DNA of 63,851 nucleotides from a virus (lineage: Duplodnaviria; Caudoviricetes): the IMG/VR virus record IMGVR_UViG_3300024423_000001, positions 1-63,851 of that record; one strand, given 5' to 3'. Made by a program: the position numbers and the translations under genes. Shown in pieces: positions 1 through 63,851 of the stretch (position 1 is the first letter of the stretch; every line of letters begins with the position of its first letter). The notes below the pieces were generated by a model. That model did not search any database. It was given only the letters and a program-made list of their open reading frames with translations, and had not been told where the DNA came from.

Positions 1-123
1 AGAAGCAATATCACATACCGTTTAGAGACGCCTACGGACGACGACAGGTCTGGGACATTGATACACCGCTTGAGGTCAAGTTGATTCTTGAGGCTATCCT
101 CCAGGACGTCAGTGATCACGAGT
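1..123. repeat. Terminal direct repeat (copy of 63729-63851); circular assembly overlap
   Basis: AGAAGCAATATCAC…GATCACGAGT is identical at both ends and an ORF reads through the junction. Confidence 0.95.
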
Positions 124-280
124 TAGCGGTCTGGATCTGCTGTCCGGTTGAGGTCACGAGGAAGGTTCGCAGGTTGGTAAAGATGGACCGTGATCGGGCA
201 GCGAAGGAGTTCGGGTTTGAGCCCTATTAAGGCTCAGAAAGTGGGTCAAAGAAGACATGGGTGGGCTGCAAAACACCGAT

Positions 281-627
281 CAAATTTGAGCGTAGACGCA
301 ATTTTTAGGGGAAAGGTTTATATATAGACCATGCAGCAAATATTATAATATTTAGGTGGTAGTTTGACCCCCAAAATTGGGTATGAAATTGCGACTACGG
401 GCAAATTTCAAAACTCATATATAAAGTTTACCCTTGTTAGAGCTAGGGCATGATCTGTATAGGAGATCGGTTAATAGCAAAATACTACTATTATCACTCA
501 GCTAACGGTGTCCTGTTGCATAGGTATTTGTCTGATACCATCAAATTCACGCAAAGACGCAATCTTTGGATAAGCTATGAATGAAGTATTAGGCAGTAAG
601 GAAAAATTGCAATCTCGGTCAAATTTG
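281..627. promoter_or_regulatory. AT-rich region with inverted AAATTGCG-N9-AAATT repeats; candidate origin or regulatory locus
   Basis: Inverted pairs at about 281/386 and 542/604; TTTATATATA at about 317. Confidence 0.45.
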
Positions 628-1065
628 AAGCCAATCCGCTGCACCTTGTGGGACGGCTCAGTCAGCAAAGAGGTCGAAGACTTCTCAGTCGTCTGGGGCG
701 TCGTGGAAGACGAGGAGACGGGCGAGCGAGTAGTCAAGTTCAATCTCAAGTTCGAAGACCGCGAGTTCGCTCTCTGGATCTCCGACCGTGTCTCTCTAAT
801 GACCATGCAGAAGATGCTTGAGGACGTGCTGGCAGGCTCGCAAGTTCAGCCAGAAGAGATAGTTGACGACGTAAATGCCGTTCTATCGGAGTTGAGGCAG
901 CGAGGTGTCCAGGGCTGGCAGTTCGAGTCCGCGGTCGGCAGTCTCTGTGAGAAATGGCAGCTAAGTCCAGAACAGACAAAGAAGATTATTGCACTATCGG
1001 TCGCGATTGCGAAGTTGGTGGAGGAGTGCCTCGCTACCAGGTCTGCTATCCCATATATTTTGTAA
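577..1065 (+). CDS. Hypothetical protein (start uncertain)
   Basis: 162-aa ORF on the late strand; no recognised motif. Confidence 0.6.
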   Translation: MNEVLGSKEKLQSRSNLKPIRCTLWDGSVSKEVEDFSVVWGVVEDEETGERVVKFNLKFEDREFALWISDRVSLMTMQKMLEDVLAGSQVQPEEIVDDVNAVLSELRQRGVQGWQFESAVGSLCEKWQLSPEQTKKIIALSVAIAKLVEECLATRSAIPYIL

Positions 1066-1074
1066 GCAATTGAG

Positions 1075-1194
1075 ATGTTATCGGGCAAAGATGCAGAATA
1101 CATGGATAAGCACCTCCAGAGCTTCGTCAGGTTCCTATGTGAATATTCAGTCTCAACGAGGGAAGAGTCATCCAAAGGATCAAAGTCAGAATAG
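1075..1194 (+). CDS. Small hypothetical protein (39 aa)
   Basis: MLSGKDAEYMDKHLQSFVRFLCEY…; fills the gap before the rSAM gene. Confidence 0.35.
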   Translation: MLSGKDAEYMDKHLQSFVRFLCEYSVSTREESSKGSKSE

Positions 1195-1314
1195 ATGATT
1201 TGCCATGAGGCACACATATTTCGAGTTAGACAAAATTTTAAGGTTCGTAAATAATAAAACCATTAGCCCTTCATAAAATTGCGATAGAACGCAAATCTGT
1301 GCATCTCATGCGAA

Positions 1315-2301
1315 ATGACCATAGGGTTCTTGAGGATAAACAACTCTTGCAATCTAAACTGTAAGTATTGTTACCTTCGAGACAATAAGCCTGCTGAACT
1401 CGATCTATCGATTCTGGATGACATCATAGAATTCTGCCATCGTGAACGTATTCAGACAATCGAGATCCCGCAACAAGAACCGTTACTGAATGAGAAACTA
1501 TTTCGTGAGATTGTCGAGAGACTCTTCGCAAATCACATCCGAGTCCGGGGTGTTACTACGAATCTCACCAACCTCGGCCAGAAGACGCTCGACCTACTCT
1601 GGAAATACGAGATTCACGTGCTGGTCTCTTATGACTCCCTGTGGCATGACCAGTTTCGTCGTACCAAAGCAAATGAACCAACCCGCTCGATAGTCGAAAG
1701 GAACATGGAGAAGCTGAAATCATCCGAGGTTCGGTTCTCGATTGCAATAACAGTTCCGAGTGCTGGGTGTCCACTCTTGCATGAAGCAGTAAGTCAAGCA
1801 ATAGGGTATTCCGATTCAGTAGCTTTGAACTTCGATGTTGTTTCCGACTATGGCCTCCGGGAATCAGACTTGCCTGTGTTAGAGGAGCAACTTCGTGAGG
1901 TTTATCGGGATTGTCCTTATATCTTTCCATTCTGGAAGATCCGAAATAGATTGATGTCAGGTTGGCGACTCGAGAACATTGCATGTGGCGCAGGTCGTGG
2001 TTCACTAACGATCAACTACAATGGAACTCTCTATCCATGTTATCACGTGACTGGCTGGCAGCGTATTGGAATCGCTCTTGGAAATATATGGAATGGTATT
2101 GATCACGCTCAGCAGCAGAGGTTTAGACAATATGGAGCTCCTGAGCAATCGTGCAGACGGTGCCCAACAGCTATTTGTGGCGTCTGCTATGTGAACTCTT
2201 ATCTCACTGTGGGTAACATGCTCAAACCGATACCAATCGAGTGTAAGTTGAAGAGGCTGCTAACAAAGGTCGTGAGAGATGGCATACATAGCAGCGCTTG
2301 A
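1315..2301 (+). CDS. Radical SAM/SPASM-domain protein (peptide/protein maturase-like)
   Basis: CNLNCKYC (CxxxCxxC); C-terminal CGAG…G.LYPC…CRRC…CGVC…C SPASM pattern. Confidence 0.9.
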   Translation: MTIGFLRINNSCNLNCKYCYLRDNKPAELDLSILDDIIEFCHRERIQTIEIPQQEPLLNEKLFREIVERLFANHIRVRGVTTNLTNLGQKTLDLLWKYEIHVLVSYDSLWHDQFRRTKANEPTRSIVERNMEKLKSSEVRFSIAITVPSAGCPLLHEAVSQAIGYSDSVALNFDVVSDYGLRESDLPVLEEQLREVYRDCPYIFPFWKIRNRLMSGWRLENIACGAGRGSLTINYNGTLYPCYHVTGWQRIGIALGNIWNGIDHAQQQRFRQYGAPEQSCRRCPTAICGVCYVNSYLTVGNMLKPIPIECKLKRLLTKVVRDGIHSSA

Positions 2302-2758
2302 TTTCGAGAAGTGGGAGAACCATAAGGCATACTATACAATCTGGGTTAAGGATTGCATACCAGAAGAGCATTACTACAATTGCGTATATTATAACGACCG
2401 TCCGAAGAATTCATGTGGCAAGATTCCTTCAGGAAATGAATATACTCAAGAATGCTACGTCAGCGGAGGAAGCATCGACTATGGTGGCAGAACATACACA
2501 GCCAAGCTATGGTTGGACCGTTGTGAAGAAGGCACTTACGAGGACTCTGAGTCGCTATTTATTCCTACTGATCCTGATCTTTGTGAGATTCAGTGCCAAA
2601 CAAGTTGTGAAATTGCCTGCCAAGGTAGCTGTGAAGCTGTTTGCCAATCTTACTGCGAATTAAACTGTCAGACACAGTGCGAACTCAGCTGCCAGACTGC
2701 ATGTCAAGTAACCTCTCAGTTCTGCGGTCGAGATTGTGGACGTGGTTGTGGAAGATGA
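2279..2758 (+). CDS. CxxxC-repeat Cys-rich protein, probable rSAM modification target
   Basis: 11 Cys spaced every 4 residues (CEIQCQTSCEIACQGS…) plus CGRDCGRGCGR; overlaps the rSAM gene. Confidence 0.8.
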   Translation: MAYIAALDFEKWENHKAYYTIWVKDCIPEEHYYNCVYYNDRPKNSCGKIPSGNEYTQECYVSGGSIDYGGRTYTAKLWLDRCEEGTYEDSESLFIPTDPDLCEIQCQTSCEIACQGSCEAVCQSYCELNCQTQCELSCQTACQVTSQFCGRDCGRGCGR

Positions 2759-3258
2759 TCAAACTCACAACGTCTGGAGGATTGAGCATTCGGAGTCAGA
2801 TTCAGCAAGACGTTTCGCGAATCCTGGAAGACCTTGCACGAGATTTTCTCAGGAAAGTTCAATCCAATGTCCTCAAACAACGAGCAGTGGATAGAGGTAT
2901 TCTTCTCAGGTCATTCAGAATACAGAGACCCGATCCTCTCACAAGAAGGGTGGTGAGCACAGCCAGACACGCATCGGCAGTCGAGTGGGGCAGACCTCCA
3001 GGTCGCCTTCCACCCGTCGGTGTGATAAGAGAGTGGGTGATCAGGAAGGGCATCATGAGAGGTGCAGAGCAGTTAAGTCTACGGGCACGTCGAAGAAAGC
3101 TACGAACTACACCGCTCGGCTGGCAAGTAGCGTGGTCGGTTGCAAAGAAGATTCAAAGACGGGGTATAGAAGAACGACCATTCTGGCGACCTGCTATTGT
3201 AGAAATCGAACGCAAGGCTAAACAGATACGATGGCGAGAGATTCTGCTCAGAAGATAG
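2755..3258 (+). CDS. HK97 gp10-like neck/tail-completion protein
   Basis: VDRGILLRS…HASAVEWG…ERPFWRPA pattern; ATGA overlap with upstream gene. Confidence 0.7.
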   Translation: MIKLTTSGGLSIRSQIQQDVSRILEDLARDFLRKVQSNVLKQRAVDRGILLRSFRIQRPDPLTRRVVSTARHASAVEWGRPPGRLPPVGVIREWVIRKGIMRGAEQLSLRARRRKLRTTPLGWQVAWSVAKKIQRRGIEERPFWRPAIVEIERKAKQIRWREILLRR

Positions 3259-3362
3259 TGGAAGACATAAACGTCGAGGAGTAACCTCATATCATTAGTA
3301 GGTTATCAACTTGGGATTCCAAGATGGCAAGTGGTCTATCCTGAGGTTGCAACCTCATATCA

Positions 3363-3716
3363 TCAGTCTTGTAGCGCCAAGATAACAATCCATGCAGATA
3401 TAGCACTCACAACGATTCCCAGCCCTAAGAAACTCCAGAAGACAAAGCTCGTTAGCCATGTCAGCGCAATGCCGGTCAGGGTTATGACCTTCGGCGTAAG
3501 CCACTTCATTAGCCAGAACTGAATTAACCAGCCTGTGAATGGAACTATACTTGCCAACAATAACAGCCAGTAGATGACACAGAGCAGGAGTATAGCTGCA
3601 ACTCCATGAGCACCTTCGTACTCGAAATACGCAAGTAGAGCGAACAGTGCAGTAAGCAGAATGCAAATGCGACCAGCGTTGAGTCCGACGTTGGATTCTT
3701 CCTTTAGTTGAGACAT
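3363..3716 (-). CDS. Membrane protein
   Basis: Several hydrophobic segments. Confidence 0.65.
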   Translation of the reverse strand: MSQLKEESNVGLNAGRICILLTALFALLAYFEYEGAHGVAAILLLCVIYWLLLLASIVPFTGWLIQFWLMKWLTPKVITLTGIALTWLTSFVFWSFLGLGIVVSAISAWIVILALQD

Positions 3717-4018
3717 TCCATCATCTCCTCGGGAGTTAGAGGTTTGACTTTAATTCCATGTTTAGATTCGTAGTCAGCCCAGTACTTCCTCGATGCTTGG
3801 TTGTAGATATTCCTATCAATGTGAATCTCTGTGACAGTGCGATCGCCTGTTTCATCCTCCACATAGTCAACATAGACATAACCGTGATTCGGATCGTAAG
3901 TACAGTAGTGGCCTGTCTCCGTTAGCTGGTCTTGAGCTGGCGAATCTACGCAACCGAGTGATAGGACTATCAATATGAAGGTCAGGATAGCGATCAGCAC
4001 CTTGCTTAAGACCCTCAA
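3704..4018 (-). CDS. Putative lipoprotein
   Basis: Signal peptide ending in the lipobox-like LSLGC. Confidence 0.65.
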   Translation of the reverse strand: MRVLSKVLIAILTFILIVLSLGCVDSPAQDQLTETGHYCTYDPNHGYVYVDYVEDETGDRTVTEIHIDRNIYNQASRKYWADYESKHGIKVKPLTPEEMMECLN

Positions 4019-4239
4019 TTTGATGAATCACCTCCTTCTGGTTCGATTATAACTACAAAATCGAATTTGCCCTCCAAGCATTCCTTTAGACGCCGAACAG
4101 TGCAGATACGCTCAGATAATTCTGCTGCTGGTACGTAATCTTCGTCTCGCATCATTTCATTCAGGACAAACTCTTTCCATCTCAGCCAGTCACTGAGATA
4201 GACAGCATTCCTTCCTTCGAGAACCAGAATTTCACCCAT
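4015..4239 (-). CDS. Paralog family A member
   Basis: MGEILVLE…LEGKFDFVVII. Confidence 0.75.
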   Translation of the reverse strand: MGEILVLEGRNAVYLSDWLRWKEFVLNEMMRDEDYVPAAELSERICTVRRLKECLEGKFDFVVIIEPEGGDSSN

Positions 4240-4486
4240 CGACAACTATCACAATATTGAACTTACCATTGAACGCTCGATTGATATAGCGAATCTCCCA
4301 TAATGTCTCGATAGTTTCATCTTCTATCTCTGACAATCTCTGATCATACTCTTCTGAATCCTTGAGACACTCTTTATAAGCCTCCTCCAGTTCCTCGAGA
4401 TACTCTTCCAAACTCTCTTTCTCTAAGGAAAGAGCAGAAAGACTCCATCTGTTGGAGTCCGGTTCCAGAATGTATACTTCACTCAT
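4232..4486 (-). CDS. Paralog family A member
   Basis: MSEVYILE…AFNGKFNIVIVVDG. Confidence 0.8.
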   Translation of the reverse strand: MSEVYILEPDSNRWSLSALSLEKESLEEYLEELEEAYKECLKDSEEYDQRLSEIEDETIETLWEIRYINRAFNGKFNIVIVVDG

Positions 4487-4721
4487 CATTGATAATGACA
4501 ATATCGAATCGTCCCTTAAGCGCTTGATCAATATATCGAATTTCCCAAACCGCCTCTTGGAATAGCTCTCGGATCGTCTTTGCTTCCAGTGACCGTGGAT
4601 CGCACTTTGGCAGTAACCGCTTAAACCTCTCAAGACGCTTGATAAGAATCCTCCGTTCACTTAGGAGGCTTGTAAGATCCCAGCTATTGCAGTGCCGTTG
4701 TAGGATATACACCTCACCCAT
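4479..4721 (-). CDS. Paralog family A member
   Basis: MGEVYILQ…ALKGRFDIVIINDE. Confidence 0.8.
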   Translation of the reverse strand: MGEVYILQRHCNSWDLTSLLSERRILIKRLERFKRLLPKCDPRSLEAKTIRELFQEAVWEIRYIDQALKGRFDIVIINDE

Positions 4722-4953
4722 CGGCAATGATGACTATGTCAAACTTACCGTCGAGTGCCTGATCTATAAATCGAATGTCGCGGCGGACCTCGTAAAGATT
4801 CTTCATCAGCGTCTCTTGGTATTCAGGTTCAGAACCTATCTCCAACCGAGTCTCTAAGTCCTCAAGTTCGAGGAGGAGAGCCTGCTTCACAAGTGTGAGA
4901 GAGCTGGACTGCCACACATCGCCAATTCGCTCGATAATGATGACGTCACTCAT
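4714..4953 (-). CDS. Paralog family A member
   Basis: MSDVIIIE…ALDGKFDIVIIADG. Confidence 0.8.
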   Translation of the reverse strand: MSDVIIIERIGDVWQSSSLTLVKQALLLELEDLETRLEIGSEPEYQETLMKNLYEVRRDIRFIDQALDGKFDIVIIADG

Positions 4954-5176
4954 GCACCACGATGATATTGAACTTGCCTGCAAGCGCTGACTCAATGTCA
5001 CGTAAAGATCTGTATGTCTCGTAAAGATCATCGAGAACTCGATGTTCCATCGAAGGTGATAGATCTCCCTCCAATACGGCTTCCAGATGACTGAGTTTGC
5101 GAATTTGCCAGTCGCGTGTCTTTGTAAGTCTCTCTAACGCGCCTCCCAACTGATGCACGATAACAACTTCAGGCAT
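4946..5176 (-). CDS. Paralog family A member
   Basis: MPEVVIVH…ALAGKFNIIVVHE. Confidence 0.8.
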   Translation of the reverse strand: MPEVVIVHQLGGALERLTKTRDWQIRKLSHLEAVLEGDLSPSMEHRVLDDLYETYRSLRDIESALAGKFNIIVVHE

Positions 5177-5381
5177 CGATGCGCGATTCATCATCAGACT
5201 GCTTCTTTCTGTGGTATATCTCTTTGTTGATCTTTGCTATAATATCTTTCGTTTCTGCTATCCTGTCTAATAAACGATTTTCCCTCCTCTGTTGTATGCT
5301 TCTGTAATGGCTAAGGTACCAAATCGTCCTCTTCCGTTTCATCTTCCTACTCTTCTCAAGAATACGGTCTACATCCATCAC
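5169..5381 (-). CDS. Basic hypothetical protein inserted in the paralog array
   Basis: Coupled ORF lacking family A end motifs. Confidence 0.6.
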   Translation of the reverse strand: MMDVDRILEKSRKMKRKRTIWYLSHYRSIQQRRENRLLDRIAETKDIIAKINKEIYHRKKQSDDESRIDA

Positions 5382-5623
5382 ACGTCCACCACGACAAGAT
5401 TTAGAGAACCTGACAGCAGTTGCTCAAGATGGCGCAAGGCCAGCCGTAGAACGTAGATCCGATCGAGAAGCTCCTCTTCTCTCTCCGTAAATGGAGAATG
5501 TGCTCGGTTCGAGAAATACTCCTCGAGCGCTCGGAGCTCAAACTGATGCGTTCCTACTGCGCGTGATAGTACTCGTACCTGGATTGCTCTCCCATTCCGC
5601 TTGTAAACCACAACTTCAGGCAT
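5378..5623 (-). CDS. Paralog family A member
   Basis: MPEVVVYK…LLSGSLNLVVVDV. Confidence 0.75.
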   Translation of the reverse strand: MPEVVVYKRNGRAIQVRVLSRAVGTHQFELRALEEYFSNRAHSPFTEREEELLDRIYVLRLALRHLEQLLSGSLNLVVVDV

Positions 5624-5858
5624 CCGCAATTATCACGATATCAAACCGTCCGCTTAAAGCTCTCTTGACTTCCGAGAGTGGCCAGTAGTTCCAAGCTAAC
5701 TGATCAAGAAGGCATTTCTCTACGCCCGAATCCAACTCAGGCTTGTTCAAAGAATCTTCCAACAGGTTAAGTCTCCGAAGCAACTCATTACGTCTACGAG
5801 AGAGGACTGTGCGTTTCCGTTGTCGTTCTTCGCATTCGTATATCACAACTTCCGCCAT
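5616..5858 (-). CDS. Paralog family A member
   Basis: MAEVVIYE…ALSGRFDIVIIADA. Confidence 0.8.
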   Translation of the reverse strand: MAEVVIYECEERQRKRTVLSRRRNELLRRLNLLEDSLNKPELDSGVEKCLLDQLAWNYWPLSEVKRALSGRFDIVIIADA

Positions 5859-6258
5859 AATTAAGTATTCGATTCGCCAGTTCGTCTGCTCTACGAAGAT
5901 AGACTTCGTCTCGTGGTATCTTTCTCAGTATAGGCCAGTGGCTGAACATCGAGAGTAAGATCTGGATTGTAGAGTTGAGTTTCTCGAGTTCTGAGTTTCG
6001 AATCTGCCAACGGCCGAGTAGCTGGTTAACCACGAGAGCGCTATCAGAACAGACAACTATTTGATCATCACTACTCGCCTTTACGATTTCTAGCGCTCGC
6101 TGGACTGCTTTGTATTCCGCAACGTTATTAGTGGTTTGACCAAGATACTCCGAGTGCTCCAATACAACTCGACCTTCTTTGAGCACTACTATTCCAACTG
6201 CTGCCTCTCCAGGATTACCTCGACTCGCTCCATCCACATAGATCTTGATTTCAGCCAT
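5794..6258 (-). CDS. rnhA: Ribonuclease HI
   Basis: YVDGASRGNPG, TNNVAEY, SDSALVVNQ, ADELAN motifs. Confidence 0.92.
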   Translation of the reverse strand: MAEIKIYVDGASRGNPGEAAVGIVVLKEGRVVLEHSEYLGQTTNNVAEYKAVQRALEIVKASSDDQIVVCSDSALVVNQLLGRWQIRNSELEKLNSTIQILLSMFSHWPILRKIPRDEVYLRRADELANRILNYGGSCDIRMRRTTTETHSPLS

Positions 6259-6487
6259 AGGCTACATCCTCCCGCTTGCCCCGTTGAATTGCCTCCTTCA
6301 ACGACTTGAACTCACGTATCACACCGTCAGCCTCAAAGTATCTGATAATATTTCCGAACTGTTCTGCCTGGCCCTTGACACGTTCCGCACCTGCAAGAAC
6401 GAAGTCCACATAGTCTTCGACATCCTTGATCGTTCTGACTTCCTTCAGAACTTCCTCCAATCTTTTCTCATCCTGCTCTTCGGTCAT
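6251..6487 (-). CDS. Hypothetical protein
   Basis: ATG overlaps the nrdD stop (MTEEQDEK…). Confidence 0.6.
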   Translation of the reverse strand: MTEEQDEKRLEEVLKEVRTIKDVEDYVDFVLAGAERVKGQAEQFGNIIRYFEADGVIREFKSLKEAIQRGKREDVAYG

Positions 6488-8253
6488 GCACCTATTCGAT
6501 ACGGAGTCCGATCTCTCCACTCCGATTGCTTTCCTTCGTTCCATGCCCTCACGTTCGATAGATAACCTACGACTCGTGAGAAGACATCCGCTGGACCACC
6601 ACATTCAGGGCATCGCCAATGCTCACCTGAGAAAGTCTGATGGCACTTTGAGCACACACTAAACGTTGGTGTGATTGTGAAGTATGGTAGGCAGGTTCGA
6701 TTCACCAGTCTTTCAGCTAAGAATGGAATTACTCTCGCATCGGGACGCTCGGGTAAGAATACATGGAACACAGTTCCACCAGTATACAACCGCTGAAGTT
6801 GCTCTTGATGCCTCACTGCTTTACCTAAGTTCTGGGTGTATCCGACCGGGAGCATCGTCGAGTTAGTGTAGTAGGGCGCCTTCCGATTGCCTGAAACGTA
6901 ACAGCCTGGTAGGGACTTGACGTCGATCTTTGCAAGTCTATGCGAACACCCCTCGGCAGGTGTTGCTTCAAGGTTCCACAGGTCGCCAGTCTCTTCCTGA
7001 TATTCAACCAGTCTCTCTCTCATCACGATCAGGACTCTCTTCATCAGGTTCAGACCTTCAGGATCGGCAATCGAGCAACCTAAGAAATTCTGACATGCCT
7101 CTTCGCCACCTACGAGCCCGATGGTCGAGAAGTGATGATCGAATCCTGGCAGAAAGTTTCGCGAATATGGCATGAGGCCTTCATTGAAGCTCCTGTTACA
7201 AATCGCTCGTTTGATGACCAATGACTGCTTTGCCAGATCCATGTAATGTACGACGTTCTCGAAGAACTCTGATTCGTCTTTGGAGAGGTAAGCGAGTCTG
7301 GCAAGGTTCAGAGTAACGACTCCGATACTGCCCGTAGTATCGCCGAAGCCGAACAAGCCACCTGTCTTTCTTTTAAGTTGGGTTAGATCCAAACTCAAGT
7401 GACAGCACATTGAACGGACATCGTGACGTTTCAGGCCGGTGTTCTCTGAACAGTTTTGGAAGTATGGGATCCCGAACTTTGCGGTTACCTGTGCTAATTT
7501 TCTACCTACTTCAGTATCCCAACTGAAAGCGTCATCCATGAGATAAGTTGGTATTGGAAACCTGAACACTCCGCCGTTCGCATCTCCTTCTTCCAGTACG
7601 TCCAAGAATGCCAGATTAAACATCTCGATCTCTTGCTCAAAATCACCGTATACCTTATCCTGTAACTGACCACCCACGATAACGGCTTGGTCCTTGAGGT
7701 CATCAGGAGGAACGAGGTCGAGTGTAAAGTTCAAGAACGGGCTTTCCAAGCCCCACCTGGTCGGTTCATTCACCCCATACACGAACTCCTGGATCGTTTG
7801 TTTGACTTGGTTGAAAGTCAGCCCATCGTAATAAATGAAGGGAGCCAACAGCACGTCGACTGAATTCCAGGCCATAGCACCCGCCCACTCCTGTTGCAAG
7901 ACTCCAACAGCATTCATCAGTTGACCTAATGCAGATGAGAAGTGTCTTGGTGGACGACTCCGAACTACACCGGGCGGACCGCTGAAACCGCGAGACAGTA
8001 GATCTTGTAAACTCCAACCACTGCAATAGCCGACTATACCCGCTCCTAGGTCATGAATATGAAAGAACCCCTCCGTATGCGCCTTCGCTATCTCCGGAGG
8101 ATAGACATGTTTCAATACATATCGAGCTATCTCAGACTCCGCAAGATATGCCTTCAAACCTCCAACTGACCTTATACGGTTGGCATTCTCGTTTGCACCA
8201 TCAACACGACTTCGCCAAGTTCGACCCTTGATATATGTCTCCACTCTACTCAT
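6484..8253 (-). CDS. nrdD: Anaerobic (class III) ribonucleoside-triphosphate reductase
   Basis: HIHDL, RSMCC, TPAEG, YYTNS, YTGGT, CxxC…CxxC and the glycyl-radical motif RVVGYL. Confidence 0.93.
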   Translation of the reverse strand: MSRVETYIKGRTWRSRVDGANENANRIRSVGGLKAYLAESEIARYVLKHVYPPEIAKAHTEGFFHIHDLGAGIVGYCSGWSLQDLLSRGFSGPPGVVRSRPPRHFSSALGQLMNAVGVLQQEWAGAMAWNSVDVLLAPFIYYDGLTFNQVKQTIQEFVYGVNEPTRWGLESPFLNFTLDLVPPDDLKDQAVIVGGQLQDKVYGDFEQEIEMFNLAFLDVLEEGDANGGVFRFPIPTYLMDDAFSWDTEVGRKLAQVTAKFGIPYFQNCSENTGLKRHDVRSMCCHLSLDLTQLKRKTGGLFGFGDTTGSIGVVTLNLARLAYLSKDESEFFENVVHYMDLAKQSLVIKRAICNRSFNEGLMPYSRNFLPGFDHHFSTIGLVGGEEACQNFLGCSIADPEGLNLMKRVLIVMRERLVEYQEETGDLWNLEATPAEGCSHRLAKIDVKSLPGCYVSGNRKAPYYTNSTMLPVGYTQNLGKAVRHQEQLQRLYTGGTVFHVFLPERPDARVIPFLAERLVNRTCLPYFTITPTFSVCSKCHQTFSGEHWRCPECGGPADVFSRVVGYLSNVRAWNEGKQSEWRDRTPYRIGA

Positions 8254-8491
8254 TGTCTTGACTTTCTTCTTTCTCCTTTAAATCTAACTTATAATTACCG
8301 TCAGAACGAGGAAACAGCCGAATCCAGGATTTGTCATAGTTTGAGTATCGCTCTATGTGTCTGTCGTCCGCAAGTTCAACATTCGGTGCATTCGGATCCA
8401 ATCCGTATAATTTAGCAACCTGAGAAGCGGCTAGATATCGAATTTTTCTATCTCGGTCGAGGGTATGGCCTCCGAACACTAAGAACTTCAT
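8246..8491 (-). CDS. Hypothetical protein
   Basis: Coupled ORF. Confidence 0.6.
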   Translation of the reverse strand: MKFLVFGGHTLDRDRKIRYLAASQVAKLYGLDPNAPNVELADDRHIERYSNYDKSWIRLFPRSDGNYKLDLKEKEESQDNE

Positions 8492-8763
8492 CTTCGCTCA
8501 CCTTCATCCAAAACAGTCTTCCAATCCCTCCTCTTGATCGCTTCCATTAAGGTAGGCAGTTGTCTCCACTTCAAACTCAACAATATGCCAAGCACGATCA
8601 GCCCCAGCCCGTACCACTCGTGACCAATGACTTCGATATCAAAGCCACCGAATCGTATGTAATGCTCCATCATGAGGAAGAATCCGCTGCTTAGAAGAAC
8701 ACCACTCACGAGCCAACGATAGTACCGAAGGCACGACCTCGAAAAATCACTCTTGCCTGTCAT
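8488..8763 (-). CDS. Membrane protein (2 TM)
   Basis: ATG 8763 (MTGKSDFS), two hydrophobic segments. Confidence 0.6.
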   Translation of the reverse strand: MTGKSDFSRSCLRYYRWLVSGVLLSSGFFLMMEHYIRFGGFDIEVIGHEWYGLGLIVLGILLSLKWRQLPTLMEAIKRRDWKTVLDEGERR

Positions 8764-9164
8764 CCATCTCTCATTACATTGGAGAATGCAAAGTTCAAGA
8801 GCCATTTGTTGTATTGTTTTGTTTCCAAGCTTTCTTATTCTTCCCAATCCCATAACTGAACCTATCTATGAACTCGAAGACGTCTCCAACTCTGTTATTC
8901 CAATCATCATTCCAGTCTCTTACTAACAACATTGGATCGTCCTTGTATTTCAGATAGAACTCACAGACTGATTTAATCTGTTCTTTGATTTCATCTTTAA
9001 ATTCGCCCAGAAGAGAAAATGCAGTCCAGTGCTTCCTCTTCGGTATCAAATTCTTTCTCATCTGATATGAGTGCTCGGAGAATCATCTCGAAACATGACT
9101 GTGCTAGCTCATTATCTGGTATCTTCACTTCATTATCCAAGTCCAGTGGTTCCGGTTCACTCAT
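8760..9164 (-). pseudogene. Hypothetical gene apparently disrupted by two frameshifts
   Basis: MSEPEPLDL…CIFS / LLGEFKDEIK…AWKQ / YNKWLLNFAF can be joined across frames at a CT run (~9010) and an AACAA duplication (~8815). Confidence 0.5.
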
Positions 9165-9195
9165 TTTTTTTCTTCTCACTCCTATGAGTAAAAAA

Positions 9196-9393
9196 TTATT
9201 TCCCCCTTAGTTCTTCTATAATTCTGGTTATTCTCTCAAATTCTCCGTAGTTCTCCGCAACAATACCATTCCCGAAGTCTATCACGAATCCTTGCTGAAG
9301 AACACTCTCTACGATTTTTCGTCGCAATGTATCTGGATTTATATGTGGTTTCCCTTTCCCAAATTCCCAGTCCAGTTTTGTTTGTTCACTCAT
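9196..9393 (-). CDS. Hypothetical protein
   Basis: ORF with GGAG RBS. Confidence 0.55.
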   Translation of the reverse strand: MSEQTKLDWEFGKGKPHINPDTLRRKIVESVLQQGFVIDFGNGIVAENYGEFERITRIIEELRGK

Positions 9394-9443
9394 TTCTCCC
9401 TCTCACCTTTCCTCAAATCCTCAATATGCTCACGAACCCCACT

Positions 9444-9872
9444 TCATATATTCTTCCTCCTCTCTGTCTTATACCAAATCAATGCTTGAGCGAGTACATC
9501 GGCAAGCTTTCTGTTCTCGAATTCGCATAGAGTCTCAATTTCATCACAACGCCAACCCTCATATTCCACTATATAGCTATTCCTTTCCTTGTATACACAG
9601 AGCATGAAATGGTTACCCTTGGAAGTTCTCACAAGGCTGGGCAGTTCCTTCATCAGTTCTGTTGCCGTGTATGCTGGTATTTTCTCTGTGACTCTCCTGC
9701 CAGCACCGCTATAATCGAAATCGTCTTCATCTACCATTGCACAATCTACCGATGTATCACTCCACACTCGCCAGTTGAAGAGATTAGAAGAGTTCACACC
9801 GGCCTTTTGTAGCTCCTTTGCAACCTCCAGAGAAACAACATTATCCTCTACTCTACCCATTGTGCCTTTCAC
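9444..9872 (-). CDS. Hypothetical protein
   Basis: VVSLEVAKELQKAG…IPAYTATELMKELP, a pattern resembling phage hypothetical proteins. Confidence 0.65.
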   Translation of the reverse strand: MKGTMGRVEDNVVSLEVAKELQKAGVNSSNLFNWRVWSDTSVDCAMVDEDDFDYSGAGRRVTEKIPAYTATELMKELPSLVRTSKGNHFMLCVYKERNSYIVEYEGWRCDEIETLCEFENRKLADVLAQALIWYKTERRKNI

Positions 9873-10147
9873 GAATACAATTCCTCCAAATCAGGTTCAT
9901 TTAACTCTAACTTCAGAATCAGATTCAGATCCCCTGTCAGCAACTGCTGCATGTGCGAGATAGCAGCCTTCAACGCAACGAGGCGCATAGATTCGAGCCT
10001 GACATGTTCAGGATAGCCTAAGTCTATCTCCTCCTCAATAAGCCTCGACAGTTCTCGCTGCTTCTCTGCTATCAGATCCGAGAACCGAATCAGCGAATTC
10101 CATTGCAGTTTGCCATGCCTGATGGGAATTATGACTACCTCAGCCAT
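9869..10147 (-). CDS. Paralog family A member (displaced copy)
   Basis: MAEVVIIP…LLTGDLNLILKL. Confidence 0.7.
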   Translation of the reverse strand: MAEVVIIPIRHGKLQWNSLIRFSDLIAEKQRELSRLIEEEIDLGYPEHVRLESMRLVALKAAISHMQQLLTGDLNLILKLELNEPDLEELYS

Positions 10148-10534
10148 CTTTCCAACCCTAATTGGTTATCATCCCAACCGAGTATCCACCTTCGAGCTAT
10201 CTCGCAATGTTGCTCCTTATCAGCCGCCGGTAAGATGATCCCAATCTTTGTCATCCACTGAATCATTCCTCGACATGTCCACACCATAAGCAAACTAACA
10301 CTGGTATAAACCTCACACCATCTCTATTGGCTTCGACATGGATGTGGAACTCCTTTCCGATTGAAAAAGGAAGAGGACAGACTCGCACGATTTCCATCAT
10401 TTCTCACCAGATGCACATATTTGGCTCAGAACGAAATTTTGTTGAGGAGACATAGTTTGATATAGGTCTAACTGAGAAATTCGCTTGAGCCTCACCTATG
10501 TGCGTCTCACGGGAAATCTGCACTCAATCATTGG

Positions 10535-10738
10535 CTACACGGCTGGTGCGCCGAAGTCCTTCGCTAATTGTTCTAAGTTGCCTACCTCTGTCTCCAGTTT
10601 GTCTATTATCCTGAGCAACTCCTGAAAGTCCTCTATGCTCAAAGTCACAGTGCCTCGCTTCCTGTCCCATTCAAGCACCTCGATCCGATGGTATTCCAGC
10701 AGACTCTTTAACTCGTCTTCTAAATCAACTTCTACCAT
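10535..10738 (-). CDS. Hypothetical protein
   Basis: Coupled ORF. Confidence 0.55.
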   Translation of the reverse strand: MVEVDLEDELKSLLEYHRIEVLEWDRKRGTVTLSIEDFQELLRIIDKLETEVGNLEQLAKDFGAPAV

Positions 10739-11163
10739 TTTGTCTCAGCAGATTCCTGTAAGATAACCTCAAATCTCAAAATCTTACGGTCCTTGAAGAA
10801 CTGGATCGCTGCTCGAACGTCCGGCAACACGAACCGGTCAACGTGCTGTTTCTCCTCTTGAAGAACTGCGATGCAAACACCGTCAGGCTTGACAATTAAT
10901 CTATGGAGAAAACTTCGCTCTAAGATTTTCGCAAACGCTACGTTCTCTAACTCTTTGTGAATTAGACAGGTGTACTCGACTCCAGGGACGACCTCGACCT
11001 TACCACCGAGCTGGGATTTGTCCAATAGAACTAACTTACCGTCTGCCTGCGTGCCACCGTGCAGGTAGCTGATCCAGTTCTTACCATCCTTATCACGCCG
11101 GAATTTCAGATTTATTAGCTTGCCCTCCCACTCAGGTTTGAACTCTGAACTGGACATATTCAA
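10732..11163 (-). CDS. Hypothetical protein (beta-rich, possibly OB/TRAM-like)
   Basis: Coupled ORF. Confidence 0.55.
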   Translation of the reverse strand: MNMSSSEFKPEWEGKLINLKFRRDKDGKNWISYLHGGTQADGKLVLLDKSQLGGKVEVVPGVEYTCLIHKELENVAFAKILERSFLHRLIVKPDGVCIAVLQEEKQHVDRFVLPDVRAAIQFFKDRKILRFEVILQESAETKW

Positions 11164-11405
11164 CCAACCTCCAACTCGTATGAATACCCTTCATAGCTTG
11201 GCTTTCGAACCGTGACGACGCCATGCTGGTCCACAAGTGAGAGTAAAGTCCAGAGATCTGGAACTTCTACGACCCAGACATCCTCAGATGCCCACTCAAA
11301 CTTCCAATAAGGTGAGTCGCCAGTTACTCTGTGAGCAACCGTAAGCACCGCGCCTTCACACGGCTTCCATCCCTCTACTCTACGATTCTTCACAACGAAC
11401 TTCAT
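11160..11405 (-). CDS. Hypothetical protein
   Basis: Coupled ORF with GGAG RBS. Confidence 0.55.
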   Translation of the reverse strand: MKFVVKNRRVEGWKPCEGAVLTVAHRVTGDSPYWKFEWASEDVWVVEVPDLWTLLSLVDQHGVVTVRKPSYEGYSYELEVG

Positions 11406-12018
11406 CGCTCCACCTTCCATAAAAGAAATCGTAATGTTTTGATGTTCTGTCGAGCGAATTCACAAACGATGCAATAGACCCATGTTGGGATAATATATTT
11501 CTTGCCTTCTTGAAACCGACCCCGGGCAATGTCCGTAAACACTCAATGCGTAGCTCGTCCAGCGACCTGTCTCGTTTCTTGACTCTTGCAGGCGGTTCAT
11601 TACGTCCACTCTTCTCAAGTTTCCGAAACAGGTAGAGGAAGAACAACTCTGCCTCACGTCTGGACTCAAACTGGCAATATGGAATCTGATGGTACGCAAG
11701 CGTTGCCAGAATACCGAAGTATGTCAGATAGCCTCCCTTTCGGAACTTCCATTCCCGTCGTAAGTCCTTCCTCGACGCATCAATCCAGACCAATACATGG
11801 TCATAGTTCTCTTGCATCGCGAACAAATTACGCCAGAACCGCTCGTCACGGACAGAATTAAGCAGGTCCGGAGCAGACTTCCGCTCGATAATAAGACGTC
11901 CAAATTCAATGTCACCGACCTCAAGCTTCCGAACTTCAACCTCAAAGTCTCGTTGCTTGCGGAACATGTTACGAACTGCCATCAACCTCTCACGAGTATC
12001 AATCACTATCTTTACCAT
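11380..12018 (-). CDS. ERCC4/XPF-family nuclease with HhH motif
   Basis: IVIDTRE, LEVGD, IERKS, C-terminal LPGVGFKKA. Confidence 0.88.
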   Translation of the reverse strand: MVKIVIDTRERLMAVRNMFRKQRDFEVEVRKLEVGDIEFGRLIIERKSAPDLLNSVRDERFWRNLFAMQENYDHVLVWIDASRKDLRREWKFRKGGYLTYFGILATLAYHQIPYCQFESRREAELFFLYLFRKLEKSGRNEPPARVKKRDRSLDELRIECLRTLPGVGFKKARNILSQHGSIASFVNSLDRTSKHYDFFYGRWSDEVRCEES

Positions 12019-12228
12019 CTCTATCAAGAGAAACTACTTCATCAGGAGAAACTATCTTGCCTCTCACAAGCAGAGCCCGGGCATATAACTGTGATATCTC
12101 TCTCCGTTCCGACATACCGTTCTCGATGACACGCGCTCCCAACTTCTCTATCGTTATCGCATTCATAGATAATTATTTACTCAGACAGCCAGCAGACATA
12201 TCGGGAGGTAGCACTGTCATCCGCAACT

Positions 12229-12696
12229 CTACTCATACCATGTCCATCCTTCTCCATCCACATATCTCTTTCCTATACGATTAGACTCACACAATAGCTC
12301 TCTTCTCACTTCCTCCTCCGCTGTTTCATATAGCGCCTCTCTCGACACCGGACACGTATGAATCTCCATCACGAAGGCATCATCCATAGGCTCATAACGA
12401 AGCTTGACCTCGCAGCCGCTGCACTCCTTCGCAAACTTTATCCATTCACATATCTCTTCGCTGTCGGTAATGCACTTCCATTCATTATCGTATTCGTTTC
12501 GCAACACAAAGACCGCTACAATCGGAATAGTTTCTACATGCTTTACAATCTTACTCAGCTCTGAAATGTTAATCTGTCGTCTGTTTCTCTTCAACCTCTG
12601 ATTACAAGCCGCCGCTCTATTCACTGCCATATCGTTAGCTTCTCCTGCACCATTCGCACATATTTCGCTCAGAACGAAATGTTCCATCTTAGACAT
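12229..12696 (-). CDS. Hypothetical protein
   Basis: 155-aa ORF; start uncertain because it overlaps a repeat element. Confidence 0.5.
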   Translation of the reverse strand: MSKMEHFVLSEICANGAGEANDMAVNRAAACNQRLKRNRRQINISELSKIVKHVETIPIVAVFVLRNEYDNEWKCITDSEEICEWIKFAKECSGCEVKLRYEPMDDAFVMEIHTCPVSREALYETAEEEVRRELLCESNRIGKRYVDGEGWTWYE

Positions 12697-12860
12697 AGTT
12701 TAATATAGACTTGAGTAGAAAATTTGCACTACGCTTATTTATGTGCGTCTCATAAAGAATCTGAGTAGCCTCTTTGATGTGATTTCTTAAAATCCTATCC
12801 TCTCTATCACAGAAGTCTCTTTCGAACTCGACTCGCTTTGCCTCATTTACCCATCTATCG

Positions 12861-13559
12861 TCAGATAGACTCTCCAACTTGCCAGACAATATAACCTAAC
12901 TCGAACTTCTTCCTATTCAATCTCCAACCGAGAACCCTCCAATCGAAGCAGACAGCCCTTAGCTCCGACATGACCAGCAACCGATGAGCGTACATACGCT
13001 CCACGTATTCATCAAAAAATAGTACCCAGCGCTGACCTTCATCTAACGTGCCTTCCATTGATAGAACCTCAGTATGCACTTTGTCGTCAGGAACAGAATC
13101 GAGTTTGTAACGCTCCCTCTCGACTACATCGGCAAATGTGTCTATCACCACCACGATCGAACCTTCCGGGACAGCCCTCAGCAACTTAACCGGCTTCCTC
13201 AGAACATGCAAAATGTTAGCAAACACATAGACAGCCTTTCGCATCTCTAAGACTGTTGTATCCTCGAGATCCACTTGCACTGGATACACGCGATGGTGAT
13301 ACGCAAGCGACCTTAGAAACTCCTTACGCCCCTCAAGCGCCACGATTGGAACTCTTATGCCTTTTTGTATTTCCCTGCTCCAGAGCGCATCACCAGCACC
13401 CACATCGACTATCACCCGAACATCAAGTGGAATATGTGGTAGTATCTCCTTCACTATTTCAGAGTTCCTTTCAAAGAATTCGTAGTTACACGCTCTTGAA
13501 TCATCCACACTGCGCGGTCGTCCCAACAGCCTTGCCTTGAAATATTCTTCTATGTCCAT
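12861..13559 (-). CDS. Class I SAM-dependent methyltransferase-like protein
   Basis: IVDVGAGDA motif I; ANILHV. Confidence 0.75.
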   Translation of the reverse strand: MDIEEYFKARLLGRPRSVDDSRACNYEFFERNSEIVKEILPHIPLDVRVIVDVGAGDALWSREIQKGIRVPIVALEGRKEFLRSLAYHHRVYPVQVDLEDTTVLEMRKAVYVFANILHVLRKPVKLLRAVPEGSIVVVIDTFADVVERERYKLDSVPDDKVHTEVLSMEGTLDEGQRWVLFFDEYVERMYAHRLLVMSELRAVCFDWRVLGWRLNRKKFELGYIVWQVGESI

Positions 13560-13574
13560 TTCCGAGTCTCCTAC

Positions 13575-13739
13575 TCAGAACTCGTAGCCCACCAGAGGCC
13601 TAACGCTATTAATAGAAAAGCCTACTACCTCTAAAATGCACAATCGTAGACCCGGACCAAGCAACATGATCTGCCTCAGTCCCAGAACTAGAAGTACATA
13701 AGGTACTAACATCACTCCGATTATAGCTTCTATATCCAT
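13575..13739 (-). CDS. Small hydrophobic protein (54 aa)
   Basis: MDIEAIIGVMLVPYVLLVLG…; fills the gap. Confidence 0.4.
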   Translation of the reverse strand: MDIEAIIGVMLVPYVLLVLGLRQIMLLGPGLRLCILEVVGFSINSVRPLVGYEF

Positions 13740-14315
13740 TCTCGCAATACCTCCATCTGTTTCAAGAACTCCTTGCCTCTGCCCATCCTCATGTAATACG
13801 CGGGATGATGAACATAAAGAACCTTACGTAATCGAAAGTTGATCCATTGGTCCGTAACGCTACCCGGCTCAGGATATGTCAACTGCTTCTTCACGAATCT
13901 TCCCACAAGCGAATCAAAAGCAACCGTCCCTAATGCCACTATGATGTCAGGTTCAATCTCCTCAATCTCTGAGAACAAGAAGCCTTGACAGTTGCGCCTC
14001 ATGTTCAACAATGGTTGAACGTTGTCATACGTAGCGCACGAGACAGCATTCGTAATGAACACATCATCCCGTGTTAGACCCAACATCTTTAGAGCGTCAT
14101 CAACCAATCAACCGCTTCCGCCGGTAAAGGGACGTATATTGAAGGCATTTCGGATAGCACGGATTCTGACCCACGAGCATTATTGTGGCTTGGTCATTAC
14201 CGTTTGCTATACTGCGACCAGCGATGATCTCATCGTTACATCGTCTACACGCAAGCCTCAGCTGCTGAATTCTACCCACGCTACCGACTAGTCTCCCACG
14301 CTTGATCACACTCAT
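13730..14315 (-). pseudogene. Family 4-like uracil-DNA glycosylase, disrupted
   Basis: CRRC…IMLVGQNP / RPFTGGSG*LVDDAL…FITNAVSC…IVALG…HPAY; +1 frameshift at ~14148 and in-frame TGA at 14108-14110. Confidence 0.85.
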
Positions 14316-14317
14316 CT

Positions 14318-16381
14318 TCAATAATCTCCTAATCTCCGCTGTGGAGTAATAAGCACCCGCTCCAGGTCTCGAAGTGGTGTCAAGAACCAGCGATCCACGA
14401 TCTTCCTCCAATCTATATCCCATCTCGATCGTATCTCACTATCCGGTAGGTCAGGTGGCACAGCTATAACCTCAAGCTTCGGATCCTTGATGAACAACCA
14501 CGGCACCTCCTCACCTGGAAGATATCGATAGCCAAATACTCTTGCCGCGTTCTCTGTTGCTCTTGACCAATACGTATGTGAATTTCCTTTTGTGAGCTTG
14601 GTCCGCTCCACTAACTTGGAGATCGACACGGAAGATGGATCTAACCCCGACACTCGATCCTTGAGATCGTCGTATTTGTCCATTCTGCCAGAGACTAGGT
14701 ACCTAATAGCTTCGGTCAGATAGCTCTTCAATATCAAAGGCATGTCTCTCCGAACTGCTGCGATACCTCGCATCTCTATTGAACCATCTTCCTTCAATCC
14801 AATCCATTTCTTCTTCTTGCCCAATAATACGAGACGCTTGAAGTGATAGTTGAGATCAACCTCAAACCCTTCACCGAGGAAGTCGTTCACTTGAGACACG
14901 AGACGGTCAGGATCCTTCACGCTCGGAACGAACAAGGAATCAGTATCACCATACACGACCTTAAAACCTCTCGCCTTGAGGAACTCTACAGAATCCATTA
15001 ACAACTGCCTTCCCCTCGATGTTACTTTCTCAGCCAAGTCTCGATTAAATAAACGGAAGTTTCGGAAGCCTATGACACCATAAGTAGAATTCACAAGACC
15101 TTTCGCAACCATGTACTTACGGCGCGCCTCAGGCGTTTGTTCCATTGACTTGTACTTTTGTCGGAGCTCCATCAGTCTCTTCACAATCGCAGGTAGTATA
15201 CCTAACTCTTCCTCGCTATGCAACTCAGGTGAGATATTTTCAGAGATTATAATCGACGGGTACATGCTCTTGAAGTCCAACACCGCTACATCCGAATAGA
15301 CCCCGGCCTCAGGTTGCAACACAAGTGCGCCAGAGAATTTGGAACCCTCTCCCGAATTCCATTCCTGTCGCTTGGAAGGAACTCTCAATCCTCGATTATG
15401 AGCCTCTTCGATATATAGGTAGTCTATTATACGCGAGTTGGAACTCAATTCTCGTAGCGGTAATGGAGCATACCGTTGTCGTTCAGCAAGACTTGCAACC
15501 AATGATAGTTCCATGTCCAACCGTTTCAAGAGCTCAACGTCTCGAACATTATACCTTACGAGCTCAGCAGGACGCTCCTCAAGCAACTCCCTGATGTTAC
15601 TTCTATCAACCTTGATCTTGCCGACATTTAAATGATACTGAGCCACCGCATCAAGCGATAAGCCAACCTCGGGGCGTCCCATCACCGAGATGTAGACATC
15701 CATCATGTCCAGCAAATCAAGTCCTCGAACAATGTAGTCTGCTGATGCGAATCCTTTACTGCGCTTGACTGCAGCTTTCCTGAATGGAGACAGATTCCTT
15801 AGAAAGTCTATGCCGTTCCGCTCACTCCGCCTAATTAAGTACGGAACATCAAACCTGTTTGAGTACCATCCACAAATTACATCAGGGCTGAAAAAGCGGA
15901 TATATTTCAGTAGTTTCTCAATGATCTCCCTCTCCGAAGAAACCTCGACACATCGTATATCATCAGCATCGAACTCTGCATCCGCTTGAACAATAGCAAC
16001 AGAATAATCAGAGCGATTCGTCGCGAGTGCTACCGAAGCAATCTCCCGACTGTAATCTTGCAACTCAGAAGCACGACTGACTGCCACCTCAATATCAACG
16101 TAGAGAACATGCTTGTTCAAATCCAGTTCCGGCTTCTCTCTCAGACAGTATCGCCACAGAGGCGACAGGTCTCGCTCGAATGTTCGAGCATAAGGATCTA
16201 TACTTCGTCTCCCAATGACCTTTCTTAATCTTTCATTCCATAGTCCGATTCCATCCTCACCATGCTCATCCTCAACGAAATAGTAGTTCTCTTCTTTGGA
16301 GACCAACCGCCACCTGCCACCCACTTTCTGGTATATGTTATCACCGATAGCCTCGACCATAGTAGGTTTCCCAGCTTTCAT
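14318..16381 (-). CDS. polB: Family B DNA polymerase
   Basis: Exonuclease DIE, FDVPY, YNVRD; polymerase DFKSMYPSII, KGLVNSTYG, YGDTDS. Confidence 0.96.
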   Translation of the reverse strand: MKAGKPTMVEAIGDNIYQKVGGRWRLVSKEENYYFVEDEHGEDGIGLWNERLRKVIGRRSIDPYARTFERDLSPLWRYCLREKPELDLNKHVLYVDIEVAVSRASELQDYSREIASVALATNRSDYSVAIVQADAEFDADDIRCVEVSSEREIIEKLLKYIRFFSPDVICGWYSNRFDVPYLIRRSERNGIDFLRNLSPFRKAAVKRSKGFASADYIVRGLDLLDMMDVYISVMGRPEVGLSLDAVAQYHLNVGKIKVDRSNIRELLEERPAELVRYNVRDVELLKRLDMELSLVASLAERQRYAPLPLRELSSNSRIIDYLYIEEAHNRGLRVPSKRQEWNSGEGSKFSGALVLQPEAGVYSDVAVLDFKSMYPSIIISENISPELHSEEELGILPAIVKRLMELRQKYKSMEQTPEARRKYMVAKGLVNSTYGVIGFRNFRLFNRDLAEKVTSRGRQLLMDSVEFLKARGFKVVYGDTDSLFVPSVKDPDRLVSQVNDFLGEGFEVDLNYHFKRLVLLGKKKKWIGLKEDGSIEMRGIAAVRRDMPLILKSYLTEAIRYLVSGRMDKYDDLKDRVSGLDPSSVSISKLVERTKLTKGNSHTYWSRATENAARVFGYRYLPGEEVPWLFIKDPKLEVIAVPPDLPDSEIRSRWDIDWRKIVDRWFLTPLRDLERVLITPQRRLGDY

Positions 16382-16383
16382 TT

Positions 16384-17280
16384 CTAAGTTACACGCTTCC
16401 GCAGTGGACAATCTTCACAACAAAAACCCCTTCTTGAAAGCAGTGCACAAGACAGCGGATACTCTTTTCCTTCATAGATGTGCTTCAGCTGATACCACGT
16501 CTTCTCCGGCTCGAAGTCCTGCCAATGAAATGACCGTATTTCCTTGAAAGTATCCTCGATAGACTGACCAATGTATCGTCGAGACAATGTCCAATACACC
16601 CGCCCGAGATGTGTTGGATTCGGTCGCCGAACTTCTCTTTCGAGGCAGTAATAGAATGGCAAAGCAGTCTTACTACGTAACGATCCAGCCGAGCGCCCCT
16701 CTATCTTATCAAATCGAATCTGCAGAACCCTCTTCGAATCCAACTCTGGAAAACTCGGCCGTTGCTCATGAGCAGCTATCAGTTGTGATACTCCACCATG
16801 TCTAACATTGATGGTACCGGGCACTCTCATTAGCCTTGTCGGATTTGGATCCGAAGCGTTCTGATCAAAAAACCTGAGCCTGCCAAACTCCGATAGCAAA
16901 TCCCGGTATATTTGTCTCGCGTGATCGATTTCAATAGCAGTGCTGTCCATCAGTACATGAAACCCTCTACCCGACGACCACAAATAGACCGATGAGTACC
17001 GCTTCAATATGAGGAACTTGTAGAAGAGATTGACCTCATCGTAGAACTCATCCAACTTCTCAGCGTCCTTCGGAGGATCGAAGTCCCAGAATAGCACTAA
17101 CAGCCGGGCAGGTTGCCAATCTTCATCAAACGCGCCTCTACTGATGTAGCAATCGTCTCTACCATTGAACTCCTGAATCAATGACTTAATTATCTGTTCT
17201 TTCCTAACTCGAAACTCTGGCGGGAAGTTATCAGGAAACACTAAGCTTCGTCCGCCATACTCGGTGCTCAGAATATTCAT
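16384..17280 (-). CDS. Archaeo-eukaryotic primase with fused PriL-like Cys domain
   Basis: WDFD, SSGRGFH, RLMRVPGTIN; C-terminal CLE…H.GR…SC…CCEDC. Confidence 0.82.
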   Translation of the reverse strand: MNILSTEYGGRSLVFPDNFPPEFRVRKEQIIKSLIQEFNGRDDCYISRGAFDEDWQPARLLVLFWDFDPPKDAEKLDEFYDEVNLFYKFLILKRYSSVYLWSSGRGFHVLMDSTAIEIDHARQIYRDLLSEFGRLRFFDQNASDPNPTRLMRVPGTINVRHGGVSQLIAAHEQRPSFPELDSKRVLQIRFDKIEGRSAGSLRSKTALPFYYCLEREVRRPNPTHLGRVYWTLSRRYIGQSIEDTFKEIRSFHWQDFEPEKTWYQLKHIYEGKEYPLSCALLSRRGFCCEDCPLRKRVT

Positions 17281-18275
17281 CCCTCGAATTCTCGAAATCC
17301 ATAGTCCCGCTCCAGCGTGACATAGAACGACTCGTCCCTGAGCAACTTGTAAGGATGCCGATCGACATGTATGACTCGGCCCTTGTCCTTCACTCGATCA
17401 TAGAGATACTTATTGGGCATTGAAATCCTGATGATATATTTCAGGTTATAAAAGATGTTAGCACCGCCAAAGACTGATTCTCTTGCAACGAGTTGCGGTG
17501 GTCGAGAAATGTGGTTAACCAACGCAACCAAGCAACTATGACTCTCAGCAGATTCCTGTAACACTCCAAACAATGTATTCTCCATATCAGCTCGGGCAGG
17601 TAGATTTTTAGTTGCTGTCCCGAGCACGCTCTTCAAAGGCGCTGACAACGAATCCACGACAATAACCGAATACTTCTCGAAATCCAGTTGCGGCTGGCTC
17701 ATCTGAATTGTCAACTCAAACTTTCCACCCTCCGAGATCTTCCATGACAGGTCGATGCCAAAAAGCCTGAAGAGCTCCCGTATCCCACGTGCAACTCGAA
17801 CTTCTGGAACCTTCTCTGATCCGAACCTATTTCCGAGACACTTGAATAGGTGCTTGAAGCCCTTCATAGGAAATCCTTCAGTCTCTATAATGATCACTTC
17901 CTCATCAGGATGGTCAGCAAGATACTTCATTGATAGTTGTGTCTCCAGCCATGTCTTTCCACTCATCGGAACCCCTGTGATTCCAAGGAGAGAACCAAGC
18001 TCTATCTCAAGTGCCTCGTCTAAAGCTGGTAGCCCAAACTCTACTAAGGAACTGTTACAAGTCGTCCCTGTATTCAGATATGGAGAAATGTCTATACTCT
18101 TCAAATATTCGATATGTTTGCAATGACCGTGGCTTCTATACCCGAGACAGTTGCAGGTATAGGTCTGCTCAACGACATGATAGCAAGCCTTCCAGACCTT
18201 CTTGCCCGATTCGGACGGGAACGACCAGCAAAGGTCGCCCCCGATCCGTTCGGGTTCAGCATTCAGCGGTCTCAT
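17277..18275 (-). CDS. RecA/RadB-superfamily ATPase with N-terminal SWIM zinc finger
   Basis: CNC…CKH; Walker A GVPMSGKT; VVDSLS; VFGG. Confidence 0.8.
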   Translation of the reverse strand: MRPLNAEPERIGGDLCWSFPSESGKKVWKACYHVVEQTYTCNCLGYRSHGHCKHIEYLKSIDISPYLNTGTTCNSSLVEFGLPALDEALEIELGSLLGITGVPMSGKTWLETQLSMKYLADHPDEEVIIIETEGFPMKGFKHLFKCLGNRFGSEKVPEVRVARGIRELFRLFGIDLSWKISEGGKFELTIQMSQPQLDFEKYSVIVVDSLSAPLKSVLGTATKNLPARADMENTLFGVLQESAESHSCLVALVNHISRPPQLVARESVFGGANIFYNLKYIIRISMPNKYLYDRVKDKGRVIHVDRHPYKLLRDESFYVTLERDYGFREFEG

Positions 18276-19315
18276 TTCTGTTTGGCCTTCTGTACCTTCT
18301 TTTCCTTCTCACACTCGACGATAAAGGTATTCTTGTCTGGTCGTGAGATAACTACTACTCTGCCTCGGAAGAAGTCGTCGCTGCCCCACTTACCGCCTGC
18401 CTTCTCAATAGCATCGACGATTGATGAGTACAACACTCCTGGTCCAAGTAGCACCTGCTCCTTTCCGCCTTTCGATAGATTGTGCACCCTGATTTGGTAC
18501 TGGCTCCAAGGACATATTCTCCCGAGTAAGTCTTCTTCACCCTCTTCTATCCAATAGAGATCGCTGACCAGCTCCACTCGCAGCGTTTCACCCACATCGA
18601 TTGTCTTCCAAGGCGGCAGACTCGCCGCCTTAACCTCCTCTCTTGTCGGTTTTCGCATACCTACCACCTCACAGACCGTCCTATATGGACACTGTGAGCA
18701 TAAACTCGATATTTTAGGTTTGAATTCAGAATCAGCCCTTATTCGTTCGATCTCTCGACGAATCTCAGCCCACTTCGCCGAGAGTGATCGACCTAACTCC
18801 TGATTTGTCCGGGTAAATGTCTCACCCGAACTAAGATAACTCCACCTATATAGAAGCTTCGAAGCACAAGACCTCGTAAGGGCATAATACAACAACATCT
18901 GAAGGAGCTCTCGATCGACTCTCCGCTGTCCGGTCTTGAAGTCTTCAATAACTACTGTCCCGTTACTACGCTTGAATATAGCATCCACTCTTCCCACAAA
19001 CTGATACCCATCTATCTCTGCCTCGAACGGAACTTCAGTACCAATGAAGATTTCCCTCCTCCTTCGTGAATGTTCACGATACCAATTCTGAAGGCACCTG
19101 ACAGCTTGAGCGCCAACTTCCTTCAACGTCTCTAATTCATTAGTCAGAGATGATTCATTCCGCAAGATACGCGAGATAGACTCGTGAACCCTCAATCCAC
19201 GGACAATCGCATCTGGCAATTCTGGCGGCGCCTTCTTCTCAATCCATACGAATCTATAGAGTCGCGGACAAATTTGATATTCAATCAACTTTGAATAGCT
19301 CCACTTATCCTCCAT
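18272..19315 (-). CDS. Cas4/RecB-like PD-(D/E)xK nuclease with C-terminal extra domain
   Basis: SYSKL..Y..CP, GRVDAI, IEDFKTG, CSQCPY…C. Confidence 0.85.
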   Translation of the reverse strand: MEDKWSYSKLIEYQICPRLYRFVWIEKKAPPELPDAIVRGLRVHESISRILRNESSLTNELETLKEVGAQAVRCLQNWYREHSRRRREIFIGTEVPFEAEIDGYQFVGRVDAIFKRSNGTVVIEDFKTGQRRVDRELLQMLLYYALTRSCASKLLYRWSYLSSGETFTRTNQELGRSLSAKWAEIRREIERIRADSEFKPKISSLCSQCPYRTVCEVVGMRKPTREEVKAASLPPWKTIDVGETLRVELVSDLYWIEEGEEDLLGRICPWSQYQIRVHNLSKGGKEQVLLGPGVLYSSIVDAIEKAGGKWGSDDFFRGRVVVISRPDKNTFIVECEKEKKVQKAKQK

Positions 19316-19761
19316 CTTCGGTGTCGTATTCGATTGAACCTCCCATGACTCTTCTCGTATGCCTCATAAGCAAACTTATCTAGGTCGAACCGATCTATTG
19401 AATATACCAATCCGCACCTCTCACAATAGACTTCATTCTCCTCACAAACTAGGAGCCCGCCACACGAACATGTCGGAGGCTCAACCGGCGATGGTTCCTC
19501 CAGCTCATAATAAGCGTCAGGTGAATTAACGATTGTGTTGAAAGAAATAAGAGGTTGGCGAAGCGATGCCTTATAGCCCCGGATGACCGACTGAATGAAA
19601 TGCGACTGAACATATTCCCATTCTATTGACCTGAAGAAAGCTGGAACTGTCAAGATAAGTCTACCTCGGAGCACGAGCCAGATCTCGCCAACCTCACCCT
19701 CAAACCGGGCAATCTCAACTCCTCTGCGTTGGAAGAACAACACTGGATCAAACACCCTCAT
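19285..19761 (-). CDS. Protein with TFIIB-type zinc ribbon
   Basis: CSCGG…EVYCERCGLV. Confidence 0.65.
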   Translation of the reverse strand: MRVFDPVLFFQRRGVEIARFEGEVGEIWLVLRGRLILTVPAFFRSIEWEYVQSHFIQSVIRGYKASLRQPLISFNTIVNSPDAYYELEEPSPVEPPTCSCGGLLVCEENEVYCERCGLVYSIDRFDLDKFAYEAYEKSHGRFNRIRHRRWRISGAIQS

Positions 19762-20021
19762 AGCCGAAAGATGCCGTTCTGACGTAACTCCAACAACCCT
19801 GGCGTGCCGAAATCCTCCCAGTGCTCAATGACCTGCTTATTTGGGATTTTCCCCGATTTCACTCTCTCGATCTGCCTAAGTGCTTCCTCTATCTCGATCT
19901 TCTGAACAACCGGTCGTTCCCTCGTGCCTCTCATGCGAATCGCAAAGCCGACTCGCCAGAATACACGAAGTCCCCATTGGTATTGCCCGGTCTCCTCGTC
20001 GTATACATCTATTCCTTCCAT
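19758..20021 (-). CDS. Hypothetical protein
   Basis: Coupled ORF. Confidence 0.55.
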   Translation of the reverse strand: MEGIDVYDEETGQYQWGLRVFWRVGFAIRMRGTRERPVVQKIEIEEALRQIERVKSGKIPNKQVIEHWEDFGTPGLLELRQNGIFRL

Positions 20022-20203
20022 TTTCTTTTGCCCTCCTTCATCTTTTTGAGCCTTATCTGATTAATCAAGAACGGAATCAAGACCTGTCCAGGAATAACTA
20101 CCGAAGTTTCATCATCCCGCCGGTACCGCTCTATTAGTCTCCACAGAGCAGGCGGTTCGGAATTAATCAGAATCCGGTGCAACGGAACGCGAATTGAGCT
20201 CAT
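20009..20203 (-). CDS. Hypothetical protein
   Basis: Coupled ORF. Confidence 0.45.
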   Translation of the reverse strand: MSSIRVPLHRILINSEPPALWRLIERYRRDDETSVVIPGQVLIPFLINQIRLKKMKEGKRKWKE

Positions 20204-20486
20204 CGGTGATCTTCTGGAGATAATGCATCCTATCGAGCAACTCAGAATATGTCTTAAGGAGTGGCGAGGAGGAATTCAACAAGATGAGATAACTATTTCC
20301 AATTCTAACACGTCTTATCAGCCCGACATTCTCGAGGTCTCGAACCACTTTATGAAGAGTCGGGTATGAAACTCCCAAGCGTCGAGCGAGTCCGAGTTGG
20401 CTACCGTACCACTCCTCCTGAAACAGGAACTCTACAAGCCTCACGTGAAGCGACTTGCCGAATACCTTACGGACGACGTCTACCAT
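20163..20486 (-). CDS. Winged-HTH transcription regulator
   Basis: QLGLARRLGVSYPTLHKVVRDLENVGLI. Confidence 0.82.
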   Translation of the reverse strand: MVDVVRKVFGKSLHVRLVEFLFQEEWYGSQLGLARRLGVSYPTLHKVVRDLENVGLIRRVRIGNSYLILLNSSSPLLKTYSELLDRMHYLQKITDELNSRSVAPDSD

Positions 20487-20655
20487 CTTGAGCCTCCTCA
20501 ACAATTCGTCTACCTGAACCGTTACAAACAATGCACTCGGCCGTCACGATAGGCTTCATCGTGCCATCCTTTCGCAACAAGCAGGAGACTACAACGATAC
20601 CAGTGCCACCGCAGACAGGACAGCACTCGATTGAACAGAAGACCTTGGCAGCCAT
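20467..20655 (-). CDS. Small zinc-finger protein
   Basis: CPVCGGTG…CIVCNGSG. Confidence 0.65.
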   Translation of the reverse strand: MAAKVFCSIECCPVCGGTGIVVVSCLLRKDGTMKPIVTAECIVCNGSGRRIVEEAQDGRRRP

Positions 20656-20849
20656 TACTCAGACCTGAACTTCGACTCTATTTGCTCGAACTCCCCATAA
20701 GTCACAATCCCGAGTCCAAGCAACACAACCTTCATCCCAGCGCAGAAACCTTCATGATAATCTCTATTAACCTCGCTGGCATGTGCAAGAGCAAACGATT
20801 CCTCGTATTGCACCAGACACCTTTCCTTAAAATCACTCTCAGCCTTCAA
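20655..20849 (-). CDS. Paralog family B member
   Basis: YHEGFCAGMKVVLLGLGIV. Confidence 0.65.
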   Translation of the reverse strand: MKAESDFKERCLVQYEESFALAHASEVNRDYHEGFCAGMKVVLLGLGIVTYGEFEQIESKFRSE

Positions 20850-21066
20850 CCTTGGATTCCTCCACTAACTCCTGTACCTCTTCCTGAATTTTGCTGAACT
20901 CCGACCTATCAACTATGCCAAGTTCGTTGAGAATGTATTCAGCTGCTGAACATGGCCCTAAATAGTAAGCACCGACCTCTCCATCTGAGCGTAGGCAAGC
21001 TTCAAAGTCAAACTTGTAAACCTGTATAAACTTCTCTTTCTGAGTTTTACTGACTCTGATTATCAT
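20839..21066 (-). CDS. Paralog family B member
   Basis: YYLGPCSAAEYILNELGIV. Confidence 0.65.
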   Translation of the reverse strand: MIIRVSKTQKEKFIQVYKFDFEACLRSDGEVGAYYLGPCSAAEYILNELGIVDRSEFSKIQEEVQELVEESKVEG

Positions 21067-21436
21067 ACTCCGCCTGCACCTCGAGAAGCCAACGCGTTAT
21101 ATCCGAGTCCTCAATGAGATTAAGTCGTCTCAGCGCCGTCTCGATTCCAGAACAGAATCCCAAGTAATGGTTGGCAGCAGGATCGTTACCCGATAGCGTC
21201 GCTGATATGAATGCTCTAAATCCTGATTTGTAATCATCGATAAGTTGCTGGGGCACCTCAGAACACCCAGAATCGACATTACCCACGGAACGCCTGAGTT
21301 CTGTGATGACCTCGTTATACGTGTCATGCTTTGCCCACCGATAGACTTCGTCCCGTGGTGTTTGCGCGTTAAGCAGCTCGCGGAAATTACGTCGTTGCAT
21401 CCTCTCAACCCTCCGGAGAATCTCTATCAAGTTCAT
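21047..21436 (-). CDS. Paralog family B member with N-terminal extension
   Basis: HYLGFCSGIETALRRLNLI. Confidence 0.65.
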   Translation of the reverse strand: MNLIEILRRVERMQRRNFRELLNAQTPRDEVYRWAKHDTYNEVITELRRSVGNVDSGCSEVPQQLIDDYKSGFRAFISATLSGNDPAANHYLGFCSGIETALRRLNLIEDSDITRWLLEVQAEYDNQSQ

Positions 21437-21771
21437 CGTTTCAGGCTCCGAAGAAATAACAGTTCTTTTATCGCCACCTCACGCATATCTTGAAGAGAAC
21501 CAGCTTCCTTCGCAACAACCCAATCTGTCCAAGGCGTGAACAGACAGCCCTCTGCACCAGTTACGCGACGAACTGGGCAACCTAAGCAGCCGTCGATGTT
21601 ATACACCTCACACAAAGCGCAGTTCTTATGTCCTTCTTCAAGTCTGCTGTCAAACTCTTCCTTCGTTTGAATCTTATTAAGATGATCCACCACATCTTCC
21701 CACTTCTCGATAGAGAGATCGAGCGGATCTTCACCCGCCCGAAGTCTCTTCAACATTTCTTCTCGATTCAT
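21433..21771 (-). CDS. Cys-containing hypothetical protein
   Basis: SIEKW…CALC…CLGCPV…C. Confidence 0.65.
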   Translation of the reverse strand: MNREEMLKRLRAGEDPLDLSIEKWEDVVDHLNKIQTKEEFDSRLEEGHKNCALCEVYNIDGCLGCPVRRVTGAEGCLFTPWTDWVVAKEAGSLQDMREVAIKELLFLRSLKR

Positions 21772-22052
21772 TTTCTTGCCTTGATGAATCCGTATACATA
21801 GTGATGTTCAGCATCACCAATACTGAACACCGATTCTTCTCTCTTCAGCGCTTCCTCGACCTCTTCATCCCAAACATCGCCGTCAGACGACGCATAATGA
21901 CCGCTTGTGTCTTCCTCTGCCAGCAAGATCTCGAAACAATTTTCGCCAGTTTCTCGTTCGCCTCGGATGAGCGTCTCGCAGATGTCGCGTCCCTCGAGAT
22001 CCTCAAAATCCTCTATGAGTTCAGCAATAGTGATCTTCATCTGTTTCAGCAC
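21768..22052 (-). CDS. Acidic hypothetical protein
   Basis: GGAGGTG RBS, coupled ORF. Confidence 0.6.
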   Translation of the reverse strand: MLKQMKITIAELIEDFEDLEGRDICETLIRGERETGENCFEILLAEEDTSGHYASSDGDVWDEEVEEALKREESVFSIGDAEHHYVYGFIKARK

Positions 22053-22411
22053 ACCTCCTTAGGATACAGCAGTCTTTCTGTCGTCTCATAGTGCCCCTTG
22101 CTGAACACGCCACTTCGTTGATAAATCTTGCCTCGAAATTTCTCTGGAACTCTTAGAATGACCGTTCCATCAGCTTTCCACTCCACCTGTATACCCACAG
22201 ATGCAGCAAAGTCGTCAAAGGGCACAGCATTAGAACCGCAACCCCGACCGTCTTCCGCTATAATAACAACCTCTTCAAAACTCATCGAAGAGGTTGAAGA
22301 TTGACGATTCGTCCCGCGCACCTCAACTACTCTCCCGGCGTTTCGCTCCTCACGTGCATCCGATTCGCCACTCCCGGATGCTGCTATCTGAGAATCTACT
22401 TCTTCACTCAT
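22046..22411 (-). CDS. Hypothetical protein, first gene of the early arm
   Basis: GGTGA RBS. Confidence 0.6.
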   Translation of the reverse strand: MSEEVDSQIAASGSGESDAREERNAGRVVEVRGTNRQSSTSSMSFEEVVIIAEDGRGCGSNAVPFDDFAASVGIQVEWKADGTVILRVPEKFRGKIYQRSGVFSKGHYETTERLLYPKEVC

Positions 22412-22427
22412 TTCTTCTCACCTGATC

Positions 22428-22470
22428 GGAAGGATCGGGAGTCGAACCCGATACCAATACCACACCTTCC
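22428..22470 (-). ncRNA. tRNA-like minihelix (acceptor-like stem plus T-arm, no anticodon arm)
   Basis: GGAAGG-TGTGGTATTGGT-ATCGGG-TTCGACT-CCCGAT-CCTTCC. Confidence 0.55.
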
Positions 22471-22817
22471 ACGAGGGAAGAAATAACGCCTGCCTCACGA
22501 ATCGAGACAGGCTCCAAATTATAAATGAAGCAATGACTGTCACCACTAATAATCTCTCGCTGCACCTCTCACTAACCGTCCTTCCCGATTAGTTTTTACC
22601 CCACTCTCGCGGCGAGTTGTTCTCGCCTTAATGTTGTTCCTGTCTTTCCCTCCGCGCACGCATATTATCTCAGACAGGAGTCCCAAGCGAGAACCTTCCT
22701 CGCCGCTTGCGTAGGAACCGCTCGGGTTGGGAAGGTTCAACCCTCACTCGCCCCATCGAGCGGGAACTTCCGCGGCTCTTCCCACCTTCATTCGACTACG
22801 TATATAGGTTAGTTGAG

Positions 22818-22830
22818 GGTATATAAATAA
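22818..22830 (-). promoter_or_regulatory. Candidate TATA box for the early arm
   Basis: TTTATATA on the minus strand upstream of a structured leader. Confidence 0.5.
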
Positions 22831-22940
22831 CTTTCGATCATCTATAAAATTCTTTCAACATTACCATCATCAGCTTCAGAGCGGGACCCTCCGTTCATCA
22901 GTAAACCTTTTTATAATAACAGATCTAGATAATAAATTGA

Positions 22941-23007
22941 GGCGCGGGAAGATGTATGAATTGCCGCAGTCTTCCTGCCTTCGCCCGTCCTATCCCTTCC
23001 CGCGCCA
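22941..23007 (+). ncRNA. Candidate small RNA closed by an 11-bp stem
   Basis: GGCGCGGGAAG…CTTCCCGCGCC, about 25 nt after TTTTATAA. Confidence 0.4.
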
Positions 23008-23049
23008 ATGACCTTTCTCGGACGCAAGCGACAGCGGACTTAGGAATAG

Positions 23050-23720
23050 ATGAAATTAAGAATGGTTTATAAGCTATAGATCATATCTGAGTTACCTCAA
23101 GGTTCGTTAGCTGCAGGATCTTAGTTAGTTGGTGGCTCGTTAGCTATAGGATCTCACCTACTGAGATTCTAAGGAGACTTATTAGTTATAATAATTATAA
23201 TATAAGCTTAATATAGCTATAGACTATGATATTAAGATAATGTTCACGAACCTGAATGGACTGATTACAACAAAACAAGGCCTTATATTAATAATAATAT
23301 AAACCACAGGATATCTATAGATTATATAGTAACGACTACAAGGGGAAATGGACTGACTATAACAAGACCGTATATGTTAAGATAAGTTAAGGAAACTAAT
23401 AGGTTAAGAAAGAGGAAAAGGACAAGATATAACTTACTATAAGTTTAATCAGGGGTGATCACGGTCCTAAGATAGACTAAGTACAGTAGATCCTAATATT
23501 ATAATAATAATTAATTAATAATATATTAATTATAAATTAAAGGCCACCGGTCTAGCAGTGAAAGTAATAGTTAGCTTAGTAGACAGTTCCAGTACTTGGC
23601 ATTTACAGTAATGTTCACGAATAGGTCAAGGTTATAATATTATTAACATAACGAGGCATCGCTTACAGGTTCCGAAAATTTCACGAGCATATTATATGGA
23701 GAGAGGCTGAATTTGAATAA
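23050..23720. other. Very AT-rich non-coding region between the divergent arms
   Basis: No long ORF; repeats TAATGTTCACGAA and GGACTGA.TA.AACAA; TTAATTAATAATATATTAATTATAAATTAA. Confidence 0.6.
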
Positions 23721-24229
23721 GTTATCGCGCTTGCGGGATCTTTGTTGTCATAGTTTCGTTTGGCTCGTAAGCGTGTCTGTGTTGTCCCTCTCATCCCTCG
23801 CGCACGCAACGTGAGGATGGACTCTGAAAACTTTAATTCCAATTCGATGAAGACAGTTTTCTCATATTAGCAAATATTTTTCACAGTGATGGCAGTGATC
23901 CGAGTCCATCCTCTGTGTTAGAGTTGTCTTCTATTACGAAGAGAAGGAACTATGAAGCCATATATAGGTGATTCTGAGGGCGAGTCGCGGGACGATCTCC
24001 CGCCTCGTGGGTTCGGTCTGTTGATAGGGACAGCGGCTCAAGGGTCCGAACGCAGACGAGGTCGACCTCGCACGGACGAGGAGCGTCGGGAGCGCCACTT
24101 TCAGTAGCTGCTATTACTATCCTCAGCGACTCAAGTGGTTCAGGTGCTATTATCCACCAGGGAAGGCGTCACTCCAGTACCTCTTTCTTCTATTACGGTT
24201 GTATCTCTATCAAGTTGAGCAGTTGAAGG

Positions 24230-24661
24230 ATGAAGCTCTCAAAGGTAACATCAGGGATGGAGGCGGACTTCTGGTCGGGCAAGCTTACGGTCGAGGAGAT
24301 AGCGGAGCAGACGGGCTATACAGAGGAGGCAGTAGTTCAGCATCTGTTGTTCGAGACCGAGACAGGTCGGTTGTTGGCGAGGAATCTTCGGGAGTTTCGA
24401 GAGGAGACAAAGCGGATATTCAGTGAGCAACTCAAGTTATTGCCGGAGTTCTTTGCGAAGCCGGTTGAGGAGCTGCGGTATGTGTTCGATGATCTACTGG
24501 CACGATACAAAGTCGAGGAAGACCTTAGTCAGAAGCTGGCTATCGCTCGCGAGCTCCGTCAGATCGTTGATACTTTGCTGAGGCATCAACCACGTGGTGA
24601 GGTCCAGGTCTCGAAGATCTCGGAGATAAGGTCTGACTATGAGAGAGTATTCAAAAATTGA
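24230..24661 (+). CDS. Probable terminase small subunit
   Basis: HTH-like N-terminus, helical, immediately upstream of TerL. Confidence 0.55.
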   Translation: MKLSKVTSGMEADFWSGKLTVEEIAEQTGYTEEAVVQHLLFETETGRLLARNLREFREETKRIFSEQLKLLPEFFAKPVEELRYVFDDLLARYKVEEDLSQKLAIARELRQIVDTLLRHQPRGEVQVSKISEIRSDYERVFKN

Positions 24662-25937
24662 ATATTTCCACAAACACTATGCGATCGAACAGTTATGGGG
24701 TGGCAAGCTTGACGGTTGGCAGGTCAGGTTCATTGAAAAGTATTACCCATTTGATAGGTATCGTCGGATACTCATTAAGGCTCCACGGTCAGCGAGGAAG
24801 TCAACGACAGTGGACTTGCTGTTGACTGACTATGTGTTGAATAACCCAGGAACGTTTGCGATAATAGCATCAGTAGGACAGGATCAATCGTCAGAACATA
24901 TTAGAACGATCAAGTCTATATTGGAAGTGTCGGGTTTGAAGAAAGAGGCCATTAATTTTAGTGAACCTTACAACAGGTCAGAACTCAACTTTAGGAACGG
25001 GTCTCGAATCCACGCTATTCCACAGAGTGAGGGGCAGGTGGGCTTTCATCCGCATTTCCTATTTGTGGATGAGATGTCGCGTATATCAACTGAATTTTTC
25101 TGGAGTGTATTGAACCCGATGGGGCAGGCTATTAAGGATCAAGTCCGGGTCTTGGCGTCAACCCCGAAGGGTGTATTTAATGCTTTCTATGAACTCTTTC
25201 ATTCAAAGACATACGAGGTCGTGGATGTGAAGATTTCCGAGTGCCCATGGATAACGAAGGAGCGGCTTCAAGAAGCACGGTCTCACATGCCGGAGGTGCT
25301 GTATAAGCAAGAGATATTGGGTGAATTCATTGAGACGACGTATTCGGTCTTCACCGCTGAGGTGTTGGAAAAGGTAAAGGTTACATCAGTGAGCTCCTAC
25401 ATTTCACCGTTTGTGGCTGGTGTCGACCTGGGTCGGAAGCGAGATTATTCAGCGATTGTGGTATTGGATTCGGTAGGTAATGTGTATCTGTCAGAGTTCT
25501 TCAAGGGTTCATGGGAGTCGCAGATCATGAGGTTGAAGAGTGTGATCGAGTCGATACCCGTGAGTTTGACCTATGTCGATTCGACCGGTGTGGGTGATGG
25601 AATATTCGAGTTCTTATCGAAGACAGTGGATTGCTACTTCAGACCTTACCAGTTTACGTCGAAATCGAAGATGGACTTGGTGAACAAGCTCGTAGTGGCA
25701 CTTGAGCAAGGGAGGATCCATATACCGGTCAGACATAAACATCTATTGGAGCAGTTGAGTATGTTCTCCTACTTGGACGAATCGTTTGAGAAGATGGGCG
25801 CGAGGAGGGGGTTCGATGATCTTGTGATGGCATTAGGATTGGCAAACTTAGGATTATCTTTCCGGGTAGGTAAGTCAATGGCGTTAGACTTTATTGAAGA
25901 TTCAGGCTATGGAAGAGAGGTGATGCGAATTGCCTGA
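24639..25937 (+). CDS. terL: Terminase large subunit
   Basis: Walker A-like APRSARKST, FVDE, ASTPKG, GVDLGRKRD, DDLVMAL. Confidence 0.93.
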   Translation: MREYSKIEYFHKHYAIEQLWGGKLDGWQVRFIEKYYPFDRYRRILIKAPRSARKSTTVDLLLTDYVLNNPGTFAIIASVGQDQSSEHIRTIKSILEVSGLKKEAINFSEPYNRSELNFRNGSRIHAIPQSEGQVGFHPHFLFVDEMSRISTEFFWSVLNPMGQAIKDQVRVLASTPKGVFNAFYELFHSKTYEVVDVKISECPWITKERLQEARSHMPEVLYKQEILGEFIETTYSVFTAEVLEKVKVTSVSSYISPFVAGVDLGRKRDYSAIVVLDSVGNVYLSEFFKGSWESQIMRLKSVIESIPVSLTYVDSTGVGDGIFEFLSKTVDCYFRPYQFTSKSKMDLVNKLVVALEQGRIHIPVRHKHLLEQLSMFSYLDESFEKMGARRGFDDLVMALGLANLGLSFRVGKSMALDFIEDSGYGREVMRIA

Positions 25938-27405
25938 CGCGCAGGTGAGGTACATCAAACTTCCGCAATTACCGAGGGAGACATTGTGGCGGTTCAAGGG
26001 TATAATACCGCCTCGGATACTGTACAATCCGCTGTTGCTTTACTATCTGTCGTTGACGTGTCCGGATGTGAACTCGATCATATTCAAGCACGTGAACAAG
26101 GTCCTACGGAACCGTTACTCGATAGAGGCGAGGTTCAAACTCAAGTGTCCAGTGTGTGGTTATGAGTCATTGGAAACAAGGCAGACAGAGTGTCCACAGT
26201 GTGGTAGTCGCATGGAGGAGCCTGATGCAGCAGAGAAGACAAAAGTTTCAAGATTTCTCGAGCGGGCAAATCCAGAAGGTGAGTCTTTCCACTCTGTTCT
26301 ACTTCAGTTCTTGACAGCACTTGACACGTTTGACGATGCATATCTGATTATTCCGAAGTCGTATGTCGTGAAGGACAACGAGATCGTCTTTGAGCGTCCA
26401 GAGGGTGTCTATGCATCGAGTCCATTGTTCACGAGGCTGGTTAGGGATGAGAGAGGTAGGCTTGCAGAAATTTACTTTTGTCCAGAGCATCGGAGTCTTG
26501 CATTAGAGAAGCCAGGGGTATGTCCAGAATGTGGTCTTGAACTCAGACGGGCAGTCTGTGCAGCGACGTCTGCTCCAATGGCATTCGGGCAAGGTGCTGA
26601 GGTCTACTATTCAGAGGACGAAGTTATCCATGCGTCCTTCTTCAATCCTTCAAGGTTCGGTGGACTGTCGCCTCTGATTCCGTTATACGAGACAGTAGTG
26701 ACATTGATCATGATGAAACGTTATATCGGGAGTTACTATCGGTTCGGTCGTGCGCCACGTGGACTGTTCTATGCGAAGTCGCCGAATCCTGATCAGCTAA
26801 TCAAGTTGTGGAAAGAGGCACTAACAAAGTTGAAAGAAGATCCTCTCTGGATTCCTATGCTGGCGGTTCCTACGAACGTTTCGAGAGAGGAGTCATCGGA
26901 TCTGCGGTATGTTTCAATCTCACCTACATTACAGGAGTTGGATTATGAGCGTGTAAGAAACGAGCTGAGGAGAGAGATAGCGAGTTACTACGGACTATCT
27001 AATTTAGCAATCAATGACTTAGAGGGAGTCGGGGGCTTGAACTCGGAGACTCAACAACTTAAGTTGGAAGATATTCAGTTATCATTGCTTAACAGCTATC
27101 TCAACGAAGACATTCTGCCTCAGTTGTGCAAGAAGTTAGGTTTCCAAGACTGGCTGATCAAGGTTAATCCGGTTGAGCCTGAGGATATGGAGCGGAAGTG
27201 GTCAATCAAGCGTTCGGAGGCAGCGTATGCTCAGCAGTTAGCGGAGATGGGAATTCGGGTCACGTTTACTGAAGATGGTAACTTTGAATTCGAGCCGGGT
27301 GAGGTATCGGTGCCAGGTGTTGGTGGAGAGGAGGCTGAAGAGTTCGAACTTTCTAACGATGATCTGGATTCTATTGTGAACGAGTTGCTCAAAGAAGAGT
27401 CATGA
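25930..27405 (+). CDS. Portal protein with two zinc-ribbon insertions
   Basis: Position after TerL; EVIH…GLSPL; CPVC…CPQC and CPEH…CPEC. Confidence 0.85.
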   Translation: MPDAQVRYIKLPQLPRETLWRFKGIIPPRILYNPLLLYYLSLTCPDVNSIIFKHVNKVLRNRYSIEARFKLKCPVCGYESLETRQTECPQCGSRMEEPDAAEKTKVSRFLERANPEGESFHSVLLQFLTALDTFDDAYLIIPKSYVVKDNEIVFERPEGVYASSPLFTRLVRDERGRLAEIYFCPEHRSLALEKPGVCPECGLELRRAVCAATSAPMAFGQGAEVYYSEDEVIHASFFNPSRFGGLSPLIPLYETVVTLIMMKRYIGSYYRFGRAPRGLFYAKSPNPDQLIKLWKEALTKLKEDPLWIPMLAVPTNVSREESSDLRYVSISPTLQELDYERVRNELRREIASYYGLSNLAINDLEGVGGLNSETQQLKLEDIQLSLLNSYLNEDILPQLCKKLGFQDWLIKVNPVEPEDMERKWSIKRSEAAYAQQLAEMGIRVTFTEDGNFEFEPGEVSVPGVGGEEAEEFELSNDDLDSIVNELLKEES

Positions 27406-28178
27406 AATTAATCAGGCTTGGTGATTCATATTTCATACCAGTATCGAAGGCAGTTGCTCGGAGATTCATTCGGGGCAGAGCTGAACGTCGGTTGCGGAAG
27501 ACGATTCGTGAGCGAATAGACCAGGTCATTGATCGTGTACTGAATGAGGTTGATCCTGAATTCCTTGGTGAGAGCACCGACGAAGTGGTTCAACAGATTA
27601 CTGACGCCGTCATAAGTGAGTTCCGACGTGACTGGACTCGGGCTGTATCAGAGTTGTATCTCTCTACGAAGCGTCGTGTTGCGAGGAGGTTGAGGCAGAA
27701 GATGCGGTTTACCGCCGAGGACATGGATTCACTCAGGCTAGTGACCCAGGGTCCAATTCTCAGGCGCGTCTACGAAGGTCTGAGTAAGGTGTTGTTGGAC
27801 AAGATCAATGAGCGAGTTAAGGAATACTTCAAGCATGGTGACTTCGAGCGATTGGTGAGAGAGATCAAGGAAGTTGGTAACATGACGTATTCACGTGCGG
27901 ACAGGATAGCACGGACGGAGTCGGGTGTGGTCGAGAACCTTGCACTTGCGGGTGCGTATCGCGAATCGGATCCCGAGGGTAAGCGTCGGTATCGGTGGGT
28001 ATCTATTCCAGATGAGCGTCGGACCGAGTGGTGTAAGAAGATTTCAGAACTGACCTGGCATGGTGTGACACTTGAGGAATTGAGAGAAATAATTAAAGAA
28101 CATGGTGATCCGAGGTTGAAAGATAGGAGACCATTTCAGGTCCATATAAATTGCAGGTCGACAATTCAACCTGTGTAG
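27402..28178 (+). CDS. MuF/SPP1 gp7-like head morphogenesis protein
   Basis: RADRIARTE, W…D.R…C, HINCRS. Confidence 0.88.
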   Translation: MKLIRLGDSYFIPVSKAVARRFIRGRAERRLRKTIRERIDQVIDRVLNEVDPEFLGESTDEVVQQITDAVISEFRRDWTRAVSELYLSTKRRVARRLRQKMRFTAEDMDSLRLVTQGPILRRVYEGLSKVLLDKINERVKEYFKHGDFERLVREIKEVGNMTYSRADRIARTESGVVENLALAGAYRESDPEGKRRYRWVSIPDERRTEWCKKISELTWHGVTLEELREIIKEHGDPRLKDRRPFQVHINCRSTIQPV

Positions 28179-28189
28179 GAGGTGTTGAG

Positions 28190-28615
28190 ATGGGCATATT
28201 TAAGAAGAAGGAGTCGAAGAAGGGAGACTCGGATGAGTTGCTCCAGACGATGCTCTCGATGCTGGAGGCAGTGAAGAGTTCGGTGGATGAATTGGCGAAG
28301 AAGGTTGAGGCGCTAAGCGCTCGTGAACATGGTGAAGCCTCAACAGAAGAAGTTTCAGAGGCGGTGAAGTCAGCAGTTGAGAAGTGCTTGCAGGATCATG
28401 AGGAGAAGATGTCGCTACCGGTTCGGAAGGCGGTATTGGAAGGACTTGAGTCGTTGGGCTTCCGACCGGTGAGTAAGCCCGACCACTCGCCGCAAGCGTT
28501 CCCGAGTGTGCCGCCATCAGACGTCACGTCAGTATCGAACGAAGAGCTGTTGAAGATGTCATGGGAGGAGGTCCACAAGTTAGCACAGCTCGCGAAGGAG
28601 GAATCTGAAGAATGA
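28190..28615 (+). CDS. Scaffold-like coiled-coil protein
   Basis: C-terminal WEEVHKLA shared with the protease/scaffold C-terminus. Confidence 0.55.
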   Translation: MGIFKKKESKKGDSDELLQTMLSMLEAVKSSVDELAKKVEALSAREHGEASTEEVSEAVKSAVEKCLQDHEEKMSLPVRKAVLEGLESLGFRPVSKPDHSPQAFPSVPPSDVTSVSNEELLKMSWEEVHKLAQLAKEESEE

Positions 28616-28815
28616 CCAATGGGGTGGACATCGTAGTTGGACCAATCTCGTTAAACTCTCAGTCTGCGACATCAGGCAGTTACGGGCAGACTTCGCTCGC
28701 GAGCGGAATATATCGAAAGATCGAGAGCTACGATAATGATGTGAATGACGTAGTTCAGATGGAGGCGTTCCCGGTAGGTGCAGGTCGTGTAGCCGTGATA
28801 ATTCTCCACAAGTGA
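28612..28815 (+). CDS. Small hypothetical protein
   Basis: Coupled ORF. Confidence 0.55.
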   Translation: MTNGVDIVVGPISLNSQSATSGSYGQTSLASGIYRKIESYDNDVNDVVQMEAFPVGAGRVAVIILHK

Positions 28816-29714
28816 TGAAGCTTGTTCTGTTAGGCACGGGAGATGGTAAGGTAAAGGATAGAAAGGATAGCTCATTATGGCTTGAGCGTGGTTCGGTTGC
28901 TATTCAGTTCGACCGTAGTGATGACCATCGAGATTATCAAAAGCCCGATGTGTTGTTCATAACGCATTACCATCCTGACCATTATTCCAGAGATGCAGTT
29001 GCTGGTATCGAACGGGTATACGGTCCGGAGGAGCGTGACAACGTTAAGTTGGCTAAGGCGCGGGAAGTTATTGACGACATTGAGGTTCGAGCTGTGCCGG
29101 TCGATCATTCGGTTCAGTCAAAGACAGTTGTCTATTTTGTCTTTACTCCAGAGCTGAGGTTTCTCTATGCACCTGATCTGCTAACGATGCCCGCATCTTA
29201 TGAGTTGTATCGTAGACTTGACCTCTATATCGGTTGTGGTTCTTCTCCAGATCGTGACATTGTCTATGCAACTCCGGACGGTGAAGTTGGGCATATCTCT
29301 ATGAGAAACCAAGAGAAGTTCGTCAGACGATTAGCACCAAGCGCGAGAATAGTATGGACTCATATTTCTGAAGAGACTGGGAGTCAAGTTGACGGATTGC
29401 CGAATGATGGTAATGTCATATTCGACTCCGAGAGTGAGACAAGAAAGGCGCTGGACTATCTCGTGTGGATACCTGGGTTCATTAGTCAGACAGGTTCAAG
29501 TGTGTATGGGAAGTTGGTGGGCAATGAGGTTCGATCGCCTGACCAGGCTCGTGATATTGACATAGTGATGAGGTTCGAGGAACGGCTTGGAAGGCTGTAT
29601 CTCGACCGGGCTGCGAGGTTGAAGATAGATAGATTCGTGGAGGCTGTTCGAGGTTCAAAACCTCAGTGGCAGAAAGGAGATGAGTCGCGTCTTATTGTTG
29701 AGGAACTGCATTGA
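28815..29714 (+). CDS. Metallo-beta-lactamase-fold hydrolase fused to a Pol-beta-type nucleotidyltransferase-like segment
   Basis: LLGTG, THYHPDH, VDHS, GHIS, WTHI; then TGSSV…DIDIV. Confidence 0.75.
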   Translation: MKLVLLGTGDGKVKDRKDSSLWLERGSVAIQFDRSDDHRDYQKPDVLFITHYHPDHYSRDAVAGIERVYGPEERDNVKLAKAREVIDDIEVRAVPVDHSVQSKTVVYFVFTPELRFLYAPDLLTMPASYELYRRLDLYIGCGSSPDRDIVYATPDGEVGHISMRNQEKFVRRLAPSARIVWTHISEETGSQVDGLPNDGNVIFDSESETRKALDYLVWIPGFISQTGSSVYGKLVGNEVRSPDQARDIDIVMRFEERLGRLYLDRAARLKIDRFVEAVRGSKPQWQKGDESRLIVEELH

Positions 29715-32313
29715 GTTGGAGGGTGACCGTGTCAAGGTCAATCTTCCCTATGATGATAGAGGTTATTATCTACCGCTGCAGCCTGACGATATATTGAAGA
29801 AGGCGGGGCTTGGTGGTGATTTGATCTTCAGTTCGTATGGTCCTGACTGGACTCATCGTCCGCTGTATGATCTCGTGTTCTTTGTGACTGAGAAAGGTTT
29901 CGATCTTGGGCTGGTGGAGTCCCAGGTTCCAGCAACTGAGATAGTGGATCTTGATGCTCCGACGGTTCAACAACAATTCTTGGCACAACTTCGGAAGGCA
30001 GGCTATTATTCAAAGGCGAAACCTCGCTATCGACTCTTTGGCAAGACGTTCTTCGAGGACTTGAAAGGTCAGGGATTCGAATATCCTCTATTGGTAGATG
30101 TCAAGGCTGATGGGCTTCGTATATCGCTTGGGAAGGAGGACGGTAAGCCATTCATCTGGGTTGATCCGGAGGACTTAAAGCGGAAGAGCCCGGATTGTAC
30201 GGATAGATTTCCGGCAATAGTGAAGGATTTGGAGAAGTTGCCTGACGATACCATATTGGATGGTGAGTTCATTGCGGTCAAGGGAAATGAGGCACTGCAT
30301 AGAACGGTTGCAAATGCGCTGATGAATTCCAAAGCCGCACCTGAGGATCTATCGCCGTGGGCAGCAATATTCGTCTTCGATATACTGAAATACGATGATA
30401 GGGACTTGAGGGACCTGCCGCTGTCTGAGAGGCTCAAGTATCTTGCGAAGCTGCCAAAGTTCGATCGCATTGTGGTCGAGCAGCCATCGGAGAAGTTGGA
30501 CGGTAAGCATCCTGCTTATATTGTTCGGTCAGACGATGAGATGGAGAAGGCTATTGATCTTATACGTGATTCGAAGACGGGGATATGGGAGAAGGCTGCG
30601 GAAGGTGTAATGGTAAAGAAGCTTGATCATCCTTATGAAGTGCCGCAGAATCACGGATGGTGCTTGAAGGGAGGGTCTTACTTACTGACGCCAGAAGGGT
30701 TCATTCAGATAAAGTATCTCGAGCCAGGCATGGAGGTATTGGCTGGAGACGGTAAGTTCCACAGGATTAAGCGGGTATTTCAGCGAGCAATGACGTCTGA
30801 GGATGAAATCATTGAGATAAATACTCATTATTCTCCTAAGGTGAGATTAACTGCGGATCATAAGGTTTTAACGACAGTGGGCTGGGTTGCTGCTGGTGAT
30901 CTATGGGGTCCATTCAGAGAACCTAAGTTGAGTGTAGAGGTTCCAGAACCTCCGAAGAAGGTTGAACTCCAGATCTGGGGCTATCGGAAGAAGATAGATC
31001 TGACTCCAGATTTGCTTAAGGCTATCGGTTTTATTCTGGCGGAAGGGTCGTTCGTGACGAGTGCTTCGGGCCGATGGGCATACCAAGGAATTCGGGTGGG
31101 GGCTAAGCAGGATTTAGGTTGGTTTAGGGGAATAATTCAGCAGTCTCTCGGCGTTAAGTGTGGGGAATGGACTTATCCAGATAAATCGGTTGTTGAGTTC
31201 TATGATCCTCCATTCGCTCAGTGGTTGCGGGATACATTCATTGCTAATCATAGCAAATCTTACGGAACGAAGAATATACGTTGGAAGACTTATCAGATTA
31301 AAATCCCTCTTTGGTTTGCGAAGTTAACTGAGGAGCAGTGGTTAGGATTCGTAGAAGGATATTGGCTTGGTGATGGGTATCGAGGACGAAAATTTAGAAT
31401 AGGAACGTCGTCATCCTATATGGCTGGTACGCTTTATTTGGTTGCTAAGTTGCGAGGCTGGGATGCGACGGTGAATTGGGCTGGAACGAGAGGTGAGAAT
31501 TCGTTCAAGGTTTATCTTTCCCCGACTCTTATCGAAAAGACTAAGAGACCATCCATTCGTAAGGTCGAAGTAAGTTCTGTTCATCGGAGTCTCGACCTGC
31601 TGTGGGATCTTGAGATTGAGGGAGAACGATCGTATTCAAATGGTGAGGTGGTGTTCCATAACTCGAAGATGAAGTGGTTGCACGAGGCAGATGTTGTTGT
31701 TCTCGCTCGTAAGTTAGTCAAAGGGCAGACAGATGTGTGGAATTACGAATTGGGCATTAGCATTACAGAGGATTATGCTCGTAAGATTCCGGTTCAAAGA
31801 CTTGCGTGCATTGATGGAAGCGAGGCTTACTTTGGTCCAGAGGCGGTCCAGCGATTTGGCAAGCAGGGAGTTAAGTGGTTCATGAGGTTCGGCAAGTCAG
31901 ATAATACCAAACTCGATTTGAGGGTAGGTGATGTTCTTCGAGTAGCGCCTGAAGAGGTCTTGGAGGAACCAAATGAGGAGAATCCCGATTATCCAGTATA
32001 TAGAGGTTATATTTCCATTGCTCTTGAGCCGGTGCCGGAAAAGGATCGGTCAGATGACTTGAAGGTCTTTGAACGGTTGGCAGAGGAGGAGCCACAGAGG
32101 ATTTCGGTAGAGGAGCTGAAGAGATTACGACGGCAATCATTGGAGAAGGCTCGTATATATCTACGACCGGGTGAAGTAGCTCCGCCTGGTGTCGAGGTCA
32201 AGCGAGGTCCACGTGGCGGTCGATACTATGAAACCGAGGAGACTGAGGAGCGACCAGCTGAGAAGTTCAGAATAGTCATCTTTACGAAGGAGGGCAAGAG
32301 GATACATCGATGA
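29680..32313 (+). CDS. lig: ATP-dependent DNA ligase containing an intein
   Basis: KADG, LDGEF, FVFDIL, EGVMVK; motif V W-SKMK restored after intein removal. Confidence 0.88.
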   Translation: MSRVLLLRNCIELEGDRVKVNLPYDDRGYYLPLQPDDILKKAGLGGDLIFSSYGPDWTHRPLYDLVFFVTEKGFDLGLVESQVPATEIVDLDAPTVQQQFLAQLRKAGYYSKAKPRYRLFGKTFFEDLKGQGFEYPLLVDVKADGLRISLGKEDGKPFIWVDPEDLKRKSPDCTDRFPAIVKDLEKLPDDTILDGEFIAVKGNEALHRTVANALMNSKAAPEDLSPWAAIFVFDILKYDDRDLRDLPLSERLKYLAKLPKFDRIVVEQPSEKLDGKHPAYIVRSDDEMEKAIDLIRDSKTGIWEKAAEGVMVKKLDHPYEVPQNHGWCLKGGSYLLTPEGFIQIKYLEPGMEVLAGDGKFHRIKRVFQRAMTSEDEIIEINTHYSPKVRLTADHKVLTTVGWVAAGDLWGPFREPKLSVEVPEPPKKVELQIWGYRKKIDLTPDLLKAIGFILAEGSFVTSASGRWAYQGIRVGAKQDLGWFRGIIQQSLGVKCGEWTYPDKSVVEFYDPPFAQWLRDTFIANHSKSYGTKNIRWKTYQIKIPLWFAKLTEEQWLGFVEGYWLGDGYRGRKFRIGTSSSYMAGTLYLVAKLRGWDATVNWAGTRGENSFKVYLSPTLIEKTKRPSIRKVEVSSVHRSLDLLWDLEIEGERSYSNGEVVFHNSKMKWLHEADVVVLARKLVKGQTDVWNYELGISITEDYARKIPVQRLACIDGSEAYFGPEAVQRFGKQGVKWFMRFGKSDNTKLDLRVGDVLRVAPEEVLEEPNEENPDYPVYRGYISIALEPVPEKDRSDDLKVFERLAEEEPQRISVEELKRLRRQSLEKARIYLRPGEVAPPGVEVKRGPRGGRYYETEETEERPAEKFRIVIFTKEGKRIHR
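30661..31662 (+). mobile_element. Intein (334 aa) with LAGLIDADG homing endonuclease
   Basis: Starts CLKGGSY, LTADH block B, GFILAEG and GYWLGDG, ends VVFHN followed by Ser. Confidence 0.93.
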
Positions 32314-33584
32314 GTTACTACCGAGGAGTATGAAAAACGAAAGGAACGTGGAGAAAACATTGCGCCAATTGGTGCGCTTATAAGTCCGATCAGGTTTAAA
32401 GGTCTGTCAGAGGAACATTTGCGGGTTCCGGAAATCAAGTCCGTGTTCGATAAGCTTCAAGCAGCTTCGACAATAGATGATCAACTCTGGATACTCAGTC
32501 GGTTCAAGCCCTCTGCTCTACCGCGTGAGACTCAGCCAGTTGCACGCGAGTTCAAGCGTCGTGCTTATAACGCTATAAGAGCCAAAATATGGCGTGCTGA
32601 GAGTAAATATCTTGGAATACCGAAGGTATCATCCGAGATCGAGAGACAGTCTATGAAACCATTGCCGGAGCTCGCACCGAGAGTTAGTTCCGATGAAGTT
32701 GCTGTTCAGGACCGGCGAATAATGCGATCAGGTATGATAGCTCGTGGTCATTATCTCCGTCACGTGTCGGACTTACGAGAGAAGATTAGGGCGTTAAGCG
32801 ATGAAGTTGCATTAGATGAATTCAATAAGAGGATTGACCGATTTGAGAGAGCCGAAAGTATTGAGGAAGTGATGAGGCTAACTCGAGAGATATTTGATTT
32901 GAGTGATGCACATGTGAAAGATAACGGTTTGCACAGCGGCGTCGCCTTGGAGCTGGGACTGATTCGCCAGAAGTTGTTTGATCCCGAAAAGGTAGAGCAG
33001 TTCAGAAAGAAGGTCTTCTCACGTAAGGTTGATGCGACGCTGGTTCAGCAGTGGATGAATGAAGGCAAGATTGAAATACGAGGAGATAATTCTCAACAGA
33101 GGCGTGGGTAATAAAGGCAATGTGGTCCCTTCATCCCTCGGTGCTACGGGCGATATTAGAAGCTCGTTCTAAGCTCGTTATCGAATTTGACACCGATGCA
33201 TATTACAAGCCCGAGGAAGACACCCATTACATACGTATGCGTAGGGATTCTATATTCGGGAGTATGCTTCACGAGCTGATGCATGCTTACGAAGCTTCTT
33301 CAGATAAGTTTTTCCGTGCGGAACGTGAATTGTGGGATAGGCGAACTGCTGGTAGGCAACCTTCTCGTGAGACTTGGTGGTTTGGAAAGATTAGCACTAT
33401 CCGGGATCGGTGGATAAATACCTATGCGGGGCGCTATTATGGAGGTGAGCTTGGGAGGCATCTTGAGTGTTGTTCTACAACCATGAGCAAGCTCGTAGAA
33501 GATTTTAGTTGGGCGATCGCACGGGATCCGGACACTTCAAGTTTAATAATAAGAGCGATGTTTGAAGGGGAATTTGAGGAATGA
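32314..33584 (+). pseudogene. Probable C-terminal extension of the ligase polyprotein with HExxH zincin-like domain, interrupted by a TGA and a frameshift
   Basis: Frame continues after TGA 32311-32313 to 33111; frame change near 33090 leads into the HELMH ORF. Confidence 0.5.
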
Positions 33585-33901
33585 AGGTGCTATTAGTGGA
33601 TCCAGTGAGTGTTGAAGTCAAGGCAGAAGCGAAGTGGGAGAAGGGTCATTGGGATTTCAAATCGGAGAATAAGGAGGTTCGCGAGCTTTGGGACCAGAAG
33701 GATCTGCTATATTCTGGCGCGTGCCGAGTGGAGACGACCGGTCACGATTCAGTGTATTGGGGCAAAGTTCACCTCGATCAGATAGCGGATAGGCTTGGAC
33801 TTGATAGTTTGGTAGTAGACTGGACGGGATGGGAGGACGTTGCTCAGGAGATTGAGCGAATTCGCAAGGAGTGTGAGCCGCCTGAAGGCGCGATTCCATA
33901 A
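33581..33901 (+). CDS. Hypothetical protein
   Basis: Coupled to the HExxH ORF. Confidence 0.6.
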   Translation: MKVLLVDPVSVEVKAEAKWEKGHWDFKSENKEVRELWDQKDLLYSGACRVETTGHDSVYWGKVHLDQIADRLGLDSLVVDWTGWEDVAQEIERIRKECEPPEGAIP

Positions 33902-33905
33902 GGAA

Positions 33906-35339
33906 ATGGTAAACTTGGACAATCTCACTGACAAGGAATTCAAGCAACTTCCGTTTGTGAAGTCGGGAGAACCACTTCCACCGGAGTATTACAAGCGACC
34001 ACTTACCGGTAGATTTGAGTTGGACTATCACTTTACATTCGCTGATCGAGATCGTAACTATGTCAATTGGAATTCATGTCATGTGGACTTCCGAGTCTAT
34101 TATCCAGAACTGCACAAGGTCCAGCGTAGGAAGTGGGACTTCGAAGTCATCATTGGTGGTTCGTATCTGAAGATCTGGCGGATGCTGCATGGCGAGAAGG
34201 ACGCGGAGAATAGGCTGATCACGTGTCAAGTGATGGAGAAAGGCGCGGTTCAAGAACGTGAAGAGGCACGCTATATGTCAAAGGGATATTCAGAGGAGCT
34301 TGATCTTACACTCGACTATGTGATGCCCGATGAATGTCTCAAGTGGCATGTGCCATACCGTCCAGAGCGAGCAAGGTCGGATCAACTTAAGGATGACTGG
34401 CGGTTATTTGTTGCACACTTCTCAAATAAGCGTCAGGGTAAGGACAGTCCATATACGTATGCTGACCTATATGAATGGGCATCTCAATGTCTGCGTGAAC
34501 TTGCTCGTCGAAAGCAAAGAGGGCTAACAAATTTCAGGATTCATGAGGAAGAGTATGAGAGGGATTCACCGGTTGGAGAGTTCTGGTCTCGGGTCAAGCG
34601 TAAACTGACACCTTCGGAAGTTGAGATCTTAACAAAGGCACAGTCGCTTGCTGACCAGTACTGTGAGGTTCAATACAATCTTGATAGGGTGACAACTGGC
34701 CGGACAGCAGTCGGTAACTATGATGGATGGGATTTACAACAGTTGCAGCGTGAGGAGTCGAGGATCAGAATAGCGGCACGTGAGCAGGACATTGATTTAC
34801 CATCGAAGGATGAGTGTCGGCAACGTAATAGGAAGAAGTATCCAGACTTCTATGAATGGCTGGCTACTCAGAAAGCAGAACAATATCCGCGGAATTGTCC
34901 AGCGTTGATGAAGAAGTTAGTTCGAGAGTCGCCATTTGACGATTCTGTGATATGGTTCGAAGGTGGCAGTGTGGGTGCTCGCCATCCAAGGGCAGGTGGT
35001 GGTTACTGGGATGCATGGATGGTTCGATTCGATCGTGGTGAGATCAAGACAGGTGTTCAGCGTCCTGATCTAAAGGAGTTCTTTCTCTATGGACACTTCG
35101 TGAGTGGACGTTTCATACTTCGGGTGTTGAAGGGTCTTAAACGAGGAAAGATCGGTCTCAAGACTCCATTATATTGGGTGATGTTCCGACCGATTGACCA
35201 GAAGCCCATGAATCCGTGCAGCAATAAAGAGAACGAAGATTGTCACATGGACATGGGCGATTGGGGGGTCTATGGCACGAAGGAGCTGTTCGAGGAGCAG
35301 TATGGGAAGGTCAGAGATTTATTGGAAGGTCGGAGTTAG
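33906..35339 (+). CDS. LigD 3'-phosphoesterase-like domain protein with insertions
   Basis: RFELDYH…HVDFRV and FDRG…EFFLYG..VSGRFILR resemble the PE-domain motifs. Confidence 0.55.
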   Translation: MVNLDNLTDKEFKQLPFVKSGEPLPPEYYKRPLTGRFELDYHFTFADRDRNYVNWNSCHVDFRVYYPELHKVQRRKWDFEVIIGGSYLKIWRMLHGEKDAENRLITCQVMEKGAVQEREEARYMSKGYSEELDLTLDYVMPDECLKWHVPYRPERARSDQLKDDWRLFVAHFSNKRQGKDSPYTYADLYEWASQCLRELARRKQRGLTNFRIHEEEYERDSPVGEFWSRVKRKLTPSEVEILTKAQSLADQYCEVQYNLDRVTTGRTAVGNYDGWDLQQLQREESRIRIAAREQDIDLPSKDECRQRNRKKYPDFYEWLATQKAEQYPRNCPALMKKLVRESPFDDSVIWFEGGSVGARHPRAGGGYWDAWMVRFDRGEIKTGVQRPDLKEFFLYGHFVSGRFILRVLKGLKRGKIGLKTPLYWVMFRPIDQKPMNPCSNKENEDCHMDMGDWGVYGTKELFEEQYGKVRDLLEGRS

Positions 35340-35370
35340 AGTTCTATCGAGACTGTGAGGTGATGGGTTC

Positions 35371-35637
35371 GTGGAGATTCTTGTAGGACAAAAGGAGATT
35401 CGTGAGATGCTTGGTTATGTTGCTGTGAATCGCAAACCCGGCGAGGAGGTTATTCTAAAAGCACGTGGACAGCACATTAAGCGAGCATTCGATTTCGCAG
35501 AGATTCTCCTAAGATCGTTTCTTACGGGCTATAAGTATGGTGAAATCAAGCCTTCGACTGAGTTCTTCACAGATGAGAACGGTAAGGATCGCCGGGTGAC
35601 ATCGGTTGAGATTCAGTTGGTGCCAACTGAAGGGTGA
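35371..35637 (+). CDS. albA: Alba DNA/RNA-binding protein
   Basis: ILVGQK…EVILKARG..I..A.D.AEI…F…STE…VTSVEIQL. Confidence 0.85.
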   Translation: MEILVGQKEIREMLGYVAVNRKPGEEVILKARGQHIKRAFDFAEILLRSFLTGYKYGEIKPSTEFFTDENGKDRRVTSVEIQLVPTEG

Positions 35638-35638
35638 G

Positions 35639-36793
35639 ATGAAGCATTACACGTCGACGGAGAGTTTCTCGATTTTGAAGGCGAAAGACGATGGGGAGTT
35701 CGTTATTGGCGGCTATGCCAGCGTGCCCATTGAGGATCGTCAGCACGAGATAATTACGAAGGCTGCGCTGGAGAAGGACTTTGAGCGCTTCATGAGTTCA
35801 GCGTTGTATCGGAATGTCAATCTTCTTCACTCTAACGTTCAGGTCGGGCATGTCATTGATTCTTACGAGGACGGTGACGGTAATGTCTGGCGAACGCAAA
35901 TAGATGACAAGGGCTTGTTTGTGCTGGCTTCTATTCGTAATGATATTCAGAAGGCGCGAGAGGTTCGCGACTTAATTCGGAAAGGGGTTATCAAGGCGTA
36001 TTCGATCGGTGGGCAGCCACTTGACTGGTCATATACGCTGAAAGGAGGGCGTCCGGTCAGACTGATAACGGGCATTGAGATCCATGAGATATCGTTGGCA
36101 TCGGAGCCTGTGAATCCTGAAACGTATTTTGAGGTGTTGAAGAGTATGGAGGCTGGAAATATGGCGGACGAAGAGAAGACCTTTGAGGAGATAATGCTTG
36201 AGAAGATGGAGAACCTGTCGAAGTCAGTCTTGACCACAGAGAGTTTACAGGAGGCGCTGAATCCATTACAGGAGCGAATGTCACAGTTCGAGGAGGTCAC
36301 AAAGAACATAACTTCGCGGCTTGATGGGTTGCAGAAGTCGATAGAGGAGCTTCAGAAGCAGAGGGACAAGTATCCCGAGCCAGAAGAGAAAGAAGAGGAG
36401 AATGCAGACAAGGACGAAAAATATCCAGAGCCATATCCGGAGAAAGAGAAGAAGGCGGATGACAAGGATAAGTATCCTGAACCGTATCCAGAGAAGGAAA
36501 AGAAGGCTGATGAGGATAGATATCCGAAGCCAGAGGAGGAAGAGAAGAAGGCACCGCCGACGATCGATGAAGTCATGGAGAAGGTTCGGTCGGGTCAGTC
36601 ATTGACAGAAGAGGAGAAGAAGGTTCTCGAGGAGGCGAGGACGAAGAAGCAGGCTGGTGGGTCTGCATTGTATCCGTCGCCTGAAGAGGAAGAGACAAAA
36701 GTGAAGGAAGCGAAGAAGGCAGTGGACACAGTCACAGGCACGACACCATGGATTGAAGTTCACAAGATAGCCAAGAACTTCAGACCGTACTGA
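35639..36793 (+). CDS. HK97-type prohead protease fused to a scaffold region
   Basis: GYASV..EDRQ, LLHSN, YSIGG, EISL…PVNP; coiled coil plus YPEP repeats. Confidence 0.88.
   Translation: MKHYTSTESFSILKAKDDGEFVIGGYASVPIEDRQHEIITKAALEKDFERFMSSALYRNVNLLHSNVQVGHVIDSYEDGDGNVWRTQIDDKGLFVLASIRNDIQKAREVRDLIRKGVIKAYSIGGQPLDWSYTLKGGRPVRLITGIEIHEISLASEPVNPETYFEVLKSMEAGNMADEEKTFEEIMLEKMENLSKSVLTTESLQEALNPLQERMSQFEEVTKNITSRLDGLQKSIEELQKQRDKYPEPEEKEEENADKDEKYPEPYPEKEKKADDKDKYPEPYPEKEKKADEDRYPKPEEEEKKAPPTIDEVMEKVRSGQSLTEEEKKVLEEARTKKQAGGSALYPSPEEEETKVKEAKKAVDTVTGTTPWIEVHKIAKNFRPY
36364..36555 (+). repeat. DKYPEPYPEKEKKA-type tandem peptide repeats
   Basis: About 4 imperfect copies. Confidence 0.8.
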
Positions 36794-36841
36794 TCATGTT
36801 GGTGTTCGAGTTGTGGTTGATTGTTCGGAGGTGATAGAGTT

Positions 36842-37706
36842 ATGAATCATCCGACGTTTAGGACGATGGAGGAGATGGAGCAATACTACTACGGTGGTGA
36901 CATAATCCAGAAGGCCGTGTTGACGACGGGTGAATCGGGAGTATATAACAGGCTATACGGTAAGCGGGTATGGTTACAGATGTCGCAAGAGATGAACGCG
37001 TTTGCCATCTTACCGAAGGAACCTTGGGATGTCACTGGGTTCAGGGTATGGAAAGATTACATGAGCGTATCGAGTGGTGTGGCGGAGAACGCTTCGATTC
37101 CGAGTTCAGCGAATCTGAGTGGTTATGTTGTCGAGGTGGGTTCAGATGCACTGATGCCCAAGCGGTTGGCGCATGTGTTCGAGGTTTCAGAGATACTTGA
37201 GGAGCTGGCTGCTCGTGGCGATGACATCATGGGTGACCCATTGAATACCCTAAAGGAATACTTCGCATTGCAGCACATCAACGACATGAATGCTCACACT
37301 TGTGCCAAGGTCAGCTCCAAGGACTGGACCACAACGAACGATCCGGACTCGATAGATCATGTGGTCAGTGGCTATGTTGAGTCCCAGGAATCAGGTGTCG
37401 GGAGTAAGGCTGACATATACGGGATAGACAGGCACAGTGCGGCATCGTGGGCTGATGCTTATGTCGATAACAATGACGGCGAGAACCGTGATCTCACACT
37501 TGAGCTGATAGACAATGCTTTCCAGACGATCTGGCACAGAGGCGGTTCTCCGAAGGTAATACTGACAGGATTCGATACGCAGATGGCAATAAGTCAGCTG
37601 CTAGAGGCGAACAGGCGATTCGAGATGCCGGTCCGGAGAGTGGTTCCGACCTACCAGGGCGTGAGAGGCGTCGAGGGCACAGAAGGAGGGTTCGTCGTTA
37701 GTTCAT
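36842..37706 (+). CDS. Major capsid protein, exon 1
   Basis: GGAGGTGA RBS; follows the protease; frame truncated at the intron. Confidence 0.88.
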
Positions 37707-38400
37707 AACGGGAGAAATGAGGAGAATCGAATTAGATTCTGGGGAGATTGAATTCTTGTATACTCGTTGTGGGTTTACGAAACGGGAAATTGCTCAAAGG
37801 TTAGGAGTCAGTTTCAGCACTATAAAGCGGGCGTTCCAGCGGTTTGGGATTCTCACCAATCCTCATTACAGGAGGCGACCAAAGAAGTCTCGTCGGATAA
37901 GCGAAGTCGCAAGCAAGCGAATGAAGGAGAGGTGGGAATTGGAGCGGGACAGAATGCTTGAGGTTGCAAGGCAGGCGAGTACGTTTTATAAGGGTAGAGC
38001 ACCTTGGAATAAGGACCTGTCGAAAGAGGTGAGCGCTAAGGTTAAACTTGCTGCTCTTAAGCGAAGCATTAGAATGGGACCTGTCTATATTTCTGAGGAG
38101 TATAGACAGAAGAGATCGGAAGCTGCTAAGGGACGTAATAATCCGAACTGGCGAGGTGATATTTCGTGCTTGCCTTACGATCCCTGTTTCAATAACGATC
38201 TTAAGCGAAAGATTAAGGAGAGAGATGGCTACAGATGTCAAGTCTGTGGCGTGACAGAAGAAGAGTCATTAGCTCGTGGACATGGTTATCTTGTGGTCCA
38301 TCATCTCGATGGTAATAAGCAAAACTCTGATCCCCAGAATCTAATAACTTTGTGCAATAGTTGTCATACCCGATGGCATCGTAGTCACTCCCGTGAACAA
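37707..38400 (+). mobile_element. Bulge-helix-bulge (archaeal-type) intron in capsid mRNA, 694 nt
   Basis: CGTCGTTA-GTTC-ATA-ACGGGAG pairs with CTCCCGT-GAAC-AAA-TAACGGCG; canonical cleavage restores the frame. Confidence 0.92.
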
Positions 38401-47811: not shown

Positions 47812-50800
47812 CCTTTGACAGTTTGGCAGAAGAGTATTCAGAAAATATTGACGAGAGTGTTGGGCTGTGCGATTGGCTTGAGCGCGGGCCATTTGTTTAT
47901 TCGGCATTTGTAGTTGGCTCTGCAGTTCGTGTCGTTCGGCGAAGACGGATTGCTCCGACTGAGTCTGTGGAATGGGAGCTGAGCCTGTCAGGCAGTGTGG
48001 AAGATGTGAAGATCTCGCTGGATGCTGCGGATAATTTATTTGTCATCGTGCTTGATTACCATGATGGAAGGTATAGAGTAGGAGTCTGGGAGCATAGCGC
48101 AGCAGGATTCCGATTCCACGGGTACGCACTACAGTCTGCGTATCCTTTGCGATTACAAGCTTGTTTCTTCGACGTTCGTGGAAATTTCAGAATTGAATAC
48201 TTGGCATTTGACAGCTACTGTTGGCGGCTCGGGGTCGCTACGAAGGAGGCTGGTGCGGACTGGGTTTTGGCCTCATTCAGAACAAAGAACTTACTTTGCT
48301 ACGGGTCGTTGCGACCCGATAGAATTGGTGGGCAAATCAATACGCCGATCGCAGGCAATTTGTTCATGATTCTTGAGGACAGGCATGGTCGGGAGCCAGT
48401 TGCTGTTGGTAACCTTCAAGAGTCTTCGTACACAACAGTCGGAGATGGTGCAAGTGGTCTGCTCAGTAAGGTTCCTGGTTGGGAGGACTGGTTCTTCCTG
48501 AGTCATAACGAGTATACGCAGCGGGTAAAAAAGGATCTTACGGATTATAGCGCTCTTCATTGGACTGGTGGCGAGTATGTCCACGGGATAACGTGGCGAA
48601 AGGGTAAGATCTGGACAGTTGACTATAATTCTGCAGGTTATAATGCTGATGCTGTGGTTGCTATTGAAATAGATCCTGACGACTGGAGCTATACGAAACA
48701 CGATGTGTTTGGCGGGAGTTACGGGGAGCATGTCGATCCGCTCTGGATAACTTCGGTCGGTGAGGATCTTTATATCTCAGGTTATGGAAAGGGTTGGCTT
48801 TGTAAATGGAATCCCGACACAGGTGATAAGGTTAAGATCAAGTATCCTGAGGTTAAGGCGTGGTATGAAGAGTTCTGGCCAAATGCTGGCTGGAAGTTCG
48901 AGAATTTTTTGACTCCCATTCAGACTTATGAGCGGGCAGGTGTTCTTCGTTGTCTGACTCATACTTGGGCGTACCACGCATCCTTATCTTGGAATTTGCT
49001 AATAGACTTTGAGCATGATGATCCAACAAACTATCGAGTGCTTCGGTTGGATGGAGTTGAACCTGCCGGACACGATACAGAGTTCTTCTTTGTGTCCTAC
49101 CCCTATGTCTATCTTACAACCGGGAGAGTGCTGTTTCGAGTAGATCTTGTCCGCTGGTGTGTTGACAGGTCGGTTTATATAGGTGACCTCTACGGGTCTG
49201 GCGACTATCACTTTCCTGAGATTCGAACTGATGGTCATTATCTCTATCTTACCTGCCCTGGTAGCCATAAGATAGCGGTATTTACGTTCGATCTAAGGCG
49301 AGTAGCGATCGTTTCCGCAATAGATAATCCATATCACATGCTGATCGAGGAACCTTATATCTATTTTGAGGTTCCTCAGTCTCCATCGAAGTTCTGGAAG
49401 GGACGAGTGGGGTGGACGAACAAACCAACGCCCAAGATTGGACTCCTGAAGGATACTCGCTTGCCCTTGGGATCGACATTAGAGGAAAGTTCATCTGTAT
49501 CGGACTTCTCGCTCTCGCCTGCTCTCACAAAGAACCTTTACATTGCCGACTATAAAGAGTTTGGGCCGGTGGTTTCGCAGGATCAGCATTACATTTATGC
49601 CGTTCGGGATTCCCAATCTGAACCTTACATATATCAGTTCGACAAGGTAACCGGCTCAGCGAAACTCATAAGCTTACCGACCTCGGAGGTTATAGGCCCA
49701 CCTCGTGACATTATCTCAGATGGTAAGTATGTATATGCGGTTGCTGATCATGCGACCTCGCCAACGAATCGAGTGGTCGTTCATAGGTTTGGGGTCGAGG
49801 ATTTCTCGATAGCTTCGAAGGAGACTCTTGTCAGGCAATGGAGTGATGCAAGTGAAATCCATCTCACGTCGCTTGCGAAGGCTGGTGGTTTCCTTTACGT
49901 TGTAGGCTATGATGGTTCACCTTCTGGACGGCATCCTATTTTGCTCTTTGCTATTCGATGTGATTATAAGTCGGGCAATGAGGGAGTGCCTCAGGTAGAG
50001 TCTGTTCCTGAAGGCTACAAATTTCATCTCAAATATGGACAGCAATTTATTTCTCTGCCTGTGTATCCGTCTGTAACTTCGCCTGAAGGCCTGTTCGGTG
50101 CCGACGTCGAGGTTTGGCAGTATGATCCGGATATTGGTTGGTCTCGTCCGTCGCGGCTTGAACCAGGGCGAGGCTATCTTGTACGGTGCCCAAGCGATCG
50201 GACAATAACTGTTACGGGCTCGCCGTATACGGTTGATTGGACGAGTCTCGAGGGTTCGCTGAAGACTGGCTGGAATCTTGTCGGCATTGGAGAAGCCGCT
50301 GTGGAGATTGGTAATTATTATCACGACATTCAGGCATGGGACTTCGAAAGGAGTCAATACTTCCATAAGCGGAAGGGTGAGAAGCTGAAGGTCGGGCATG
50401 GTTACTGGATACGGAAGGATGGTAATTTTCGACGGATCCAACTCGATCAGACGATGTGGAACTTCAGACCATTTATCGTTGCACACGGCGATTGTCTCTA
50501 TATCGCAGGCACGGAGTGGTTATATCATTATCTAATCAAGATCCCGGTCAGCGAATTTGGAAAGGAAGTTCCAACGGTTTCTGCTGTAAGGTTCAGCACT
50601 GAGAAATATTCCAGCATACGCTCTAAGCCAATCGTCACCGACGATTATATCTTCCTTCACACGCTGACTGCTCTTGTCAGGCTTAATGCCGAAACTCTGT
50701 CGAAGGAGGCGGAAGTGGGGTTTGGCTATCCTGAATTGCTTGATTCGCTCACTTATGATCCAGTCTCAGACAGAGTGATTGCGAAGTATAGGGATGCTAA

Positions 50801-52559
50801 CGTTTTGTACATTACGAATCGTAATCTGGCAGGTGCTAAGTTAGGACTCGTGGGTATCAAGGCAGGATCAAGCGGGCCGATTTACTACGATGCTGACTGG
50901 TCGAGGGTCTTGTACTTCTTGCATCGGAACCCTTCGGTGGACTACGGGCATCTATACCAGTTCCAGATATTGCCTATAAGAGAGCTCGAGTTTCATCCTG
51001 ATCGAGTGGTCACTCGATTCTCAGATGGTTTGCCAGTGCCTTGGCGAGTTCTTTTAGATTCGTGTTCAGTTGGCTTGTCTCGGTCGCTGGAGGTAGGCAA
51101 AGTTATAGTCTTCTCTGTTATATGTGCTGTAAATAAGACTTGCTCTGTCTTTAAGTCCTTAGCTGCTGCCTTTGTCTCGAATATACAGTTATTGGCTTAC
51201 GATTGGCTTGGGCTTGTTGACTCAGTCTCGGTCTCTGTTGGTGTGTTGAGGCTTGCAATAGTGAAATCATTGTCTCTGGTGTGTCAGGTGTTAGAATCTG
51301 CTACGTTTCGAGTCAGACACGGGCTGAGTGAGCTCGTAAGCCTGACTGCGACATTCCTTGCCTACGATTGGCGAGGGCTTGTAGAATCGGTCTCTGTATC
51401 GCTTGATTTAACGGGGAAATATATTCGAGCATTAAGATCTGCATTCCTTTCAGTGGTGATCACTGTGAGAAGGAGATTCCTTAAGGGTCTGTTGTGGACA
51501 ACTCAAGAATGCAAGCCTACGTATCCAAAGATAGAAGAGATTACTGGGGGATTCAGGTACACTTTCAGGCAGGGTTCAAATTGGTTTACACCTTTGACGG
51601 AAGGCTGTTCACCCGAGGATTTCGGAGCGGATGTTGAGGTGTGGGCATGGGATCCGGCTACGGGCTGGTACCATCCAGATTCATTCGATTGCTCACGTCG
51701 GGGTTACTTGATGCGATGTCCTACCGTGCGCACTGTTGAAGTTACTGGCACTAAGTGCGCGGCGTTCTCTTGGGAGGATCTTAAGAATTCGCTTACTAAA
51801 GGAACTTGGAATCTAGTTGGTGTCTATTCAGACATAACGGTCGGGGATGCGGATAATCTTATCTTAGGTTATGACGAGGCAGAGGGGAAGTGGTGCCCTA
51901 TCGTCCAAGGCAGTATTCTCGAGCGGGGCCGTGCTTACTGGATATTAGAAGGCACACCCGGCGAGAAGCCTTTTGAAATCTCTATTAGGTTTAATGCTTG
52001 GGATTGGCTTGGTCTTAAGGAGAATGTTCCGCCGATCATAAAGCTGAGCAAGAACTTCCGGACTGGCTTTGCCGAGTCAATTGCGGTTGGAATTATAAGA
52101 AGAGTATATATTGCGACTACGATGGTTGCTGAGACTCTGAAGCTGACGTTAGGTCGGGCGTTCAGTGCGGTGTGTTCGCTCGCTGATGCCTGCCAGTTTG
52201 GTATCTTACGCTGGATTTCGACCTTGAAGTCATGCTGCTCGTCGTTGTATACCGAAACTATCTTGCGGAAGTTACCGGAACTTGCACGTTCGGATTCTGT
52301 TTGGGTGAGCATAACTAGGACTTCTGCTTACCTGCGTAAAGTTGTTCATGCTGAGGTTGTCAGGCTCAGCGATGTTCTAAGTTATGTGCCTATCAAGCGA
52401 CCTGTTGAAGCTTTGAGTGTCTCGGTTAATAGAGTCTTTGAGATTGTTTTCCGATTATTCTCAGAGCTGCCCTGTCGGTTGCGATGGAGACTGAGGATAT
52501 ACAACTTGTTGGCTGGCATACGAGTCTCCTCTCGCTTCAGGAAGTTGAACAGGAAGTAA
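47808..52559 (+). CDS. Giant (1583 aa) multidomain virion/adhesin protein
   Basis: Propeller-like regions, two FGADVEVW…GY…WNLVG domains, AYDW.GL repeats. Confidence 0.7.
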   Translation: MTFDSLAEEYSENIDESVGLCDWLERGPFVYSAFVVGSAVRVVRRRRIAPTESVEWELSLSGSVEDVKISLDAADNLFVIVLDYHDGRYRVGVWEHSAAGFRFHGYALQSAYPLRLQACFFDVRGNFRIEYLAFDSYCWRLGVATKEAGADWVLASFRTKNLLCYGSLRPDRIGGQINTPIAGNLFMILEDRHGREPVAVGNLQESSYTTVGDGASGLLSKVPGWEDWFFLSHNEYTQRVKKDLTDYSALHWTGGEYVHGITWRKGKIWTVDYNSAGYNADAVVAIEIDPDDWSYTKHDVFGGSYGEHVDPLWITSVGEDLYISGYGKGWLCKWNPDTGDKVKIKYPEVKAWYEEFWPNAGWKFENFLTPIQTYERAGVLRCLTHTWAYHASLSWNLLIDFEHDDPTNYRVLRLDGVEPAGHDTEFFFVSYPYVYLTTGRVLFRVDLVRWCVDRSVYIGDLYGSGDYHFPEIRTDGHYLYLTCPGSHKIAVFTFDLRRVAIVSAIDNPYHMLIEEPYIYFEVPQSPSKFWKGRVGWTNKPTPKIGLLKDTRLPLGSTLEESSSVSDFSLSPALTKNLYIADYKEFGPVVSQDQHYIYAVRDSQSEPYIYQFDKVTGSAKLISLPTSEVIGPPRDIISDGKYVYAVADHATSPTNRVVVHRFGVEDFSIASKETLVRQWSDASEIHLTSLAKAGGFLYVVGYDGSPSGRHPILLFAIRCDYKSGNEGVPQVESVPEGYKFHLKYGQQFISLPVYPSVTSPEGLFGADVEVWQYDPDIGWSRPSRLEPGRGYLVRCPSDRTITVTGSPYTVDWTSLEGSLKTGWNLVGIGEAAVEIGNYYHDIQAWDFERSQYFHKRKGEKLKVGHGYWIRKDGNFRRIQLDQTMWNFRPFIVAHGDCLYIAGTEWLYHYLIKIPVSEFGKEVPTVSAVRFSTEKYSSIRSKPIVTDDYIFLHTLTALVRLNAETLSKEAEVGFGYPELLDSLTYDPVSDRVIAKYRDANVLYITNRNLAGAKLGLVGIKAGSSGPIYYDADWSRVLYFLHRNPSVDYGHLYQFQILPIRELEFHPDRVVTRFSDGLPVPWRVLLDSCSVGLSRSLEVGKVIVFSVICAVNKTCSVFKSLAAAFVSNIQLLAYDWLGLVDSVSVSVGVLRLAIVKSLSLVCQVLESATFRVRHGLSELVSLTATFLAYDWRGLVESVSVSLDLTGKYIRALRSAFLSVVITVRRRFLKGLLWTTQECKPTYPKIEEITGGFRYTFRQGSNWFTPLTEGCSPEDFGADVEVWAWDPATGWYHPDSFDCSRRGYLMRCPTVRTVEVTGTKCAAFSWEDLKNSLTKGTWNLVGVYSDITVGDADNLILGYDEAEGKWCPIVQGSILERGRAYWILEGTPGEKPFEISIRFNAWDWLGLKENVPPIIKLSKNFRTGFAESIAVGIIRRVYIATTMVAETLKLTLGRAFSAVCSLADACQFGILRWISTLKSCCSSLYTETILRKLPELARSDSVWVSITRTSAYLRKVVHAEVVRLSDVLSYVPIKRPVEALSVSVNRVFEIVFRLFSELPCRLRWRLRIYNLLAGIRVSSRFRKLNRK

Positions 52560-52593
52560 GTTCGAGTTATGATTATGCGTGGGAGGTGGAGTC

Positions 52594-53103
52594 ATGAAAG
52601 ATAAAGTCGTGTATAAGGTTAGGACCCTCCTGAAGAAGTTCAAAGAGGACATCTCGCCCTATCGGGGCCGTGAGCACGAGTTCTATGCGAAGTTCAAGCC
52701 TTATGAGGTCGTCGAGAAGCACGGGAATGTATTGCTGAATGCTGGTATCGATGAGCTCTGGGACCTAGTAACTGGTGCAGGCGGTACTGCCTACGATAAT
52801 GCACATGCGCATATCGGTGTTGGTGATTCGAGTGCTGCGGCTGACGCTTCGCAGACTGATCTTCAGGGCACGAACAAGAAATGGAATCCGATGGATGCGG
52901 GCTATCCAACCTCTACGGATCAGAAGGCTACGTGGCGAGCGAGCTTTGCGGATGGCGATGCCAACTTCACGTGGAACGAGTGGGGCGTCTGTAATGCATC
53001 TGGCACAGGTGCTGGTGGCGTACTCTTGAATAGAAAAGTCGAGAACCTGGGCACGAAGAATGGTGGAACGTGGCAGCTCACAGTTGAAATTTCGCTCAGT
53101 TAA
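52594..53103 (+). CDS. Tail/fibre-associated structural protein (paralog of 43828-44277)
   Basis: NVLLNAG…IGVG…QTDL…E.GV.NA…LLNR…ISLS. Confidence 0.7.
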   Translation: MKDKVVYKVRTLLKKFKEDISPYRGREHEFYAKFKPYEVVEKHGNVLLNAGIDELWDLVTGAGGTAYDNAHAHIGVGDSSAAADASQTDLQGTNKKWNPMDAGYPTSTDQKATWRASFADGDANFTWNEWGVCNASGTGAGGVLLNRKVENLGTKNGGTWQLTVEISLS

Positions 53104-53221
53104 CCTCTTTTAGTTTGAGTTTAGCATCCACTTAAAGAAGTTCAGGTTTATGGAATCTTATCTCACATTGGGAGGGAGTTAAGGGATAATAGGTATTGAA
53201 TTCAGGAGATAGCAGTGTAGT

Positions 53222-56200
53222 ATGGGTTGGTTATCGGGATACCAATATAGGAAGAAAGTAACGATATCGGGTTCAAGTGGAGCTGGACAGTACTATCAGG
53301 TCAAACTGTCCATTGGTAGCTCGTCAGGTGGTGACTTCCATTTAGAGGGGCATTGTACGGACTTTCCCAATGACATACGGTTCACTGATGATGATGGCGA
53401 GACACTGTTGGACTACTGGATAGAAGATCCTACACAAGACCCGATTACGGTATGGGTCGAAGTCAAGGATAATCTGGATAATGACGTGGACATCTATTGT
53501 TACTATGGGAAAAGCGGTGCCAGTTCTGCGAGTGATAGCGAGGCGACTTTTGAGTTTTATGATGATTTTGAATTTGGAAGTTTGGTCTCATGGGATTATG
53601 GAGATTATGGATTTGGTGGTAATACGAATCCTGTTTTTGTGCATGATATAGATGGGGATGGACAGAAAGAGATAATTCTTGCGCGCCTGGAACATGAAAA
53701 CAAGCTTGTGGTTCTAAATCATGATGGAAGTCACAGGTTTACATTTACGGGCGATGATACCGATATAAGCTTTGATTACCATGCAATTGCATTTGCGGAT
53801 GTAAATGGTGATGGCAAAGATGAAATAATCTTTGGCTCTGATAAGGTATATGCGATTGATTATAATGGCAACGAGCTGTGGTCGTATGACCCGGAAACAT
53901 ACTATTATTATTCTGATTATTCTGGCAAGAACGTACGTGTGATAGCGTTAGATGCGGCAGATATTGACAATGATGGCGATATAGAGACAGTAGCGTTGAT
54001 ACACGATTCGTCTTCCGACCATTCTTCTCAAAACCAAGTAGTGGACTGCATAAAGAAAGATGGGTCGGGGAGAAAATGGAGATGGGGACCGACGACTGCC
54101 AATGCAGTCGCCCATTACCTTCTACTTGCACGATTAGATCAGTCGTCCAATTATTACCATATAATTTTCACAGATGCAAGCCAGCTATGGTGTCTCAAGC
54201 ATGATGGTACAGAACAGTGGCATAATACTGATGCTCATGACTCTGATATGCATATGGCTGTCAATGTAAATGAGTCATCGGATAATCTGGAAGTTCTTGC
54301 ATGCGGAAAGGATAAATTTTGTGCTATCAACCTTGATGGTTCAATGTACTGGTCATACAACACAGGACACACTCAAGAGTTCGATGTTGCAGATGTAAAT
54401 AACGATGGACATTATGAAATTGGTGTGTTTAATAACTATGATGACCATCTATTCATATTTTCTCATGATGGAAATAAGCTATATGATGGCTATGTCAGTG
54501 GAATAGGCTGGAATGGTCTTATAAATGCGGTCAAGGTGGATGGCAACTGGTATTTTGCGATTGGGGATAGATTGTATAACCATAATGGTTGCGTGGGCAA
54601 ATGTTTAAAGTTTATAGGTACAACGAAACACTTCAATTACAAACATCATATTTTTGGTTACTCTCCCGATTTTGATAATGATAATGCTGAGGAACTCATC
54701 GGGAATAGTTGTATTGGAGAAATTGAAATTGCCCCGTGGACTGCTCAGACTGGGTGCTTTGACCTTGTGGGAGAATCAGGGAACGGCATAGCGAAGGGAG
54801 TAACGAACGGAGCTAATCTTGTGACTCACAATATGGCAGATATAGGTGTTGGAAAGGCTATTAGGGCTAAAATTAGAGCTGATGATGATTATAGTGGTAC
54901 TGGAATTATCTTCGGTTACCAAGACTCTTCTAATTTCTATCATGTAAGAGTTGATAACGGGGAGGATGAACTCCAAATATACGAATGGGTTTCAGGCTCG
55001 GCAAGTAAAAAGGGAAGTGCATCAGTAACGATTAGCACAGGAACATGGTATGTCTTGGAAGCTATATGGAGCGGAGCGAATTCAATAGAAGCAAAGCTTT
55101 ATGATGTGGATGGAAATGAATTGGCATCAGCCTCTGCAACAATGACTGGAGGCTTCTCAAGCGGTAAAATAGGATTCAGAACTTATAATAGAGGCAGTTA
55201 TGATGATTTTCGTGTTCGCAAATACGCCGACCCGGAGCCAACATTCAGTAGTGCGAATGCAGAAGAGACAGGACCTATGCAGAAATCATCTTTGGATGCA
55301 GGTGCAGCGATTGATTCTACCAAGTTAGCAAGTTCAAACACACGTCCGGATGCAGGATTGGTTACTGAAATGCAAAGTGTTGGCTTATCTCAATTTGATG
55401 CGGGAGATGGGGTAGAGGTGCTATCGCTGGCTTCCATGTTTGAGATTATGGATTCGGGGCTTATAGTCGAAGGTGAATCTCTAATTGGAGAAATAGTTAG
55501 CATAGATGCGGGTTACTTTACAGACCTTGAGCTACTTGGGGTAATACTCTCAGTCCTCGAGTCAGGCGGTTTTGAAGAGTCAAGTCTTCTTGAGACGCTG
55601 CTATTGAAGTTCGCATCTGACTCATGTATTTCATTTGATTCAATGTCACTTGTCTCTTATTGCCTTGGTTCGGACTCAGTAATATCTGAAGAGGCTCGGA
55701 GTTTTCAATCCAGCTTTGAATCTCTTGACTCGGGATTTGTCATAGAATCCAGATTTATAGTCGGTCAAGTATTGAGTTTAGAGGTTAGCCTCGCAAGTGA
55801 GACTCGTTCGTTGGCAGGTATCCTTAGCGCTGTTGAACATGCGGATGGGATCGATTTAGCCGCGGTCTTCTCGGTGTTATTAGGGCTGGATCTCGGCGAG
55901 CCATTCGAATCGAGCTACCTACCGAGCCTAACTTACAAATCGTCCTCCGATTCGGGTATTCTTATTGATTCAGAGTTGGTTCACTCATTGATTAAAGTGG
56001 CTGAGAAAGCTCACTCAGCGACTGCGCGGCAGCTCGCAGCATCATCATCCTCGATGGATTTCGGATCGGTTTCGGACATGAAGCGGCTGACGTCTGGTCT
56101 AACCGGTTCGGATCTGAGTTCATTAGTGGATGTTTCTCGCTTAACGGTAATACTTAGTAGACCGGAGATAGCGGTTTACATTGAGGATAGACCATTGATT

Positions 56201-56485
56201 TCGGCAGCTGTGCTGGGCCGAGATAGGACAGTCAGTGAATCTCGGTCCGATATATTCAATTTACTTAAGAAATTGGAGACTGGGTCTCTGGTGGATTCCG
56301 GCTGGACACAGGCGGGCATAGTTGAGAAGCTGGTGACTGATGCTGGTTTGCTATCAGAATCGAGCGAGCGCGTGGAGACTGCGAAGAAGGTTGTTCTATT
56401 GGCTAAGGCTATTAAACTATGGTATTTTGCACGACGGGCAAGGCTTAATAATCAGATATTGGAGTTTGATGAAGGAGACCTTTGA
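53222..56485 (+). CDS. DUF2341-like adhesin with FG-GAP/VCBS-like repeats
   Basis: W…YRKK.TI…DIRFTD.DG…LDYWIE…YYG; D.DGDG..EI repeats; RVRKY..PEP. Confidence 0.8.
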   Translation: MGWLSGYQYRKKVTISGSSGAGQYYQVKLSIGSSSGGDFHLEGHCTDFPNDIRFTDDDGETLLDYWIEDPTQDPITVWVEVKDNLDNDVDIYCYYGKSGASSASDSEATFEFYDDFEFGSLVSWDYGDYGFGGNTNPVFVHDIDGDGQKEIILARLEHENKLVVLNHDGSHRFTFTGDDTDISFDYHAIAFADVNGDGKDEIIFGSDKVYAIDYNGNELWSYDPETYYYYSDYSGKNVRVIALDAADIDNDGDIETVALIHDSSSDHSSQNQVVDCIKKDGSGRKWRWGPTTANAVAHYLLLARLDQSSNYYHIIFTDASQLWCLKHDGTEQWHNTDAHDSDMHMAVNVNESSDNLEVLACGKDKFCAINLDGSMYWSYNTGHTQEFDVADVNNDGHYEIGVFNNYDDHLFIFSHDGNKLYDGYVSGIGWNGLINAVKVDGNWYFAIGDRLYNHNGCVGKCLKFIGTTKHFNYKHHIFGYSPDFDNDNAEELIGNSCIGEIEIAPWTAQTGCFDLVGESGNGIAKGVTNGANLVTHNMADIGVGKAIRAKIRADDDYSGTGIIFGYQDSSNFYHVRVDNGEDELQIYEWVSGSASKKGSASVTISTGTWYVLEAIWSGANSIEAKLYDVDGNELASASATMTGGFSSGKIGFRTYNRGSYDDFRVRKYADPEPTFSSANAEETGPMQKSSLDAGAAIDSTKLASSNTRPDAGLVTEMQSVGLSQFDAGDGVEVLSLASMFEIMDSGLIVEGESLIGEIVSIDAGYFTDLELLGVILSVLESGGFEESSLLETLLLKFASDSCISFDSMSLVSYCLGSDSVISEEARSFQSSFESLDSGFVIESRFIVGQVLSLEVSLASETRSLAGILSAVEHADGIDLAAVFSVLLGLDLGEPFESSYLPSLTYKSSSDSGILIDSELVHSLIKVAEKAHSATARQLAASSSSMDFGSVSDMKRLTSGLTGSDLSSLVDVSRLTVILSRPEIAVYIEDRPLISAAVLGRDRTVSESRSDIFNLLKKLETGSLVDSGWTQAGIVEKLVTDAGLLSESSERVETAKKVVLLAKAIKLWYFARRARLNNQILEFDEGDL

Positions 56486-56602
56486 GATTTGCCATGAGAC
56501 GCTCATATTTAGCCACAGTTGCAATTTTATTGAGTGGGCTATATCTTAATATCTCCGGAGTTAGATTTTGTCTTATACATACCAAATTTAGCCATAGACA
56601 AA

Positions 56603-57496
56603 ATGGGTGAAACAGTCGAGGTAGGTGAGTCGCTCAGGCTCCGAGCAGAGTTCTATGATTGGGACGGCGACCTGTTCGATCCTGATAGCGTTTATGTCTC
56701 TATTTGGAACAACTCAGGTTCAAAGGTCGTTGATCGGGCTAATGCCAACCGTCAGGCTCTTGGCTCTTACTACTACGATTACAATGTGCCTTCTGATCTC
56801 AACATTTCGTATGCTGAGCAGTGGACATACCTATTCGAGGGTGTGGTTGGCGAGTCGAAGATTCTGGATAGGGGCTACTTCACGGTCCTACCTCAAGTCT
56901 TGGTTCCACGATACTCTTCGGTTCTGGAGGTTGCGACGCTATTGCATCAGGACATAACAGACGAAACTACGCCATCCGAACAAGAGGTGGCTCGTTGGTT
57001 AGTTGCGAAGGAGCGGTATATTGACGAGTTACTGAATACCTCCTTCACGAAGAGAACTACAACTAATGAGATTCATACACTCGACGTTCGGACACCTCAG
57101 GCGATAGGTTGGATTCCGGTCTTTCTTAATCACCGACCAGTTCAGCGGATAACCAAGTTCGAGTACCGATATTGGTGGTGGGGTGACTGGACAGAAGACA
57201 GCGAAGGTAACATCTGGCGACTTGAGGATAACGTCCTAAAAGTCCGTCGTATCTGGTGGTGGGGTCGTAGGTACGATATTCGAGTGTCCTATGAGTGGGG
57301 TTATTCAGAGGTGCCAGCGGACATTCGTGAACTTTGCACAAAACTCGTGGTCGTGGACATCTTGCAGAGCGAAGCCTACCAGCATTTGTTGCCAGCAGGT
57401 ATGAATTCGGTAATAGAGATAGCGCAGCGAGCGGAGAACTATCGAGATGATTGTCGTGCAATTATTCAGCGTCGAAAGGAGGCGAGTCTGATATGA
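56603..57496 (+). CDS. Head-tail connector-like protein with N-terminal Ig-like domain
   Basis: YSSV.EV…L…YID…; Y.WGY.EVPADI. Confidence 0.65.
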   Translation: MGETVEVGESLRLRAEFYDWDGDLFDPDSVYVSIWNNSGSKVVDRANANRQALGSYYYDYNVPSDLNISYAEQWTYLFEGVVGESKILDRGYFTVLPQVLVPRYSSVLEVATLLHQDITDETTPSEQEVARWLVAKERYIDELLNTSFTKRTTTNEIHTLDVRTPQAIGWIPVFLNHRPVQRITKFEYRYWWWGDWTEDSEGNIWRLEDNVLKVRRIWWWGRRYDIRVSYEWGYSEVPADIRELCTKLVVVDILQSEAYQHLLPAGMNSVIEIAQRAENYRDDCRAIIQRRKEASLI

Positions 57497-57915
57497 GAGT
57501 TCTAGATTCATTCAAGAGCTATTGGCAGAATGTGTTCGAAACTCGATACCTGGACACTGAGTGGAAGAGCAGGCAGCGGGTTTATTGGAATATCAATGAA
57601 GTTAAGACTCTCGATCTCAGGAACTATACCTCGTTCGTATTCAATGTTGCCAATGAGGCAGTCGAGGTCGTAGGGCTGGGTTATAAGGCAAGGAAGCGCA
57701 CATGGCTGGCTGAGATGTCAGTATATTCTTCAATTCCCGAAGAGTTGGATACCATTGAGGAAATAGTCCTGGATACGTTATTCAGCGGTGGAGGTCGTGA
57801 TCCGTTTGCTGGTGTAGATATCATGAAACTTGAGCGAGTGGAGTTCAATCTCGAAGAAACCCATGCTGTAATCTATCCCACATTTGAGTTCAGTCTCGTC
57901 AAGTTCTACGAGTAG
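57493..57915 (+). CDS. Probable tail terminator/completion protein
   Basis: Position and size. Confidence 0.5.
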   Translation: MRVLDSFKSYWQNVFETRYLDTEWKSRQRVYWNINEVKTLDLRNYTSFVFNVANEAVEVVGLGYKARKRTWLAEMSVYSSIPEELDTIEEIVLDTLFSGGGRDPFAGVDIMKLERVEFNLEETHAVIYPTFEFSLVKFYE

Positions 57916-57949
57916 TTAGAGTTCAATTAGTGCAAAGAGGTGGTGAACG

Positions 57950-58849
57950 ATGGTCAAAGTCTTTATGCGGGAGACTACCCAGGTTGGCTGGGGGGAGGAG
58001 TCGAGTCCCGGTTCCGCACCAGGTTCGTTCTATCTTATACCGGGTCATATATTGACAATCGAAACTCCTGAACCCGAAATGGAGTTCGAGCCGAAGTATT
58101 GGGAGAACAAGTTCGTGCCTGGTCTGGTGATTCCTGTTCGGAAGACAGTGCGTGGCAGGATCCGATTCGAACCTTATTCAGCTTCGTTCTTTAAGATGGC
58201 GCTTGGAACGTCTTCGGTTGCTGGCGGTGTTACGACCTACAAGATAGCGCATCCACTACCTTCATTCTCGTTAGAGATCTACAATTCTGCCGAGTCCAAT
58301 GTCAAGCGTCAGTATCGAGGCATGTATGTCAATCGAGCAAGGTTTGCGGCTGAAGAAGGTGGAGTCTTTACAGCAGAGTTCGAGATAATGGGGTTGAAGC
58401 CTCCGGTAGACTCGTGGACGACCCCGAGTGGAAGTCGAAAGGATCTTGCTACTGCCCACGACACGATCGTGACGATTGGAGGTAGTGAATATCAGATCAC
58501 CCGGTGGGAATTTGAAATCAACAATAATCTCGAGGAAAAGAGGTATCAGAAATCGAATGCTGGTGATGGCTATCCAACCGTGATCGTGGACAAGCGTAGA
58601 GAGATAACAGGCAGGTTGACCGTGAACCCTTCGGATCGGAAGGTTCTTGATTATCTACTGAACCAGACTGAGATAGACGTGGTGGCAACAGTTGCTCGTG
58701 ATGCTGCGACCGACTATTGCAAGATCACTGCGAAGAACGGTAAGGTTCGAACAGCACCGCATCCAGTTCCAGAGGAAGGCTTAACTGAGACTGAAGTTAA
58801 TTTGGTCTTTAAGGATTTGGAGATTGAGGCTAAAGGTGATTTCGCATGA
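57950..58849 (+). CDS. Major tail tube protein
   Basis: GEES.PG…LPSFSLE…YRGM.V…EINNNLE…REITG; precedes chaperone and tape measure genes. Confidence 0.8.
   Translation: MVKVFMRETTQVGWGEESSPGSAPGSFYLIPGHILTIETPEPEMEFEPKYWENKFVPGLVIPVRKTVRGRIRFEPYSASFFKMALGTSSVAGGVTTYKIAHPLPSFSLEIYNSAESNVKRQYRGMYVNRARFAAEEGGVFTAEFEIMGLKPPVDSWTTPSGSRKDLATAHDTIVTIGGSEYQITRWEFEINNNLEEKRYQKSNAGDGYPTVIVDKRREITGRLTVNPSDRKVLDYLLNQTEIDVVATVARDAATDYCKITAKNGKVRTAPHPVPEEGLTETEVNLVFKDLEIEAKGDFA

Positions 58850-63851: not shown

Follow-up and report, generated by a model that had tools for sequence, protein, structure and literature searches.

What is a radical SAM enzyme doing among the structural genes of a tailed virus, and is the cysteine-rich protein encoded by the overlapping gene its substrate? 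The locus lies in a stretch of viral DNA of 63,851 nt, here called the window, which is a complete, circularly assembling tailed virus genome (record class, direct terminal repeats; 100% complete). The initial annotation had read the pair as a virus-encoded, RiPP-like system that crosslinks a virion protein or loads it with metal. Our analysis partly supports that interpretation as a whole.

The gene pair and its genomic setting

The pair is small (1.44 kb) and self-contained. The first gene (1315..2301, + strand) encodes a 328-aa radical SAM/SPASM enzyme without an N-terminal RRE domain, and the second (2279..2758, + strand) encodes a 159-aa Cys-repeat protein, the proposed substrate. The two open reading frames overlap by 23 nt, in agreement with the first description of the locus.

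The enzyme belongs to the radical SAM superfamily (Pfam Radical_SAM, PF04055, 42.6 bits against a cut-off of 29.5; 9.6e-11) and carries a SPASM domain (PF13186, 31.7 bits against 21.5, 1.8e-7; TIGR04085, 34.9 bits against 27). When the whole genome was searched with Radical_SAM, this gene, at 45 bits, was the sole match. The CX3CX2C motif of the SAM-cleaving [4Fe-4S] cluster (C12, C16, and C19; 1348..1371, + strand) is kept in 8 of 8 full-length family members (alignment A2). In the SPASM region (1984..2244, + strand), seven cysteines, C224, C242, C280, C283, C288, C291, and C310, are invariant in the same alignment, and this number suffices for two auxiliary clusters. Since the cluster motif begins 11 residues from the start, there is no room for an RRE.

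Assignment to a particular maturase family is another matter. The top NCBIfam match is PapB (NF047865), with 95.3 bits over residues 6 to 293, far below the cut-off of 340. QhpD (TIGR03906) follows with 68.1 bits against 453, and the closest solved structure is CteB (5wgg; E = 3.5e-20). Weaker matches, to families and solved structures, include cyclophane formers, anSME, and the epimerase YydG. The enzyme thus falls outside the PapB, QhpD, TIGR04115, TIGR04463, and NrdG families. The initial annotation had suggested HMM searches against the CXXX-repeat target and maturase families, and these did not place the pair there: the enzyme scores 34.7 bits against the TIGR04115 cut-off of 350, and the TIGR04117 target model has no match to the 159-aa protein at E ≤ 1. 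The array protein of one relative, L021, reaches E = 0.24 with that model.

Positions 1 to 123 of the window are identical to positions 63729 to 63851, so the circular junction is real, and the tape-measure gene and tail genes lie 5′ of the pair across it. On the other side is an HK97-gp10-like tail-completion, or Neck1, gene (2755..3258, + strand; PF04883, 23.7 bits against a cut-off of 21.4; phrog_5 Neck1, E = 5.3e-9), whose start codon overlaps the stop codon of the 159-aa protein gene in an ATGA. The placement between tail genes and a gp10-like gene that had been proposed across the junction therefore holds. Directly 5′ of the enzyme ATG are two intergenic repeat elements (1197 to 1240 and 1276 to 1316; 1197..1316 overall, + strand). 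Copies of the element families, D2, D3, and D4, also stand ahead of other + strand late genes. A D2 copy at 56486 to 56529 is 5 nt ahead of the start of the head-tail adaptor gene (56534), and D3 copies at 42721 to 42761 and 42799 to 42839 precede the gene at 42848. Judged by sequence and placement, these elements appear promoter- or leader-like and may act as promoters. Together, the ATGA overlap with the neck gene and the promoter-like element shared with the head-tail adaptor gene point to a late-gene setting. Counting against a fixed link to the virion, the gp10-like gene adjoins the pair elsewhere only in the near relative L002.

A 162-aa gene farther upstream (577..1065, + strand) lies outside the conserved module and has homologues only in L002 and L018. 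It has a weak match to PqqD (PF05402; E = 0.056, 14.2 bits against a cut-off of 23.4). We dropped this PqqD/RRE lead given the low-confidence AF2 model (pLDDT 60.6), the lack of any Foldseek match at E ≤ 0.001, and the restriction of the gene to the near clade.

The source virus comes from an oxygen-free habitat. Its genome encodes NrdD, the anaerobic ribonucleotide reductase (6484..8253, − strand; PF13597, 530 bits), which indicates an anaerobic host. TerL is only ~28% identical to its counterparts in Thermus/Meiothermus phages and haloarchaeal viruses, and the genome contains no tRNA genes and no Rfam match.

An Ig-like domain followed by a cysteine array

The 159-aa protein contains 19 Cys in total. 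No family in Pfam or NCBIfam matches it, and no relative was found among GenBank phages. The initial annotation had described a folded-looking N terminus, and structure prediction bears this out: AF2 assigns pLDDT values of 90 to 96 across most of residues 1 to 100 (2279..2578, + strand), which include five invariant Cys. According to the model, these first 100 residues are an Ig-like beta-sandwich, not a leader peptide. Foldseek matched the domain to GH2 Ig-like domains (E = 3e-6), VIA aligned 88 residues at Z = 9.6 (104 in a tied second row; many rows were tied), and an Atlas structure search gave a TM score of 0.70. The same domain recurs in another protein, P0076 (hhalign, 98.2%), where the array is replaced and the domain is joined to a Pro/Thr linker and a transmembrane anchor.

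The array itself (2582..2704, + strand) consists of ten C-[E/Q]-x-x units and a closing eleventh Cys, the proposed crosslinking sites. As originally noted, the 11 Cys are spaced by exactly 4 residues, at positions 102, 106, 110, and so on to 142. All 11 are invariant across three homologues with 56 to 69% identity, which excludes a chance origin of the array. TRF found no tandem repeat in 2500 to 2800, so the array is not a DNA microsatellite. To learn how general the unit is, we looked at 152 proteins, namely, the best 150 of 164 profile matches, the window's own protein, and P0003. The C-[E/Q]-x-x unit is present in 144 of them, with Q following Cys in 49% and E in 40% of cases. An 8-residue C-E-x-x-C-Q period had also been claimed. 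The strict E/Q alternation does exist in the window copy but is peculiar to it, since E and Q follow in nearly random order in the relatives and in the 144 array proteins. Among the possible acceptor residues of the array, E119 alone is invariant, and position 103 is acidic throughout.

The C-terminal tail, ...FCGRDCGRGCGR (2705..2755, + strand), had been described as (CGRx)3. It reads CGRD-CGRG-CGR, and C149, C153, and C157 are all present, but the relatives keep only C149 and C153. Among the array proteins listed, an FCGR[DE]C tail is limited to P0001 to P0004, P0015, and P0057. A predicted complex of the enzyme with the 159-aa protein scored 0.01 (mark, 0.32), a result that carries no weight either way on binding.

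Recurrent adjacency of enzyme and array in viruses

The initial annotation had staked its proposal in advance on linkage of the two genes in related viruses. We found the enzyme clade on nine distinct contigs, at 37 to 72% identity. An array protein adjoins the enzyme in six of them (the window, L002, L021, L022, L023, and L025), and the remaining three are cut by contig ends, so all informative relatives show adjacency. One contig, L019, begins inside an upstream ORF, and the tail that it retains is nearly identical to that of the L022 array protein. In distant relatives, the order of enzyme and array genes is swapped. The linkage was borne out further by 12 contigs found from the array side.

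For that search we used a DNA pattern of five C-[E/Q]-x-x units, which returned at least 118 viral loci. Thirty-one of the 118 were dropped because no ORF of ≥50 aa contained the array in frame. Among the matches listed, 71 of the 87 in-frame viral matches were simple tandem repeats (12-nt microsatellites) and 16 were complex arrays by a filter of our own (unit diversity of ≥0.7, ORF of ≥100 aa). A SPASM enzyme lies within ~2.2 kb of 12 of these 16 listed complex arrays, and in 9 of the 12 it is no more than 350 nt away; the corresponding figure for the listed simple repeats is 1 of 71. The other four listed complex arrays have no nearby enzyme, one of them on a record that is 94% complete. 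Thirteen further viral loci with a radical SAM gene lack the array. Scanning viral contigs with single sequences gave no matches, and neither did an enzyme-profile scan of genome contigs. In GenBank phages, matches to the enzyme were found only at 21 to 28% identity, in unannotated faecal phage records.

PapB was the top NCBIfam match for 9 of 10 array-adjacent enzymes tested. The tenth, from L127, is a true TIGR04115 maturase (485.6 bits against 350) beside a 131-aa array ORF, and a quick tree places it among other array-linked enzymes of viruses (SH-aLRT, 88). The window enzyme's clade is separate in this tree (SH-aLRT, 99), and the two array-linked groups are not resolved as one clade, a topology compatible with a single origin or with several.

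The array is also found in very different proteins. Other viruses carry it within tail-like proteins or within a protein of Hoc-like head-decoration type (phrog_10993, 1.6e-89). In a provirus of the gut-phage type (L038/L145), a Hoc-like protein has an array of six units and is encoded beside the enzyme. Further enzyme-linked arrays occupy the middle or the N terminus of proteins of 568 to 797 aa. The module of L025, an Archaeoglobales contig, is surrounded by genes that, judged by eye, are glycosyltransferase-like, and from this setting it follows that the module is not always virion linked. Cellular sequences gave 96 in-frame pattern matches, nearly all of them 12-nt microsatellites; here the filter picked out L185 and L206, both of low-complexity appearance, and passed over L203 (diversity, 0.62). 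No enzyme is encoded in the 8-kb locus of a planctomycete array protein of 1239 aa. In all, the enzyme-array pair is present on at least 18 viral or virus-like contigs, and it is a mobile two-gene module.

Proposed thioether stapling, its alternatives, and known relatives

What, then, might the enzyme do to the array? In our view, it is somewhat better than an even bet, with a probability of about 0.55, that the 159-aa protein, probably virion associated, stays intact and is stapled in place by thioethers. The radical SAM/SPASM enzyme would be translated just before the 159-aa protein. It would cleave SAM to give a 5′-deoxyadenosyl radical, which would take a side-chain hydrogen from residues of the C-[E/Q]-x-x array, and neighboring Cys sulfurs would be joined to those carbons, producing a string of small ranthionine-type thioether rings. 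The 159-aa protein would be left uncut, with its Ig-like N-terminal domain still attached. The stapled array could then form a stiff spacer or tail that would withstand proteases and reducing agents, carried by a late protein that is probably associated with the virion. Where the surroundings are anoxic and reducing, thioethers could fill a role that is impossible for disulfides.

The thioether chemistry is suggested by distant sequence relatives, all far below family cut-offs: PapB, QhpD, the SCIFF maturase, and CteB, the nearest of the window enzyme, all form Cys thioethers. The late-operon position, the Ig-like fold, and the Hoc-like and tail-like arrays elsewhere point indirectly to a product that is probably virion associated. 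Several features count against stapling. About half of the proposed array acceptors are Gln, relatives retain 3 to 5 acidic acceptors per 11 Cys, and the AF2 confidence for the array is low (pLDDT 40 to 55). The complex viral arrays and the planctomycete array that lack a nearby enzyme, as well as the nonstructural gene setting of L025, weigh in the same direction.

Because the scores are far below the cut-off of every maturase family, the chemistry of the enzyme could differ. It might act on the array by other radical chemistry, such as C-C crosslinking, epimerization, methylation, or Cys oxidation, and SPASM enzymes of like size, including cyclophane formers, anSME, and YydG, do carry out many reactions. 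However, the three best-scoring families form Cys thioethers, as does the enzyme of the closest solved structure, and Cys itself is the invariant feature of the substrate. We regard a different chemistry as unlikely.

The pair could also be a classical RiPP system, in which a 100-residue leader directs modification of an array core that is then cleaved away and, at lysis, set free as a ranthipeptide or sactipeptide with an antimicrobial or signaling function. PapB-like enzymes are normally RiPP makers, long folded leaders exist (nitrile-hydratase-like leaders, for example), and the array is C-terminal here, as it is in 90 of 144 array proteins, where it closes within the final 10% of the sequence. 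This is nevertheless improbable. The initial annotation had pointed to the lack of a transporter or peptidase, and indeed neither an ABC transporter (PF00005) nor a C39 peptidase (PF03412) was found in the complete virus genome at E ≤ 1; host-encoded factors are possible, but the locus does not fit an exported RiPP cluster. The lack of an RRE also speaks against a RiPP, as does the position of other enzyme-linked arrays, central or N-terminal in large proteins, and no double-Gly or other cleavage motif was identified. The N-terminal domain is a reusable Ig-like module that is elsewhere joined to linkers and anchors. Taken together, this domain, the linker of P0076, the arrays in Hoc-like and tail-like proteins, and the missing peptidase and transporter make the 159-aa protein unlike a peptide precursor.

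Similarly improbable is that the array serves to bind metals or iron-sulfur clusters (or to form disulfides) and is linked to the enzyme only indirectly. Its Cys might, for instance, ligate metals on the particle, or the protein might supply or protect clusters. The Cys content, 19 per 159 residues, favors this possibility, but Cys at i/i+4 with a polar E or Q beside each is no cluster-binding motif that we are familiar with. The habitat label of the likely source run, hydrothermal vent, is in keeping with metal binding, and the authors of the CrpA study suspected it for their protein because the cluster is upregulated on pyrite, as reported in PMC13692751. What metal binding leaves unexplained is the tight, repeated adjacency to PapB-like maturases specifically. 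Metal binding and stapling could both hold together.

Finally, the enzyme might have no connection with the 159-aa protein and activate NrdD in place of NrdG, but this is highly improbable. In its favor, the genome has NrdD and no recognizable NrdG, and the enzyme is its only radical SAM gene. Against it, the NrdG models TIGR02491 and TIGR02495 match nothing genome-wide even at E ≤ 10 (as controls, they gave matches in 13 and 14 of 14 genomes), and the SPASM domain of the enzyme is complete, with all seven Cys. In addition, the gene belongs to the late operon, on the strand opposite to nrdD and 4 kb away from it, and the enzyme's clade accompanies array genes on contigs where NrdD was not seen. 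The NrdG identity, which the initial annotation had raised as the outcome that would undo it, was rejected.

In-place stapling, if it occurs on the particle, would be a new kind of virion posttranslational modification and would account for disulfide-free stabilization of exposed proteins in reducing habitats. The pairing recurs in many viruses, and the array is often part of a head or tail protein, so riveting of outer proteins by sulfur-carbon bonds is probably practiced by viruses of anaerobes. A wider version of this proposal is more doubtful, and we would bet modestly against it: that tailed viruses of strict anaerobes, both bacterial (gut Oscillospiraceae/Faecalibacterium type) and probably archaeal (hydrothermal), use a radical SAM "riveting" enzyme of their own to build ladders of thioether rings from the C-[E/Q]-x-x arrays of surface proteins, those of the tail and the head decoration included. 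If true, riveting would amount to a structural element not recognized before and built by an enzyme, namely, a redox-proof rod or stalk whose length varies from 4 to 110 units. Disulfide-stabilized virion proteins would then have an anaerobic equivalent, and this would be the first radical SAM posttranslational modification of virus particles. A maturase this compact, lacking an RRE and with a presumed target as simple as four residues, could also be useful for protein stapling.

Among known systems, PapB is the closest in the enzyme. The match covers profile positions 7 to 318 of 330, and in profile coordinates both have a compact radical SAM core and SPASM domain without an N-terminal RRE. 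PapB belongs to the freyrasin ranthipeptide system, and its family forms a thioether from Cys to the carbon beside the carboxylate of Asp or Glu. Its substrate, PapA, likewise has repeated Cys with nearby acidic residues. PapB is reported to accept Glu from i+1 to i+7 relative to Cys (PMC12373016), and Glu is available in the array at i+1 and i+5. The PapA unit, however, is C-x-x-x-D, whereas the window unit is C-[E/Q]-x-x, with Gln at half of the candidate acceptors; and PapA is a short secreted peptide, while the window substrate is a folded 159-aa protein from a virus late operon. The alignment to CteB, the SCIFF maturase (PDB 5wgg/5why), spans residues 4 to 314 of the window enzyme. On the CteB side it begins only at residue 100, so CteB's N-terminal domain has no counterpart in the window enzyme. 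The SCIFF target is a six-Cys peptide. The TIGR04115/TIGR04117 systems share with the window a Cys at every fourth residue beside a SPASM maturase. To our knowledge, the chemistry of these CXXX-repeat systems is uncharacterized, and a literature search returned nothing on CXXX-repeat systems, on the CFI-box, or on virion proteins as targets of phage SPASM enzymes.

Among small secreted peptides, thioether stapling by enzymes has been studied extensively. For whole proteins, we know of few cases, all cellular (QhpC; CrpA, 2026). QhpD makes Cys-to-Asp/Glu thioethers; its substrate QhpC, an enzyme subunit, carries three crosslinks and, unlike the window protein, lacks a periodic array. PMC13692751 cites the quinohemoprotein amine dehydrogenase, under the name QHNDH, as a protein modified in a RiPP-like way. 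The same paper describes experimental evidence that CrpC, a SPASM enzyme of Methanococcus voltae, installs ranthionine crosslinks on the intact 29-kDa Cys-repeat protein CrpA, which has an N-terminal domain followed by C-terminal repeats with C-X-X-Q/D, and domain-domain recognition was proposed (PMC13692751). CrpC differs from the window enzyme in having an RRE and belongs to TIGR04463 (cut-off, 525 bits), a model that is not among the window enzyme's best 25 of 64 matches (weakest of the 25, 31.5 bits). The CrpA repeat is given as 17 residues, against a unit of 4 residues in the window array, and the system is cellular, the main text of PMC13692751 containing no viruses or phages, TEV protease aside. 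Our best reading is that the enzyme acts on the 159-aa protein as its substrate, the pair being a viral variant of QhpD/QhpC and CrpC/CrpA protein crosslinking. It would extend the thioether-stapling logic of cellular proteins to viruses, with the array grafted onto Ig-like, Hoc-like, and tail-type proteins.

A gene pair in the late block

The window genome is that of a complete, circular-assembling 63.7-kb tailed virus; bases 1-123 are repeated at 63729-63851. The record carries the classification "direct terminal repeats" and a completeness of 100%. Encoded functions include the large terminase, portal, prohead protease, major capsid protein, head-tail adaptor, tail protein and tape measure. 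The other strand carries PolB, a Cas4-like nuclease, an ERCC4 nuclease and the anaerobic ribonucleotide reductase NrdD, and GC skew tracks the direction of transcription. The initial annotation had placed a radical SAM/SPASM gene and a Cys-repeat gene in the virion operon across the circular junction, with tail-tip genes on one side and a gp10-like neck gene on the other. Both the pair and its setting are real: the late block, on the + strand, spans the junction and closes with a 162-aa gene at 577-1065 and then, after 250 nt of spacer, the SPASM gene at 1315-2301, whose end overlaps by 23 nt the 159-aa Cys-repeat gene at 2279-2758; last comes an HK97-gp10-like Neck1 gene (2755-3258), in an ATGA overlap with the Cys-repeat gene.

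Within the spacer are two repeat elements that recur directly ahead of further late genes, among them that for the head-tail adaptor; because of this recurrence, the enzyme, Cys-repeat and gp10-like trio appears to form a separate late transcription unit. Elements of 36-44 nt are conserved between genes at 1197-1316, 10398-10517, 12648-12683, 42721-42839 and 56486-56529; several stand a short way ahead of a gene start, and they are candidate non-sigma-70 promoters or leaders. The pairs at 1197/1276 and 10398/10477 share an identical 79-nt spacing.

Other features of the genome deserve mention. An ORF at 63422-63851 runs in frame through the assembly junction into 3-230 and has a weak homologue in the related contig L002 (phmmer 1.2e-8). 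Neither of two very large late ORFs, at 47808-52559 (1583 aa) and 53222-56485 (1087 aa), matches a PHROG. Seven tandem small paralogous genes of 76-142 aa (4015-5858, - strand; also L002 9421-10367) share the C-terminal motif ...L.G(K/R)F(D/N)(I/L)V(I/V)....

The enzyme and the Cys-repeat protein

The enzyme, the only radical SAM protein of the window genome, scores above the Pfam thresholds for Radical_SAM and SPASM. Its CX3CX2C motif is C12, C16 and C19, and seven SPASM cysteines are invariant. Against NCBIfam the enzyme scores best with PapB (95.3 bits), followed by QhpD (68.1 bits) and the SCIFF maturase (48.6 bits); each of these forms Cys thioethers, and every score is far below the family's cut-off. 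The HMM check proposed for the CXXX-repeat families gave no membership: the maturase model TIGR04115 gives 34.7 bits against a cut-off of 350, and for the 159-aa protein neither Pfam nor NCBIfam yields a family. The closest solved structure is CteB (E 3.5e-20), and since the alignment starts at CteB residue 100, the enzyme lacks the N-terminal recognition domain.

Grouping with NrdG activases had been named as an example of an outcome that would refute the reading of the pair, and two NrdG models find no match in the window genome. NrdD itself is encoded at 6484-8253 (- strand, 530 bits), and a small ORF downstream of it (6251-6604) lacks the cluster motif; activation of NrdD is presumably host-dependent. 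The presence of NrdD in the gene content points to an anoxic host.

The 159-aa protein has three full-length homologues (56-69% identity), in which the 11 array cysteines, C149, C153 and five N-terminal cysteines are invariant. At the DNA level the array is no microsatellite. The folded N-terminus proposed earlier is supported by AF2, whose model of residues 1-100 is all-beta with pLDDT above 90; the array is modelled at low confidence. In the model this domain is a generic Ig-like beta-sandwich, with similarity to GH2 Ig-like domains (Foldseek E 3e-6), a VIA Z of 9.6 with many tied rows, S-layer domains among them, and an Atlas structure match at TM 0.70.

Linkage of enzyme and array in other genomes

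Among 5.8 billion proteins searched, the enzyme has only nine relatives, at 37-71% identity, and the next identity down is 26%. The clade spans nine distinct contigs, and the co-occurrence proposed as a check is visible in six of them. L002 (72% identical) has the same order of 157-aa gene, enzyme, 159-aa array gene and gp10-like gene. Unlike in the window, the relatives at 37-40% identity have the array gene immediately upstream of the enzyme: L021, L022, L023 and L025, the last a contig binned to an Archaeoglobales MAG (enzyme 38% identity). The array protein of L021 combines an N-domain homologous to the window's (hhalign 96.7%) with some 22 units and ends in a CFI-box-like domain (NF041770 E 1.2e-6, below cut-off); that of L022 has a different N-domain, 20 units and, by eye, a CFI-box-like tail. 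The other three contigs are uninformative: L019, which starts within an upstream ORF that shares an almost identical tail with the L022 array protein, and L018 and L020, which stop within the enzyme gene, the upstream side of L020 being without an array. Conservation across the clade extends to the enzyme and the array protein alone, since the 162-aa and gp10-like genes beside them do not occur outside the near clade.

CFI-box-CTERM-like C-termini occur in many array proteins (L021 2473-3375, L022 255-1391, L025 7737-9218, L019 3111-3986, and proteins P0016 and P0054), a call that rests on below-cut-off NF041770 matches in the two proteins scanned (E 1.2e-6 and 1.2e-3) and otherwise on inspection by eye; the window protein instead ends in a short Gly-Arg-Cys tail. 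A conserved two-TM protein of 85-88 aa adjoins the enzyme in L002 (6667-6924), L019 (1374-1640) and L021 (4702-4962) and is absent at the equivalent site of the window. In L021 (4375-4659) and L025 (10129-10383) the gene after the enzyme encodes a second small TM protein.

Seen from the array side, the profile of the 159-aa family finds 164 proteins among 1.84 billion representatives, most of 300-2000 aa with several arrays each. We inspected 152 (the best 150 of the 164, the window's own and P0003), and 144 carry arrays, with a median of 27 units (range 4-110) and the unit consensus C-[Q 49%, E 40%]-[T/S/V/L]-[S/G/A/T]. A five-unit DNA pattern occurs at no fewer than 118 viral loci. Among the matches listed, 87 viral loci have in-frame arrays, 71 being simple 12-nt tandem repeats and 16 complex; a SPASM enzyme lies nearby on the same strand in 12 of the 16 complex arrays, and 1 of the 71 simple repeats has an enzyme match, a weak one (L109). 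The enzyme-array gap is 0-325 nt in L044, L059, L083, L099, L110, L118, L127, L131 and L142, about 1.5 kb in the record of L128 and 2.1 kb in L094, and the two genes overlap in the record of L038. Four complex arrays among the matches listed are enzyme-less: the 94%-complete record of L075 has no enzyme, L078 and L104 have the array at a contig edge, and L088 has only a weak SPASM match 8 kb off.

The 120 cellular loci are nearly all microsatellites. In L191 (Oscillospiraceae MAG, 780 aa) the enzyme abuts the array; L203 (planctomycete, 1239 aa, 50 units) has no enzyme within 8 kb. Microsatellites of 12 nt reading CQxx/CExx make up 71 of the 87 in-frame viral and most of the 96 in-frame cellular matches listed (L027-L269), and would contaminate naive Cys-repeat protein searches. 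C-E-[Y/F/S]-N repeats form a second kind of array, found in large phage contigs (L075, L109, L129, L138; one record 94% complete) with no adjacent SPASM enzyme. Thirteen other viral loci with radical SAM gene clusters have no array. Large viral contigs (L004-L016) carry radical SAM/SPASM-like genes in runs of 3-5 and have no Cys array close by; these clusters are a different viral radical SAM system.

PapB is the top match for 9 of the 10 array-adjacent enzymes tested, at 65-203 bits and always short of the cut-off; the L127 enzyme is a genuine member of TIGR04115. In a quick tree of 35 rows, with truncated L094, L131 and L128 and fragments left out, the window clade (10 rows) has SH-aLRT 99 and a second array-linked group (10 rows) 88, the two not being placed relative to each other. 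Fourteen of 15 non-array enzymes fall outside both groups; the exception, L024, comes from a short contig starting inside the enzyme gene.

Proposed chemistry and known maturases

The array proteins are varied. That of L038 is a Hoc-like head-decoration protein (phrog_10993, 1.6e-89) with kin among Faecalibacterium phage proteins, L110 has two tail-like ones (weak PHROG matches), and those of L118 and L083 have an amidase-like segment. In protein P0076 the window N-domain has a Pro/Thr linker and membrane anchor where the array would otherwise be (hhalign 98.2%). Judged from this range of carrier proteins and this linker swap, arrays appear to be exchangeable spacers, variable in length, on exposed proteins rather than a peptide core. 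In line with the initial annotation, the whole window genome has neither a C39 peptidase nor an ABC transporter. That annotation's interpretation of the pair as an enzyme and a Cys-repeat target is largely borne out by comparative genomics, and enzyme-linked arrays on head and tail proteins extend to at least 12 other viruses. The literature searched yielded no description of this pattern.

We favor a reading in which the enzyme would staple the array in place by thioethers, the 159-aa protein, a putative virion component, staying uncleaved; in an anoxic host, disulfides would be unreliable. Half of the candidate acceptors in the array are Gln, and only 3-5 acidic acceptor positions are kept among relatives, both of which count against stapling. 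In-place stapling is adopted on two precedents. PapB joins Cys to the carbon beside an Asp/Glu carboxylate, with acceptors from i+1 to i+7 (PMC12373016); compared with this range, the window array has Glu at i+1 and i+5. The SPASM enzyme CrpC was shown in 2026 to install ranthionine links on CrpA, an intact 29-kDa Cys-repeat protein that has C-X-X-Q/D motifs (PMC13692751); the main text of that paper mentions no viruses or phages apart from TEV protease. The window pair appears to be a viral, RRE-less version of a known class, the SPASM maturase acting on a Cys-repeat target.
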